Shown: piece by piece, positions 1 to 64,000 of the stretch
How the letters are laid out: each line of letters opens with the position of its first letter
Numbering within the stretch: the first letter of the stretch is position 1
DNA from: Squalus acanthias
Lineage: Eukaryota
NCBI GenBank assembly: GCA_030390025.1
Contig: CM059432.1
Location: forward strand, 87,732,001-87,796,000
Length of the DNA stretch: 64,000 bases
Reading direction: 5' to 3'
Notes under the pieces: model-generated
The model's input: the letters and a program-made list of their open reading frames with translations, nothing else
What the model was told of the DNA's origin: nothing
The model's database searches: none
Made by a program: the position numbers and the translations under genes

Positions 1-1965
1 TTGGCCTCCACAACCTTCTGTGGTAGAGAATTCACAGGTTCACCACCCTCTGAGTAAAGAAATTTCTCCTCATCTCAGTCCTAAATGTCCTACCCCGTAT
101 CCTGAGACTGTGATCCCTCGTTCTAGACCCCCCAGCCAGGGGAAACATCCTCCCTGCATCCAGTCTGTCTAGCCCTGTCAGAATTTTATAAGTTTCAATG
201 AGATCCCCTCTCATTCTTCTAAACTCTAGTGAATACAGGCCTAGTCGACCTAATCTCTCCTCATACGACAGTCCTGCCATCCCAGGAATCAGTCTGGTGA
301 ACCTTCGCTGCACTCCCTCTATGGCAAGTAAGGAGACCAAAACTGCACACAGTATTCCAGGTATGGTCTCACCAAGGCCCTGTACAACTGTAGTAAGACA
401 TCCCTGCTCCTGTACTCAAATCCTCTTGCAATGAAGGCCAACATACCATTTGCCTTCCTAACTGCTTGCTGCACCTGCATGTTTGCTTTCAGTGACTGTT
501 GTACAGGGACACCCAGGTCCCTTTGTAAATCAGCATTTCCTAATCTATCACCATTTAAATAATACTCTGCCTTTCTGTTTTTCCTACCGAAGTGGATAAT
601 TTCACATTTATCCACGTTATACTGCATCTGCCATGTATTTGCCCACTCACTCAACTTGTCTAAATCGCCTTGAAGCCTCTTTGCATCCTCGTCACAACTT
701 ACAATCCCACCTAGTTTCATGCCGTTAGCAAACTTGGAAATATTACATTTGGTTCCCTCATCGAAATCATTGATATATATTGTGAATAGCTGGGGCCCAA
801 GTACTGATCCCTGCCGTACCCCACTAGTCACCGCCTGCCACCCCGAAAAAGACCCATTTATTCCTACTTTCTGTTTCCTGTCTGTTAACCAATTTTCAAT
901 CCATGCCAGTATATTACCCCCAATCCCATGTGCTTTAACTTTGCACACTAACCTCTTATGTGGGACTTTATCAAAGTCCTTTTGAAAATCCAAATACACC
1001 ACATCCACTGGTTCTCCCTTATCTATTCTACCAGTTACATCCTCAAAAAACTCCAGTAGGTTTGTCAAACACGATTTCCCTTTCATAAATCCATGTAGAC
1101 TTTGTCTAATCCCGTTGATATTTTCTAAGTGTCCTGTTATCATAAGAACATAAGAACATAAGAAATAGGAGCTGGAGTAGGCCATTCGGCCCTTCGAGCC
1201 TGCTCCACCATTCAACAAGATCATGGCTGATATTCTGCCTCAACTCCATTCACCGGCCCTATCGCTATATCCCTTGATGCCCTTACTAGTCAGAAATCTA
1301 TCGACTTCTGTTTTGAATATACCCAATGACTGAGCCTCCACAGCCCTCTGTGGTAGAGAATTCCAAAGATTCACCACCCTCTGTGTGAAGAAATGTCTTC
1401 TCATCTCAGTCCTGAATGGCCTACCTTTTATCCTGAGGCTGTGGCCCCTGGTTCTCGACTCTCCAACCAAGGGAAACATTCTCCCAGCATCCACCCTATC
1501 AAGCCCTGTAATAATTTTGTATGCTTCAATGAGATCCCCTCTCATTCTTCTGAATTCAAGAGAATACAGGCCTAGTTTACTCAATCTCTTCTCTTATGAC
1601 AGTCCCGCCATCCCAGGAATCAATCTTGTGAACCTTTGCTGCACTCCCTCTATGGCAAGTATATCCTTCCTTAGGTAAAGAGACCAAAATTGTACACAGT
1701 ACTCCAGGTGTGGTCTCACCATGGCCCTATATAATTGGAGTAAGACTTCTTTACTCCTGTACTCAAATCCTCTTGTAATGAAGGCCAGCATACCATTTAT
1801 GATCCTTTATAATAGACTCCAGCATTTTCCCTACTATTGATGTTAAGCTAACCGGTCTGTAGTTCCCTGTTTTCTCTCTCCCTCCTTTTTTAAATAGTGG
1901 GGTTACATTTGCCACCCTCCAATCTGCAGGAACTGTTCCATAATCTATAGAATTTTGGAAGATGA
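1..1965 (-). mobile_element. CR1 LINE fragment (ORF2 RT region), interrupted at ~1141-1798 by a second CR1 3' fragment
   Basis: ORFs 319-1224 and 32-340 carry CR1 RT motifs (HGFMKGKSCLTNLLEFFE, YLDFQKDFDKVPH, QGSVLGPQLF). 1800-1965 continues the upstream ORF2 (TPLFKKGGREKTGNYRPVSL in reverse complement). Runs off the window start. Confidence 0.93.
1141..1798 (-). mobile_element. 5'-truncated CR1 LINE 3' fragment nested in another CR1
   Basis: (CATAAGAA)n tail at 1141, i.e. (TTCTTATG)n on the minus strand, plus CR1 3' UTR. ORFs 1240-1584 and 1594-1791 are the ORF2 C-terminus (RPHLEYCVQFWS, FFTQRVVNLWNSLP). Confidence 0.92.
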
Positions 1966-2499
1966 TGAGGAGGTCACTGGGCCAAAACCAGCTGCAGGTC
2001 AGTGTGTGCTAAACAATACCTTTTCCTGCCACACCACTTTAAAGGACCAAGGACCAAGCTGACACAGAACTGTCTTTCTCTCATCACTTACTTCATGTCC
2101 TCTCTTTCAGCAGGTCCCACTCAGCGGAGGAAATAGGGGGACAAAGGAGGGCAAGGAGGATGATGATGAGGAGGTAGAAGGAGGTCATTATGTGTGTTAG
2201 ATGATGATCATGATGACCATGATGATGATGATGAGCTTGATGATGGTGATCCCTTCTACCTCTGGCAACCCTGCCCCATCTCCCTTCATTACACTACCTT
2301 CATCACTCACTTTAACTGTCCCATGCATCAGATCAGAGAATTTCAGCTAGAGCTATCTAGATTGTGAGGATGAGGATATTGCACTGGGTGACTCACTGAG
2401 TACAAGGGAGCCAGAAGAATGGGGAATGGATAATAACATGGGCATTCCACGTAAGAGGATATGGAGGTGCCATCATACCTAAGGGTAACACTTTCATCT

Positions 2500-2995
2500 G
2501 AGGAGAATGTTCTATTAAGGATCTCCCTACAAATGTCCCTGGCAGTCGACATGGTAGAGTCCTCCAAGTACTGATTTCCTGATACTGCGCTCCAGTTTCC
2601 TCAGCTTCTGGGCCAGCTCCTCCTACCATCCCATGCCCAGTCCTTACCAAATAATGAAGCTGTGCAGGGCACAGCAAAAAACTACAATGCATGAGACCCA
2701 CGCAGAAGCATATAGCAGTGCGCCTCTAGATCTATCATGGCAGTGAAAGCTTGGCTTCTGAACCACTATAGCCCTGTCAATGGCCACTCTGGTAGATGCA
2801 TGGGTCTTATCAATTCTACTGGTAAGGTTGTTAAGAGTCTTGTCTCAGAGAAACCATCTCAACACTCCTCTGTCTTCCCTGAATAAAGGTGGGTGGTTGG
2901 GGTGCCTTATGAAGATTGTATCCTGACAACTCCTTGCAAATTTGGCATTGACATGCAGTATTTGTTGCAGCTGATCACAGAAAGTTTGAACATTT
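2500..2995 (-). pseudogene. Degenerate PIF/Harbinger transposase C-terminal half
   Basis: Manual minus-strand translation gives NVQTFCDQLQQILHVNAKF...DKTHASTRVAIDRAIVVQKPSFHCHDRSRGALLY...CALH...TARDICREIL. This is colinear with the intact transposase at 39278 (NVQLVCDH...YNESHQATRNIIERTIGVLKQRFRCLDHSGGALQY...CMLH). Confidence 0.75.
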
Positions 2996-5415
2996 TTTTA
3001 TTCATTCCTGGGATGTGGGTGTCACTGGCAAGGTCAGTATTTATTGCCCATCCCTAAGTGCCCTTGCTAGGTGGTGGTGAGCCGCCTTCTTGAACCGCTG
3101 CAGTCCGTGTGGTGAAGGTACTCCCACAGTGCTGTTAGGGACGGAGTTCCAGGATTTTGACCCAGCGACGATGAAGGAACGGCGATATCCAAGTCAGGAT
3201 AGTGTGTGACCTGGAGGGGAACTTGGAGGTGATAGTGTTCCCATGCGCCTTCCAGGTGGTAGAGGTTGTGGGTTTGGGAGGTGCAGTTGAAGAAAGCCAC
3301 AGTATTTATGTGGCTGGTCCAGTTAGGTTTCTGGTCAATGGTGATCCCCAGGATGTTGATGATGGGGGATTCAACAATGGTAATGCCATTGAATGGTAAG
3401 GGGAGATGGTTAGACTCTCTCTTGTTGGAGATAGTCATTGCCTGGCACTTGTCCGGCACGAATGTTACTTGCCACTTCTCAGCCCAAGCCTGAATGTTGT
3501 CCAGTCCTTGCTGCATGTGGGCACGGACTGCTTCATTATCTGAGGAATTGTGAATGGAACTGAACACTGTGCAATCATCAGTGAACATCCCCACTTCTAA
3601 CATTTTGATGGAGTGAAGGCCATTGATGAAGCAGCTGAAGATGGTTGGGCCTAAGACAGTGCCTGAGGAACTCCATGCAGCTTAGATGAATGGCCTCCAA
3701 CAACCACAACCATCTTCCTTTGTGCGAGGTATGACTCCAGCCAGTGGAGAGCTTTCTCCCTGATCCCCATTGACTTCAATTTTACTAGGGCTCCTTGATA
3801 CCACACTCAGTCAAATGCTGCCTTGATGTCAAGGGCAGTCACTGTCACCTAACCTCTGGAATTCAGCTCTTTTACATAAGAGCATAAGAACATAAGAAAT
3901 AGGAGTAGGAGTAGGTCCCTCAAGCCTGCTCCGCCATTCAATAAGATCATAGCTGATCTGATCTTGGCCTCAACTCCACTTCCCTGCCTGTTCCCCATAA
4001 CCCTTGACTCCCGTATCATTCAAAAATCTATCTATCTCCACCTTAAATATATTCAATGACCCAGCCTCCACAGCTCTCTGGGGAAGAGAATTCCAAAGAT
4101 TCACGACCGTCTGAGAGAAGAAATTCCTCCTCATTTCCGTTTTAAATGGGTGCCCCCTTATTCTGAAATTATGTCCCTTAGTTCTAGATTCCCCCACGAG
4201 GGGAAACATCCTCTCTGCATCTACCCTGTCAAGCCCCTTCATAATCTTATATGTTTCAATAAGATCCCCTCTCATTCTTCTAAACTCCAATGAGTATAGG
4301 CCCAACCTGCTCAATCTTTCTTCATAAGACAACCCCTTCATCTCCAGAATCAACCTCGTGAACCTTCTCTGAACTGCCTCCAATGCAAGTATATCCTTCC
4401 TTAAATAAGGAGACCAAAACTGTACGCAGTACTCCAGGTGTGGTCTCACCAACACCCTGTACAGTTGTAACAGGACTTCCCTACTTTTATACTCCATTCC
4501 CTTTGCAATAAATGCCAACATTCCATTTACCTTCCTAATTACTTGCTGTACCTGCATGCAAACTTTTTGTGATTCATGTACAAGGACCCCCAGATCCCTC
4601 TGTACCTCAGCATTTTGTAATCTCTCCCCATTTAAAATAATTTGCTTTATATTTTTCCTACCAAAGTGGATAACCTCACATTTTCCCACATTATACTCCA
4701 TTTGCCAGATTTTTGCCCACTCACTAAGCCTACCTATATCCCTTTGGAGATTCTTTGCATCCGCCATACAATTTGCTTTCCCACCTATCTTTGTATCATC
4801 AGCAAATTTGGCTACATTACACTCGGTACCTTCATCCAAGTCATTAATATAGATTGTAAATAGTTGTTCATGTTCAAGGCTGTAATGAGGTCTGGAGCCG
4901 AGTGGTCCTGGCGGAACCCAAACTGAGCATCGGTAAGCAGGTTATTGGTGAGTAAATGCCACTTGATAGCACTGTCGGTGACACCTTCCATCACTTTGCT
5001 GATGATTGAGAGTAGGCTATGGGGTGCTAATTGGCTGGATTGGATTTGTCCTGCTTTTTTTGGACAGGATATACCTGGGCAATTTTCACTTTGTCGGGTA
5101 GATTCCAGTGTTGTTGCTGTACTGGAACAGCTTGGCTAGACGTGCGGCTAGTTCTGGAGCACAAGTCTTCAGCACTACAACCAGGATGTTGTTGGTGCCC
5201 ATAGCCTTTGCTGTATCCATTGCTCTCAGCTGTTTCTTGATATCACGTGGATTGAATCAAATTGGCTGATGACTGGCATCTGTGTTGGTGAGGACCTCAG
5301 GAGGAGGTCGAGATGGATCATCCACTCGACACTTTAGGCTGAAGGTGGTTGTGAACACTTCAGCCTTGTCTTTGGCACTCACTTGCTGGGCTCCACCATC
5401 ATTGTGGATGGGAGG
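2995..5415 (-). mobile_element. LINE-B (second CR1-group non-LTR family), 5'-truncated, interrupted by a CR1 at 3872-4866
   Basis: MEGVTDSAIKWHLLTNNLLTDAQFGFRQDHSAPDL and MFTDDCTV RT motifs; A-rich 3' tail at ~2995. Same family as 32803-34858 and 46995-48865. Confidence 0.88.
3872..4866 (-). mobile_element. 5'-truncated CR1 LINE nested in LINE-B
   Basis: ORF 3970-4839 (FADDTK, RPHLEYCVQFWSP) and a (CATAAGAA)n tail. The flanks rejoin LINE-B sequence (ggaattcagctctttt / catgttcaaggctgtaatgagg). Confidence 0.93.
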
Positions 5416-5469
5416 TGGGGCCCCTCCCCACAATATGTATATAGGCCCTGCAATCAATTGAGGGACTAA

Positions 5470-5875
5470 ATGAAGAACTCTGTTCTTGATGAATTTGTTT
5501 CATTAAGGGAGCCCTGGATTAGCTATGCCACCTTCTGCACAATGATCTGCCGCCATGTTTAAATAACACAACAGCTCTGTCCTTGGCTGTCAAGGTCAGC
5601 ACACTTTTGAATTTTAATGCCACAGGCACCTTCCAATCTGCAACCAGGGATTTATGCATCATCAACCAGGGCTCTGTCCAAACCCACATTTGACTGGTCA
5701 CCAAAAGCATCTTCAGGAGACCTAGAGAATTCACCCATTTTGGGAAATCTCTAGACAGCAGCATGAAAGATCTATTCTGTTCTATCATGTTGCTGAATTC
5801 CCCAGAGCTCAGGAAGCAATAGGTGGTACCCAGGTTGCACTACGGGCTCCAACTGTACAGCCATTGAACTTGTTA
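5470..5875 (+). pseudogene. Degenerate Harbinger transposase N-terminal half
   Basis: Translation LCHLLHNDL...ALSLAVKVSTLLNFNATGTFQSATRDL...AEFPRAQEAIGGTQVALRAP matches the intact copy (LCHLLQPDL...SLSVAVKVTVALNFYATGSFQ...AGFPMVQGAIDCTHVALRAP). Contains stops and frameshifts. Confidence 0.85.
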
Positions 5876-5879
5876 AAAG

Positions 5880-5996
5880 AAAAAAAAGACTTGCATTTAT
5901 ATAGCGCCTTTCATGACCACCAGACATCTCAAAGCGCTTTTCAGCCAATGAGGTACTTTTTTTTGGAGTGTAGTCACTGTTGTAATATAGGAAACT
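5880..5996 (-). mobile_element. DeuSINE-like SINE 3' end fragment
   Basis: Reverse complement ends ...tgaaaggcgctatataaatgcaagtctttt, the same tail as the SINEs at 11410 and 46225. Confidence 0.75.
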
Positions 5997-6029
5997 GTAA
6001 AGTTATTCCACTCCCTAAATGACAAGTTT

Positions 6030-6155
6030 GGTAGCATAGTGGTTATGTTACTGGACTAGTAATCCAGAGACCTGGACTAATTATCCAGAGACATGAGGTG
6101 AAATTCCAACATGGCAGTTGGGGAAATTAAATTCAGTTAATTAAATAAGCCTGGA
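6030..6155 (+). mobile_element. tRNA-derived SINE 5' head fragment
   Basis: ggtagcatagtggttatgttactggactagtaatccagag... matches the reverse complement of the head of the SINE at 50505-50937. Confidence 0.7.
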
Positions 6156-6164
6156 GCAATAGTG

Positions 6165-8140
6165 GGTTGGCCTGATTCACTTTAATGCTGCCTCACTCTA
6201 CTCGGCTCTCTTTTCCCCCTGGTACGGCTCTCATCTTCGCTCCCTTAAACCCAAGGGACGCAGACTCGAACGGATATGGCGGACAACTGGTTTAGCCATT
6301 CACCGCCAGATCTGGCTGGACCACATAAAGCACTATCGGGCCCTGCTCTCATCTGCCAAAATTGCTCACTATTCCAGAACCCCGGCTCCTATTCTCTATT
6401 GCTAACCGTCTTCTTAAACCCCTCTCCCCTGTCTCCTCCACCCTCACCTCTGATAACAAATGTGAGGAGCTCATGGACTTCTTTGTCTCGAAGATTGAGA
6501 CCATCCATTCAGCTGCCTCTGCCACTTCCACTGGGCCAAACTTCCTTTAGGGTTCCCCCCTGCCCTAGCCCTGAACTCACATCTTTCTCCAGTTTCTCTC
6601 CGATCTCCCCTCATGACATCTCTGCGCTCATCTTGTCCATGAGACCCACCTCCTGCTCCCTCGACCCTATTCTCACCAAACTGCTGACCACCCAATTTCC
6701 TTTTCTGGCTCCCATGTTAGCTGATATTGTTAACGGTTCTCTCTCCTCAGGTACTGTTCCCATCTCCCTCAAATCTGCCGTCATCACGCCTCTCCTCAAA
6801 AAACCAAACCTTGATCCCTCCGTCATGGCAAACTACCGCCCCATCTCCAACCTCCCTTTCCTCTCCAAAGTCCTTGAACGTGTTGTTGCCTCCCAAATCT
6901 GTGCCCATCTTTCCGCAATTCCGTGTTTGAATCCCTCCAATCAGGTTTCCGCCCTTGCCACAGTACCGAAAAAGCTCTCATCAAAGTCACAAATGACATC
7001 CTTTGTGACTGTGACAAAGGTAAACTATCCCTCCTCGTCCTTCTTGACTTGTCTGCAGCCTTTGACACAGTTGACTACTCCATCCTTCTCCAACGCCTCT
7101 CCACCGTCGTCCAGCTGGGTGGGACTGGACTCACTTGGTTCCATTCTTATCTTTCTAATCATAACCAGAGAATCACCTGCAACGGCTTCTCTTCCTGCAC
7201 CAGCATCGTTACCTCTGGTGTCCCCCAAGGATCTATCCTTGGCCCCCTCCTATTTCTCATCTACATGTTGCCCCTTGGCGACATCATCCGAAAACACAGC
7301 GTCAGTTGTTTTCGGTCCCCGCCACAAACTCCGTTCCCTAGCCAATGACTCCATCCCTCTCCCTAACATCTGTCTGGGGCTGAACCACACTGTTCGCAAC
7401 CTTGGTGTCATATTTGACCCTGAAATGAGCTTCCGACCACATATACGCAGAATAACAAAGACCACCTACTTCCACCTCTGTAACATCGCCCGTCTCCGCC
7501 CTTGCCTCAGCTCATCTGCTGCTGAAACCCTCATCCATGCCTTTGTTACCTCTAGACTTGACTATTCCAACGCACTCCTGGTTGGCCTTCCACATTCCAT
7601 CCTACGTAAACTTGAGGTCATCCAAAACTCGGCTACCCGTGCCCTAACTCGCACCAAGTCCCGTTCGCCCATCACCCCTGTGCTCGCTGACCTACATTGG
7701 CTCCCAGTTAAGCAGCGCCTCGATTTCAAAATTCTCATCCTTGTTTTCAAATCCCTCCATGGCCTTCACCCTTCCTATCTCTGTAATCTCCTTCAGCGCC
7801 ACAACCCCCCGAGATATCTGCGCTCCTCTAATTCTGCCCTCTTGAGGATCTCTGATTATAATCGCTCAACTTTTGGTGGCCGTGCCTTCTGTTGCCTGGG
7901 CCCTAAGCTGTGGAATTCCCTGCCTAAACCACTCCGCCTCGCTACCTCTCTTTCCTCCTTTAAGACGCTCCTTAAAACCTATCTCTTTGACCAAGCTTTT
8001 GGTCACCTGCCCTAATTTATCCTTATGTGGATCGGTGTCAAATTATTTTGTCTTAAAATACTCCTGTGAAGAGCCTTGGGACGTTTTACTACGTTAAAGG
8101 CGTTATATAAATACAAGTTGTTGTTGTTGTTGTTGTTGTT
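6165..8140 (+). mobile_element. L2 (LINE-2) element, 5'-truncated, frameshifted ORF2
   Basis: ORFs 6276-8015 and 6923-7348 give L2 motifs NYRPISNLPFLSKVLE, LLDLSAAFDTVD, GVPQGSILGPLLF, SRLDYSNALL, FKTLLKTYLF. 3' tail aggcgttatataaatacaag(TTG)n. Confidence 0.93.
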
Positions 8141-10554
8141 GTCCTCCTCCTCCTCCATCAAGATACCAAAAAGGGAATCCCTTCTGGGAAAGCCATGTTC
8201 CCAACAGTATCCCTTTCAATGGGTGGGATCGAAAATGTGCTGGTGACCAGAGAATCCCTCGCTTTGGCAATTTGAAGTGCAGATTAGCAGCTTCCAAAGC
8301 AAAACAATAGTTCCTGAAAAATGCCGGCAGACCTGAAATAGGCAAAAGTTTTCCATGGATTGGCTCATAACCTGGCTATGCCTGATTTATTTGTGCGTTT
8401 GTTACACTGGCAGAAATATAATCGGAGTATAAATGGCAGGAATTAAGAAATGTGTGAAGGGTAAGATAGCAAGTGGCACATCGCAGCCCAACTGGAAATG
8501 TTGGCAGAAAGAAAAATGGCCGTAACATTCGCGGAAACAGATCCCATCCAAAAATCCAACCTGCAGAATTTTGTTGCGCCCTAAACTCCTATCTCACCAA
8601 AACCAGCGCAGATGTTTGGTTGCAATATATTCGTAAAGTTGTGTAGTCTGCATAACATCAGAATATGAAAGTAGCCTGGGTATAGTTAGCTTAGCACTCG
8701 GTACTATAGTCAATTGGCTGACTACAAAAATTTGCAACCAGTGGCCTTAAACCCTTCCTGTAATTTATTTACTTTTTTATTAATTGATTTCTTGTTAAAT
8801 AAATAATGGCTTCATCAATTACCTTTATCCATGGTGGGTATAAACGGTTACATTTCACTTTCACATTATGGCCTTTTAGTCTCTGAAGTATATTTTACAG
8901 GGTCAATAATGTGAGTGAAAAGTCAATCTGAGAGTAAAACCAATTTTATCCTTGCACCAACATTTACATTCGCATTAGCAACCAAAGGAATATACCCTGA
9001 CATTTTTGATTCCCTAACATGCATGTAAGAGATAGCTGATGGGTAGTCAATTAAACAGTTGTGTAGAGTGAATCTTTCATTTTTACTATAGTAACGTTTT
9101 TTTTAAATCACACTATTTATAATGCACTCAAGTGTGTATTTTGCAAACAATGTACATTGGTTCAATATTTTTAAATGCTGCACATGGCACCCTTAAAATG
9201 TATAAAATTACAGCCTGGATTACTTAAATGAGATTTGCCTCCAAATAATTACTTCCATTATTTTTTTTTTGGTCAACACGTGATAATTCAATCCTGTTTA
9301 GTTTAATCCTATGTGGAAAATACAGGCTGACAATAATTGTGCCAAACGTAACACACTGCTGTCAGCAGTAAGTCAATAGTAACATTAGCATCCATCAGAA
9401 ATAAGTTTCAACATGTTTATCTTGATATGTAGTAATCTTTCTCTACAATGTTCCCTTTGACCACACCAAAACTGTTATAGTGAGGGAAATGTTATAGTTT
9501 TGTGTTCTTCATTGATCTGTAACCACAAACAATGAGTGTTTTATCAGAACTTGTTGCTTCTCACAGAGTATTACGCAGAAGGTGGCTGAACTTTGGTAAA
9601 TCATGTGTTTCTTATTAGTTATCTGTCACTTCAGCTGCTTTCAATGTCACCTTAGCTTGTATGAAATGCTTCCACTTAATTTTTCCGCCTTTTTCAGACA
9701 ACCGTTCAATTGCTTATTGAAAGTTTTGTATTTCCTTAAACATTTCAAACTACGTCAGATGCACCCACTTCTCTGTGAAGTTCACTTAGTTTCGTTACAA
9801 CAGAGTAATAATGAAGATTTGTCCATTGCACAAGCCATTACCACCCACAGGTTTCCTTAACATATGTACCATTAAAGAGAATGTGTTTCACACAAGGCTG
9901 CTTGTTGAAAAGGGTCATTTCATTTACATCCTGCACTTTGTGAGTGAACCCATGGGAGGGAAACTGTCTGAACCCTGATGACAAAGCTTCTCACTGTTAC
10001 CTCTTTAGAAGAAAACACAAAAATTCACCCTGAATAATTCTTAATACCTAGCACTAGCTAACGTGAAATTCAAGTTAACAAATGTTGTCAACAAATTTTA
10101 GTGCAAAATAAATTCATTTCCATATGTGTTTTATCCTATGTATTTATTTATTTTACTTACCAAAATGTTTGAAGAAAGCAGCAATGTAAATTACCATTCT
10201 CACACTCTGCATTGAATTATTTCCAGGGGAAACCTATTTTACCAGATCAAGTTCTATTAATTGAATGTTTAAGCCAAATCAGAGAGCTATAGATTCAGTT
10301 ACCACAAAGATGAAGAAAGTAAATATATTTGACAGTTTAAATTCAGTTTTAGTCTGGCATCTATCCTGACCAGCACCATTGTGATCCTGGATTTCTGCCT
10401 ATTACCATGCTATTACTTTGTTTATTCAACTTTCCCATACCAAAGAACATACCAACAATGGCTCAGCAGTTTAGCCATGTAGTCCTTTGAATATCAAAAG
10501 CTGGATTACTGTTAATAAATAAATTCAAGGTAATTATATTTTATTAACACTATT

Positions 10555-10740
10555 GGATAAATTTTCACCTTCACTGCCTGGGTGGTAATCTAACGCAGTG
10601 AAGTGAATTGTCTGCCTGTTGTAGAATCTGCCTGATTTTCATTCCACAAAGGAGGAATGAAAATCGTGTGGCTTCTACAATGGGCAGGTAATCCGCTCCA
10701 CTAGATTACCACCCAGGCAGTGAAGACAAAAAAAATCCTA
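10555..10740. mobile_element. Palindromic MITE-like element
   Basis: Perfect 24-bp inverted repeat 10569-10592 / 10702-10725 (CTTCACTGCCTGGGTGGTAATCTA) plus an inner stem (gattttcattcc/ggaatgaaaatc). Related copy at ~30440-30600. Confidence 0.75.
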
Positions 10741-11407
10741 TAATATGTTTCTTTTCCTTTTAAAACATTCCATTTCCCCCCCCAAAAAATCTGTCAACAA
10801 TATATTAGATATTTGAATTCTACTTTATAAATTATTCCTGCCTGATTTTCTCGCCTTCCTTCCTTCCTCTCCTGAAGGCAATGAGTTCCTTCCTGGGGTA
10901 CGGTTGCATTTGAGAGTGGTTGTCCTCCAGAACCTTGCCCAAGTTGCCATTATGCATGTGTGAGTTTCAGCATATTATCCAACTGCAGAGGACATCAAGC
11001 GAAACCTGATTTAGTCTCACGTGATATGCACACTCCTGGCAGTGAGCCTGTGTAGCGATCCAAAGTAGAAAACGTAACCAATTTTCCCAAGGATGTTGTG
11101 GATAAATTACCTGTCTGAAATCAGGTAACTCAGCACAGATCACCGATGCAACTTATGTTAGTTTAGAAGAACTGAAAGTATCCTTTGCTTGAAGATGGTT
11201 ATTACATTGTGACTAAAAAGTTACAAAAAAACTTGTTATGAATATATTTGTGTATGCATTTAGTTATCTATTTGATATAAGCCAAAAGAAAACTAACTAT
11301 AGAAATCTTAAACTTTCCTTTCTACACCAACTCTCAAGCCAGCTCTCTAACTGGCCCCGTATGTGACACTGGGAGTAACCCTGAGATTATTAACTTTGAA
11401 TGTAATT

Positions 11408-11813
11408 CTTGGCTCAATAGTAGCACTCGTACTTTGAGTCAGAAGGTCATGAGTTCTAGTCTCATTCCAGAGATTTGAACACATAATCTGGGTTGACACT
11501 TCAGTGCAGTACTGAAGGGATACAAAGTTAAACCGAGGCCCCGTCTGCCCTCTCAGGTGGATGTAAAAGATCCCGTGACACAAAGAAGAGCAGGGGAGTT
11601 CTTCTTCCAATTGTCCTGGCCAATTTTTATCCCTCAACCAATATCACTAAGGACAGATTATCTGGTTATCACATTGCTGTTTGTGGGACCTTACTGTGCA
11701 CAAATTGGCTGTTGCGTTTCCTACAGTACAATAACTACGCTTCAAACGTACTTCATTGGCTGTGGGATGTTCTGAGGTCATGAAAGGTGCTATACAAATG
11801 CAAGTTCTTTTTA
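11408..11813 (+). mobile_element. DeuSINE (SacSINE1/AmnSINE-like), near full length
   Basis: tRNA-like head, Deu-domain-like core (aaaccgaggccccgtctgccctctcaggtggatgtaaaagatccc...gaagagcaggggagtt...tgtcctggccaa) and an L2-like tail aaaggtgctatacaaatgcaag. Confidence 0.82.
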
Positions 11814-11814
11814 A

Positions 11815-11945
11815 TGTCCTGCTTTTTTATTCTGACAACTAACTCTTGAAACTCCTTTTGCACGACCTCCATTTTTCTCTTTCCTGTGTCATTGGTTTTA
11901 ACGTGAACCACGACATTAGAATCACGTATAACTATCATTTGCCTT
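11815..11945 (-). pseudogene. CR1 ORF1 esterase fragment
   Basis: IVIRDS...VVHVKTNDTGK...EFQEL resembles the CR1 ORF1 esterase (IVIGDS...VHIGTND...EFREL). Confidence 0.6.
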
Positions 11946-12225
11946 TTCTTAATAGTACTATCACTTTTCCCTTGGAGTCTTGATTTTGCTTGAGATTTCC
12001 TTCCTTTGTATGACTGTCCTTATCTGTAACATAGGTAATCAGCATTGTTTACATGTCGGATAATTTCAAACCCCTAAGCATTGCCTGCAGTGCATCTACA
12101 TGAGTCCTCCTTCCTTCCCTAGAAGCTGGTCACCCATGGGACTGGTGGGAGGGGAACAATGCAAGGGCAATCCCATGGAACTGAATCAAGGGGAGAGATG
12201 GTGGACAAGGATAGATGGTGATGTT

Positions 12226-12295
12226 CACAGAATCACAGAATCACAGAATCCCTACAGTGCAGATAGAGGCCATTTCGGCCCATCGAGCCCATGTT
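12226..12295 (-). mobile_element. Short CR1-type 3' tail fragment
   Basis: (CACAGAAT)n followed by ggccatttcggcccatcgagc, as in the CR1 3' ends at 56750 and 54300. Confidence 0.6.
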
Positions 12296-13879
12296 GTATG
12301 CCATAAAGAGATTGAGGAGGAATAATGCACCATAGTGCTGTGAACATGACAAAAACAGGAATGTAGTAATGCGTGCGTACAGAGCTGGGAGGTGATAATG
12401 CATTCAAGGAGCTTAAAGAGCAAATGGAGGCTACAGATGGGCTGGTAGTTGGAAAGGTTGGAGCTCAGGGTTCAGTTTAAAAGAGCAGATATGAATGAAT
12501 TGGTGACAACCCATTAGAAAGCGATAACAGACCGTACGGCCATCTTTACCACAGCTCAGAGTGTTGCTCCAATGCTGAAATATGCTAAAAGTTTTTTGTT
12601 GCTTCATTTCTGTTAGGAATTTTTAAAACCTTGTTAAAGGTATCACCTTCATAGAATCCTTCAGAATTGCTCAATTCGAGCTCACTAAAGAAGTTTAGCT
12701 ATTGTTCACATTCAGACCTCTGAGTTAGGAATACCAAGGATGGGCAAGATATCAGAGTTGCTCCAAAACATAAGCATTATTGCAGAATTTTTGTCACCAG
12801 CAGTGCATGGACCTCTACAGCCAGGAATCGCTGTAGGGTAGCGTCTCATTGCACAAAGGTCCTGGTTATTGAATATATTTACAGTTATGGAACTGCTGGT
12901 TGCTTTATGTATTTAGTTGTGGCTAACAACTGTTTAGGATCAGGTTGGCGTACGTTGGAATGAAAGAAGCTTCCTTTTGTAGAACACTGAAGGAATAACA
13001 GACCACAACATATATTCCAAGAAACGTAATTTTATTTAGTGAACGAGTGATCGTGGTGTTCCATTGCATGTGGTGTGAGTGTTCACAGTGGTTTACTACA
13101 GTCCTTTAAAATGCCCCTTGTGATTCATGAATGTCTGTGCATTGCTTCCTCATACCTAAATGTTCCCCTGTCTGAACGAGTAACACCGGGGATTAGTGGG
13201 TGAGCCAACTGGTGAGCTGCCTGGTGTTTTGATGACCTCTGATCTGAATGTGTAAGTCAAGGGTAAACTATACTGCCACATCTGCACTACTGCATTGTAA
13301 AACCTGACTCTGGAGACAAGCAGTGTGATTATGTGGTTGGATGCACTGCTGATGCCTGTGCTGATCAGGCGACTGGGGAGCGGAGAATTGGGCAAGCAGG
13401 CCTTAGGTGCCATTTTATGGCCAGGCCAGATTTTAAGAGCAAAGGGTGATCAGATTTTTCACACAATACCCTAATTAAGGATTTGAAAATGATGCTAATT
13501 GCCTAGTGTCTCTGCTTTCTGTATTCAGCTCTGAAGTTGTTGAGTACCTGTTTTAAATGGATGCTGTACTGAAGACCCTTTCAGCCATTTTGAACATTAC
13601 ACTCTTAAAAGGTAATGCCATTATTTGCTGTAGGAATTATGTTTTTCTGCAGTATTCTTTGCTCATTCTGTTTATTTGGATTGTTTTCATTGCATTTTTT
13701 TGCTGGTTTCACTTGCAACTTAACTTTTGGATTTTTGGATTTATCACCTCTGGCTTATTAGCAACTGTAAATTAAGTTGTCAGAAGTATAATTCTGCATA
13801 TAGGCTTGCTGTTGGGTATACCACTCTATTTGCTTGTTTTGGAGAAGAATGAATAGGATTTGAGGAGACATGAGGGGAA

Positions 13880-14100
13880 GGTGCGGTTCCTTGAGACAGT
13901 CCTACTCAACCATCTGTATTTACAGACCAAGACGTAACTATCTAGACATGTCTGAAGAAATCTGTTTCCAATCTGGAGGAGCACAGAAGTATGCCATCTC
14001 CTCAAACCAGACTTTCAGACAAATTCCAGGGCACAGATGGCTCTGTCAGTCGCTGTCAAAGTGACCACAATCTTGAACTGGTTCCTTTCAAGCAACAGCT
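13880..14100 (+). pseudogene. Harbinger transposase N-terminal relic
   Basis: IYRPRRNYLDMSEEIC and ALSVAVKVTTILNWF match the intact copy (VYREQLSYIHMSEELC; SLSVAVKVTVALNF). Confidence 0.7.
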
Positions 14101-15034
14101 GGGGAGTTATGGCAGATTTTGCAAAACAGCAGCGTACCGATGCAGACACCTTGGGGTCAAAAATCTGTGGCCCTTCCGGCGCACTCTCGCCATTAGTCCG
14201 GCCGAGGGGCCAGATCGGATTGGAACCCAGAGCATTCACCTGATCCAAGCAAGGAAAGCAGTGTCATAGGGGGAATGGACAGAGAGGAGATTCACAGGCT
14301 AGGAGTTTCCTTGTCCCTGGCCTGGTGTAAAAGTAATGGGCCGATACACCAAGTGAGAGTAGGCTAATGGCTTACAGTCCAACAGAGTGGGGCCCACCTG
14401 GAGATATGGACCCGGCTTGTGGTCTGGACCCCTGCAGAAAATCGCTAGGATCTAGAACAGGCGGCTGATTGGCTGCCACTCTTTTTACACCGCCACTGAA
14501 GTTGAAAGCTCCATCCTGGAAACCTTAAGGGGGAAAAATTTGGTTGGTTTGCGCCTCCTGTTAGCGCCCTAATAATGGGGCACAAAGCAACTAGCGCCCG
14601 GGTGCGGCGATGTTTGCGCCGCTTGCGAAATTAACTAGAGTTTTTGTGGCAGCGCAAAAGTTTACCGCCCCGATCTCCTGCACCCGCAGATCGTGAAGTC
14701 AGTCGAGCGTGCAACGCCCTGGTGGCGCCCCGGACTGGATTTTGAGTGGCAGCCCCTTCCTTTCCACCTGGCGCAATCAACGACAGGGAGACTGGAACGT
14801 TTCCCAGTCGGTGAGGGGCTGGGGGGGGGGGGCGCTATTTAAAGGTGCCCTCTTCCTGGCTTTTTCTGTAGTAGGCATTTTTGCACCACATATTCTGACA
14901 GAGAGAGAGATTCTGAAAGAGAGATAGAGAGACTTCTGCATAGAGTCAACGCTGTGTGAAGTAGTTTTGGCTACTGAGCATCACTTTGCAGGTTCTTTTG
15001 GATTTGACCTTCATTACTTCGATTGCCAAAGACC

Positions 15035-16193
15035 GAGGGGGCTGCACTGATTTGGGGCGTCGTCCTGCGCCTGCCTAATCGGAGGCAACAGAGATGTAGA
15101 GAGAGAGTGGCAATCATGGCCAGACGGAGGAGGGCCAACAGGCCTCGGCACAGGAGACCTTACCCTCCCAGGGTATTCCGGGAATAATTCTCCTACATTA
15201 ATTTGTCTGAGGAGCAGTGTCTGCACAGGCTGCGATTCAGCAAGGAGGTGGTCACTGAGCTCTGCCACCTGCTGCAACCAGATCTGCAGCCTCAACTGAG
15301 GACCAGGACGTCTCTGTCGCTGGCAGTGAAGGTCACAGTGGCTCTGAATTTTTATGCCACCGGCTCCTTTCAAGCAGCTACTGGGGACATCGCCAATATC
15401 TCCCAGTTTGCGGTCCATTGCTGTATCCGTCAGGTCACAAATGCCCTCTATAAAAGGAGACACCAGTACATCTCTTTCCCCATGACCCTGGCCAAACAGC
15501 ATGAACGCGCATTGGGCTTCGCGAGGATAGCGGGCTTCCCCATGATGCAGCGCGCCATTGACTGCACGCATGTGGCATTGCGGGCACCGCATGAGAATGC
15601 AGAGGTCTTCCGAAACCGCAAGGGGTTCCACTCCTTAAACGTCCAGTTGGTCTGTGACCACAGACAGCTGATACTCGCTGTCAATGCCCGCTATCCTGAC
15701 AGCAGCCATGATGCTTTCATCCTGTGCCAGACTGGTGTGCCAGAACTTTTCCAGGCACCTGCATCAGCCAAGTGGTTGGCTCCTCGGGGACAAGGGTTAT
15801 CCACTCTGCACCTGGCTGATGACACCGCTCCGTAACCCCAACACCCCTGCTGAGCTGCGGTACAATGAGAGCCATATCGCCACCAGGAACATAATTGAGC
15901 AGACGATCGGCGTGCTCAAGAAACGGTTCTGCTGTCTGGACCACTTAGGAGGAGCCCTGCAGTACTCGCCCTGCGCGAGTCTCCCTCTTCATAGTTGTGT
16001 GCTGCATTCTTCATAACCTGGCAATCCTCAGGACCCAGCCAATGCCACCAGGCCTTGGAGCACCACCGGAGGAGGAGGAAGAGGAGGAGGTCGAGGAGGA
16101 GGATTATCAGCAGCAGCACCAAGGCTGGAGGGCGGCCCACAATGTTGAAACTGCAAGGGCTGTCCGTCAATGACTGATAACAAGCCGCTTCTA
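15035..16193 (+). pseudogene. Harbinger DDE transposase, frameshifted
   Basis: ORFs 15203-15835 (AIDCTH) and 15684-16016 ([20 protein letters not shown]) are in different frames. The ATG region is altered relative to copy 2. Confidence 0.92.
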
Positions 16194-16504
16194 GGCCCCT
16201 ACTGAGAAAATGGCTTCTGGCATGGAGAACAACATGATGAAAGCAACCCGCAACCCCAAAGCCGGCCAAGGCAGCAACGATTCCAAAGGGCAAACCTGTA
16301 CATTTTGAATACAAAAACTTTTTTATTTTACAAACTCTGTGTGTGTCATTTCTTCATGACAAACTAATAGAAACAAACACAAAAAATCATTCATTAACAT
16401 ATCTGGTTCTCACAACCTGGAGATAATGTTCAAAACACTAAACAAAAGTTTGAACACGAACCTCGGTCTTTAATAAAAAAATTCCCAACATTTCGTCACA
16501 CCTC

Positions 16505-18242
16505 CTACTTTTCGCCCTTCGAAGGTGATCTCCTTCCCTTGTGCACTTCCCCCCTTCCCACCCGACTGCTCCTCCGTAATGGGGCCCCAGTGGCTGCAGC
16601 AAGGCTGGTGGAAGGCTGCTGATTGTCAGAGCCTGAGACTACAGTTGCCCTTGAAGGACGCCCTCGACCAGCTCTGGGCCTGGAGAGCCCGGCTGCAGAC
16701 TGCACCAACTCTGCATGGGCGGCAGCAGTCTGGGCTACAGACGATGGCAAGTGCAATGGGGAAGTGAGAGTGGTGGCAGCAGGAATGCTGTCATCTTGAG
16801 AGAGGACAGCAACTCCCTGCTCGACCGACACATTAGCACTCCCACGGGGCAGCACCTCAGCATCCGGAGCAATCTGCTGGAGCACAGATTGCTGGCCTGC
16901 TATGGCGCGGTGAGAGCCCCGGGGAAATGTGTCCAATCCAGCGACAATGGCAGCAGTCAGTGCTCGCGTGGCCTCAATCTGAGTCTGCATGAGAGCAGTC
17001 TGAGATTGGATCACGGCAGCCAGTGACTGAATTGCAGCACTAAGCATTTGCGTGGCATCCACCTGTGCTACAGCGTAGTGCTCCACACTCCTTGCCAGTG
17101 CATCAATGCATTCGGGCACCCTTCCCACTGCACCCATGAGCTGAGTGTGTATGTCCACTGCCTGGGTGTTCATTTCAGTGATGAGCCGCTCCTCCTCTGC
17201 GTCCAGTGAAGTAGGACTCACTGGCCTACTCTCCCTCCGGGGAGAAGGCCCCCAAGCTTCCCTAGCCACATCGCGTTGCTGCAGCCTGCTGGGTCCCGGA
17301 GTTTCACCCTCATCAGACCCTTCCCCCCTGCTCCCCTCCAGGGAAGGCGTGTTCCCAGTGTGGGCATGGGCTTCCTCGGGAGAGGGTGGCGCTGAGGCTC
17401 CGGCTTCCTCCTCGCCTGCGACTTCACTCCCACTGCCAGCTTCAGGGCCCGTCTCCTCAGCTGGTGAATCACCATCTGAAAGCAGGGAGGTACAAGAGTG
17501 GCTTTAGCGTGAGGACAGGGGGGCAGTAAGGGAGGAAGGAGTGGAGCGAGTTAGTAAGTTGGATTGAAAGTGTAAAATGCTGGTGTTGTGAGGGACAAGT
17601 GGAATGAGAGAGGAGAGAAAGCTGATGACCTTACCATTGCTGTCCCGAACGGGGTCGACCTCTCCAGGGGCGACGGGGCCGATCACCTGGCTTGCCACAA
17701 TCCTGTGGACCCGCGCCTCAAGATCGCTGAGGGGCTGCAGCTGAGGCCACCCTCCACCCGTCCGTTGCTGCTGTTTCCTATTATGAAATAGCTTGGCCTG
17801 CAAGAAAAAGGACGGCGTCTGAGTAAATATACAGCCATGGTCTTGCCTGATGTGCCTCCCATAGTTGAATAGCCCTTACTGTATGCAAGGTGTGGAATGT
17901 GCGTGTGTGTTTCATGAGAGGGCCATAGGTATGGGATGAGTGTTGGGCATTGTGGTTTTAAGACCCTCTGGCCATAGATGGAGGTTGAAATGGAGGGATG
18001 GAGAGGTATTGAAAAAAAGCCACTCACCCTGACGACCCGAGTGAGGTCGTTGAACTTTTTGCGACATTGAGTATGGGTTCTGGGCACCAGGCTCCTGGAG
18101 AAGACCTGCTCAGCCACCTCCCTCCACACTCTTCTGTAGTTGCGCGGGAAGAGTATAGATCTTCTGCGCTCCACTGCGCCAACCAGAGCCCCTCCAAGAC
18201 CCGCTCGCTGGAGCACTGAGCTCGTTCTCTCACCCTCTCCAT
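16505..18242 (-). pseudogene. Harbinger Myb/SANT partner gene, 3 exons (18242-18028, 17797-17635, 17475-16505), exon 1 frameshifted and partly deleted
   Basis: Same GT-AG sites as copy 2. Exon 1 is split between ORFs 18024-18377 and 17683-18216 and lacks part of the ESGRRPLP segment. Confidence 0.85.
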
Positions 18243-18673
18243 AGTCCTTGTCTGGAAAATGTAGTCACAGGTCTCTCCAGGCCGAGATTCAAGGTTCCAA
18301 TGAGCAGGGTGTGGCTGGAGAGCAAGATCGACCCTCCCCTTTAAGAACTGTCCGGCACCATTGTGTTTGTGTTCCATTGCTAACTGACATCACCTGTGCT
18401 GCGCCTGCGCTCTGAGTTAGTGCCTCGCTCCTCGGCCTTTGCACCTTAAGACAGGTGTGCAGCGCCTGATTTAGCGCTCCAATCACCTCCAGGGGCGCTA
18501 AAAGCCAAGTTTGCAGTCAGAGGCGATAATTAGTGCCAGGCGCTAAACTTTGCGCCCGGCTGATTATTTGTGCCCAAACGGGGCGATGCTGAATTTCTCC
18601 CCCTAAGTTAATAAAAACAGAAAATGCTGGAAATACTCAGCAGGGCAGGCAGCATCTGTGGAGAGAGAAACAG

Positions 18674-18710
18674 AGTTAACGTTTCAGGTCGATGACCCTT
18701 TGTCAGAACT
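18674..18710 (-). ncRNA. Minimal type-I hammerhead ribozyme motif (core variant CUGACAA, probably inactive)
   Basis: Minus strand AGUU-CUGACAA-AGGGUC-AUC-GACCU-GAAACGUU-AACU: stem I AGUU/AACU, stem II, GAAA and palindromic AACGUU. Penelope elements are known to carry such motifs. Confidence 0.65.
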
Positions 18711-18970
18711 GGAAAAAGTTGGTGATGCAACAGATTTTTAAGCAAGTGTAGGGGCAGGGAGAGGGGGGAGGGGAGGAAAGAACAAAAGGGAAGGTTTGTG
18801 CTAGGATGGAAGACAGGAGAGATTAAGAGACAAAAGGGATGATGGTGCAAGGCAAAAGGAGATGGTAATGGGACAATTTAAGAAACAAAAGATGACTCTA
18901 GATGAAGTGTAAATGACAATGGCAGAATGATCAACAGCTGCCATGTGAAAGAGAGAAAACAAGTGATAGG

Positions 18971-20306
18971 TGTAGGCTTCGCAAAATCCCCCAGAAACTC
19001 GAACAGAACCCTAAAGGGAGTGATTTTTGGACCTTTCATACAAACTTGGGATGATGGGACCTAAGTGAAGTGATTTGAGGTAAAAACCTCAGTTTTGGAC
19101 ATTCTAAAGATCAGGGAAGAAAAACCCTGAGGAAAATGACTTTTGAATCTTACTGTTGGGAAAGACACCTTTCACAGACACAAGACAGGCTGTGGAGGGG
19201 CGTGGCCAGGCAGTGGACAGCTTTGGGTATTGGGGCCCAATCAAGCTGTCTGAGAACTGTTTACACTGCAATCCTACCAAGGAGGAAGAGACAAACCCAA
19301 AACCTCACACACACACATCGAAATATGAATCATCCAAGACCCCCTTTTGAAATTCCCAGGCCCAAACAGGATACCAGAAGCCTGAAATCAATAAAACATT
19401 TAGTACCCCGATTACTTCATCAAAAACCAATCAACCAGGTATCCACAGGGACAGATTTACAAGCCCGCCAAAAACCTAGGACAATAGGGACAAGATTTGG
19501 CGCGCAGATAAAGGCCCTGCCTAAATGGGAAACATCGGAAGCCATCAGGACATGTTTAACACCAAGTTAAAGCCATCAAAACTAACAAGCCCGCCGAAAC
19601 TAAGACAATGGAATAAACAGGGCTCAATTGAAATCTAAAGGAAACCGATTTAGTAAGGGGTTTTGGGCGGGAAAAGGACAAAGGGCCTGAACGGTATAAT
19701 TGGGGGCCTAATCCCCCAAGACAGTCTCTCTCTGGACTCTCTGACAACGCTCTCAACGCTCGCACAGCTCTCTCTCACAGCTCTGTTCCAGCAAGACACC
19801 ACAAGCCATGAGGAGGAGGAGGAAAGAAGGCCAACAACTTCACAAGCAGACCAACACGCAAGAAGAAACCAGAGCGACTGCCTCAGTGACCATCGGACAC
19901 CTCGTGGCAACAAGGGCCTTACGAAACCTTTTACTCAAAAGACTCTAAACCCTAACTCTCAACTGTCAAGGATTCGTTTGGTGAGCAGTTTCCCTGATCT
20001 CCTGAAACCAAAACCTAGCTAGATAGTGGGATTTTTGGGAGGGATAAGGTTTGTTTTGTATATTGTAATTCTCCCTCGCCTGTTCCGTGTGTTCCCCAAC
20101 CTGTGTTTAAGTGTTAAGTGTGTTTTAAGTTTGTTACCTTTTTTTTCTTTTAATAAAGTCAAAATTCTTTCATCAGAACCTGTTGTCTACTGCATCTTTG
20201 TTCACAACCCCTAAATAAGTCCAAGGTCTGAACCAGGGCCGTGGGAGCGATTCAAACCGCTCACTGAGTCAGAGGTGAAGGTTGACCCCACACACCAACC
20301 CCTACA
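18971..20306 (+). mobile_element. Solo LTR (1336 bp; ERV/Gypsy type)
   Basis: Termini TGTAGG...CCTACA, 4-bp TSD TAGG (18967-70, 20307-10), AATAAA at ~20152. Removing it rejoins the Penelope sequence. Strand is inferred from the polyA signal. Confidence 0.85.
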
Positions 20307-22070
20307 TAGGGGCAGAGGTTATGGTCTGAAATTGTTGAACTCGATGTTGAGTCCAGAAGGCTGTAAAGTGCCTAATCAAAAGATGAGGTGCTGCCCCCCT
20401 AGCTTACGTTGAGCTTCATTGGAACAGTGTAAGAGGCCGAGGACGGAGAGGTCAGAGTGCAAGTGGAGCAGAGAATTAAAGTGACAGGCGACCAGAAGCT
20501 CGGGGTCACCCTTACGGACTGAACGGAGGTGTTCCGCAAAGCGGTCACCCAATCTGCGTTTGGTCTCCCCAATGTAGAGGAGACCGCATCGTGAACAGCG
20601 AATACAGTATATTAAATTGCAAGAAGTACAAGTAAATCGCTGTTTCAACTGGGAGGAGTGTTTGGGGCCCTGTACAGTGGGAAGGGAGGAGGTAAAAGGG
20701 CAGGTGTTGCATCTCCTGCGCTTGCACGGGAAGGTGCTGGGGGAAGGGGCCTTGAGTTAAGCTCTGGTTGATGAGATCTTCACTAAAATACTTGTTCTGC
20801 CTTGTCATGATCACGTAAGTCCAATTTACCGGATCCAAACATTAGCCATAATTGCCTTATGCCTCACATGAACTATCATGGATTCCAATCCATTCCTCTT
20901 GCATAAATCTCTTTTTGCCCCATCGTATGTGAACTCTCAGGATACAGTTGAAACAAAATCTGTCCATTTTATTCTTCCTAATGTGAGATGCACGTGTACT
21001 TAGTATGTTGTACCCTGGTGCTTTCCTCTGTGAAGGTTTATGACGTGTCTCCTGCTAGCTGAATTTGGAGAACATGCTCCTCATACGGAGACAATGGGTA
21101 ATAGTTGCGAAGGCTCCATCCAGGCCGCATTTATTCTCACCTGTGTTGCGTGTCCTTTTCTTGTGGGCAGGTGTAAAGTGCACTCATGTTGGAATTTGGA
21201 AGAGTAGAGACAGCATCACACAAGTGCCCAGCTGACATGATACCTAATGTGAGTTCATGAACATGCTGCATGCAGGTAGCTTGTACTGGCGGCTTGCTTG
21301 GTGATCCGAACTTGCAAGAGTTGCGTGCGATATTAGAGGCTATTTCTGTGTTAGTGACAAAGTGTGCTCTGGAATATGCATGTATCAAAAGGGCTGAATG
21401 GTTGACTGAAAGCTTTTCATTTTGCCCCTGTGAAGCAGTGCCAAGGTGAGAGTGAAATATTCTTGGCAGTTATTTTAAGACAATAAACTAAACGTAGGGA
21501 AAGTGTGAGAACTCTCACCTTGTCTGTCTTCATGAGTCTAGAAAATGTATTTTTCATCTGCTCACACGATCTATGGATGTGGGATACTGCAGCAACTTTC
21601 TTAACATTTCAAGCAGTACTCCTGCTTGGAGCACAGCCCTTAGCTCCAAACAGGGCAATCATCCTTTGCAGCATTTCCCAGTGTAAGACCTTCAGAGCAG
21701 CAACATCAACAGGAAAAATCCTCTTCCTAACCCTCCTTGCAAGCATCCTGAATTACTATCAGCCAGCGTTTAAATTTGTCAATGTGCTGCTCTGCTTGAA
21801 CTGCGAGCACCTTAGGAGCTGCTGACTTGCTGGATATCGACACTACACACTTAGTGCGCTCCCTGTGTACTAGCCAATCTGTGCAGGGAACTAACGCTAA
21901 TTGTTAAAATAAGCTGACCTCACAATATGATGCAAGGTTAGTTCCATAAACTCCCTGCAACAGAAGCGCAGAATTGTCTTTTGTAACTCCATTGTGGCTT
22001 GAATCCTGATTTTAAAAAGTATTCAGGGCCCTTGTGTCTCCTGGGAACTATTTTAAATTAAAATGGGGAT

Positions 22071-22264
22071 TGTCGTAAGAATGAGCCTTACGCGTGGTGA
22101 ACTTAAAGTAAGCTTTAATCAACTAAAAAGGTGCTACATACAAAAGAGGTCTTACTCTATGCCTCTCCAGGATCCAACTGCTCAGTCCAGTATTTATCCT
22201 GGACTAATCACAGGAAGTGATGCAATAAAGTTCGAGTCACAGGAAGCTGTATTGTGTTACCACA
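22071..22264 (-). repeat. 3' LTR of the Gypsy element
   Basis: Identical by eye to 26318-26511. Preceded on the minus strand by the PPT GGGGGGGGAGAA. Confidence 0.96.
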
Positions 22265-22282
22265 TTCTCCCCCCCCAAAAGA

Positions 22283-25200
22283 TTAGGAGGCCGGGATGCT
22301 CCCTCCATTTCGTAGCCGCCGGACGAGGGAGAGCCGCACCCGTTTGGGTTCTCGTAGCGGTAGAGGGCCCCTAGCCCGTTTACCCGCCGCGGGCCGTGGA
22401 CCAGAGTCCGAGTGATCCAGCCCGCTCTGTGAGGGGTCAGGACGATCCTGACTGTGTACTGGTGCCCGAACGGGTGTCGGGCAGGGCTGTGGCAGATCCG
22501 TTTCCGAGCGTATGGTACGGGGTGGATCGTGGCTGCGCGTGCGAGCCCCGACGGGCTCATAGTCAGTCTGCCCCAGGTCGGCACGCTGGAGTGAGGTACC
22601 AGCCGGCGTCAGATCCAGATCGTGATGAGAGGCACCTGGCGAGCCCAGAGATGTGCCTGGTACAATATCATACCCTGGTGTCCCTCTATGTTTCGGCGGG
22701 CAGGGAGCCAGATCCCGCAATGACACGGTAGATTCCCGACCGTCAGGATACCGAATATAGGCGTAGGTAGGGTTGACGTCAGTGAGCTCAACCTCATCTA
22801 CCAGGGGGTCATTCTTGGACGCCCGGACATATCTTCGGAGTAGCACTGGTCCCGGTGCAGTCAGCCACGACGGGAGAGATATCCCATAGGATGAGCGACG
22901 CTGAAATCGGAAGAACCGTTCATGAGGCGTCGTATTTGTGGCGGTCGAAAGGAGGGACCGTGTGGAGTGTAATGCGTCTGGAAGTACTGCTTCCCATTGC
23001 TGGTTGGGTAGGCCCCGAGATCTCAAAGCCAGACGTACCGCATTCCAGATGATAGCGTTAAAACGCTCGACTTGCCCATTCCCGACCGGATGATAAGGCG
23101 TCGTTCTGCTGGCAGCAATACCCCGTTCCGAGAGATAGGCCTTGAGTTCTCCTGACATAAAAGAAGGGCCCCGATCCGAATGAACATAGGATGCCATGCC
23201 ACAGAAAGCAAATACCTGCTCAAGGCAGCTGATAACCGTGGTCGTCAGCATATTGGGGCAGGGAAAGGCAAACGGAAAACGGGAATACTCATCGACCATG
23301 GTCAATAGATAAGTGTTGCGAGTTGAAGAGGGCAACGGCCCCTTAAAATCGATGCTAAGCCGTTGCATTGGCTGGGTCGCATGTATGAGTATACCACCCG
23401 AGGGGCGGAAAAACTGAGGTTTCAATTCCGCACAGACTCTGCAGTCCGAGCACATCTTCTTTACATCCCCGGTAGAGAATGGGAGATTTCGGGACCGCAC
23501 GAAGTGTAGCATGCGAGTAACGCCCGGATGACACAACCCATCATGGATGTCTACGAGCGTAGAGGGTGCCATGGCGGAGCAGAATGCTCGTGTGAGGGTA
23601 TCCGGAGCCACATTCTCCTTGCCAGGTCGATAGTGGATGGTGTAACCAAAAGAGGCCAATTCCAGCCGCCAAAGCTGGATTTTATTATTTTTAATTTTGG
23701 TCCGTTTTCGATTATCGAGCATGAAGGCGACCGATCGCTGGTCCGTGATTAAGGTAAAGTGCTGGCGAGCTAGGAGATGAGTCCACTTCCGTACTGCCTC
23801 TATGATGGCTGTAGCTTCTTTCTCGACTGGAGGATAATGTAGCTCAGCCCCTTGAAAAGTCCTGGACAAAAATGCCACCGGACGACCTTCCTGATTCAGA
23901 GTGGCCGAGATCGCCACCTCCGAGGCATCACTCTCAACAACAAAAGGAAGACTCTCATCGATGGAGTGAAGAGCTGCTTTCTCCAACTGTTTTTTCAGGA
24001 GGTTAAAGGCTGCAACAGCCGCTGTGTCTAGTGGGAATGTGCTGGCCTTCAGTAGAGGTTGGATTCGGTCCGAGAAGTTAGGAATCCATTTAGCATAGTA
24101 TGCAAACAGGCCGAGGGCCCGGCGCAAGGAGGCCGGATTCTTAGGTGGCGGGAGTTCTTGGAGTGGGCGAAGCCTTTCAGGGTCAGGTTTAATGATGCCA
24201 TTGCCCACACAATAGCCAAGGATGTTGATGGTTGGTTGTGACTCAATGGATTTAGCCGCATTTAATGTCAAATTACGGTGCTGGAGTGCATCCCAAAATC
24301 GTTGGAGATTGGCGTCATGTTCCCGCTGATTGCGACCTGCGACAGTAATATTGTCCAGATAAGGAAACGTATCCTTCAAGTCTTCCTGTTTGACCAGGTC
24401 ATCCATTGCTCGCTGGAAGACAGCCACTCCATTAGTGACCCCAAAGGGGAGGCGACGAAATTGATACAGCCGTCCATTGGCTTCAAAGGCCGTATACTGC
24501 TTGTCTGAGACCTTCAAGGGTACCTGATGATAGGCACTTTTCAGATCATATGTTGAGAACACCGTGTACTCAGCCAGTTTATTAACCATATCATCGATGC
24601 GCGGCAATGGGTATGCGTCCAAGTCCGTATATTGATTGATGGTCTGTGAATAGTCAATGCACAGCCGTTTCTTGTGAGGTTGTAGAGGGTTCTTAACAAT
24701 AACGACCTGGGCACGCCATGGCGACGAACAAGGCTCGATGATATCCTCTGCTAAAAGCCGAGAAATCTCAGCCGCAATAAAAGACTGGTCTTCCTGACTG
24801 AAACGTCGTGACTTTGTTATAATCGGTTTGCATCGAGGAGGGATACTGGTAAACAGTGAGGGTTCATCCAGTGAAGCTGCTGACAATGCACAGAACGGTA
24901 ATCGAGGTCGTATATTAGAAATAGTGAGTTCAGGTTTGGATCCGCCGAACTCAATGGTGAGCTTCTTATGCTGCTTTTGAAAATCCAGCCCTAAGATAAG
25001 ATCACTACATAAGTCCTTGAGCACCGAAAGCCGGGTGGAGGGATACCTGCGACCATTAAGTGTTATTTCAACCATACAAAAGCCAGAAATTCTGGTATTA
25101 AGTGATGACTGAGCCATCGCAATTGCCTGGTCCGATGGGAAAACATGTAGCTTTAACTCTGCAACAATCTGTTCCCTAATGAAACTATCAGTGCTACCTG

Positions 25201-26239
25201 AGTCAATTAAGGCATCTAAAGTATGTCCATTAATTGATGCTTTTGTAGCTGCATGGAATAGGTTCTGAGGACAAGCAGCTGTAATTGGTGTCGTTGCACA
25301 AAGAGTGGCTGAAACTCTAGGTGTGTTTCTTCGAGAGAAAACCCGAGAGGAAGCACGATAGATTTTAGCCGGAACATCTTGATAGGCCCTTACCGGGGCA
25401 GTTCGGTAGGACTTAGCTTGATAAGCCCTCGTAGAGGCTCTTGATAGGCAAACCTTTGCGAAATGACCCTTTTTGTTGCAATGACTGCAAAACGCATTGC
25501 GAGCAGGGCAGAATTTCCGAGGGTGAAACTCATCACCACAAAAGAAGCATTTCTTAGATTGCCAAGAGGCTGCCACAGTGGGGTCATCATCCTCTTCATC
25601 AGTGAAGTCATCAGATTGATCGTCAGGGATAAAGTCCTCCCTAATAGAGTTCACCTGTGGCCTCTTAAATTGCCTGACTGTAGTTAAGGCAGCAGACCGA
25701 GGTCTGGGCACTGTATAAAGGTCTGCATTTCTTTTTGCCAGATCTAGAGAGCAAGCCATGTCATAAGCTCTCTGAAGCTCAAGTGTCTTACTTTCCAGTA
25801 GACGCTGGCGTATAAATGGGGAGGCAAGCCCGCAGATGAAAGCATCACGGATCATTTCTTCACGGTACAGCTCAGCTGAGGCCGCCTGAAAGTTACAGTC
25901 CATACTGAGTCTGTGAAGCTCTTGGAGGAATTTATCAATGGATTCCTCCGGCCCTTGTTGGGCTGTAGCTAGTAGATGTCTGGCATAGACCTCATTCGGT
26001 GTCTTAGTATATAGTCTTTTAAGCGTCCGAATTGCCTCCTCGTAACTGCCCCATTCCTCAACATACTGAAATACATTCGGAGTGACACAGTTGATGAGTA
26101 TCCGCAACTTTGTGTCATCATCAGCCTTGCAATATTCGAGAAAATTGTCAAACGTGCGATACCAGTGTTTCCACACCTTACCGGCTGCTGGGGTGTTTGG
26201 GTCCAAGTCAAGACGCGATGGTTTAAGGATGTTTTCCAT
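22283..26239 (-). CDS. Gag-Pol polyprotein (gag zinc knuckles, protease, RT, RNase H, integrase), 1318 aa
   Basis: CFFCGDEFHPRKFC and CSHCNKKGHFAKVC knuckles; LIDSGS protease; RLCIDY, DLKSAYHQV, LPFGV, YLDN RT; SDASEV RNase H; HDGLCH..CSDCRVC plus IDFKGP/HSDRG/GQVERFN integrase, in Gypsy domain order. Confidence 0.96.
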   Translation of the reverse strand: MENILKPSRLDLDPNTPAAGKVWKHWYRTFDNFLEYCKADDDTKLRILINCVTPNVFQYVEEWGSYEEAIRTLKRLYTKTPNEVYARHLLATAQQGPEESIDKFLQELHRLSMDCNFQAASAELYREEMIRDAFICGLASPFIRQRLLESKTLELQRAYDMACSLDLAKRNADLYTVPRPRSAALTTVRQFKRPQVNSIREDFIPDDQSDDFTDEEDDDPTVAASWQSKKCFFCGDEFHPRKFCPARNAFCSHCNKKGHFAKVCLSRASTRAYQAKSYRTAPVRAYQDVPAKIYRASSRVFSRRNTPRVSATLCATTPITAACPQNLFHAATKASINGHTLDALIDSGSTDSFIREQIVAELKLHVFPSDQAIAMAQSSLNTRISGFCMVEITLNGRRYPSTRLSVLKDLCSDLILGLDFQKQHKKLTIEFGGSKPELTISNIRPRLPFCALSAASLDEPSLFTSIPPRCKPIITKSRRFSQEDQSFIAAEISRLLAEDIIEPCSSPWRAQVVIVKNPLQPHKKRLCIDYSQTINQYTDLDAYPLPRIDDMVNKLAEYTVFSTYDLKSAYHQVPLKVSDKQYTAFEANGRLYQFRRLPFGVTNGVAVFQRAMDDLVKQEDLKDTFPYLDNITVAGRNQREHDANLQRFWDALQHRNLTLNAAKSIESQPTINILGYCVGNGIIKPDPERLRPLQELPPPKNPASLRRALGLFAYYAKWIPNFSDRIQPLLKASTFPLDTAAVAAFNLLKKQLEKAALHSIDESLPFVVESDASEVAISATLNQEGRPVAFLSRTFQGAELHYPPVEKEATAIIEAVRKWTHLLARQHFTLITDQRSVAFMLDNRKRTKIKNNKIQLWRLELASFGYTIHYRPGKENVAPDTLTRAFCSAMAPSTLVDIHDGLCHPGVTRMLHFVRSRNLPFSTGDVKKMCSDCRVCAELKPQFFRPSGGILIHATQPMQRLSIDFKGPLPSSTRNTYLLTMVDEYSRFPFAFPCPNMLTTTVISCLEQVFAFCGMASYVHSDRGPSFMSGELKAYLSERGIAASRTTPYHPVGNGQVERFNAIIWNAVRLALRSRGLPNQQWEAVLPDALHSTRSLLSTATNTTPHERFFRFQRRSSYGISLPSWLTAPGPVLLRRYVRASKNDPLVDEVELTDVNPTYAYIRYPDGRESTVSLRDLAPCPPKHRGTPGYDIVPGTSLGSPGASHHDLDLTPAGTSLQRADLGQTDYEPVGARTRSHDPPRTIRSETDLPQPCPTPVRAPVHSQDRPDPSQSGLDHSDSGPRPAAGKRARGPLPLREPKRVRLSLVRRLRNGGSIPAS

Positions 26240-26305
26240 GATGGGTGATTCCCTGGATCCTTAGTTCCGAGTTCGTCCAAAAAGTTTGAGTGCGAAGTTT
26301 TTCAA

Positions 26306-26316
26306 AGTTGATTAAA
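26306..26316 (-). promoter_or_regulatory. Putative self-priming primer-binding site
   Basis: Minus-strand TTTAATCAACT lies 1 nt after the 5' LTR and is the exact complement of LTR-internal AGTTGATTAAA (26371-26361). There is no TGG tRNA-type PBS. Confidence 0.8.
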
Positions 26317-26317
26317 T

Positions 26318-26511
26318 TGTCGTAAGAATGAGCCTTACGCGTGGTGAACTTAAAGTAAGCTTTAATCAACTAAAAAGGTGCTACATACAAAAGAGGTCTT
26401 ACTCTATGCCTCTCCAGGATCCAACTGCTCAGTCCAGTATTTATCCTGGACTAATCACAGGAAGTGATGCAATAAAGTTCGAGTCACAGGAAGCTGTATT
26501 GTGTTACCACA
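26318..26511 (-). repeat. 5' LTR of the Gypsy element
   Basis: Identical by eye to 22071-22264. Confidence 0.96.
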
Positions 26512-26796
26512 GGGATTCCCGCCTATAATCTCAAAATGTTTAAGATTTAATTGATGGGAGTGAATTTCTGAGCATGAGCTTTCTTTATGCAATCAGAATT
26601 TGATTCAAAGTCAGGCAGTTTAAATAAGATACAACGGGCGCGTTTGGGGGCGGTAACCGAGTTAAGGCCAGACATTTAACTCGCGGTGCAGAAGTACCGC
26701 CCCGGCCGCTAAATTCGGCTTATCGCCCCGCACAGGAAGTGGAGTGCAATGTCAGGTGCTCCACTTCCTGGTGGGGCAGTAACCGTGGCGATGTTA

Positions 26797-27232
26797 TTCC
26801 AAGATCCCTTTGTTCCTCTACCCCACCTAGACTCGCACCCTCCAAGTAATAAGTGACCTCCCTATTCTTCCAACCAAAATGTAATACCTCACATTTATCT
26901 GTGTTGAACTTCATTTGCCAATTATTTGCCCATTCTGCAAGTTTATTAATGTCCTCCTGTAATTTGTTGCAGTCCTCCTCAATATTGACTATCCCCCCCC
27001 CCCCCATTTGGTATCATCCGCAAATTTAGAAATTGTGCTTTTGATTCCAAAGTCTAAATCGTTAATGTAAATTGTGAACAGCAGTGGTCCCAGCACTGAT
27101 CCTTGCGGAACACCGCTACCCACCTTCTGCCACTGTGAATAGCTACCCTTTACTCCCACTCTCTGCTTTTTGTCTTGAAGCCAGTTAGCAATCCATTCTG
27201 CTACTTGTCCCCTGACTCCGCATTCTCTGACC
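26797..27232 (-). mobile_element. CR1 RT internal fragment
   Basis: [43 protein letters not shown]; frameshift at a C-run. Confidence 0.88.
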
Positions 27233-27337
27233 GATCTGATTCTGATCAGTCTTAGACTGATTACTACAGTGTAAATGCAATGTAACTGTGACGTATCTGT
27301 CACAGTCCCAGAAGTTCCCCACTGACTGGAAATCAAT

Positions 27338-27552
27338 GGGGGAGAAATTCATTATAGCCCCATTTGGGGCGCTAACTTTTAAAAGTTGAGAAAATTAGCG
27401 CCAGGCGCAACGCCATAGCACCGCCGCAAAACTCCCGCCGAATGTGGCAGGAGTCGATATCAGCGCCGCGCCCGGTCACGAAGCCATTTGCGCCCCATTA
27501 GCGGTTCCCGGGGGCGCTAATGGGAGGCACAAAGGCACCCAATTTCGTCCCC
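27338..27552 (-). mobile_element. Harbinger MITE (215 bp)
   Basis: TIRs GGGGGAGAAATT / AATTTCGTCCCC, TSD AAT on both sides, GCGCC-rich subtermini resembling the ends of the autonomous copies. Confidence 0.85.
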
Positions 27553-28328
27553 AATGTTTTCTGAAGCAGTGCCTGCAGCTTCTGTTGACACGACTGTTCA
27601 CACGACTGCTCCTGTGTTTTCCATGTGTGTCACTCCATGCCATCCCCTCAAGAGTCACAAAAATCTGTTGGAGTGTACAAGGATTTTGAATCTCTGCCTT
27701 ATTGTTATCTTTAAGCTTTGTGCAAGCAAGTTAAAGCTTATTTTGGATCTTGGACCTCCAGGATCTGAGGGTGGGTTAGGTTAAAATGACTCCCACAGGC
27801 ACTGGTAATCCACTAAAAGAGGAAAATATAGGCCTGATAATCTTGTCCCAATGCTGCGCCAATTGGAGTGCTGCTCTTTTGCGCACTGCAAGCACTTGTA
27901 ATGCAATGAGCTAACTTTGTGCTATAATGGAAGGTTAGTTCCTTTACACAATATAACAGCCTTTTTGGTGTACAGTGCACAAGGCAAAGTAACCTGCTAT
28001 CTGGCGCCAGGAGCTTTTGAAGGGCTGTTGGTCAACTTAAAGCTATACTGCTATCGAGGAATAGAAATAACTGTAGCAAGACCAGGGCGATGACTGGCTC
28101 CCTTCAAAGATGCAGCTTTGGAAGTTTTGCCACAACATGCGCCGGATGGAAGGGTTGAACTTTTTGGAACAGAGAGGCTTCCTCCTATGAAGAGTAATGT
28201 AATGACAGCTTGGACAGCTGTGATCAGATCCTAGAAGCAAGTAAGGAAAGTATCACTGGTTTCAGAAAGGTTACCAAGGTGAAGCACTGCTTTCATTTTA
28301 CTTAATTATACAATGTCGTCTTACATTG

Positions 28329-28562
28329 CATTTTAATACCACTTCCCTAGAACATAAGAACATAAGAAATAAAAGCAGGAGTCGGCCATACGGCCCCTCG
28401 AGCCTGCTCCGCCATTCAATAACATCATGGCTGATCATCGACCTCAGCTCCACTTTCCCGCCTGATCTCCATATCCTTTGATTCCCCTAGAGTCCAAAAA
28501 TACATCTATCTCAGCCTTGAATATACTCAAAGACTCAGCATGCACAGCCCTCTGGGGCAGAA
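28329..28562 (-). mobile_element. CR1 3' end fragment
   Basis: (AGAACATA)n tail and a 3' UTR matching 1141-1350. Confidence 0.85.
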
Positions 28563-30439
28563 GCTTGCTAGAACAGCACAGAACAGACCTCTGGCAACTG
28601 TTCATGTATTTTACAAATGTACAAACATGCCAGTGTTTACCCTGAAGCTCATGAAATGCGGCATGGAGAAAACACCCAGCACACTGCCAGTACTAGGTAC
28701 CTGCGTGCTGTCTGTTCACAGGATCACATAAAGTGGCTAACGGCTGGGATCCTCCTCTGTCACTGGTTGATGCAGGTTCTTTTCTTCTCCACTTGTTCCA
28801 TGGCAATAGATGGCAATAAGTGAGTCTTTGTGAGGCACCTGGGGTTACTATTATCTGGGATATCTAGGCTGTTTTGTCCTGTATGCCATCTCAACTCTGC
28901 TCTTGCACTTCCCCCTCCACAACTGACAGATAGAAAGGAATGACTTACAGGATACCCATAGATCCCATCTAGGCATAGCTCAATTTCAGTTCTCTCGACC
29001 AACACCCACAGATAGCAGTTCAACTGCCCCTTAATGAAGGTGTGAGAGGCTGCAGTAGTGAACTCCAAGGACAAAATGAAATTGATGGATCAACATGCAG
29101 CTACTTAATGGAAACTCTCCTTTAAGGAACAGGATCCAACATGACTGAATGGGCCAACCATCCCATGCCCACTGTTCAGATGCTAAGACCGTATCATCTG
29201 GTCATTTCCTCATTAACATTTTTTGAGCCTAGTCTGTGCCTAGTACACAGTTCCTGAGTGCCACACGTACACCCCCTCACATTATTCCGCACTGTGTGCA
29301 ATGGTTGCAGGATAGGCCTCAGCAACCGATAATACAGGTTGCCTGTACCTGATGGGACCAGTGCTGTGGACACCAAGCCTTGCATTATCCATGCCTGAAG
29401 TCCTGATTTGAGCACTGCCATTTTAAATTTTGAATTCACATTACAGTAAGGTAAATTAGAATACATGTCCTTTTCTGTCTTAGAAGGTATATTGATATTG
29501 ATTATGAGTCTCATCAGATGATATAAGATTAAGATATAGGTAAACAGTTATACACCATTTCCTTGCAGCTATACATTTAGTCATGGTACAGGCGTTTAGC
29601 TGTTTTGAATTAAAATGTACTGCATTAATAGTACAATGGCCTGATACCTCAAATAGTTGAGAGTTTGACTCCCAGCTGGGGGACCCTAAGCCTTGGGCCT
29701 TGCCTGTGCTGGTGTTCCCTGGACTTAAGGATGTGTGCCTAGAAGAAGAGAATGTGCATTCTATATTGAACAAACAGAATCTCTACGTCTGTAGATGTCT
29801 CAGTAGTATGGTTTGGAAGCACCTAAGAATGGTGATGGGAATTACATGTGGTCAGATACCTGACTGACCAAAAAGAAATTTCCGCGCAAGGTCATGGTTC
29901 CAGTCCGAAGGATGCCTGGCACCCTAACTCATCTCAGTTTAGTGAGTTGTGTTGTTTATTAACTGTGGTACTGGGTACAGCACTTTACGGAAACAGAAAT
30001 TTCATCTGGAGGGCAGTAGGAAAAGAAAGCAAACATTGCGTGGATTGAATCTTCCACTGCTCCCCTGCTCACTACCTGCAGATCATCAATGATAGTTGTA
30101 GTGTCCACACCATCTCACCACCAGAGCTAAAGGATGATGGATGATGGAGAACGGCTTGTAAGGAGAAAACATACGAAGCCCTATATTTAAAGAAAAAAGG
30201 TATATTTAGTTTTACCTCCTGATCTCAGTTTAAAACCATTTGTTAGACTATTAAGTTTGAATCTAGTTATCATACATAATTTGCTTCAAATCCCTGTTCT
30301 GCTGTACTGAGCTTTGCCCTGTTAACCTGATGCAATGTATTAACAAAATGTGCTCTGGTCGAATATGTTGCTGAGGTAAGGATAAACCTTGCATTTTTAT
30401 AATAGTCACAACTATGTGAAATGAAGTGCAGTCACTGTT

Positions 30440-30602
30440 ATATCTTTGTCTTCACTGCCTGGGTGGTAATCTGACAGAGCAGATCGCCTGCCTGTTGTAG
30501 GACATGCCCGATTGAAATGAATGGAATGATAATTGGGCGGTTTCTATAACGGCAGGTGATCTGCCAGATTACCACAGGGCAGGGAAGATGGAAATTTGCA
30601 CC
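30440..30602. mobile_element. Palindromic MITE-like element (family of 10555-10740)
   Basis: cttcactgcctgggtggtaatctg ... cagattaccacagggcagggaag imperfect inverted repeat, sharing sequence with 10569. Confidence 0.7.
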
Positions 30603-30673
30603 ATAAGCAAACACTGAAGCTAAACTGCTCACAGTAAGTTCCCAATGAGATGTGACCAGTTAGTCTGTTTCTG

Positions 30674-30900
30674 GAAACAACAACAGAAAACGCTGGAAAA
30701 ACTCAGCAGGCCAGGCAACATCCGTGGAGAGAGGAACGGAGTTAACGTTTCAGGTCGAAACCCTTCGTCTGATGAAGGGTTTCGACCTGAAACGTTAACT
30801 CTGTTTCTCTCTCCACGGATGTTGCCTGGCCTGCTGAGTTTTTCCAGCGTTTTCTGTTGTTGTTTCAATTTTCCAGCATCTGCAGTATTTTGCTATCGTA
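30674..30900. mobile_element. Head-to-head Penelope terminal fragments forming a 193-bp palindrome (30674-30866) with a hammerhead core
   Basis: 96-bp arms around T30770 with 3 mismatches. Sequence matches the Penelope terminus at 18609-18706. CTGATGA...GAAAC lies at the centre. Confidence 0.88.
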
Positions 30901-30902
30901 TA

Positions 30903-31112
30903 AGTCTGTTTCTGGTGCTGTTGGTCGAATGTTGGCCAGGACACCAGGAGAATTCCCTGCTCTTCAAATAGTGCCATGGAATCTTTTATGTCCAGCTGAA
31001 TAGACAGGCAGTTCCTTGTTTAACATCTCATCTGAAAGATAGCGCTGAGGTACCAGCCTAGATTATGTGTTAATCCTTGGATCGGCACGACCCAGAGACT
31101 CTGACTCAGAGG
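30903..31112 (-). mobile_element. DeuSINE fragment
   Basis: ttggccaggacaccaggagaattccctgctcttc...gtgccatggaatctttta is the reverse complement of the Deu core at 11560 and 46310. Confidence 0.75.
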
Positions 31113-32802
31113 CTGTGATTTTAAGTGCTATTATTTTGAGTCTATTCTGTGTTACTGAGCCAAGATTACATTTAAGCACAGATTAATCTATGCTCAAATG
31201 TATGGATCCTAATAGAATATTTTCTGGTGTAAATTTGGCAAAAGTTGTTTTACTTATAAACTGTAAACCTCTTTCAAGATTGTATCGGTTGTGAGAAAAA
31301 ATGATTACCTCAGTGTTTAAACCATTCCCTCTGTTCTTAGGTTTATGGGAAAATAAATCTCAAATGATTGACTTTGACTAGTGGATTACATAGGTGCAAT
31401 AACATCTGTGATTTCTGTATTGTTGCAAAACACTTGGTTAAACACTGATGTAGCTGAGTATTTTTCTGAAAATGAACCCCTGGGGATAGAGGGAATGTCA
31501 CGCAATCACTTATGTAGGCAAGAACAATTCATCTGAACCAGCACAGCAAGAGCTATCACCTTATCACAGCAGGGACATCAGCAGGAACTGCTTCTTTAAT
31601 GCTTCAGACAAAAGCCAGATGTGTAATTTCTTCATCTGTTGACCAGCAACTAATGGGAAAGTCAAAGGATTATTTGTGTTTAGGTTAATTACAAAGAACT
31701 TGCATGAGTCAAATGAATAGTAATCTCCTAATGAAATACAACTTCTTTTAGAATACCAAACTTAGTACCAGCAGCGTCACAAATGATCTTTCATGTGGTC
31801 ACTGTGGAGGTTGTTTGTTATAGCAATGGACTGTGACTGAAAGCATCGTGCATCTAGTATTCCTATTTCGTGGCACAAAACAATCTGGATATCTGCCATC
31901 TGTGTTACAGCAGATGGTAGTAATGGATGCTCTGTGTGTATGGCTCTGCTTAGTTTGTCAAGTACTGAGTGAGTCAGAGCAATCAAGCCTCCCTTTTTAA
32001 GTACTGTTACACTAGCCAGTGTTACTAAATAGAAGATGAAAGCCAAGGAAGAGCCTTTTGCTTTGTATACCCAGTGAAGTAAGAGAAAGTGTTAAATCTT
32101 CCAAATTAAATAATGCACATTCAGGGAGACAGTTAAAAGTTTACTGTAGAAAAGCAATTGCTAAGGTTATTCTTTAAGAGTGTATTTTCATGTTTGTCAA
32201 TATGAGGGATATGAATGCATGATTTTGCACTGTTAATTCTCATTGTATGTAGTATCAGAGTCAACAGGAGCAGCAACAGCAGCACCAGAAACAACCTGCT
32301 GCTCACAGACCTGCAGCTCAACAGGAGAAAGGGGATCAGCAGAGAGGTGCAGCTCCAGGAGGCCATACACAGGGTCCACAGGCAGAGGATAAGCTTCCTC
32401 GACATGTCGGAACACCAGTGTCTCAGGAGGTTCAGGGTGTCGCGTCAGGTGGTGGCAGACATTTGCAGCCTGTTGGAACAAGACCTGCTGCCAGCTGGAC
32501 CTGGTGGCCACACTATACCAGTGGTTGTCAACATCACCACCGCCCTCAACTTTTTTGCCTCTGGATCCTTCCAGGGCTCTGCCAGAGAAATTTGCAGGAT
32601 CTTGCAGTCGGTGGCACACAAATGCATGAGACAGGTGACTTATGGCTTGTTTGCCAGGGCCGCCAATTATGTCAACTTTGCCTGTGATGATGCCAGTCAG
32701 AATGAGCGGGCGATTGGGTTTGTGGCTCTGGCTGGCTTCCCACAGGTGCAGGGCAACCATAGATCACTCAGGATTATTCATCAACCGTAAGGCCTTCCAC
32801 TC

Positions 32803-34858
32803 AACAACTAACGGGTGGAGGAGGCTCCATGAACATCCCCATCCTCAATGATGGCGGAGCCCAGCACATGAGTGCAAAAGACAAGGCCGAAGCATTCACA
32901 ACCACCTTCAGCCAGAAGTGGATGATCCATCTCGGCCTCCTCCTGAGGTCTCCACTATCACAGAAGCCAGTCTTCAGCCAATTCGATTCACTCCACGTCT
33001 TATCAGGAAAAGGCTGAGTGCACTGGATACAGCAAAGGCTATGAGCCCCGACAACAACCCGGCTGTCGTGCTGAAGACTTGTGCTCCAGAACTAGGCACA
33101 CCTCTAGCCAAGCTGTTCCAGTACAAATACAACACTGGCATCTACCCGACAATGTGGAAAACTGCCCAGGTATGTCCCGTCCACAAAAAGCAGGACAAAT
33201 CCAACCCAGCCAATTACCGCCCCATCAGTCTACTCTCAATCATCAGCAAAGTGATGGAAGATGTTGTTGACAGTGCTATCAAGCGGCCCTTACTCACTTA
33301 TAACCTGCTCACTGATGCTCAGTTTGGGTTTCGCCAAGACCACTCGGCTCCAGACCTCATTGCAGCCTTGGTCCAAACATGGACAAAAGAGTTGAATTCC
33401 AAATATGAGGTGAGAGTGACTGCCCTTGACATCAAGGCAGCATTTGACTGAGTGTAGCATCAAGGAGCTTCAGTAAAACTGAAGTCAATGGGAATCAGGG
33501 GGAAAACTCTCCACTGGCTGGAGTCATGCCTAGCCCAAAGGAAGATGGTTGTGGTTGTTGGAGGCCATCACCTCAGCCCCAGGACATTGCTGCAGGAGTT
33601 TCTTAGGGCAATATCTTAGGCCCAACCATATTCAACTGCTTCGTCAATGACCTTCCCCCCATCATAAGGTCAGAAGTGGGGATGTTCGCTGATGACTGCA
33701 CAGTGTTCAGTGTTCAGACCTTGACGACATTCAGGCTTGGGTTAATAAGTGTCAAGTAACATTCGCGCCACACAAGTGCCAGGCAATGACTATCTCCAAC
33801 AAGAGAGAGTCTAACCACCACCCCTTGACATTCAACGGAATTACCATCGCCGAATCCCCCACCATCAACATGCTGGGGATCATCATTGACCAGAAACTTA
33901 ACTGACCAGCCACATAAATACTGTGGCGACAAGAGAAGGTATTCTGCGGCGAGTGACTCACCTCCTGACTCCCCAAAGCCTTTCCACCATCTACAAGACA
34001 CAAGTCAGAAGCGTGATGGAATACTCTCCACTTGCCTGGATGAGTGCAGTTCCAACAACACTCAAGGGGGGAAAAATTGGGTCGCACCCCCTTTGGGGCG
34101 CTAACTTATTAAAGGGAAGGGGCCTTGCGCAGCGCAACCCGGGGCCCAGCTAAGCCACCAGGGATCGGAATGCCGGCAAAAGAGCCTGGCACTCAAGAGA
34201 AGTGCGGGGGTCACAGACTGCAGCCGGCACCCCGCGCGGGGGCTGCACAGAAGGCCGGGGACAGCAACGGGGGCAGGTGCTAGCAGGCGGCCAGCAACAA
34301 AACTGGCCGCCCGGCACCTCCCCTTTAATTTGCGCCACCCCGGCCGCAGGTATCCCCCCCTGACCCTGTAGGACATAGCGTCCGGCGGTAAGTCAGGGGG
34401 CGCTACTGAAGATCGCAGCTGGGGCGTGAGCAGGGCGCCGTGCACGATGATGATGTCATCGCCGGAGGCGCAGCACCGTGGGGCGCTAACAGTTACCGCC
34501 GCCGCTAACCTCCCACTGAATTTCACGGGAGGTGTTGGCGGTGCCGCGCCCAGGCGCTAGTTGCTTTGTGCCCCATTACCGCCCTCTTAGGGTGCTAACG
34601 GGAGGCGCAAATCAACTGAATTTTTCCCCCAAGAAGTTCGACACCACCCAGGACACCATCCATCACCTTAAAAATTCACTCCTTCAACCACTGCTGCACC
34701 ATGGCTGCAGTGTGTACCAGCCATATGGGAGTACCTTCATTACATGGACTGCAGCTGTTCAAGAAGGCAGCTCACCATTTCCTTCCCAAGAGCAATTAGG
34801 GATGGGCAATAAATGCTGGCATTGCCAGTGACGGCCACATTCCATGAAAGATAAAAAA
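32803..34858 (+). mobile_element. LINE-B, 5'-truncated, interrupted by a MITE
   Basis: NYRPISLLSIISKVME, QFGFRQDHS, ALDIKAAFD, MFADD; 3' end agggatgggcaataaatgctgg...ataaaaaa. Confidence 0.9.
34067..34630 (-). mobile_element. Harbinger MITE (564 bp)
   Basis: TIRs GGGGGAAAAATT / AATTTTTCCCCC and TSD AAG. The empty site restores LINE-B ctc aag aag ttc gac acc (LKKxDT). Confidence 0.92.
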
Positions 34859-35733
34859 CCTCCATCAATGTGCAGCTGGTGTGCAACCACAGAAGGATAT
34901 TTATGTACGGTTTGCACAAGATTCCCAGGCAACTGCCATGATGATTTCATCCTGTGGCCGTCCACCCTCACTGATCTCTTCGCACCTCGAGGCTGGCTGC
35001 TCGGAGACAAGGGATACCTGCTTAAAATGTGGCTGATGACATCCCTCAGAAACCCAAGGAATAAGGCCCATGAATGATACAATGAAAGACATATGAGTGC
35101 CAGATGTGTCATCGAACAAGCCATCGGCATGCTGAAGATGCGCTTCAGATGCCTGGACAGATCTGGAAGTGCCCGTCAGTTCACACCAGCCAGGGTCTCC
35201 TGAATGGTTGTGGTGTGCTGCACTCTGCACAACATTGCGCAGCAGCAAGGTTTGGACCGACAGAAGGAACAAGATGCAGAGCACAGAGCCTCTTCAGAGG
35301 ATTCCGAGGAGGAGAAAGATGAGAAGGCGGAAGGTGATGAGGGCAATGCACCACCAGTGGCGCACATTGCTGCCTGGGATGCCCTAATTATTGTGAGGTT
35401 CACTTAGGTTCCACCAGTACATCCATCTAACAACCACATGCAAAAGTCACTTTTACCCACCACCTCCCCCCTGCCCCATCCCGCCCCGATGCCACTAACA
35501 CAGAGTAGTGCTGGAAACAACCAAGCCTCCCTTTCACAGACCCCCATTGCTCGGCGTCAATTCATGTCTTCCCATTCATCATCACACAACTGAAAAGGCC
35601 ACTTTCCAGCCAGCAACCAAGAATGGACAAGACGGGAAAGTGGTGCAAAAGAATAATGTTTATGTGTTTCAAATAGACAACAGAAACTTAATATAACAAT
35701 GTGCAAGACACCCATGTACATACCCTTGTGCAA

Positions 35734-35960
35734 CTACGAGTCTTCACTCTTCCTTTTTCTGCCACTTCTACGTGGTGTAACCCCTGTGGCTTCAGCAGAG
35801 GTCGAGGCAGGCTGCTTAGATCCCTGCTCTGACTGCTGAGTGGCTCTTAGCCGACATCCTCTGGGTTTTGGAGCATGTGAGGACCCCACCAAAGACTGCT
35901 CCACCCGCACCGGTGCAGGGGCAGATTTGGCCATTGGGACACGGGGCTTTTCTGGGAGCT
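35734..35960 (-). pseudogene. 3' end of a Harbinger Myb/SANT partner gene (relic)
   Basis: QPASTSAEATGVTPRRSGRKRK resembles QPSTSLAAATEVPLRRSSR at 40751, and it converges on the transposase ending at 35407. Confidence 0.6.
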
Positions 35961-37677
35961 TAGACTGCTGTCATTGTGGTTCTGGGCTCTACCATCTCCT
36001 CAGGCTATCAGTGTGGAGAGCAAAAATAGGGGCTTCCATAGCATCACTACATTCCTTCACTCTGTCCTCACACAGAGCAGTAGGAGTATCGAGGCACACA
36101 ACAGTGCCATTAGCTCCATGGCACAGGCTCATGCTGTCCTCTTCCAGGATGACAGCACATCTGCTCCCCAGTTTGCAGTTGAGCCCTCAAGGGCTATATC
36201 TGTTCGAGGTCACCCACCACGGCCATCTTAAGTGCCCTCAGTGTATGATCAGCAGTCTTCCATCTCCGGGACTCCAGCAACAGGAGAGCCACCTCGTAGG
36301 AGCACTAGAATATGTAAATGATGACAGAGGCTAGGCGGAAAGGGATTACACTAGGGTGATTTCAGTTCACCGTTAATAGAACAAAAATTTGATAAATCCG
36401 GAATGTACAAAATGTAAAGTAATGATTTTTTTTTGCATTGTCGTCACATTTATGTGTTTGCGCCTGTTCTTGGTGCAAGGAATCCAGGCCCCTCCTCCCA
36501 CCACCACATTGGGAGCCCCTGGAAGTGCACGTGAAAAACAAAGAAAAGGATATTTGGCATGTGGGTCTCTGCCTCTTTTTCCTCTACTTTGCGCTCAGGA
36601 AATAAACCTACCCCAGCCGCTCAACAGAGGATAATGGCTCCATTGAGTTATTGGGAAAAAAAAGTTAGCTTTACTAAAAATAATTGCCCATGTTTCTACA
36701 TATGTCAGCAGTGTGTTAATTCTTGCATTCCTAATCATTTAACAGCACTTGTAGCTTTCCATAAAACATTGTGACACGTGAACCAGTAGCTCCAGTGGTG
36801 AATCGCTCTGAGAAGCAGAGTTTTTATCTATTGAGTGACAGTTTGCTAATCAAGTTCTTCGAACTGATAAGGTTTATCCAGCTATTTGCTGAGCAATTGG
36901 ATGGATCACCACAATAATCTCAGGGCATGGAGAACCAGGCGAGGCCAGTCAGACATTCAGCAGTGGGCATGCAGTCAGTTAATTGTGGAGTAGCAGCGAT
37001 AGTGATGATGCAGCCCAAACTGTCACACACTCACCTAAAGAAGAAGCCTGCTAGTGGGCAGTAACAGTAGAGATCTAATGGGAAAATGGCTGGGCAAGGG
37101 ACGAAAGGAAGTTAAAGATGCTTTCTGTCAACATTCAACATTATGACTAATCAAATATTAAACATCAAAATCTGAGTACAATCATTTGCTTAATGCAATT
37201 ATTTTGAAATGAATTTTTATTGCATAAAGCTCAAATTTATTATGAATATCACTCAGTGTGAATTCATTTCACTGTGATTTTCTTTTAAACGAATACCTAT
37301 ACCTTACACCAAAATGTTTACTTTGCTACAAGAAAAAATAACAATTTGTACTGTATAATGCCAGAGCAGCGGAGGCAGCCCGAGGAGCAGCAAGCGGCGG
37401 TATAAAGGTGAGCTCGGGGGATTTTCCCTAATCCAGGTCCGGGAGAGGGAAGCAAAAAACAATTGAACTGTGACGTCACCAAGAAGCAGGTAAGTGATTG
37501 GTTGGTGAGTATTTTCCCTCTAAATTTTTCTAAGCTTAAAATTTTGCGGTTTCTAGGGTCTCTGTTGTGTAACGGGGACTACTGTTAAGAAAGGGCCCTT
37601 GAGTATATCATTTAATTGAAGTGAAATTGGTGGGATTCATTTAATTTAATTTTAATTAATTAATTAAAGGGTAAGTC

Positions 37678-38579
37678 ATGGCAGGAGAGCTCCGCCCCGT
37701 GATATGCTCCTCCTGCTATATGTGGGAAATCAGGGACACTTCCTGTGTCCCTGACGACCATTTGTGTGGGAAGTGTATCCAGCTGCAGCTACTGATAGAC
37801 CGCATTGCGGCTCTGGAGCTGCAGATGGATGCATATTGGAGCATTCGCAGGTAAAGGGTGTACAGGCAGGAAGTGAATGGGTGACCACCAGGCAGAGTAA
37901 GGGGTGCAGGCAGGTAGTGCAAGGGTCCCCTGTGGCCATCCCCCTCTCAAACAGATATACCACTTTGGATACTGTTGGGGGGGATGACTTATCAGGGGAA
38001 GGCAGCAGCAGCCAACTTCCTGGCACCATGGGTGGCTCTGCTGCACAGGCTGGGAGGAAAAAGTGTGGAAGAGCTATAGTGATAGGGGACTCAATTGTAA
38101 GGGGAATAGATAGGCGTTTCTGCGGCCACAAACGAGACTCCAGGATGGTGTGTTGCCTCCCTGGTGCAAGGGTCAAGGATGTCTCGGAGCGGCTACAGAA
38201 CATTTTGGAGGGGGAGGGCGAACAGCCAGTTGTCATGGTGCACATAGGCACCAACGATACAGGTAAAAAATGGGATAAGGTCCTAAAAGCAGAATATCGG
38301 GAGTTAGGAGGTAAATTAAAAAATAGGACCTCAAAGGTAGTAATCTCAGGATTGCTACCAGTGCCACGTGCTAGTCAGAGTAGAAATAGGAGGCTATTTC
38401 AAATGAATACGTGGCTAGAGGAATGGTGCAAGGGGGAGGGATTCAAATTCCTTGGACATTGGAACCGGTTCTGGGGGAGGTGGGACCAGTACAAACGGGA
38501 CGGTCTGCACCTGGGCAGGGCCGGGACCGATGTCCTAGGGGGAGTGTTTGCTAGTGCTGTTGGGGAGGGTTTAAACTAA
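37678..38579 (+). pseudogene. CR1 ORF1 (Zn finger/leucine zipper + SGNH esterase), internal deletion/frameshift at ~37850
   Basis: MAGELRPVICSSC...CGKCIQLQLL, then IGDSIVR, PGA, HIGTND and DGLHL esterase blocks. Confidence 0.88.
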
Positions 38580-39073
38580 AGTGGCAGGGGGTTGGAACCT
38601 GAGCAGGGAGACAGAGGAAAGGGAAACAAGGATAAAAGCAAAAGACAGGAAGGAGAAAAACAAAAGTAGAAGGCAAAGAACTCAACGGTTTAAATCAAAC
38701 ATGGTTACAGTAAATAATAATTCATATAGGTCTGAGAGCATTAAAAAAACAAACCTGAAGGCTTTGGGGGAAAAATTCAGTTGGTTGCGCCTCCCGTTAG
38801 CGCCTTAAGAGGGCGCTAATGGGGCGCAAAGCCACTAGCGCCCGGGCGCAGCGATGTTTGCGCCGCTCGGGAACTTAACTAGACATTGTGCGGCGGCGCT
38901 AAACTTTACCGCCGCGACCACCTGCGCGCGCAGATTGTGACGTCATTCCATGGTGCAACGCCCTTGTGGCGCCCCGGAGCGGAAATTGAGTGGCGCCCCC
39001 TGCCTTACCGCCTGGCGCATCCAACGACCGGAAGACTGGAACGCTATCAATCGCTGTGGGGCTGGGGGGGGGC

Positions 39074-39083
39074 GCTATTTAAA
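39074..39083 (+). promoter_or_regulatory. Candidate TATA-like element upstream of the Harbinger transposase
   Basis: gctatttaaag lies ~200 bp upstream of the ATG. A similar motif precedes the transposases at ~14835, ~50470 (minus) and ~63727. Confidence 0.45.
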
Positions 39084-39277
39084 GGGGGCCTCTTCCTGTC
39101 TTTTTCTGTGGTTGACATTTTTGCACCACTCGTTCTGAGAGAGAGAGAGAGATTCGGAGAGAGAGAAAGAGAGACTTCTGCATTGAGTCAACGCTGTGTG
39201 AGGTAGTTTTGCCTACTGATCCTAACTTCGCTGCTACTTTGGTTGCTGTCCTTCATAACTTTGCTTGCAAAGAGACT

Positions 39278-40438
39278 ATGGGGGCTGCACTGATTGGGGG
39301 CGTCGTCCTGCTCCAGCTGAATCGGAGGACACAGAGACGCAGAGAGAGAGTGGCAATGATGGCCAGACGGAGGAGGGCCAACAGGCGTATGTACAGGAGA
39401 GCTTACCCTCCCAGGGTATATCGTGAACAGCTCTCCTACATTCATATGTCTGAGGAGCTGTGTTTGCGAAGGCTGCGATTCAGCAAGGAGGTGGTCACTG
39501 AGCTCTGCCACCTGCTGCAGCCAGATCTGCAGCCTCAACTGAGGTCCAGGACGTCTCTGTCGGTGGCAGTGAAGGTCACAGTGGCTCTCAACTTCTATGC
39601 TACTGGCTCATTTCAAGCTGCTGCTGGGGACCTCGCCAATATCTCCCAGTTCGCGGTGCATTGCTGCATCCAGCAGGTCACAAATGCCCTCTTTAAAAGG
39701 AGACGAGAGTTCATCTCTTTCCCCATGACCCCAGACAAGCAGCGTGACCGCGCTCTGGGCTTTGCGAGGATAGCGGGCTTCCCCATGGTGCAGGGCGCCA
39801 TTGACTGCACGCATGTGGCTTTGCGTGCTCCACATGAGAATGCCGAGGAATTCCAGAACAGAAAGGGGTTCCATTCCTTGAATGTTCAGTTGGTCTGTGA
39901 CCACAGACAGCTGATACTAGCTGTCAATGCCCACTATCCTGGCAGCTGCCACGATGCTTTCATCCTGCGCCAGACTACTGTGGCAGAACTTTTCGAGGCA
40001 CCGCATCAGCCAGTTGGTTGGCTTCTCGGGGACAAGGGGTATCCATTGAGCACCTGGCTGATGACACCGCTCCGTACGCCCAACACCCCTGCTGAGCTGC
40101 GGTACAACGAGAGCCATCAAGCTACCAGGAACATAATTGAGCGCACAATCGGCGTGCTGAAGCAACGGTTCCGCTGTCTCGACCATTCTGGAGGAGCCCT
40201 GCAGTACTCGCCTGAGCGAGTATCCAACTTCGTAGTTGTGTGCTGCATGTTGCATAACATGGCAATCGTCAGGACCCAGCCAATGCCACCAGGCCTTGGA
40301 GCACCACCAGAGGAGGAGGAGGAAGAGGAGGAAGAGGACGAGGAGGATGATCATCAGCAGCACCAAGGCAGGAGGGCGGCCCACAGTGGTGAAACTGCAA
40401 GGGCCGTCCGTCAACGGCTGATAGCAAGCCGCTTCTAG
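39278..40438 (+). CDS. Harbinger DDE transposase (HARBI1-like), 386 aa
   Basis: Uninterrupted ORF from ATG 39278 with catalytic motifs GAIDCTH, LLGDKGY and IIERTIGVLKQRF, plus an acidic C-terminal tract. Confidence 0.94.
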   Translation: MGAALIGGVVLLQLNRRTQRRRERVAMMARRRRANRRMYRRAYPPRVYREQLSYIHMSEELCLRRLRFSKEVVTELCHLLQPDLQPQLRSRTSLSVAVKVTVALNFYATGSFQAAAGDLANISQFAVHCCIQQVTNALFKRRREFISFPMTPDKQRDRALGFARIAGFPMVQGAIDCTHVALRAPHENAEEFQNRKGFHSLNVQLVCDHRQLILAVNAHYPGSCHDAFILRQTTVAELFEAPHQPVGWLLGDKGYPLSTWLMTPLRTPNTPAELRYNESHQATRNIIERTIGVLKQRFRCLDHSGGALQYSPERVSNFVVVCCMLHNMAIVRTQPMPPGLGAPPEEEEEEEEEDEEDDHQQHQGRRAAHSGETARAVRQRLIASRF

Positions 40439-40750
40439 GGCCCCTGCTGTGGAAATGGCTTCTGCCATTGCTAACAACATCAATGAACCCAGCACGCAAC
40501 CCCTAAGCCGGCCAAGGCACCAATGATTCCAAACACCAAACATGTATATTTTGAATACAAAAACTTATTTATTTTACAAACTCTGTGTGTGTCATTTCCT
40601 CATGACAAACTCATAGAAATAAACACAAAAAAACAGTCATTAACATAACTGGTTCTCACAACCTGGAGATAATGTCCAAAACACTAGACAAAAGTTGGAC
40701 CACGAACCTCGGCCTTTAATAAAAAAATGACCAGCATTTTGTCACACCTC

Positions 40751-42624
40751 CTACTTTTTGCCCTTCGAGGGTGATCTCCTTCCCTTGCGCACTTCCCCCC
40801 TTCTAACCCTACTGCTCCTCCGTAATGGGACCTCAGTGGCTGCAGCAAGGCTGGTGGAAGGCTGCTGATCGTCAGACCCTGACACTGCAGATGCCCCTGA
40901 AGGACGGCCTCGACCACTTCTGGGCCTGGAGGGCCCGGCTGCAGACTGCACCAACTCTGCATGGGCGGCAGCAGTCTGTCCTACAGGCGGTGGCAAGTGC
41001 AGTGGAGAAGTGACAGTGTTGGCAGCAGGAATGCTGTCATCGTGAGAGAGGACAGCAACACCCTGCTCGCCCGACACACTGGCACTCCCACGGGGCAGCA
41101 CTTCAGCATCCGGAGCAATCTGCTGGAGCACAGATTGCTGGCCTGCTGCGGCGCGGTGAGAGCCCCGGGGACATGTGAACGAACCATCGAGGTTGGCAGC
41201 AGTCAGTGCTCGCGTGGCCTCAATCTGAGTCTGCATGAGAGCAGTCAGAGATGGGATCACGGCAGTCAGTGACTGAATTGCAGCACTAAGCGTTAGTGTG
41301 GCATCCGCCTGTGCTACAGCGAAGTGCTCCACACTCCTTGCCAGTGACTCAATGCATTCGGGCACCCTTCCCACTGCACCCATGAGCTCAGTGTGCATGC
41401 CCACCGCCTGGGTGTTCATTTCTGCGATCAGCCGCTCCTCCTCTGCGTCCATTGCAGTAGGAGTCGCTGGCATACTCTCCCTCTGGGGAGAAGGCCCCCG
41501 TTCTTCCCTACCCCCATGGCGTTGCTGCAGCCCGCTGGGTCCTGGAGCTTCACCCTCATCAGACCCTTCCCCCCTGCTCCCCTCCAGGGAAGGCGTGTTC
41601 CCAGTGTCGGCATGGGCTTCCTCGGGAGAGGGTGGCACTGATGCTCCGGCTTCCTCTTCCTCCTCGGCTGCAGCTTCACTCCCACTGGCAGCTTCAGGGC
41701 CCGTCTCCTCAGCTGGTGAATCACCATCTGAAAACAGGGAGGTACAAGAGTGGCTTTAGCGTGAGGACAGGGTGGCAGTAAGGGAGGAATAAGTGCAGCG
41801 AGTTAGCAAGTTGGATTGAAAGTGTCAAAGGCTGGTGTTGTGAGGGACAAGTGGAAGGACAGAGGACAAAAAGGTGATGACCTTACCATTGCTGTCCAGA
41901 ACGGGGTCGGCGTCTCCAGTGGCGACGGGACCGATCACCCGGCTTGCCACAATCCTGTGGACGCGCTCCTCAAGATCGCTGAGGGGTTGCAGCTGAGGCC
42001 GCCCTCCACCTGTCCGTTGCTGCTGTCTCCTATTATGCGCCAGCTTGGCCTGCAAGTAAAAGGACAGCATCTGAGTAAATATACAGCCATGGTCTTGCCT
42101 GATGTGCCTCCCATAGGTGAATAGCCCTTACTGTATGCAGCCATGGTCTTGCCTGATGTGCCTCCCATAGGTGAATAGCCCTTACTGTATGCAGCCATGG
42201 TCTTGCCTGATGTGCCTCCCATAGGTGAATAGCCCTTACTGTATGCAAAGTGTGGAATGTGTGTGTGTGTTTCATGAAAGGGCCATAGGTGTTGGATGAG
42301 TGTTGTGCATTGGGGTTTTAAGACCCTCTGCCCATAGAGTGAGGTTGAGATGGAGGGATGGAGAGGTATTGAGAAAAAGCCACTCACCCTGACGACCCGA
42401 GTGAGGTCGTTGAACTTTTTGCCGCATTGAACATGGGTCCTGGGCACCATGCTCCTGGAGGAGACGCTCTGAGCCACCTCCCTCCACACTCTTCTGTACT
42501 CGCGTGGCAAAGGCCTCCTGCCACTCTCAGGGAAGAGTATACATCTTCTGCGCTCCACCGCACCAACCAGAGCATCCAAGGCCCGCTCGGTGAAGCGCTG
42601 AGCTCGTTCTCTCACCCTCTCCAT
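40751..42624 (-). CDS. Harbinger Myb/SANT (trihelix) partner protein, 3 exons: 42624-42388, 42049-41887, 41727-40751; 458 aa
   Basis: Exon 1 RAQRFTERALDALV...WREVAQSV...RTHVQCGKKFNDL. Canonical splice sites AGG|GTGAGT, TTGCAG|, G|GTAAG and TTTCAG|. 237+163+977 = 1377 nt, in frame with no internal stop. Exon 2 has RTGGG. Confidence 0.85.
42084..42245. repeat. 3 x 54-bp tandem repeat in intron 1 of the partner gene
   Basis: Unit cagccatggtcttgcctgatgtgcctcccataggtgaatagcccttactgtatg at 42084, 42138 and 42192. Copy 1 has a single unit (~17832). Confidence 0.95.
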
Positions 42625-42983
42625 CCTTGGCAGCAAAATGGATTCACAGGTCTCTCCAGGCCGAGATTCAAGGCTGCAATGAGCAGGGTGTGGCTGGGGA
42701 GCAAGTTGGCCCCCCCGCTTTAAGAACTGGCCGGCGCCAGTGTGTCTGTGTTCCCTCGCTAACTGGCAGCACCTGCGCTGCGCTCGCGCGCTGAGTTAGC
42801 GCCTCACTGCTCGGCCTTTGCGCCTTAAGACAGCTGTGCAGCGCCTGATTTAGCGCTCCACTCACCTCCCGGGGCGGTAAAAGTGAAGTTTCCAGTCAGT
42901 GGCGATAATTAGCGCCAGGCGCTAATTTTTGCGTCCAGACGATATTTGCGCCCCAAACGGGGCGCGACCTAATTTTTCCCCCT

Positions 42984-45781
42984 TTGTGTCTTAATGCAAG
43001 GAGCATTCGGAACAAGGTGGATGAATTAGCTGCGCAAATAGAGGTAAATGAATACGATTTGATTGGGATTACAGAAACATGGCTCCAGGGTGGCCAAGGC
43101 TGGGAACTCAACATCCAGGGGTATTCAATATTTAGGAAAGATAGGCAAAAAAGAAAGGGAGGTGGAGTAGCATTGCTGGTTAAAGAGGGGATTAACACAA
43201 TTGAAAGGAAGGATAGTAACTCTGATGATGTGGAATCTGTATGGGTAGAACTGAAAAATAACAAGGGGCAGAAAACGTTAGTGGGAGTGGTATATAGACC
43301 TCCAAACAGTAATACAGAGGTTGCGGACGGCATTAAAAGGGAAATTAGAGAAGCATGCAGTAAGGGCACAGCAGTCATCATGGGTGACTTTAATTTACAT
43401 ATAGATTGGGCTAACCAAATTAGTAAAAATACTGTGGAGGAGGAATTCCTAGAATGTTTACGGGATGGTTTTCTGGAACAATATGTCGAGGAACCAACCA
43501 GAGATCAGGCCATCTTAGACTGGGTATTATGTAACGAGAAAGGATTAATTAGCAATCTTGTTGTACGAGGCCCCTTGGGTCAGAGTGATCATAATATGAT
43601 AGAATTCTTCATTAGGATGGAGAGTGAAGTAGTTGAATCAGTGACTCGGGTCCTGAATTTAAATAAAGGAAACTACGATGGTATGAGACGCGAATTGGGT
43701 AGGATTGATTGGGGAATGTCACTCAAAGGGTTGACGGTGGATAGGCAATGGCAAACATTCAAAGACTGCATGGATGAACTACAGAATTTGTTCATCCCAG
43801 TGTGGCATAAGAATAAAACAAAAAGGGTGACTCAACCATGGCTAATAAGGGAAATTAGGGATAGCATAAGATCCAAGGAGAGGGCATATAAATTGGCCAG
43901 AAAAAGCGTTAACCCTGAGGATTGGGAGCAGTTTAGGATTCAACAAAGGAGGACAAAGGGATTAATTAAGAAGAGGAAAATAGAATATGAAAGTAAGCTT
44001 GTTGGGAACATAAAATCTGACTGTAAGAGCTTTTATAGATATGTGAAGAGAAAAAGATTAGTGAAATCAAGTGTAGGTCCCTTGCAGTCAGAAGCGGGGG
44101 AAGTTATAATGGGGAACAAAGAAATGGCAGACCAATTAAATACATACTTTGGTTCTGTCTTCACAAAGGAGGACACAAATAACCTCCCAGAGATGTTGGA
44201 GAACATACAGTCTGATGAAAGGGAGGAACTGAAAGAAATCAGTATTTGCAGGAAAATGGTGTTAGGAAAATTGATGGGATTGAAGGCCGATAAATCCCTA
44301 GGGCCTGATAATCTACATCCTAGGGTACTTAAGGAAGTGGCCCTAGAAATAGTAGATGCATTGCTGATCATCTTCCAACATTTGATGGAATCTGGAACTG
44401 TACCCATGGATTGGAGGGTAGCTAATGTTACCCCACTATTCAAAAAGGGTGGTAAAGAGAAAACGGGGAATTACAGACCGGTAAGCCTGACATCGGTAGT
44501 GGGGAAAATGCTAGAGTCCATTATAAAGGATGTAATAGCTGAGCACTTGAAAAACAGTGACAGGATCAGACAAAGTCAACATGGATTTACAAAAGGTAAA
44601 TCGTGCTTGACTAATCTACTGGAATTTTTGAGGATGTAACTGGGAAAATAGATAAGGGAGAACCAGTAGATGTGGTGTATTTGGACTTTCAAAAGGCTTT
44701 CGATAAGGTCCCGCATAAGAGATTAGTGTGTAAAGTTAAGGCACATGGGATTGGGGGCAAGGTATTGACTTGGATAGAGAACTGGTTGGCGGACAGAAAG
44801 CAGAGAGTAGGAATTAATGGGTCTTTTTCCGAGTGGCAGGCAGTGACTAGTGGGGTACCGCAGGGATCGGTCCTTGGACCCCAGCTATTCACAATATACA
44901 TTAATGATCTAGATAAGGGAACTAAATGTAATATCTCCAAGTTTGTAGATGACACAAAGCTGGGTGGGCGTGTATGCTGCGAGGAGGATACCGAGAAACT
45001 CCAGGATGATTTGGACAGGTTGGGTGAGTGGGTAGAAGCGTGGCAGATGCGATATAATGTGGATAAATGCGAGGTTATCCACTTTGGTGTCAAAAACAGA
45101 AAGGCAGACTATTATCTGAATGGCAATAGATTGGGAGAAGGGGAAGTGCAACGAGACCTGGGTGTCCTTGTGCACCAGTCGCTGAAGGTAAGCATGCAGG
45201 TGCAGCAGGCGGTGAAGAAGGCAAATGGTATGTTGGCCTTCATAGCGAGAGGGTTTGAGTATAGGAACAGGGATGTCCTGCTGCAGTTGTACAGGGCCTT
45301 GGTGAGACCACACCTTGAGTACTGTGTGCAGTTTTGGTCGCCTTATCTGAGGAAGGATGTTCTTGCCATGGAAGGAGTTCAGCGAAGATTCACAAGGCTG
45401 ATACCTGGGATGGCAGGAATGATGTATGAAGAGAGATTGGGTCGATTGGGCTTATACTCGCTGGAGTATAGAAGAATGAGAGGGGAGCTCATCGAAACAT
45501 ATAAAATTCTGACAGGTCTGGACAAACTAGATGCAGGAAGAATGTTCCCGATGGTCGGAGAGTCCAGAACCAGGGGTCATAATCTAAGGATAAGGGGTAA
45601 GCCATTTAGGACAGAAATGAGGAAGAATTTCTTCACCCAGAGAGTGGTGAACCTGTAGAATTCTCTACCACAGAAGGTAGTTGAGGCCAAGCCATTAAAT
45701 ATATTCAAGAATGAGTTAGATATATTTCTTAAAGCTAAAAGTATCAAGGGATATGGGGAGAAGGCAGGTGCAGGGTACTGA
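42984..45781 (+). pseudogene. CR1 ORF2 (APE endonuclease + RT), frameshift at ~44630 and stop at 45656
   Basis: NARSIRNK, ITETWL, YRPP, GDFN and SDH APE motifs; RT motifs in ORF 44672-45658. Confidence 0.92.
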
Positions 45782-46224
45782 GTTTGGATGATCAGCCATG
45801 ATCTCATCGAATGGTGGAGCAGGCTCGAGGGGCCGAATGGCCTACTCCTGCTCCTTTCTTCTATGTTTCTATGTTTCTATAATCTATAATGAAGTGTGCT
45901 TCTCAGAAAGTTTATTTTTAATCTAGACTTTTTGCTTAAGTGTTTCATTTATTATGTAAACTACAGCAGCACCATAATAAAAATTTTAAAAAGTCAGGCA
46001 AACATATACCTTTAGTTAATGGGACCACTCAGTTGCTGCAATCAAAATGTGAGTTCCTGACAGTGAACAGACTAAGTGGCTTTCACTGTACAAGAAATTA
46101 CCAAGTGCATACTGAGAACAATTGTTTGCCATGTGCCATCATTTTAAGTGATGAAAGATTTAGCAAATTGCAGTATTAAGTAATAGTTAATAAATGGGTG
46201 CAGAAATACACTAGCAAGAGCTGA

Positions 46225-46580
46225 TACTGCAGTGCAGTGCTGAGGGAGTGCTGCACTGTTCGAGGTGCCGCTTTTTGGATGAGACGTCTGCTCTCTCAGG
46301 TGGACGGGAAAGATCCCATGGCACTATTTCGAAGAAGAGCAGGGGAGTTATCCCAGGTGTCCTGGCCAATATTTATCGCTCAATCAACATCACTAAAAAC
46401 AGATTATCTGGTCATTATCACATTGCTGTTTGTGGGAGCTTGCTGTGCAAAAATTCGTTGTCGCATTTCCTACATTACAACAGTGACTACAATTCAAAAG
46501 TCAGAAGTGGCTGTAAAACACTTTGGAATGCCTTGAGGTTGTGAAAGGCGCTATATAAATGTAAGTCTTTCTTTTCTTTT
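46225..46580 (+). mobile_element. DeuSINE
   Basis: Deu core (gatcccatggcactatttcgaagaagagcaggggag...tgtcctggccaa) and tail gtgaaaggcgctatataaatgtaagtctttc. Confidence 0.82.
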
Positions 46581-46994
46581 TTATATTATGTTGTATACAA
46601 TTGACAAAGTGACTTTGCTGGTATTAAATTATGCTACAGTGAACAGACATGTGCAAAAATGATTAATTTCTGCTGTGAGAATTGGAGTTTCTTACTCAAT
46701 ATTAGGTTAGCAAAATAAATGTCATGTTTGACTTATGGATTTTGAACCCTGATGTAACATAGATTAATGCTGATAAATACATAATTACCTTGCTAACAAA
46801 CGTGCTTGGATATAGATTAGACTGGGATCAGGCTTTTCATAAAATAAAGGTAAAAATAGTCAATCTATAGATCTTTTAATTCTGTAACACTCAATGTGGC
46901 CAAACTCAGTGCTGTTTGTCAGAGCAAGAAAATAGAAATTTCTAAAATATTTCAGTGGGAAATGGTAACATTAATAATAATTTGCATTTATATA

Positions 46995-48865
46995 TTTTTT
47001 TATTTATCGTTCATGGGATGCGGGCATCGCCAGCATTTATTGCCCATCCCTAGTTGCCTTTGAGAAGGTGGTGGTGAACCGCCTTCTTGAACCGCTGCAG
47101 TCCGTGTGGTGAAGGTACTCCCACAGTGCTGTTAGGGAGGGAGTTCCAGGATTTTGACCCAGCGACGATGAAGGAACGGCAATATATTTCCAAGTCAGGA
47201 TGGTGTGTGACTTGGAGGGGAACTTGGTTGTGGTGCTTTTCCCATGCACCTGCTGCCCTTGTCCTTCTAGGTGGTAGAGGTCGCAGGTTTGGGAGGTACT
47301 GTCGAAGAAGACTTGGCGAGTTGCTGCAGTGCATCTTGTAGATGGTACACATTGCAGCCACGGTGGTGGAGGGAGTAAATGTTTAAGGTGGTGGATGGGG
47401 TGCCAATCAAGCGGGCTGCTTTGTCTTGGATGGTATCGAGCTTCTTGAGTGTTGTTGGAGCTCCACTCATCCAGGCAAGTGGAGAGTATTCCATCACACT
47501 CCTGCCTTGTGCCTTGTAGATGGTGGAAAGGCGTTGGGGAGTCAGGAGGTGTGACACTCACCACAGAATACCCAGCCTCTGACCTGCTCTTGTTGCCATA
47601 GTATTTATGTGGCTGGTCCAGTTAAGTTTCTGGTCAATGGTGACCCCCATGATGTTGATGGTGGGGAATTTGGCGATGGTAATGCTGTTGAATGTCAAGG
47701 GGCAGTGGTTAGACACTCGCTTGTTGGAGATAGTCATTTTTGGCACTTGTGTGGCACGAATGTTACCTGCCACTTATCAGCCCAAGCCTGAATGTCGTCC
47801 AGATCTTGCTGCATGCGGGCATGGACTGCTTCATTATCTGAGGAGTTATGAATGGCACTGGACACTGTGCAGTCATCAGCGAACATCCCCACTTCTGACC
47901 TTATGATGGAGGGAAGGTCATTAATGAAGCAGCTGAACATATTGGGGCCAAGGACACTGCCCTGAGGAAATCCTGCAGCGATGTCCTGGGGCTGTGATGA
48001 TTGACCTCCAACCATCACAACCATCTTCCTTTGTGCTAGGCATGACTCCAGCCAGAGGAAAGTTTTGCCCTCGATTCCCATTGACTTCAGTTTTACTGGA
48101 GTTCCTTGATGCCACACTCGGTCAAATGCTACCTTGATGTCAGGGGCAGTCACTCTCACCTCCCCTCTGGAATTCAGCTCTTTTGTCCATGTTTGGACCA
48201 AGGCTGTAATGAGGTCTGGAGCCGAGTTTCCTAGCGGAACCCCAAACTGGGCATCAGTGAGCAGGTTATTGGTGATTAAGTGCTGCTTGATAGCACTGTC
48301 GACGACACCTTCCATCACTTTGCTGATGACTGAGAGTAGACTGATGGGGCGGTAATTGGCCGGATTGGATTTGTCCTGCTTTTTGTGGACAGGACATACC
48401 TGGGCAGTTTTCTACATTGTCGGATAGATGCCAGTGTTATAGCTGTACTGGAACAGCTTGGCGAGAGGCGTGGCTAGTTGTGGAGCACAAGTCTTCAGCA
48501 CGATAGCTGGGATGTTGTCAGGGCCCATAGCCTTTGCTGTTACCACTGCGCTCAGCCGTTTTGATATCACGTGGAGTAAATTGAATTGGCTGAAGACTGG
48601 CTTCAGTGATGGTGGGGACCTCAGGAGGAGGCCGATATGGATCATCCACTCGGCGCTTCTGGCTGAAGATGGTTGCAAACGCTTCAGCCTTGTCTTTTGC
48701 ACTCACGTGCTGGGCTCCACCATCATTAAGGATGGGGATATTCATGGAGTCTCCTCCTCCCGTTAGTTGTTTAATGGTCCACCACCATTCACGTGGCAGG
48801 ACTGCAGAGCTTTGATCTGATCCGTTGATTGTGGGGTTGCTTAGCTCTGTCTATAGCAGGCTGCT
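46995..48865 (-). mobile_element. LINE-B, 5'-truncated, inserted in a DeuSINE tail
   Basis: ORFs 47734-48318 and neighbours (MFADDCT, QGSVLGP). The flanks ttgcatttata / tagcacctttcatg rejoin as a minus-strand DeuSINE 3' end. Confidence 0.9.
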
Positions 48866-50504
48866 TATGTAGCACCTTTCATGTTCCCAGGAGGTCTCAA
48901 AGTGCTTCACAATCAATGAATTACTTTTGAAGTGTAATCATTGTTGTTTATAGGCAAATAATGTAAACTTGCTATATTTTGCACAGCAGACTTGCAACAT
49001 GTGCTACAGTCTTTAGGTAAAATTTGGCAGTGAATTAATATGGAATGTTAAAAATGGGATGATGTGAAACCATTTGGTCTTTATGATTTTTCCTTCTGTT
49101 GTCTCAGTTACACACTTGGAAGAATAAAAATGCAGATAGGCCTGCAGTGTGCAATTGCATATATCTTTTTACTTTTGGCTTTGTGTACATAATCATGAGC
49201 TACAGTCAGTTACTGTACAGAAACTAAACTATTCCATAGAGACAGAGATCAGCTCTAGCCAGGTTAGGAAAGACATCACTTTGTGGAAACATGTGTTGCC
49301 AGGAAACATGGATGTATCCTGTGGAGACAGGGGCCTAGAAATTCGGTTGTGTAGTGCCCATTGCTACGGGTGCCAAATTGGGTCCAAAATGGTGTCCGAG
49401 CAGCGCACGCACACTTCTGCTGCGGGCCACATCGGATGCCATCTTGGTGAGGGCAGTTGGGCAGGCGTTAGGAGCGTGCGCTGGAAGTATGGTAAGTAGG
49501 CAGATCGTGACGTCAATCAGCGTGCAACATGCTGCCCACGTGTGGTTGGGTTGCAGTGCGTAGTCATGAGCCAGGTGGTCAGCAGATAGCCCTTGTCGCC
49601 CAGTAGCCTCTGGTTTGTCGTGGTGGCTCAAAGACTGAGGGAACAGTGGACTGCCAACAGAATAAAAGCTTCATGAATGCTGCCAGGATACTGGGCGTTC
49701 ACCATCATGATGTGCTGAGCATGGTCGCACACCAACTGCACATTCAGCGAGTGGTAACCTTTGCGGTTGCGGTACATCTCAGCATTTATATACGGCGCCC
49801 ACAAAGCCATGTGCGTACAATCAGTGGCGCCCTGCACCATGGGGAAATCAGCAATCCTGGCAACCCACCATGCATGCTCTGACTGCTTCTCTCTGGGCAG
49901 AGAGAAGAAAATGAAGTCCCCTCTCCTGGCATAAAGAGAGTCTGTCGCCTCTCTTATGCAACCGGGAGATGTTACAGATGTCACCTGCTCCAACCTGGAA
50001 GGATCCCGATGCAAGGAAATTCAGTGCCACGGTCACCTTCACTGTCATTGGCAGCACTGTCCTTGCCCTGGTGTGAGGCTGCAGGTCTAGTTGCAAGGTT
50101 CTGTGAGCACTTCCTTGGTAAATCGCAGACTCCTCACACACTGCTCCTGGCTCAGGCTTATGTAAGAGAATTGCTCTCGGAAGACCCTAGGTGACAAGGC
50201 CTCCTGCCGAGAGTCCTTCTACACCCCCCTCTGTGAGCAGCTTGTCTTCTTCTTCGCTGCCTCTGCTCCATTTCCCTGTCATGCTGCAGGCCAAGGGGGA
50301 TGACAACTAGAGCACCCATGACTGGGAGCAAGTGGTCTGACCAGAACCCTTGAATTCAGAAGCAAGGCCTTCTCCACTTGCAGCACCACTCCCTGTCACC
50401 TCGCCAACTCTAGATAGCTCCAAACAGTTCTATAAACTTACAGTGAACTAACTTTAGAGTGGTTGCTGATTCCTTTAAATATTGCTGGTGGGAGGTCCTT
50501 GCTT

Positions 50505-50937
50505 TTTTTTAATTCATTCACAGGATGTGGGCATCACTGGCAAGGCCAGCATTTATTGCCCATCCCTACTTGCCCCTGGTGATGGTGAGCTGCCTTCTTG
50601 AACCATTGCAGTCTGTGTGGTCATACTTCTTTATAGTGGTATTGGTACAACTCAGAGGGCTGTTAAAAGTCAACCACATTGCTGTGGGTCTGGAATCACA
50701 TATAGGCCAGACCAGGTAAGAATGGCAGATTTCTTTTCCTAAAGGACATTAGTGAACCAGATGGGTTTTTAACAACAATCCAGTAGTTTCATGGTCACCA
50801 TTACTGATTCCAGATTTCTTTAATTAATGGAATTTAAATTCCCCAGCTGTTGTGTTGGGATTTGAACTCACTTCTCTGGATCATTAGTCCAGGCCTTTGG
50901 ATTACTAGTCTAGTAACATAACCACAATGCTACTGTT
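50505..50937 (-). mobile_element. tRNA-derived SINE sharing the LINE-B 3' tail
   Basis: tRNA-like head at ~50937-50860. The 3' part (ggatgtgggcatcactggcaaggccagcatttattgcccatccct on +) matches the LINE-B ends at ~3010 and ~47015. Confidence 0.8.
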
Positions 50938-50944
50938 CCTAGTT

Positions 50945-53900
50945 GCTGCTGGTGAATGCTTGTTCTTTGCTTTGCTTGAGTAGCTGGTAAGTGTTTCCAG
51001 TTAATAGTCTATTAATAAAGGCATGGCAGGGCTGCTCAGTCCCATGGAATGCACATCCTGTGCTATGTGGGGACTCCAGGATGCTTCCCATGTCCTGGAC
51101 AACCACATGTGCAGGAAGTGTCGTCAGCTGGAGGAGCTCGAGCTCTGCGTTTTGGAGCTTGAGCAGCAGTTGGCGTCACTGCGGTGCATCCATGAGGTTG
51201 AGAGCTTCGTGGATAGCATATTTCAGGAGGTGGTCACTTTGCAGATAAAGAGTGTGCAAGCAGAAAGGATATGGGTGACCACCAGACAGAAGAGGAGGAC
51301 CAGGCAGGTAGTGCAGGAGTCCCCTGAGTGCATCTCGCTCTCCAACCAGTATTCGGTTCTGAGTACTGGTGAGGGCGATGGTTTCTCTGGGGAGTGTAGC
51401 CAGAACCAAGTCTGTGGCACCACGGGTGGCTCAGCTGTACAGTGGGGGAGGAAGAAGAGTGGGAAAGCAATAGTGGTAGGGGATTCGATAGTTAGGGGAG
51501 CAGACAGGCATTTCTGCGGCCGCAGACGTGACTCCAGGATGGTATGTTGCCTCCCTGATGCCAGGGTCAAGGATGTCACCAAGCGGCTACAGAACATTCT
51601 GAGGCGGGAGGGTGAACAGCCAGAGGTCATGGTCCATATCGGTACCAACGACATAGGTAGAAAGAGGGATGAGGTCCTGCAGGCAGAGTTTAGGGAGTTA
51701 GGAAAGAGATTAAAAAGCAGGACCTCAAAGGTAGTAATCTCCGGATTACTCCCGGTGCCATGCGTAAGTGAGTATAGAAATAGGAGGATAGAGCAGATGT
51801 GTGGCTGGAGAGATAGTGCAGGAGGAAGGGCTTTAGATTCCTGGGGCATTGGGACTGGTTCTGGGGGAGGTGGGACCTATACAGGCCGGACGGGTTGCAC
51901 CTCAACAGGGCCGGAACCAATATCCTCGCGGGGAGGTTTGCTAGTGCTGTTGGGGAGGGTTTAAACTAATTTGGCAGGGGGTTGGGCACCAGGATGTAAC
52001 ATTAGAAAGGGGAAATAAAGTGCTCAAAGGATTGGGAGAAGCAGAGAGCACTAAAGTAAGAAATAGTAAGGTATTAGGGGGGGTCAAACTAAGAGAGAAT
52101 ACAGGATGGTCTAAGATGGGTTTACAGTGTATGTATGTGAACGCACGATGCGTAGTAAACAAGGTAAGTGAGCTGCAGGCACAAATAGCCACATGGAAAT
52201 ATGATGTTGTGGCAATAACTGAGACCTGGCTCAAAAAAAGGCAGGATTGGGTGTTAAATATTCCTGGTTATAAAGTGATCAGGAAAGATAGGGAAGGAAA
52301 GATAGGAGGTGGTGTGGCAGTATTGGTCAAGGAGAATGTTACAGTGTTGGAGAGGGAGGATGTCCTGGAGGGGTAAAGGACAGAATCTATATGGCTAGAG
52401 TTAAGAAATAATAGAGGTGCTATTACACTGCTAGTTGTATTCTATAGAGCACCAAATAGTGGGAAAGATATGGAGGAGCAAATTTGCAGAGAAATTTCAG
52501 AGAGGTGCAAGAACTATAGAGTATTGATAATGGGGGACTTCAACTATCCTAATATAGACTGGGATCGTAATAGTGTTAAGAACAGAGAAGGGAAGAATTT
52601 GTGAAGTGTGTTGAGGAGGACTTTCTTGATTAGCAGGTTTCTGGCCAATGAGGAAGGAGGCATTGCTTGATCTGGTTCTGGTGAATGAAGTAGGTCAAGT
52701 GGAGCAAGTGTCAGTAAGTGAACATTTAGGGAACAGTGATCATAGTATCATAAGGTTTAGATTAGCTATGGAAAGGGCAGGGAGTAATCTAGAGTAAAAA
52801 TGTTTAACTGGGAGAAAGCCAATTTCAGTGGGATGAGAATGGATCTGGCCTGGGTAAACTGGAATCAAAGATTGGCAGGCAAAACTGTAATGGAACAATG
52901 GGCTGCCTTCAAAGAGGAAATCGTTCAGGTACAGTTGAGGAGCATTCCCACTAGGGGGAAAGGCAGGGCAACTAATGTCAGGGCTCCCTGGATGATGAAA
53001 GAGATAGAGAATATGATGACGCAGAAAAAGAGCACGTATGACAGATGTCAGGTTGCAAATACATCTGAGAATTAGGCTATATATAGAAAGGTCAGAGGAG
53101 AAGTGAAAAAGAAAATAAGGGGGCAAAGAGAGAGTATGAGAATAGAATGGCAGCTAACATAAAAGGTAATCCAAAAGTCTTCTATAGGCATACAATTAGC
53201 AAAAGGGTAGTAAGAGGAGGGGTGGGGCCGATTAGGGACCAAAAAGGAGACCTATGCATGGAGGCAGAGGGTATGGCTGAGGTACTAAACGAGCACCTTG
53301 CATCTGTCTTCACCAAGGAAGAGGATGCTGCCATAGACATAGTAAAGGAGGAGGTAGTGGAGATACTTGATAGGATAAAAATTGATAAAGAGGAGGTATT
53401 AGAAAAGCTGTCTATACTTAAAGTAGATAAATCACCAGGAGCGGATGGGATGCATCCTAGGATGCTGAGGGAATTGAGGGAGGAAATCGCGGAGGTACTG
53501 GCCATAATCTTCCAATTCTCCTTAGATACGGGGGTGGTGCCAGAGGACTGGGGAATTGCAAATGTTACACCCTTGTTCAAAAAAGGGTGTAAAGATAAAC
53601 CCAGCAACTACAGGCTAGTCAGTTTGACCTTGGTAGTGGGGAAGCTTTTAGAAACAGTAATCAGGGACAAAATTAACAGTCAGGGAAGGTTGAGAAAGCA
53701 GTTAAAAGGCTTACGGGATCCTGGGCTTCATGAATAGAGGTATAGAGTACAAAAGTGTGGAAATTATGATGAACCTGTATAAAACACTGGTTCACACCAA
53801 CTGGAGTACTGTGTCCAATTCTGGGCACCACATTTTAGGACGGATGTGAAGGCCTTAGAGAGGGTGCAGAAAAGATTTACGAGAATGATTCCAGGAATGA

Positions 53901-54364
53901 GGGACTTCAGTTACGTGGATAGACTGAAGAAGCTGGGGTTGTTCTCCTTGGAGCAGAGAAGATTGAGAGGAGATTTGATAGAGGTGCTCAAAATCATGAG
54001 GGGTCTGGACAGAGTAGATAGAGGGAAACTGTTCCCATTGGTGGAAGGGTTGAGAACCAGAGGACACAGATTTAAGGTGATTGGCAAAAGAACCAAAGGC
54101 GACGTAAGAAAAATCTCTTACGCAACGAGTGGTTGAGATCTGGAATGCACTGCCTGAAACGCTGGTGGAGGCAGGTTCAATCACAGCTTTCAAAACGGAG
54201 TCGGCTAAGTATCTGACGGAAAGAAATTTGCAGGGCTACGCGGAAAGGGCGGGGGAGTGGGAATAGCTGAAGTGCTCTTTCAGAGAGCCAGCATGGGCTC
54301 GATGGGCTGAATGGCCTTCTTCCGTGCTGTAACCATTCTATGATTCTGTGATTCTATGATTCTA
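50945..54364 (+). mobile_element. CR1 LINE with ORF1 and degenerate ORF2 (RT core deleted at ~53680)
   Basis: ORF1 at 51023 (CTSC..CRKC, leucine zipper, GDSIVR, HIGTND), APE/RT fragments, a jump from RDKINS into the C-terminal region, and an (ATTCTATG)n tail. Confidence 0.92.
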
Positions 54365-54574
54365 GGTTAGCACAGGGCATTAGCTCCAGTGTTGAGGACA
54401 AAAATGGCAGATAGACATCACGATCTGCCTACTCAACATATTTCCAGTGCACGTTCCTAACGCCCGCCCTACCGCCCTCACCAAGATGGCGTCCGGTGCA
54501 GCACGCACCAGAAGTGTGCACACAGCGCAGACACCATTTTGGGCACTACGGAAATGGATTTCTAGCCCTAATTA

Positions 54575-55260
54575 ATTCATCTTCCCATGGATCCTAGGAG
54601 CCAGTGTAAAAGGGCTGTGCATTTTGCAGCCATTGCAGGGTTCCACATAGTGCCATTGACTGCACACCCGTGACTGCACCCCGTGTCCAGCACCTTCATC
54701 AACCATAAAGGTTCACTCCCATAATGTCCAGTTGGTATGTAACCACCGGCAACGGTTCATGCAGGTGTGCGCCTGTTTTCCAGGCAGCTCTCACGATGCC
54801 TACATCATACAGCAGTCCAGCATTCTCCCTTTCTTTGACAATGAGAAACATGTGACAGGCTGGCTGCTTGGAGAAAAGGGATATTCCCTCCAGACTTAGC
54901 TGATGACCCCACTCCAAAACCCAGAGACGCCTACGGACATCAGATAGAACTACAGTCCCGACTCAAACGGAGCCATCATTCAACAGTTGATAGGAGGCCT
55001 TAAACAAGAATTCAGCTGACTGGATCGGTCTGGATGTTCCCTATGGTACAGTCCTGAGAAAGTGTTGAGGATAGTAAAGGTGGTGTGCTGCCTTCTGCAC
55101 ATCAGGAGAGCTAATATTGCCAACAGATTAAGAGGACCATCTGCCACATCAAGAGGAGGAAGCTGATGAGCCAAAGGATGCAGCTGCAGTGGGAGGTTTC
55201 CAACATCAGGCTGCAGCCAGAGCTATACACCAGAAACTCATTGCACATTGCTTCACCTAA
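54575..55260 (+). pseudogene. Degenerate Harbinger transposase
   Basis: IFPMD...FAAIAGF...IDCT...[28 protein letters not shown]...GWLLGEKG...LMTPLQNP...VVCCLLH. Confidence 0.85.
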
Positions 55261-55497
55261 ACTGCTCCTTACTCCCCCACCCCTACCTTCAGCCCTCCAT
55301 TTCCCACCAGAACATCATTTAAACCAATCCATCCACTCGCCAATAAAGAACTTCCATCCCACTGACCATCATTCATATATGGGCCATCTGGCTTTGTTGA
55401 GTCCACAGCTACTGCTGAAACACTGTTTGAGAATTGTTTTAAACACGTTAATTATGATAGATTTTCTTTATTTGTGCTAGTTGTGTTCTATCTTTCA

Positions 55498-55635
55498 GGG
55501 TAATTTTAACTTATATCACCAAGCAAAAAACAAGTGATAGTAAATCGGCAGCCCGTTTTATACCTTGTCCGAGTTTCTATTCCATTTTGATGCTGATTTG
55601 CTTCTGTTGTTCGGCGATAAAAGTTAAAATTACCC
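55498..55635. mobile_element. Small MITE-like element
   Basis: 23-bp terminal inverted repeat with 21/23 match (GGGTAATTTTAACTTATATCACC). TSD unclear. Confidence 0.6.
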
Positions 55636-56744
55636 ATTTATCTTTTTCAACCATCTGGAAACAATAGGGGTATTATAAATAATAGCTAACAGAAACTGGC
55701 TACCAATATGATCAAATCAGGCACCTTTGTAATCTTTTTCATCAAAGGCACTTTTTATGTATAAAAGTCAAAAAGGAACTACTATACATATATTTGTGAT
55801 CATATTGCTGTGAATATGATTAATCAGATTGTTACAAGAGTACTTTGGATTCCCTGTTTTTTAAGCTGCACATAATTGCACACACTTTCGGATGGTATTT
55901 TCTTTATTGATTCAATGGCGACTGCTGCTCCATTCATTTATTAATTCATTGTAGTTTACTTAGCTGTGCCACGGTGTTCGTTAGCATCTTTTGATAATGT
56001 CAGTGACTCGCAATGCGTATAGCTTATGTTCTGTTCTGTGGGTTCACTTCTCTTATGGCAATTATATGATGTCAAAAAAACAACAAAGCATTTTATTCCA
56101 ATATAAGCTCTCCAGTTTATTCTATTCGTTTTTAAGCATCATGTTATTGTAGTAGCAGCTTCTGTTGTCCACATTCTGTGGGACCATCAAGATAAGACTT
56201 TCAACACTGTATATGGTTTTAATTCTCATGTGCAATGCCATGGGAAATCCACTAGTTAGTATGTAAAATTAAAAGGAAAAAATCTTAAATGTAAAAGTTT
56301 AAAATTAGGTTACCTTGGAGGAAAAATCAGTTGGGGGAGGAAAAATAATCAATATGGCCGCAGTGCTGGGGCAGACAGACCACAAACTAGGACCCAGAAC
56401 CACCGGGTGGCCATAGTGTGTAATTACAATCTCAACGGCTAACAGCAGATTTCAATGTAAAATGTGAACATAGGAATTTATAATGGAACATGTGTGATCA
56501 AAAAATGTAACACCCAGAAGTAAGGTTTGTAAACAAATAATGCACGTAAGTTTTAAATCAGATATTAATCAATCTCCCATGGTATTGTACACAGTAAATC
56601 AGAGATTATTGTCACTCTCTTACCAGTCTGTTGTCTATGCGTTTCTGTTTCTCCCTGTCTCACCTGTTTTGCTTCAGTCTCTCTCTTTTCTTCTCTTTTT
56701 CCCTTATCTCTTCGTTTCTCTATCTTTTTCTATCATCTTTTGTT

Positions 56745-59700
56745 TTCATAGAATCACAATAGAATCATAGAATGTTTAGAGCATGGAAGAAGGCCATTCG
56801 GCCCATCGAGCCCATGCCGGCTCTCAGCTAGTCCCACTCCCCTGCCCTTTCCCTGTAGCCCTGCAAATTTTTTCCTTCAGGTACTCATCCAACTCCCTTT
56901 TGAAAGCTGTGATTGAGTCTGCCTCCACCACCCTTTCAGGCAGTGCATTCCAGATCCTAAGCACTCGTTACGTAAAAAAGTTTTTCCTCATGTCGCCTTT
57001 GGTTCTTCTGCCAATCACCTTAAATCTATGTCCTCTGGTTCTCGACCCTTCTGCCAATGGGAACAGTTTCTCTCTATCTACTCTGTCCAGACCCCTCATG
57101 ATTTTGAACACTGTTATCAAATCTCCTCTCAATCTTCTCTGCTCTAAGGGGAACTACACCAGCTTCTCCAGTCTATCCACGTAACTGAAGTCCCTCATTC
57201 CTGGAATCATTCTCGTAAATCTTTTCTGCACCCTCTCTAAGGCCTTCACACCCTTCCTAAAGTGCGGTGCCCAGAATTGGACACAATACTCCAGCTGCGG
57301 CCAAACCAGTGTTTTATACAGGTTCATCATAATTTCCACGCTTTTGTACTCTATGCCTCTATTCATAAAGCCCAGTATCCCATAAGATTTTTTAACTGCT
57401 TTCTCAACCTGCCCTGCCACCTTCAACAATTTGTGCACATATACCCCTAGGTCTCTCTGTTCATGCACCCCCTTTAGGATTGTACCCTTTAGTTTGTATT
57501 TCCTCTCTTCATTCGGGAGGCAGAGGAGGTCATAGATAGAAGCTTCAGGGATGTAATTACTCCAAAGCATGAAGATAGATGGGTGACGGTGAGAGGGGCT
57601 AGGAGGAAGCAGTCAGTGCAGGGATCCTCTGTGGTCGTTCCCCTCAGTAACAGGTATACCGCTTTGAATACTGTTGAGGGGGACGACTTACCAGTGGTAA
57701 GCCACGGTGACCGGATCTCCGGCGCTGGGTCCGTCCCTGTGGCTCAGAAGGGAAGGGGGGAGAGCAGGAGAGCAATAGTTATTGGGGACTCAATAGTCAG
57801 AGGGACAGATAGGAGGTTCTGTGGCAGCAAAAGAGACTCACGGATGGTATGTTGCCTCCCGGGTGCCAGGGTCCGTGACGTCTCGGACCGTGTTTTCAGA
57901 ATCCTCAAAGGGGAAGGGGAACAATCACAAGTCGTGGTACACATCGGTACCAACGACATAGGTAGGAGAAAGGACGGGGATTTAAAACAGGAATTTAGGA
58001 AGCTGAGAGCCAGTACAAACCATGTTGTAATTTCTGGTTTGTTGCCGGTGCCACGTGCTAGCGAGTTGAGGAACAGGGAGAGAGTGCAGATAAACACGTG
58101 GCTGCAGGGATGGTGTAGGGGGGAGGGTTTCAGTTATGTGGATAATTGGAGCACATTCTGGGGAAGGTGGGACCTGTACAAACAGGACGGTTTGCACCTG
58201 AACCAGAGGGGCACCAATATCCTGGGAGGGAAATTTGCTACGGCTCTTCGGGGGGGTTTAAACTAATTTGTCAGGGGGATGGGAAAAAGGGCTGTAGTCC
58301 ACGAGCCAGTGGTGAGTGTAGGGAGGTACTGAGGAGGGTATCAAGGTCGCAGGAATGTACCGGCAGACAGGAAGATGGCTTGAAGTGTGTCTACTTCAAT
58401 GCAAGGAGCATCCGGAATAAGGTAGGAGAACTTGGAGCGTGGATTGGTACTTGGGACTACGATGTGGTGGCCATTACGGAGACATGGTTAGAACAGGGAC
58501 AGGAATGGTTGTTGGAAGTTCCGGGGTATAGATGTTTCAGTAAGAGTAGGGAAGTTGGTAAGAAAGGTGGAGGAGTAGCATTGTTAATCAAGGATAGTTT
58601 AACAGCGGCAGAAAGGCAGTTCGAGGGGGATCTGCCGTCTGAGGTAATATGGGCTGAAGTTAGAAATAGGAAAGGAGCGGTCACGTTGTTAGGAGTTTTC
58701 TACAGGCCCCCAAATAGTAATAAAGATGTGGAGGAAGAAATTGCAAAGCAGATTATGAATAGGTGTGGAGGTCACAGAGTAGTTGTCATGGGTGACTTCA
58801 ACTTTCCAAATATTGATTGGAACCTTTATAGGTCAAACAGTTCGGATGGGATAGTTTTTGCACAGTGCGTGCAGGAGGGTTTCCTGACACAATATGTGGA
58901 TAGGCCGACAAGAGGTGGGGCCACGTTGGATTTGGTACTGGGTAATGAACCGGGCCAAGTGTTTGATTTGTATGTGGGAGAGCACTTTGGAGATAGTGAC
59001 CACAATTCAGTAACTTTCACTATTGCAATGGAGAGGGATAGGGCCATACGGCAGGGCAGGGTTTATAATTGGGGGAGGGGTAATTATGATGCGATTAGGC
59101 AAGAATTAGGGAGTATAAGATGGGAACAGAAACTATCAGGGAAAGGCACAAACGAAAAGTGGAGCTTTTTCATGGAGCAATTACTGCGTGTCCTTGATAG
59201 GTAGGTCCCTGTCAGGCAGGGAGGAAATGGCCGAGTGAGAGAAACATGGTTCACAAAAGAGGTTGAATGTCTAGTCAAGAGGAAAAAGGAAGCGTATGTA
59301 AGGATGAGAAAACAAGGTTCAGTTGGGTCGATTGAGGGGTACAAGGTAGCAAGGAATGAGCTAAAAAAAGAGCTTAGGAGAGCTAGGAGGGGGCATGAGA
59401 AGTCCTTGGCGGGTCGGATCAAGAAAAACCCCAAGGCATTTTACTCTTATGTGAGAAATAAAAGAATGACCAGGGTGAGGGTAGGGCCAGTCAAGGACAG
59501 TAGTGGGAACTTGTGCATGGAGTCAGAAGAGATAGGAGAGGTGATGAATGAATACTTTTTGTCAGTGTTCACCGAGGAGAGGGGCCATGTTCTTGAGGAT
59601 GAGAGTGTGATAAAGGTGGATAGGCTGGAGGTGGTAGATGTTCTGAGGGAAGATATTTTAGCAATTTTGAAGAACCTGAGGGTTGATAAGTCCCCTGGGC

Positions 59701-62700
59701 CAGATGGGATATATCCTAGGATTCTTTGGGAGGCAAGGGAGGAGATTGCAGAGCCTCTGGCTTTGATCTTTGGGTCCTCACTGTCCACGGGGATGGTGCC
59801 AGAGGACTGGAGAGTGGCGAATGTTGTTCCTCTCTTCAAGAAAGGAAATAGGAATGACCCTGGTAATTATAGGCCGGTTAGTCTTACTTCGGTGGTTGGT
59901 AAGATAATGGAAAAGGTCCTGAGGGATAGGATTTATGACCATTTGGAAAGGGGCAACTTAATCAGGGATAGTCAACACGGATTCGTGAAGGGTAAGTCTT
60001 GCCTAACAAATTTGATTGAATTCTTTGAGGAGGTAACTAAGTGTGTAGATGAAGGTAGAGCAGTTGATGTCGTATACATGGATTTTAGTAAGGCGTTTAA
60101 TAAGGTTCCCCATGGTCGTCTCATGAAGAAAGTAAGGAGTTGTGGGATAGAGGGAAATTTGGCCGATTGGATAAGTAACTGGCTATCTCATAGAAGGCAG
60201 AGGGTGGTGGTGGATGGAACATTTTCGGACTGGAGACCAGTTACCAGCGGTGTGCCACAGGGGTCGGTGCTGGGTCCTCTGCTGTTTGTGATTTTTATCA
60301 ATGACTTGGAGGAGGGGACTGAAGGGTGGATCAGTAAATTTGCTGATGACACCAAGATTGGTGGAGTAGTGGATGAGGTGGAGGGCAGTTGTAGGCTGCA
60401 AAGAGACATTGATAGGATGCAGAGCTGGGCCAAAAAATGGCAGATGGAATTTAACCCTGATAAGTGCGAGGTGATTCATTTTGGTAGGGCAAATTTGAAT
60501 AAGGATTACAGGGTCAACGGCAGGGTTCTGAGGAACGTGGAGGAGCAGAGGGATCTGGGGGTTCATATCCACAGATCTCTGAAGGTTGCCACTCAAGTGG
60601 ATAGAGCAGTAAAGAAGGCCTATGGTGTGTTGGCGTTTATTAACAGAGGGTTTGAGTTTAAGAACCGTGAGGTTATGCTGCAACTGTACAGGACCTTGGT
60701 GAGACCACATTTGGAATATTGTGTGCAGTTCTGGTCACCTCACTATAGGAAGGACGTGGAAGCATTGGAAAGAATGCAAAGGAGATTTACCAGGATGCTG
60801 CCTGGTTTGGGGGGGAGGTCTTATGAGGAAAGATTGAGGGAGTTGGGGCTTTTCTCTTTAGAGCGGAGGAGGATGAGAGGCGACTTAATAGAGGTTTATA
60901 AGATGATGAGGGGGATAGATAGAGTGGATGTTCAGAGACTATTTCCTCGGGTAGAGGCAGCTGTTACAAGGGGGCATAACTATAAGGTGCATGGGGGGAG
61001 ATATAGAAGGGATGTCCGAGGTAGATTCTTTACTCAGAGAGTGGTTGGGGTGTGGAATGGACTGCCTGCTGTGATAGTGGAGTCGGACACTTTAGGAACT
61101 TTCAAGCGGTTATTGGATAAGCACATGGAGCACACCAGAGTGATAGGGAGTGTGATAGCTTGATCTTGGTCTCGGACAATGCTCGGCACAACATCGAGGG
61201 CCGAAGGGCCTGTATTGTGCTGTACTGTTCTATGTATCTATGTATCTATGTAATGTATCACTTCTCACTTTTCTGCGTTAAATTTAATCTGCCACATGTC
61301 CGCCCATTCCACCAGCCTGTCTATGTCCTCTTGAAGTCCATCACTATCCTCCTCACTGTTCACTATACTTCCAAATTTTGTGTCATCTGCAAATTTTGAA
61401 ATTGTGCCCTGTACACCCACATCCAAGTCATTCATATATATCAAGAAAAGTAGTGGTCCTAGTACCGACCCCTGGGGAACTCCACTGTTTACCTTCCTCC
61501 AGTCCAAAAAACAACTGTTCACCACTACTCTGTTTCCTGTCACTTAGCCAATTCCATATTCATGCTGCCACTGTTCCTTTTATTCCATGGGCTTCAACTT
61601 TGCTGGCAAGCCTATTATGTGGCACTTTGTTGAATGCCTTTTGGAAATCCATGTATACCACATCAACCGCATTGCCCTCATCAACCCTCTCTGTTACCTC
61701 ATCAAAAAACTCAATCAAGTTGGTTAAACACGATTTGCCTTTAACAAATCTGTGCTGGCTTTCCTTAATTAATCCACACTTGTCCAAGTGACTGTTAATT
61801 TTGTCCCTGATTATTGTTTCTAAAAGCTTCTCCACTACCGAGGTTAAACTGACTGGCCTGTAGTTGCTGAGTTTATCTTTACACCCTTTTTTGAACAAGG
61901 GTGTAACATTTGCAATTCTCCAGTCCTGTGGTACCACCCCGTTTCTAAGGAGAATTGGAAGATTATGGCCAGTACCTCTGCAATTTCTTCCTTCACTTCC
62001 CTCAGCATCCTAGGATGCATCCTATCTGGTCCTGGTGACTTATCTAATTTCAGTACAGACAGCCTTTCTATTACCTCCTCTTTATCAATTTTTATCCCAC
62101 CCAGTATCTCCTCTACCTCCTTCTTCACTCACTTCTAGCACCTCAACCATACCCTGTGCCTCTATGCGTAGGTCTCCTTTTTGGTCCCCAATCGGCCTCC
62201 TCTTACTACCCGTTTATTATTTATATGTCTATAGAAGACTTTTGGATTACCTTTTATGTTAGCTGCCATTCTATTCTCATACCCTCTCTTTTGCCCCTCT
62301 TATTTTCTTTTTCACTTCTCCTCTGAACTTTCTATATTTAGCCTGATTCTCACATGTATTCTCGACCTGACATCTGTCATACACGTTCTATTTCTGCTTC
62401 ATCTTACTCTCTATCTCTTTTGTCATCCAGGGAGCTCTGACTTTAGTTGTCCTACCTTTCCCCCTAGTGGGAATGTACCTTGACTGTACCTGAACTATTT
62501 CCTCTTTAAAGGCAGCCCATTGTTCCATTACAGTTTTGCCCGCCAATCTTTGATTCCAATTTACCTGGGCCAGATCTGTTCTCATCCCACTGAAATTGGC
62601 CTTCCTCCAATTAAGTATTTTTTACTCTAAATTGCTCCCTGTCCTTTTCCTTAACTAATCTAAACCTTATGATACTATGATCACTGTTCCCTAAATGTTC

Positions 62701-62838
62701 AACTACTGACACTTGCTCCACTTGACCTACCTCATTCCCCAGAACCAGATCCAGCACTGCTTTCTTCCTCGTTGGGCTGGAAACATGATGATCATGAAAG
62801 TTCTCCTGAACACACTTCAGAAATTCTTCCCCCTCTTT
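56745..62838 (-). mobile_element. 5'-truncated CR1 LINE (56745-57512 and 61253-62838), interrupted by an oppositely oriented CR1
   Basis: (ATAGAATC)n tail at 56748; RT ORFs 57154-57570, 61265-61543 and 61560-61937. Same subfamily as 50945-54364 (QRLAGKTVMEQWAAFKEE). Confidence 0.92.
57513..61252 (+). mobile_element. Young CR1 LINE, 5'-truncated within ORF1; ORF2 broken by a single stop
   Basis: Esterase ORF 57583-58266. ORFs 58146-59204 (APE) and 59235-61163 (RT) are in the same frame, separated by TAG 59202-04. (TCTATGTA)n tail. Confidence 0.94.
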
Positions 62839-63334
62839 TGGGATGGGAGGTGGTGGATGGTAAAATTGTGTGTGACATTGAACGGAGCCACCAGAGGCAG
62901 CAGGCTAAATTTGGGATGGGTGTTGTGGGGTAAATGTGGCTCTCAGTTTCTTATTCCTTCTCCTAAATAGTTATGCTTCCAAAACTCCATCACTCCCCTA
63001 GGGATCCCTACTCATTCCCATTCTTATCATCCCTTCACTCCTATCACTACCCCTATCTCTTCCTTTTTGAAAAACCCATTCAACCCTTTATCTGTTCCTC
63101 CCCCTTGCTCTACTGTCACTCACCTCATCCTTAACTCTCAATCTACTCCCACTCATTACCTTTAAGGGTGGGTAGTGAGAGGCTGGTAGACCCCACACCA
63201 TGAACGAATATCCCTCATCCCTTCTCCCCCTCATGCTTCCTACCTATCTATTTCTTTTAAAGAACCTTTGTTTGCTTTCAAAATTTAAAAAAAATGTGGA
63301 ACAAAATTTCATATTTGAATGAGGAAAGATACTA

Positions 63335-63425
63335 AACAAAAAGCAAAGAGTGCAGATGCTGGAAATCTGAAATAAAATCAGAAACTGTTGGAAACACTCT
63401 GCAGGTCAGTCAGCATGTGTGGAGT
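63335..63425 (-). mobile_element. Penelope terminal fragment
   Basis: tgcagatgctggaaatctgaaataaaatcagaaa...ggaaacactc..caggtcag matches the termini at 18610 and 30840-30895. Confidence 0.6.
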
Positions 63426-63429
63426 GAAT

Positions 63430-64000
63430 GGAGTGATTTCTGTTTCACTGCCGCCCAGTTTGTGCCTAAAGCAAGGCAGGAGCAGAACCAAAATCATGCG
63501 GGAAACAGAATTGCTGACTGAGAGCTGGATATCCTCCTATTACAATGTTCAGCTGGACCTCAATTAAGGCGGCCAGAGCTACTGCTGGAATCACACGGGC
63601 CTAATGAATATATGCTAATCAAGGTCAGATGACAACATTTTCATCACTGCCTGCATTGCTACCGCCAGTTCTTGATCCGCTGACAACACATGGGCAGTAC
63701 AAGTTGGGAGGCAGCCATTTCCAGTGCTATTTAAAAGGATCCTCCACTGCTTTCAGGTAAAATGCTTTACTTATATTACATTATGGCTTTTCGCTACGTG
63801 GATAATCTGAAAGTGCTTGTATTGGCTGTAGAGCATTCTGAACTCTTAAGAAGCTTCTGGCAATGCACTTCATGGGATTCCTTCTGGCAATTCCACTCTG
63901 GCAAGAGGGAGAGGAGGAGCAGCAGCAGGAGGAAGGAGGAATTTGCAAACAGAGCTGCAGTTGCTGGGAGAGCAAACAAAAGGAGACATACCTGCAGGAT
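63430..64000 (+). mobile_element. Probable 5' end of another Harbinger element
   Basis: gctatttaaaagg motif at ~63727, then an Arg-rich frame (RRRKEEFANRAAVAGRANKRR) resembling the transposase N-terminus. Truncated by the window end. Confidence 0.45.

Follow-up and report, generated by a model that had tools for sequence, protein, structure and literature searches.

A complete Ty3/gypsy element of 4,441 bp with one gag-pol open reading frame (ORF) was identified on the minus strand (26511-22071) of the window, that is, the whole 64,000-nt stretch of DNA that was analysed, to which all positions refer; the host genome is 3.7 Gb. Its place among the Ty3/gypsy LTR retrotransposons is based on the LTRs, the target site duplication (TSD), the polypurine tract and the order protease, reverse transcriptase (RT), RNase H, integrase. 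The LTRs are 194 bp each, identical, of the form TG...CA, and flanked by the 5-bp TSD ATCCC. The features of the element, in the direction of its transcription, are as follows.

26512..26516, minus strand: TSD ATCCC, 5' side
26318..26511, minus strand: 5' LTR, 194 bp, TG...CA, identical to the 3' LTR
26436..26445, minus strand: TATA-like box GATAAATACT, whose last 9 nt are the only 9-mer in common with the U3 of family L104 (suggestive only)
26361..26371, minus strand: LTR arm AGTTGATTAAA, a putative self-primer, complementary to the primer-binding position
26361..26366, minus strand: ATTAAA, by its sequence a likely poly(A) signal, with which the arm ends at its 3' side
26348..26360, minus strand: short hairpin stacked directly 3' of the arm in the predicted fold, with a putative cut at 26361/26360
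26321..26339, minus strand: CGTAAG/CTTACG hairpin near the LTR end in the predicted fold
26317..26317, minus strand: spacer base A between LTR end and primer-binding position
26306..26316, minus strand: primer-binding position TTTAATCAACT, without TGG
22283..26239, minus strand: gag-pol ORF, ATG at 26239, 1,318 aa, comprising gag (two knuckles), protease, RT (YLDN), RNase H and integrase
22265..22276, minus strand: polypurine tract, 8 G followed by AGAA, abutting the 3' LTR
22071..22264, minus strand: 3' LTR, 194 bp
22066..22070, minus strand: TSD ATCCC, 3' side

Pfam searches identified protease, RT, RNase H and integrase in the gypsy order, and gave no match at E values up to 0.1 to a chromodomain (PF00385), a Tf2-1 SH3 domain (PF24626) or env. 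The gag of the element contains two CCHC-type knuckles. The original prediction of an intact element with a double-knuckle gag and no visible chromodomain is therefore confirmed by the LTRs, the TSD, the ORF and the Pfam results. Among 50 aligned proteins none had a GPY/F motif, and the acidic residues of RNase H were invariant. The catalytic motif of the RT is YLDN and not YxDD (24350-24361, minus strand; residues 634-637 of protein P0001), and of 120 relatives examined, 95 gave a match to the motif, 87 of these with the DN form. A literature search for a YLDN RT motif returned nothing relevant. In Ty1 an Asp-to-Asn change of the RT blocks transposition; the family to which this element belongs is plainly active, so here transposition proceeds with an RT that carries the Asp-to-Asn change naturally. 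A 7-bp inverted repeat flanks the TATA-like box (26430-26452, minus strand).

Other mobile elements were also present. Two PIF/Harbinger-type DNA transposon copies, about 90% alike, lie at 14573-18544 and 38817-42923, their DDE_Tnp_4 transposase and Myb/SANT protein being encoded on opposite strands. LINE copies at 37758-38576, 51011-51961, 57496-61160 and 42912-45655, with a GDSL-type esterase ORF1 and an endonuclease-RT ORF2, are presumably CR1-like. A stop-free frame of 588 aa on the plus strand (6249-8015) is strongly C-skewed, gave no Pfam match and is probably a low-complexity repeat. Several of the 20 stretches L123-L142 of this genome were endogenous retrovirus-like (YVDDL/YVDDI RT, another long frame after pol), most with broken frames. 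A search of this genome for chromovirus references yielded no element fit for use, and its Tf2-1 SH3 matches were retrovirus-like.

Directly after the CA of the 5' LTR, the minus strand reads A (26317) and then TTTAATCAACT (26316-26306), which is the exact complement of AGTTGATTAAA (26371-26361) within the LTR. TGG is absent from the 10 nt next to the LTR end, so that the configuration first described for this element, an exact 11-nt complement in place of a tRNA site, was confirmed in the sequence. The pairing covers 11 nt and the next two positions are unpaired; for this element it does stop at the A at 26371, as had been stated. Among 100,000 shuffled LTRs, an 11-nt match at offsets 0-5 arose in 34. 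Fold z-scores ranged from -2.7 to -4.2 in three short windows and reached -1.5 in a 141-nt window. The CGTAAG/CTTACG hairpin that had been pointed out in the enclosed loop is indeed part of the predicted fold, but the stability of the loop by itself is at chance level (33 of 200 shuffles folded as well), and neither conservation nor significance was found for the hairpin. In contigs of two runs the LTR occurs in a variant form with an additional base at the arm's 5' edge (26370-26371), which would extend the pairing to 12 nt.

A protein search produced 1,396 relatives among 8,000 candidates, those with named hosts coming from prawn, copepod, tunicate, sea anemone, mussel, nematode and catshark. 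The DNA context of relatives was drawn from 7 MAG loci, 66 metagenome loci and 20 stretches of this genome. The 94 loci examined were L001 and L030-L122, the near-copies L002-L029 being left out; 41 were dropped (38 without a gag start, three ending too near the gag start), and the 53 testable loci were grouped into 23 families at 80% DNA identity, each represented by its best copy. The lineage members in bacterial MAG contigs (L030-L036) are evidently binned host DNA. IMG/VR contained no relative with the profile of the lineage, and one Mag-type locus with a mixed profile. At L071:9510-12404 and L041:1-2877 (minus strand), Gmr1-type gypsy elements, with the integrase before the RT, adjoin lineage members.

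Watson-Crick pairing at position +1 after the LTR end was found in 20 of the 23 families with at least 10 of 11 pairs, and in 16 with all 11. The same search of shuffled DNA gave 10 pairs in 5 of 920 trials and 11 in none, and intact copies chose +1 when the offset was left free. The three failing families were L053 (6/11) and L054 (8/11), in neither of which an LTR was recognised upstream, and L074 (9/11). Other copies with mismatches were L040, L045 and L066 with 10/11 (L066 with one G-U) and L092, L119 and L120 with 9/11. The 20 pairing families carry 16 distinct 11-mers. Over positions 1-13 of these families, 249 of 260 cells were Watson-Crick and none was G-U, the choice of arms by their Watson-Crick count being biased against G-U; with partners permuted (10,000 trials) at most 207 of the 260 cells were paired, and with the register slid by 1-3 nt only 47-104. 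Perfect pairing over 13 nt was obtained for 14 of 20 own combinations and for none of 380 cross-family ones. Both sides had changed in 45 compensated cells, located at 11 of the 13 positions; these are counts of cells, not of independent events. In L041, which is 98.4-98.9% identical to L047 and L045 and 97.8% identical to L095, one arm base is changed in both LTRs and the partner base is changed to match. Another matched change was observed between L044 and L046 (84% identical), and the pairing is kept across families that are 45-70% identical in protein. Compensatory changes of LTR and primer-binding position across related families, by which the prediction could be judged, were thus found, and on this comparative evidence the pairing is a real and conserved feature of the lineage.

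None of the 20 families has a TGG within 10 nt of the LTR. The spacer base after the LTR is A in 17 families, T in two and G in one. In L041 and L097 the ATG is preceded by a leader of only 16 nt, which leaves no room for another primer site. Seven Mag-type loci with a TGG site served as a control and gave only 6-8 of 11 pairs with their own LTR. The paired length in the lineage is 11-18 nt, usually 13-14, and the loop measures 23-65 nt. An A(A/T)TAAA hexamer is located within the arm in 14 of 20 families; the four bases following the arm are GCCT or ACCT in 13, and a hairpin directly after the arm was predicted in 11, with 3.3 expected. At L096:1245-1524 an LTR of about 83 bp was observed, the arm of which lacks a poly(A) hexamer and forms 10 of 11 pairs with the primer site.

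The family of the element is young and amplifying, and must therefore prime somehow. All 29 copies scored in a DNA search (29 of 1,907 candidates were scored) were near-identical and full-length. A TSD was found for 26 of these 29 and was 5 bp long in each of the 26. Both pairing arms were alike in 29 of 29 copies, which makes them uninformative on covariation. Copies of this family at L112-L117 have open frames of up to 1,510 aa while being 97-99% identical to P0001, from which it follows that the frame is lengthened in some copies by in-frame insertion or duplication. The same genome holds another young and abundant family (L103-L111, L113, L118-L122), which has a 215-bp LTR, a 1,315-aa frame, about 69% protein identity to the family of the element and a 13-nt pairing. 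An older relative, also of this genome, has LTRs of 218-229 bp. When the genome was searched with diverged proteins, the only additional relatives belonged to two groups, L103-type and L104-type, and the 80% threshold unites these in a single family.

Trees of the RT-RNase H region were constructed with FastTree (63 rows) and IQ-TREE (40 rows, 23 having been thinned out), the references being K02A2.6-like proteins, which we take to be Mag-type, and algal and plant chromoviruses rather than Mag, SURL, Tf1 or sushi themselves. In both trees the lineage formed its own clade with full support (100), apart from the Mag-type and the chromodomain-bearing (99) sets; with respect to these references, RT phylogeny upholds the suggestion of a separate lineage. 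Identity to the element over RT-RNase H was 38-82% within the lineage (thinned set), 27-35% for Mag-type and 28-32% for chromovirus-type sequences. Nesting with the core Mag-type set was rejected (p-AU 0.03). For the broad Mag-type group, a sister relation had an SH-aLRT of 93 in one tree, and a sister relation to the chromoviruses was not rejected (p-AU 0.30). Because a loose sister relation to either group is compatible with these values, an independent origin of self-priming is likely rather than certain. The Mag/SURL-like label given to the element in the original prediction is matched by the two-knuckle gag only; the RT-RNase H identities, the TGG sites of Mag-type elements and the rejection of core nesting are against it, and as regards pol it is wrong.

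The names Saci2, Cigr2, Gmr1 and Mag were considered for the lineage and set aside. The Saci2/lennie clade has a 4-bp TSD and tRNA primer sites according to the accessible part of PMC12471100, as opposed to the 5-bp TSD found here (26/26). Motif searches for Cigr in the supplements of four papers gave no match, no entry for Tf1, sushi, Mag, SURL or Cigr was among the best 50 matches listed in a fold search against viral structures, and a look-alike search of protein clusters returned only generic gag and pol clusters.

Based on these observations, the element is considered to use part of its own RNA as the primer of minus-strand DNA synthesis, with a probability of roughly 0.75. Self-priming in a lineage distinct from the chromoviruses, as had been proposed, is supported by the covariation in 20 of 23 families and by the tree. 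In the proposed mechanism, the LTR-derived arm of 11-18 nt pairs with the position 1 nt after the 5' LTR, and cleavage of the RNA would take place where the arm ends on its 3' side, behind TAAA and before the conserved RCCT or the hairpin, either of which may mark the cut site. The cutting enzyme would probably be the element's own RNase H, by analogy with Tf1. The new 3'-OH would prime copying of the 23-65 nt loop, the R part of which would serve strand transfer, and in plus-strand synthesis the primer would probably be copied into a new primer-binding site; such copying would probably account both for the strict Watson-Crick pairing and for the matched changes between near-identical copies. 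ATTAAA in the arm, which we take to be a common poly(A) signal, would be covered by the duplex in the 5' LTR only, and early 3'-end formation may be blocked there as a by-product. Extra paired bases could be supplied either by the 3' LTR copy or by a 5' fragment of greater length. In Ty3 the two active sites of RT are about 13 bp apart and the primer site is not perpetuated, according to the available portion of PMC5371799; that the usual paired length of 13-14 nt resembles this spacing is speculation by analogy.

A wider interpretation is offered tentatively, at odds clearly below even. It holds that self-priming arose in a large clade of animal Gypsy elements separately from Tf1/sushi and in a different form, the primer being 11-18 nt from within the repeat region rather than the capped initial 11 nt, that one duplex both hides the 5' poly(A) signal and, after cleavage, primes, and that the primer rewrites the site in each cycle; the primer would here end on the poly(A) signal and stem from a longer 5' fragment or the 3' LTR copy.

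Transcription had been predicted to start at 26371, with the first 11 nt of the RNA acting as the primer. This part of the original prediction was not supported, as the pairing passes the A in most families, the likely poly(A) signal ATTAAA falls within the paired arm and a TATA-like box is present upstream. Were the A the first base of the RNA in the whole lineage, the pairing would be expected to end at it. At positions 12-14, 44 of 60 cells were paired (G-C pairs included), compared with 25 expected and a maximum of 38 in 10,000 permutations, from which it follows that the paired strand reaches beyond the AG on its upstream side in the majority of families. Unbroken pairing runs reach 16-18 nt, the 18 nt being those of L051, and 14 of 16 runs of at least 11 nt end on a pyrimidine, which is an unusual first base for a polymerase II transcript. 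In favour of a start at 26371, AGT or AGC is found 11 nt from the end of the arm in 14 of 20 families, as expected of an initiator. The TATA-like box is 74 nt upstream in the element of the window and 90-92 nt upstream in L103 and L104, and its use would place +1 near 26414, which is suggestive only. Sharing of a 9-mer between two U3 regions was seen in 543 of 10,000 shuffles (5.4%), and among the remaining families a similar box was identified only in L091; a global alignment of five LTRs put the boxes in different columns, so that the argument depends on the shared 9-mer. Of 16 sequencing runs listed, four were compared with the element: the sole RNA run with raw reads gave 0 reads, and three others consisted of contigs, possibly of DNA, that are unable to show starts or ends. 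Within the probability assigned to self-priming, a start a few to about 45 nt upstream of 26371, with the arm internal to a longer 5' fragment, has a little less than an even chance; a start at 26371 as in Tf1 is unlikely, and supply of the arm by the 3' LTR copy is distinctly improbable.

The pairing could alternatively serve only to hide the poly(A) signal of the 5' LTR, or to regulate RNA processing or packaging, priming being left to another, unseen primer. In HIV-1 the 5' poly(A) signal is masked by a hairpin, and part of the observed pairing would be predicted by masking as well. In 14 of 20 families A(A/T)TAAA forms the end of the arm, the partner strand is present only after the 5' LTR, and the upstream TATA-like box would place the signal inside the RNA 5' end. 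However, masking requires neither a fixed +1 register nor an absence of G-U pairs. Four families (L039, L043, L044 and L096) pair without a canonical hexamer in arm or partner, L033, L043, L068 and L046 have a canonical hexamer unpaired in the loop, and the 16-nt leaders hold no other primer site. For these three reasons masking fails as the sole function, and priming by an unseen primer is regarded as quite unlikely, although masking may be a real by-product of the duplex.

Self-priming was also weighed against priming by a host tRNA, half-tRNA or other small RNA, to which the LTR match would be secondary. With G-U pairs permitted, the arm may bear a loose resemblance to a tRNA D-loop. Half-tRNAs act as primers in copia-type elements (available part of PMC6317226). 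In the present lineage TGG is absent from all 20 families, the 16 different 11-mers, a variety that a tRNA fragment could not follow, each match their own LTR (14 of 20 own against 0 of 380 cross-family combinations perfect), and a matched change separates copies that are 98-99% identical. A tRNA search that covered the window and 60 further loci found no tRNA gene, and Rfam gave no family at the primer site beyond one match at chance level. Such a primer is accordingly given very little weight. Slightly less still is given to an inverted repeat that acts on the DNA level, through integrase or the processing of cDNA ends, or that is a functionless copied relic. The repeat does abut the U5 end, where integrase acts, but the partner lies outside the LTR and after one LTR only, the pairing, which families with 45-70% protein identity have retained, disappears on a slide of 1 nt, and an active family would be left without any primer.

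Tf1 provides the demonstrated case of self-primed reverse transcription, the inferred cases being mainly among the chromoviruses related to it, and a widespread animal clade of non-chromoviruses with the logic of Tf1 bears on how often priming without tRNA arose and on whether it is ancestral. If these elements prime themselves, they would have no competition for tRNA and would escape silencing by 3' tRNA fragments directed at the primer site; it would also explain why tRNA-based annotation finds no primer site in them. The family is young and abundant, compensated variants occur naturally and the exact base of the predicted cut is known (26361/26360), which makes the mechanism accessible to direct tests.

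Among known systems, the Mag lineage (Mag, SURL/C-clade) resembles the element in its single ORF, short LTRs, two-knuckle gag and lack of chromodomain and env. It differs in the RT motif (YLDD, against YLDN in the element), and Mag-type elements, both those of this genome and that in L163, have a TGG primer site and no self-pairing.

The original description of Cigr-1 from Ciona intestinalis ("Gypsy-Cigr") reportedly gives an ORF of about 1,200 aa, LTRs of about 200-250 bp and a 5-bp TSD. As far as PMC2774666 is available, Cigr-1 shares with the element two CCHC motifs, ILG, an integrase located after RNase H, the loss of GPY/F and the absence of chromodomain and env. Six of the seven Cigr-1 markers given there are matched, the exception being protease pattern 3, which is TANG (TANG/GANG) in Cigr-1 and MA-x-S in examples of the lineage. 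The Cigr-1 clade has been reported from molluscs and annelids (accessible parts of PMC6238403 and PMC8556966), and relatives in the present analysis came from a tunicate, a mussel, a sea anemone, crustaceans and a nematode. From the fit of architecture and these reports, the lineage, about whose cataloguing the original prediction had been undecided, is probably the Cigr-1 clade and hence already catalogued as a clade, by a match of description and not of sequence. No description of a Cigr-1 primer site was found in the accessible text of the literature searched. The openly available texts searched, which excluded subscription journals, Repbase reports and GyDB, held no report of self-priming in a non-chromovirus animal Gypsy clade, and the accessible parts of PMC3601003, PMC3670739, PMC12471100 and PMC3587641 do not cover it.

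Elements without a primer site have been noted, unexplained, in the portions available of PMC5006619 and PMC6934838. Self-priming has been described for Tf1, Tf2 and Tj1, the Tf1/sushi group, Tcn1 and the plant TAR copia elements (PMC7175516, PMC4600332, PMC6317226 and PMC2864245, each as far as accessible). For TAR (Houba/Osr-1) and Tcn1 it was predicted from complementarity of at least 10 nt located 0-5 nt past the 5' LTR (PMC6317226, accessible part), and the TAR prediction means that self-priming outside Tf1/sushi has been proposed before. TAR is a plant group of another superfamily and Tcn1 a chromovirus, whereas the present element is an animal Gypsy element that is not a chromovirus.

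The closest functional parallel is provided by Tf1 and Tf2 of Schizosaccharomyces pombe, Tj1 of S. japonicus and Tf1/sushi, which have the same Ty3/gypsy domain order. In the Tf1/sushi group, as in this element, the primer-binding position complements the element's own LTR (11 nt in Tf1) and a tRNA site is lacking (PMC7175516, PMC4600332 and PMC6317226, as far as available). The partner of the primer site in Tf1 is formed by the initial 11 bases, and RNase H cleaves between base 11 and base 12 (PMC7175516, available part). The lineage differs from Tf1 in a pairing of 11-18 nt that usually passes the putative initiator A, a hexamer in the arm and a loop of 23-65 nt, and the exact geometry of Tf1 is doubtful for it. 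In contrast to Tf1/sushi, the element has a two-knuckle gag and is without chromodomain, GPY/F and a Tf2-1 SH3 match, and the RT of its lineage falls outside the chromodomain-bearing clade as sampled (a sample without Tf1, Tf2 and sushi). Judged from its sequence, the element thus probably works like Tf1, yet it is not a member of the Tf1/sushi group.

Follow-up and report, generated by a model that had tools for sequence, protein, structure and literature searches.

At the centre of this locus lies a Harbinger transposon, which occupies positions 38766-42982 of the window (the whole 64-kb stretch analysed here) and is nested in a CR1 LINE. Its terminal inverted repeats (TIRs) are formed by the 12-mer GGGGGAAAAATT, found as a perfect inversion at 38766-38777 (plus strand) and 42971-42982 (minus strand), with pairing lost from base 13. 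By itself a 12-bp inverted match is modest support for the ends of an element: when the two end regions were shuffled 500 times, 8 of the shuffles contained one. The call is strengthened by the flanking TTT target-site duplication (TSD; 38763-38765 and 42983-42985), by the repair of the host reading frame, and by two further elements in the window with identical ends. Deleting the element together with one copy of the TSD restores the frame of CR1 ORF2, near the start of which integration took place, and the duplicated TTT sits within the motif A-N-N-Y-[TSD]-R-N-N-T. The 5' part of the host LINE (37755-38762, plus strand) holds the ORF1 esterase region (PF13472, E 3e-12) and the first codons of ORF2, which begins at an ATG at 38701. 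Its 3' part (42986-45880, plus strand) encodes the endonuclease and reverse transcriptase; here the frame shifts once, near 44630, and a stop codon falls at 45656-45658. The first-pass annotation had noted the matching TIRs, which the TSD and the frame restoration now back. The element it described is real, but the limits it gave, 38763-42985, include both TTT duplications.

Next to the TIRs, the words GCGCC and GGCGC are clustered at both ends, with 14 in the left 355 bp and 9 in the right 343 bp compared with only 5 in the 3519 bp of the interior. The left subterminal region (38778-39120) is rich in GC and CpG, with a CpG observed/expected ratio of 1.1 vs 0.47 in the interior; its counterpart on the right spans 42640-42970. 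The clustered words are predicted, and likely, Myb-binding sites. Between the ends lie two convergent genes, separated by a 3' region (40439-40750) with candidate poly(A)-signal hexamers at 40618 and 40718 on the plus strand and at 40568 and 40715 on the minus strand.

The plus-strand gene (39278-40438, from the ATG at 39278 to the stop) encodes a DDE transposase of 386 amino acids, with the open frame that had been annotated, and matches PF13359 at an E value of 2e-40 (138 bits against a cut-off of 24.8). The AlphaFold2 model of the protein has a mean pLDDT of 89. D176, D252 and E288, taken here as the catalytic triad of the DDE_Tnp_4 family, are the residues carried by most homologues (96/117, 93/114 and 76/117, respectively). 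Residues 132 and 193 carry changes private to this copy, both in variable columns (Arg in 62/113 and 30/112). With its catalytic residues kept, the transposase may still be working. The nearest relatives all come from sharks and rays, the best being 67% identical. They are chondrichthyan models labelled 'putative nuclease HARBI1' (Pristiophorus, Narcine, Mobula, Heptranchias and others; ~45-67% identity), several of which share a Met-Gly-Ala N-terminus with the focal transposase; one of them, P0008, also has the junction of Myb exons 1 and 2 in register. However, these models were named automatically and are mostly degenerate copies from other families, and none is at least 90% identical to the focal protein.

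The minus-strand gene encodes a Myb-like protein of 458 amino acids in three exons (42388-42624, 41887-42049 and 40751-41727), separated by GT-AG introns of 338 nt (42050-42387, phase 0) and 159 nt (41728-41886, phase 1). This agrees with the first-pass gene model in both its junction coordinates and its phases. Once spliced, the product can be aligned with the homologue P0124 from residue 5 to residue 455 (37.6% identity, E 5e-90). Exon 1 encodes the proposed SANT/trihelix N-terminus, which matches PF13873 (E 1e-8; 35.4 bits, cut-off 21.7) and has three helices. Its best fold matches are Zeste and GT-1, with TM scores of 0.69-0.71 and E values of 0.36-0.46; fold searches returned zero matches with E <= 0.001, and sequence searches of the PDB found no true homologue of either. 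Homologues of exon 1 were gathered with HMMER (63 proteins), while a word-based search found it in 0 of 229 candidates. Exon 3 carries an acidic linker (24% D/E over residues 134-227), a helical segment, and a basic tail (43% K/R over residues 431-458) followed by the stop; the acidic and basic parts had been described correctly. An amphipathic, heptad-like segment had also been proposed, and in the best register of residues 226-315 the a/d positions are 73% LIVMFA (54% LIVMF), a weak pattern. Complex prediction for transposase residues 25-340 with this helical segment, run without alignments and with an uncertain partner fold, scored 0.00 and yielded no verdict. Within intron 1, a 54-bp unit is repeated in 3.1 near-identical copies (42080-42247; internal units 98-100% alike), compared with one in the sister copy.

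Evidence for splicing was sought in assembled contigs from two RNA-like runs (X8 and X11, presumed RNA) and a DNA run (X1). The exact intron 2 joint, 41887/41727, is present in one contig of X8 and two of X11 and in none of X1, with unspliced contigs exceeding spliced ones by about 2:1. Of the two junctions proposed at first pass this one is borne out, whereas the intron 1 joint, 42388/42049, is absent among the 15 of 67 joints listed. Moreover, unspliced contigs span the intron 1 donor in both RNA-like runs, and depth in intron 1 is at least that in exon 1 (for example, 383 at 42331 vs 131 at 42423 in X11). These observations would suit a wrong model of intron 1, with most transcripts retaining the intron or starting within it and the 458-aa protein rare. 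We regard this as very unlikely. The read-through frame aligns to P0124 only as far as residue 77, the passage from exon 1 to exon 2 is gap-free against 53 of the 56 homologues spanning residues 74-85, and the splice sites are kept in the sister copy. Assembled contigs also end at nearby variants, and the unspliced excess is found at intron 2 too. For organism G, the raw poly(A) reads of run X21 matched only at a GA microsatellite and were uninformative; runs X19 and X20 (word shares 0.05-0.06) were left out of all comparisons.

Where does the element belong? It has four features by which PHIS, or Harbinger-like, elements are recognised: a DDE_Tnp_4 transposase with its triad, a Myb/SANT gene, TIRs, and a 3-bp TSD. 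The last of these is found in all three window elements of the family (TTT, TAA and CTT in element orientation), and the perfect 12-bp TIR fits the PHIS pattern, in which G or A usually comes first. The TIR is shorter than the 25-50 bp described as usual for Harbingers (PMC9179366). With the NuwaII and PIF/Harbinger groups as described, the element shares DDE and Myb/SANT ORFs, TIRs starting with GG, and a length in the range ~4.1-4.7 kb (PMC4482050). As in the NuwaII target C-TNA-G, the focal site has C and G flanking the TSD (PMC4482050). However, the three sites of the shark family (C-TTT-G, T-TAA-G and T-CTT-G) include no complete match to this target (0/3), only TAA agrees with the TWA TSD of the strict PIF/Harbinger group (1/3, from three sites only; Han et al., 2015), and in all the TSDs fit TWA or TNA in one of three cases. 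The 12-bp TIR is absent from the three supplementary text files of PMC4482050.

Among vertebrates, the zebrafish Harbinger3_DR was rebuilt from a consensus (Sinzelle et al., 2008, as cited in PMC2836001 and PMC9392472), and in the model described for it the Myb protein binds both the TIRs and the transposase and brings about nuclear import of the latter (PMC2836001, PMC9392472). The two systems share DDE transposase and Myb-like genes and a 3-bp TSD (PMC2836001, PMC9392472); Harbinger3_DR is a consensus reconstruction, while the shark element is a single genomic copy with both frames open. By its description, Harbinger-Snek of sea kraits is likewise a two-gene vertebrate Harbinger, with 269 intact copies in L. 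colubrina and one in L. laticaudata (PMC8437027). RNA reads cover both of its genes, and present-day activity is suggested only (PMC8437027). It differs in its reptile host and its origin by horizontal transfer, and the available text makes no mention of a helix-3 change of the kind described below (PMC8437027). Since intact, transcribed vertebrate Harbingers have thus already been published, open frames alone come as no surprise. Our literature search, which did not reach Sinzelle 2008 and Zhang 2024 (130 transposons), found no natively transposing vertebrate Harbinger, and Harbinger goes without mention in a report on coelacanth polymorphism (PMC4255032).

The open frames and the HARBI1 label of its relatives might also suggest a domesticated, HARBI1/NAIF1-like gene pair with a host function. 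This we consider the most improbable of readings. Such pairs are single copy, lack TIRs and TSD and keep conserved synteny; this element is multicopy, has both TIRs and a TSD, and interrupts a LINE. In addition, its private changes bear no sign of purifying selection, and the HARBI1 name is an automatic label.

The family is abundant. The DNA run has 48,804 contigs matching the stretch, 8,661 at >= 99% identity and 24,655 at < 95%; summed contig depth was kept as depth, without conversion to copy number. Within the window there are eight additional loci with transposase. The sister copy, copy B (14529-18603, plus strand), is ~88% identical, has the TSD TAA, and is broken in both genes. A MITE-like, non-autonomous relative of 564 bp (34067-34630, minus strand) has identical ends and a TSD that reads AAG on the plus strand. 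Between the focal copy and copy B, dN/dS is 0.40 for the transposase (p 2e-6) and 0.95 for the Myb-like gene (p 0.74), a comparison that does not support selection on the latter, unlike the former. Near-identical sequence is found in runs under six organism labels (word shares 0.58-0.90), a spread suggestive of an older burst within a lineage whose clock runs slowly. Shares of 0.86-0.90 were considered as a sign that several individuals carry the insertion, but this was rejected, as the private sites alone predict 0.889. Empty-site contigs are present in X1; the host CR1 is itself multicopy, and these joints were rejected as insertion polymorphism because other CR1 copies yield an identical joint.

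How far has the focal copy departed from its family? From a list of 40 of 347 variant sites we considered the 39 inside the element. At 15 of these the focal letter is one that >= 80% of the family depth lacks in each of the three informative runs; at 14 of them copy B carries the family letter. Near-identical X11 contigs cover 1,769 bp, and over this length 7-10 differences, or 0.40-0.57%, can be ascribed to the focal copy. At the epaulette-shark mutation rate of 7e-10 per generation (PMC10587355), a rate from another species, this corresponds to ~6-8 million generations (range 3-41). Among the listed sites the private coding changes are five non-synonymous and three synonymous, a ratio that would be compatible with neutral drift. 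At 0.4-0.6% divergence the probability of the frames remaining open is 0.21-0.69 (about 20-70%), and as such survival is expected by chance, open frames are a weak sign of activity.

One of the five amino-acid changes falls at a conserved arginine. Residue 68 of the Myb-like protein (codon at 42423), within helix 3 (residues 64-78), is Gly in the focal copy. Arg occupies this position in 49 of 58 homologues and accounts for 95-99% of family depth; His (4), Lys (2) and Ser (1) also occur among the homologues, and none has Gly. Other conserved residues (F11, L19, W47, R62, C67, K69, D73 and R76) are kept; at residue 68 the copy departs from the family at a conserved position. Loss of this Arg probably weakens Myb binding to the element ends; a search of the structural literature on this helix-3 residue found nothing usable. 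The description 'fully intact' does not survive this comparison: the frames are open, but there are residue-level departures. As for the first-pass proposal of a naturally active element, the two-gene structure and spliced partner stand, while the family comparison speaks against a pristine copy.

The private letters could instead reflect an unsampled young clade, a very recent sub-subfamily from a species or population outside the runs, or assembly errors, in which case the insertion would be recent. After discounting the 15 private sites the expected word share is 0.889; the best run reaches 0.90 and none holds the full set, so the focal copy need not be in any run. The likeness of the 54-bp units also fits a recent origin. 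We nevertheless find it quite unlikely, as an active lineage would hardly fix Gly at a conserved helix-3 Arg; the frameshift and stop in the host CR1 fit an aged locus, yet leave the insertion undated.

A competing view is that both focal proteins are fully competent and the copy a naturally active, autonomous vertebrate Harbinger. There is no damage to either frame, to any of the four splice sites, to either TIR or to the DDE triad, the eight other conserved Myb residues are retained, and intron 2 is spliced in family members in the RNA-like runs. Set against this are a Gly that none of the 58 homologues has and a private divergence of ~0.4-0.6%, which disfavours recent copying from this locus. 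Moreover, no contig in the RNA-like runs is traceable to the focal locus, the dominant ones showing family letters at the private sites. Full competence thus seems unlikely to us.

Instead, we favour, at roughly 60%, a full-length, autonomous-type PHIS element in a cartilaginous-fish genome, one that belongs to a young subfamily within an abundant family, has drifted by ~0.4-0.6% and is probably hypomorphic. A single integration at the start of CR1 ORF2 produced the TTT duplication. On the model of Harbinger3_DR and Ping/Pong, transcription of both convergent genes would be followed by splicing of the Myb-like mRNA, intron 2 as seen in family members and intron 1 as predicted by homology only. 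Helix 3 of the Myb protein would then bind the repeated GC-rich subterminal words, the protein, probably via its basic tail, would take the transposase to the nucleus, and cut-and-paste would be the work of the DDE enzyme. Drift of ~0.4-0.6% would have followed insertion, with the frames remaining open as chance allows. Loss of the helix-3 Arg would probably have reduced end binding, so that by itself the copy is most likely a hypomorph, although mobilisation or complementation in trans would still be open to it. Overall it has the look of an older insertion in good preservation, short of a proven active transposon.

Elasmobranch genome papers list Harbingers merely as a repeat class, as far as their available text goes (PMC8455134, PMC12498223), and a 2022 survey asked that the study of Harbingers be extended to further cartilaginous fish (PMC9179366). 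The focal copy supplies a clean gene model for a shark-like Harbinger family, with one intron confirmed, and illustrates how weakly open frames speak for activity when a lineage has a very slow clock. Contigs ~99% identical to it are plentiful in both RNA-like runs, which marks the subfamily as young and apparently expressed, and because the copy lies within ~1% of these expressed relatives, few changes would be needed for a functional test. It is the subfamily, rather than the focal copy, that merits such an assay; the vertebrate Harbinger assay that our literature search found used a reconstructed element. That the young subfamily is mobile in living sharks, and that native proteins (the focal transposase with its own or a sibling Myb) transpose unreconstructed, is a doubtful prospect. 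If true, it would provide an additional two-component vertebrate system and a tool whose target motif is a degenerate palindrome.

The Harbinger transposon at 38766-42982 spans 4,217 bp between perfect 12-bp terminal inverted repeats (TIRs), with TTT adjoining each end, and lies at the start of ORF2 of a CR1 LINE, which regains an open frame once the element and one TTT are taken out. This CR1 has an esterase-type ORF1 and an endonuclease/reverse transcriptase ORF2; its reading frame shifts once, near 44630, and is interrupted by a stop at 45656-45658. Since a 12-bp inverted match also arose in 8 of 500 shuffles of the end regions, support for the boundaries comes from the target-site duplication (TSD), the frame of the empty site and the occurrence of these ends on two more elements; the boundaries are secure. 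One of the two, a sister element called copy B (14529-18603), is about 88% identical, has the TSD TAA and carries disrupted versions of both genes; the other is MITE-like (34067-34630; 564 bp, TSD AAG). In element orientation the TSDs read TTT, TAA and CTT, and TWA fits one of the three. The pattern A-N-N-Y-[TSD]-R-N-N-T fits the flanks of the three sites, with their different TSDs, at 11 of 12 specified positions (38759-38765/42983-42989, 14522-14528/18604-18610 and 34060-34066/34631-34637).

The plus-strand transposase ORF (39278-40438; 386 aa) matches DDE_Tnp_4 with an E-value of 2e-40, and its start is backed by relatives with Met-Gly-Ala at the same place. When aligned with homologues (120 of 426 search matches), D176, D252 and E288, which we take to be the catalytic triad, match the majority residue (96/117, 93/114 and 76/117, respectively). 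The closest relatives all come from sharks and rays and reach at most 67% identity, which points to a cartilaginous fish as host. Under the scheme outlined in part of PMC4482050, the element is PHIS/Harbinger-like in all four features tested. According to passages of the respective papers, shark repeat annotations include Harbingers (PMC8455134, PMC12498223), a 2022 survey records elephant shark as lacking them and calls for more cartilaginous fish (PMC9179366), 269 intact, transcribed vertebrate copies are published from one sea krait (PMC8437027), and a spontaneous Harbinger insertion is on record in a nematode (PMC13668399). A title-level literature search turned up neither a description of this family nor an assay performed on a native vertebrate Harbinger, although Sinzelle 2008 or Zhang 2024 could bear on the latter.

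The three-exon model proposed for the minus-strand Myb-like partner (42624-42388, 42049-41887 and 41727-40751; phases 0 and 1; 458 aa) was reproduced exactly. Exon 1 matches Myb_DNA-bind_5 and is predicted to fold into helices at 13-25, 40-57 and 64-78, the nearest solved folds being the DNA-binding domains of Zeste and GT-1 (TM 0.69-0.71; E 0.36-0.46, not significant). As a HMMER query it retrieved 63 proteins, one of which aligns with residues 5-455 of the spliced product (37.6%, E 5e-90); when the frame is instead read through intron 1, alignment to this homologue ends at residue 77. The exon 1/exon 2 junction is passed without a gap in 53 of the 56 homologues covering it. The exon 1 frame runs on through intron 1 to a stop at 41935, and retention of the intron would give a 229-aa product, Myb only. 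Intron 1 also holds 3.1 near-identical copies of a 54-bp unit (42080-42247), of which copy B has one.

Contigs from four of 23 sequencing runs were compared with the element, including the DNA run X1 and two runs, X8 and X11, whose RNA nature is a guess. The first-pass annotation had proposed junction reads as a check, and one junction was borne out: an exact skip of 41728-41886 with minus-strand GT-AG borders occurs in one X8 contig (depth 211) and two X11 contigs (depth 90) and has no occurrence in X1. Intron 2 is therefore spliced in family members in these RNA-like runs, with unspliced contigs about twice as deep (409 in X8, 181 in X11). The 42388/42049 joint was not found among the 15 of 67 joints listed, contigs being unable to show absence, and unspliced contigs cross the intron 1 donor in both runs. 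Splicing of intron 1 thus rests on homology, which supports it.

For the reconstructed Harbinger3_DR, the accessible portions of PMC2836001 and PMC9392472 state that both proteins are required and that the Myb-like protein binds the TIRs and the transposase N-terminus and takes the transposase into the nucleus. The words GCGCC/GGCGC, counted 14 times in the left 355 bp, 9 times in the right 343 bp and 5 times in the interior 3,519 bp, are likely binding sites. The basic tail of the Myb protein (43% K/R) would likely act as an import signal, and its helical segment 226-315, whose hydrophobic columns are common to at most 17 homologues, is a likely interaction or oligomer region.

The earlier description of this copy as apparently fully intact is weakened, at the level of residues, by comparison with its family. 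Among 39 variant sites (40 of 347 listed, one in the flank being dropped), 15 carry another letter in at least 80% of the depth in X8, X11 and X1 each, and copy B sides with the family at 14 of these 15. Of these private sites, eight fall in coding sequence. Three are synonymous, and the five non-synonymous ones affect transposase residues 132 and 193, both variable columns among homologues, and Myb residues 68, 174 and 288. At other residues, such as 55, 61 and 157, the transposase differs from distant homologues in ways that it shares with the subfamily, these residues lying within near-identical RNA-run contigs; two more, 236 and 267, were placed neither with the subfamily nor with this copy. 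At Myb residue 68 this copy has Gly, against Arg in 95-99% of the family depth; 58 homologues (E 1e-4 or better) have Arg 49 times, His four times, Lys twice and Gly never, and under a looser cut-off the sole Gly among 61 belongs to a match without the motif. The residue sits in helix 3, presumably the recognition helix of Myb-type folds. Because a basic side chain is lost and a helix-breaking residue gained, Gly68 probably weakens binding to the element ends.

This copy is a new, well-preserved Harbinger, and we read it as probably an older insertion whose DNA-binding partner is weakened, at a probability of about 0.6. That it is naturally active as it stands, as first suggested, draws on its two-gene structure and spliced partner, which held; private drift including Gly68 argues against a pristine copy, and activity ranks lower, as an unlikely reading. 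Six near-identical X11 contigs differ from this copy at 16 positions over 1,769 bp (0.9%), a seventh and eighth (12 and 14 differences) being left out as another subfamily. Seven to ten differences are assigned to this copy (0.40-0.57%), a level at which both frames and the splice sites would still be open with a probability of 0.21-0.69, depending on the assumed indel rate; open frames are thus no sign of selection or activity. On a clock borrowed from epaulette shark (7e-10 per generation, as quoted in part of PMC10587355), this would correspond to some 6-8 million generations (3-41 over the rate's interval). A very recent insertion ranks below an older one and is quite improbable.

A comparison of this copy with copy B finds the transposase under purifying selection (dN/dS 0.40, p 2e-6), with no such sign for the Myb gene (dN/dS 0.95, p 0.74). 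The Myb gene and introns are less diverged than the transposase synonymous sites and the element ends (49/603 Myb four-fold and intron sites differing versus 24/152 transposase four-fold sites, p 0.008; 0.046 without CpG sites), which suggests a mosaic history or constrained introns. On a compared stretch that takes in some 330 bp of the CR1 on its flanks, X1 yields 48,804 contigs, 8,661 at 99% identity or more, 15,488 at 95-99%, 17,938 at 90-95% and 6,717 below 90%. Two X1 contigs run from a right end into a left end across 9 or 17 letters, which points to copies lying in tandem or close together at other places in the genome. Eight other loci in the window resemble the transposase, and the Harbinger superfamily is dense here, with seven transposase relics 38-56% identical to this copy (2650-2994, 5466-5851, 13983-14123, 32317-32784, 34901-35239, 49541-50206 and 54714-55100). 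The window also holds a near-perfect palindrome (30674-30866; 193 bp, 96%), a weaker one (10569-10725; 157 bp) and an LTR retrotransposon (22071-26511), Gypsy-like by eye. The terminal repeats of this retrotransposon show no mismatch across 196 aligned bases, it has a single open frame of 1,325 aa and what seems to be a 5-bp duplication, and it appears to be younger than the Harbinger copy.

Words of the element occur in runs of six organism labels at shares of 0.58-0.90 (about 0.3-1.7% divergence), which fits a burst predating the splits of those lineages, or transfer between them. Two points speak against reading the insertion as older: the highest share, 0.90, matches the fraction left once private sites are discounted (0.889), and no run was shown to contain this insertion. 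The private letters could possibly reflect errors of assembly or a clade of very recent origin from a population that was not sampled. Variants of the dominant X11 contigs are rare in X1 and also present in X8; at 39214 and 39605, variants of dominant RNA-like contigs under two organism labels are very rare in X1. One variant of the dominant X11 contigs alters transposase Gly110, conserved in 98 of 111 homologues, and the most expressed relative may therefore itself be damaged. A single copy or a few, shared and possibly damaged, may dominate expression.
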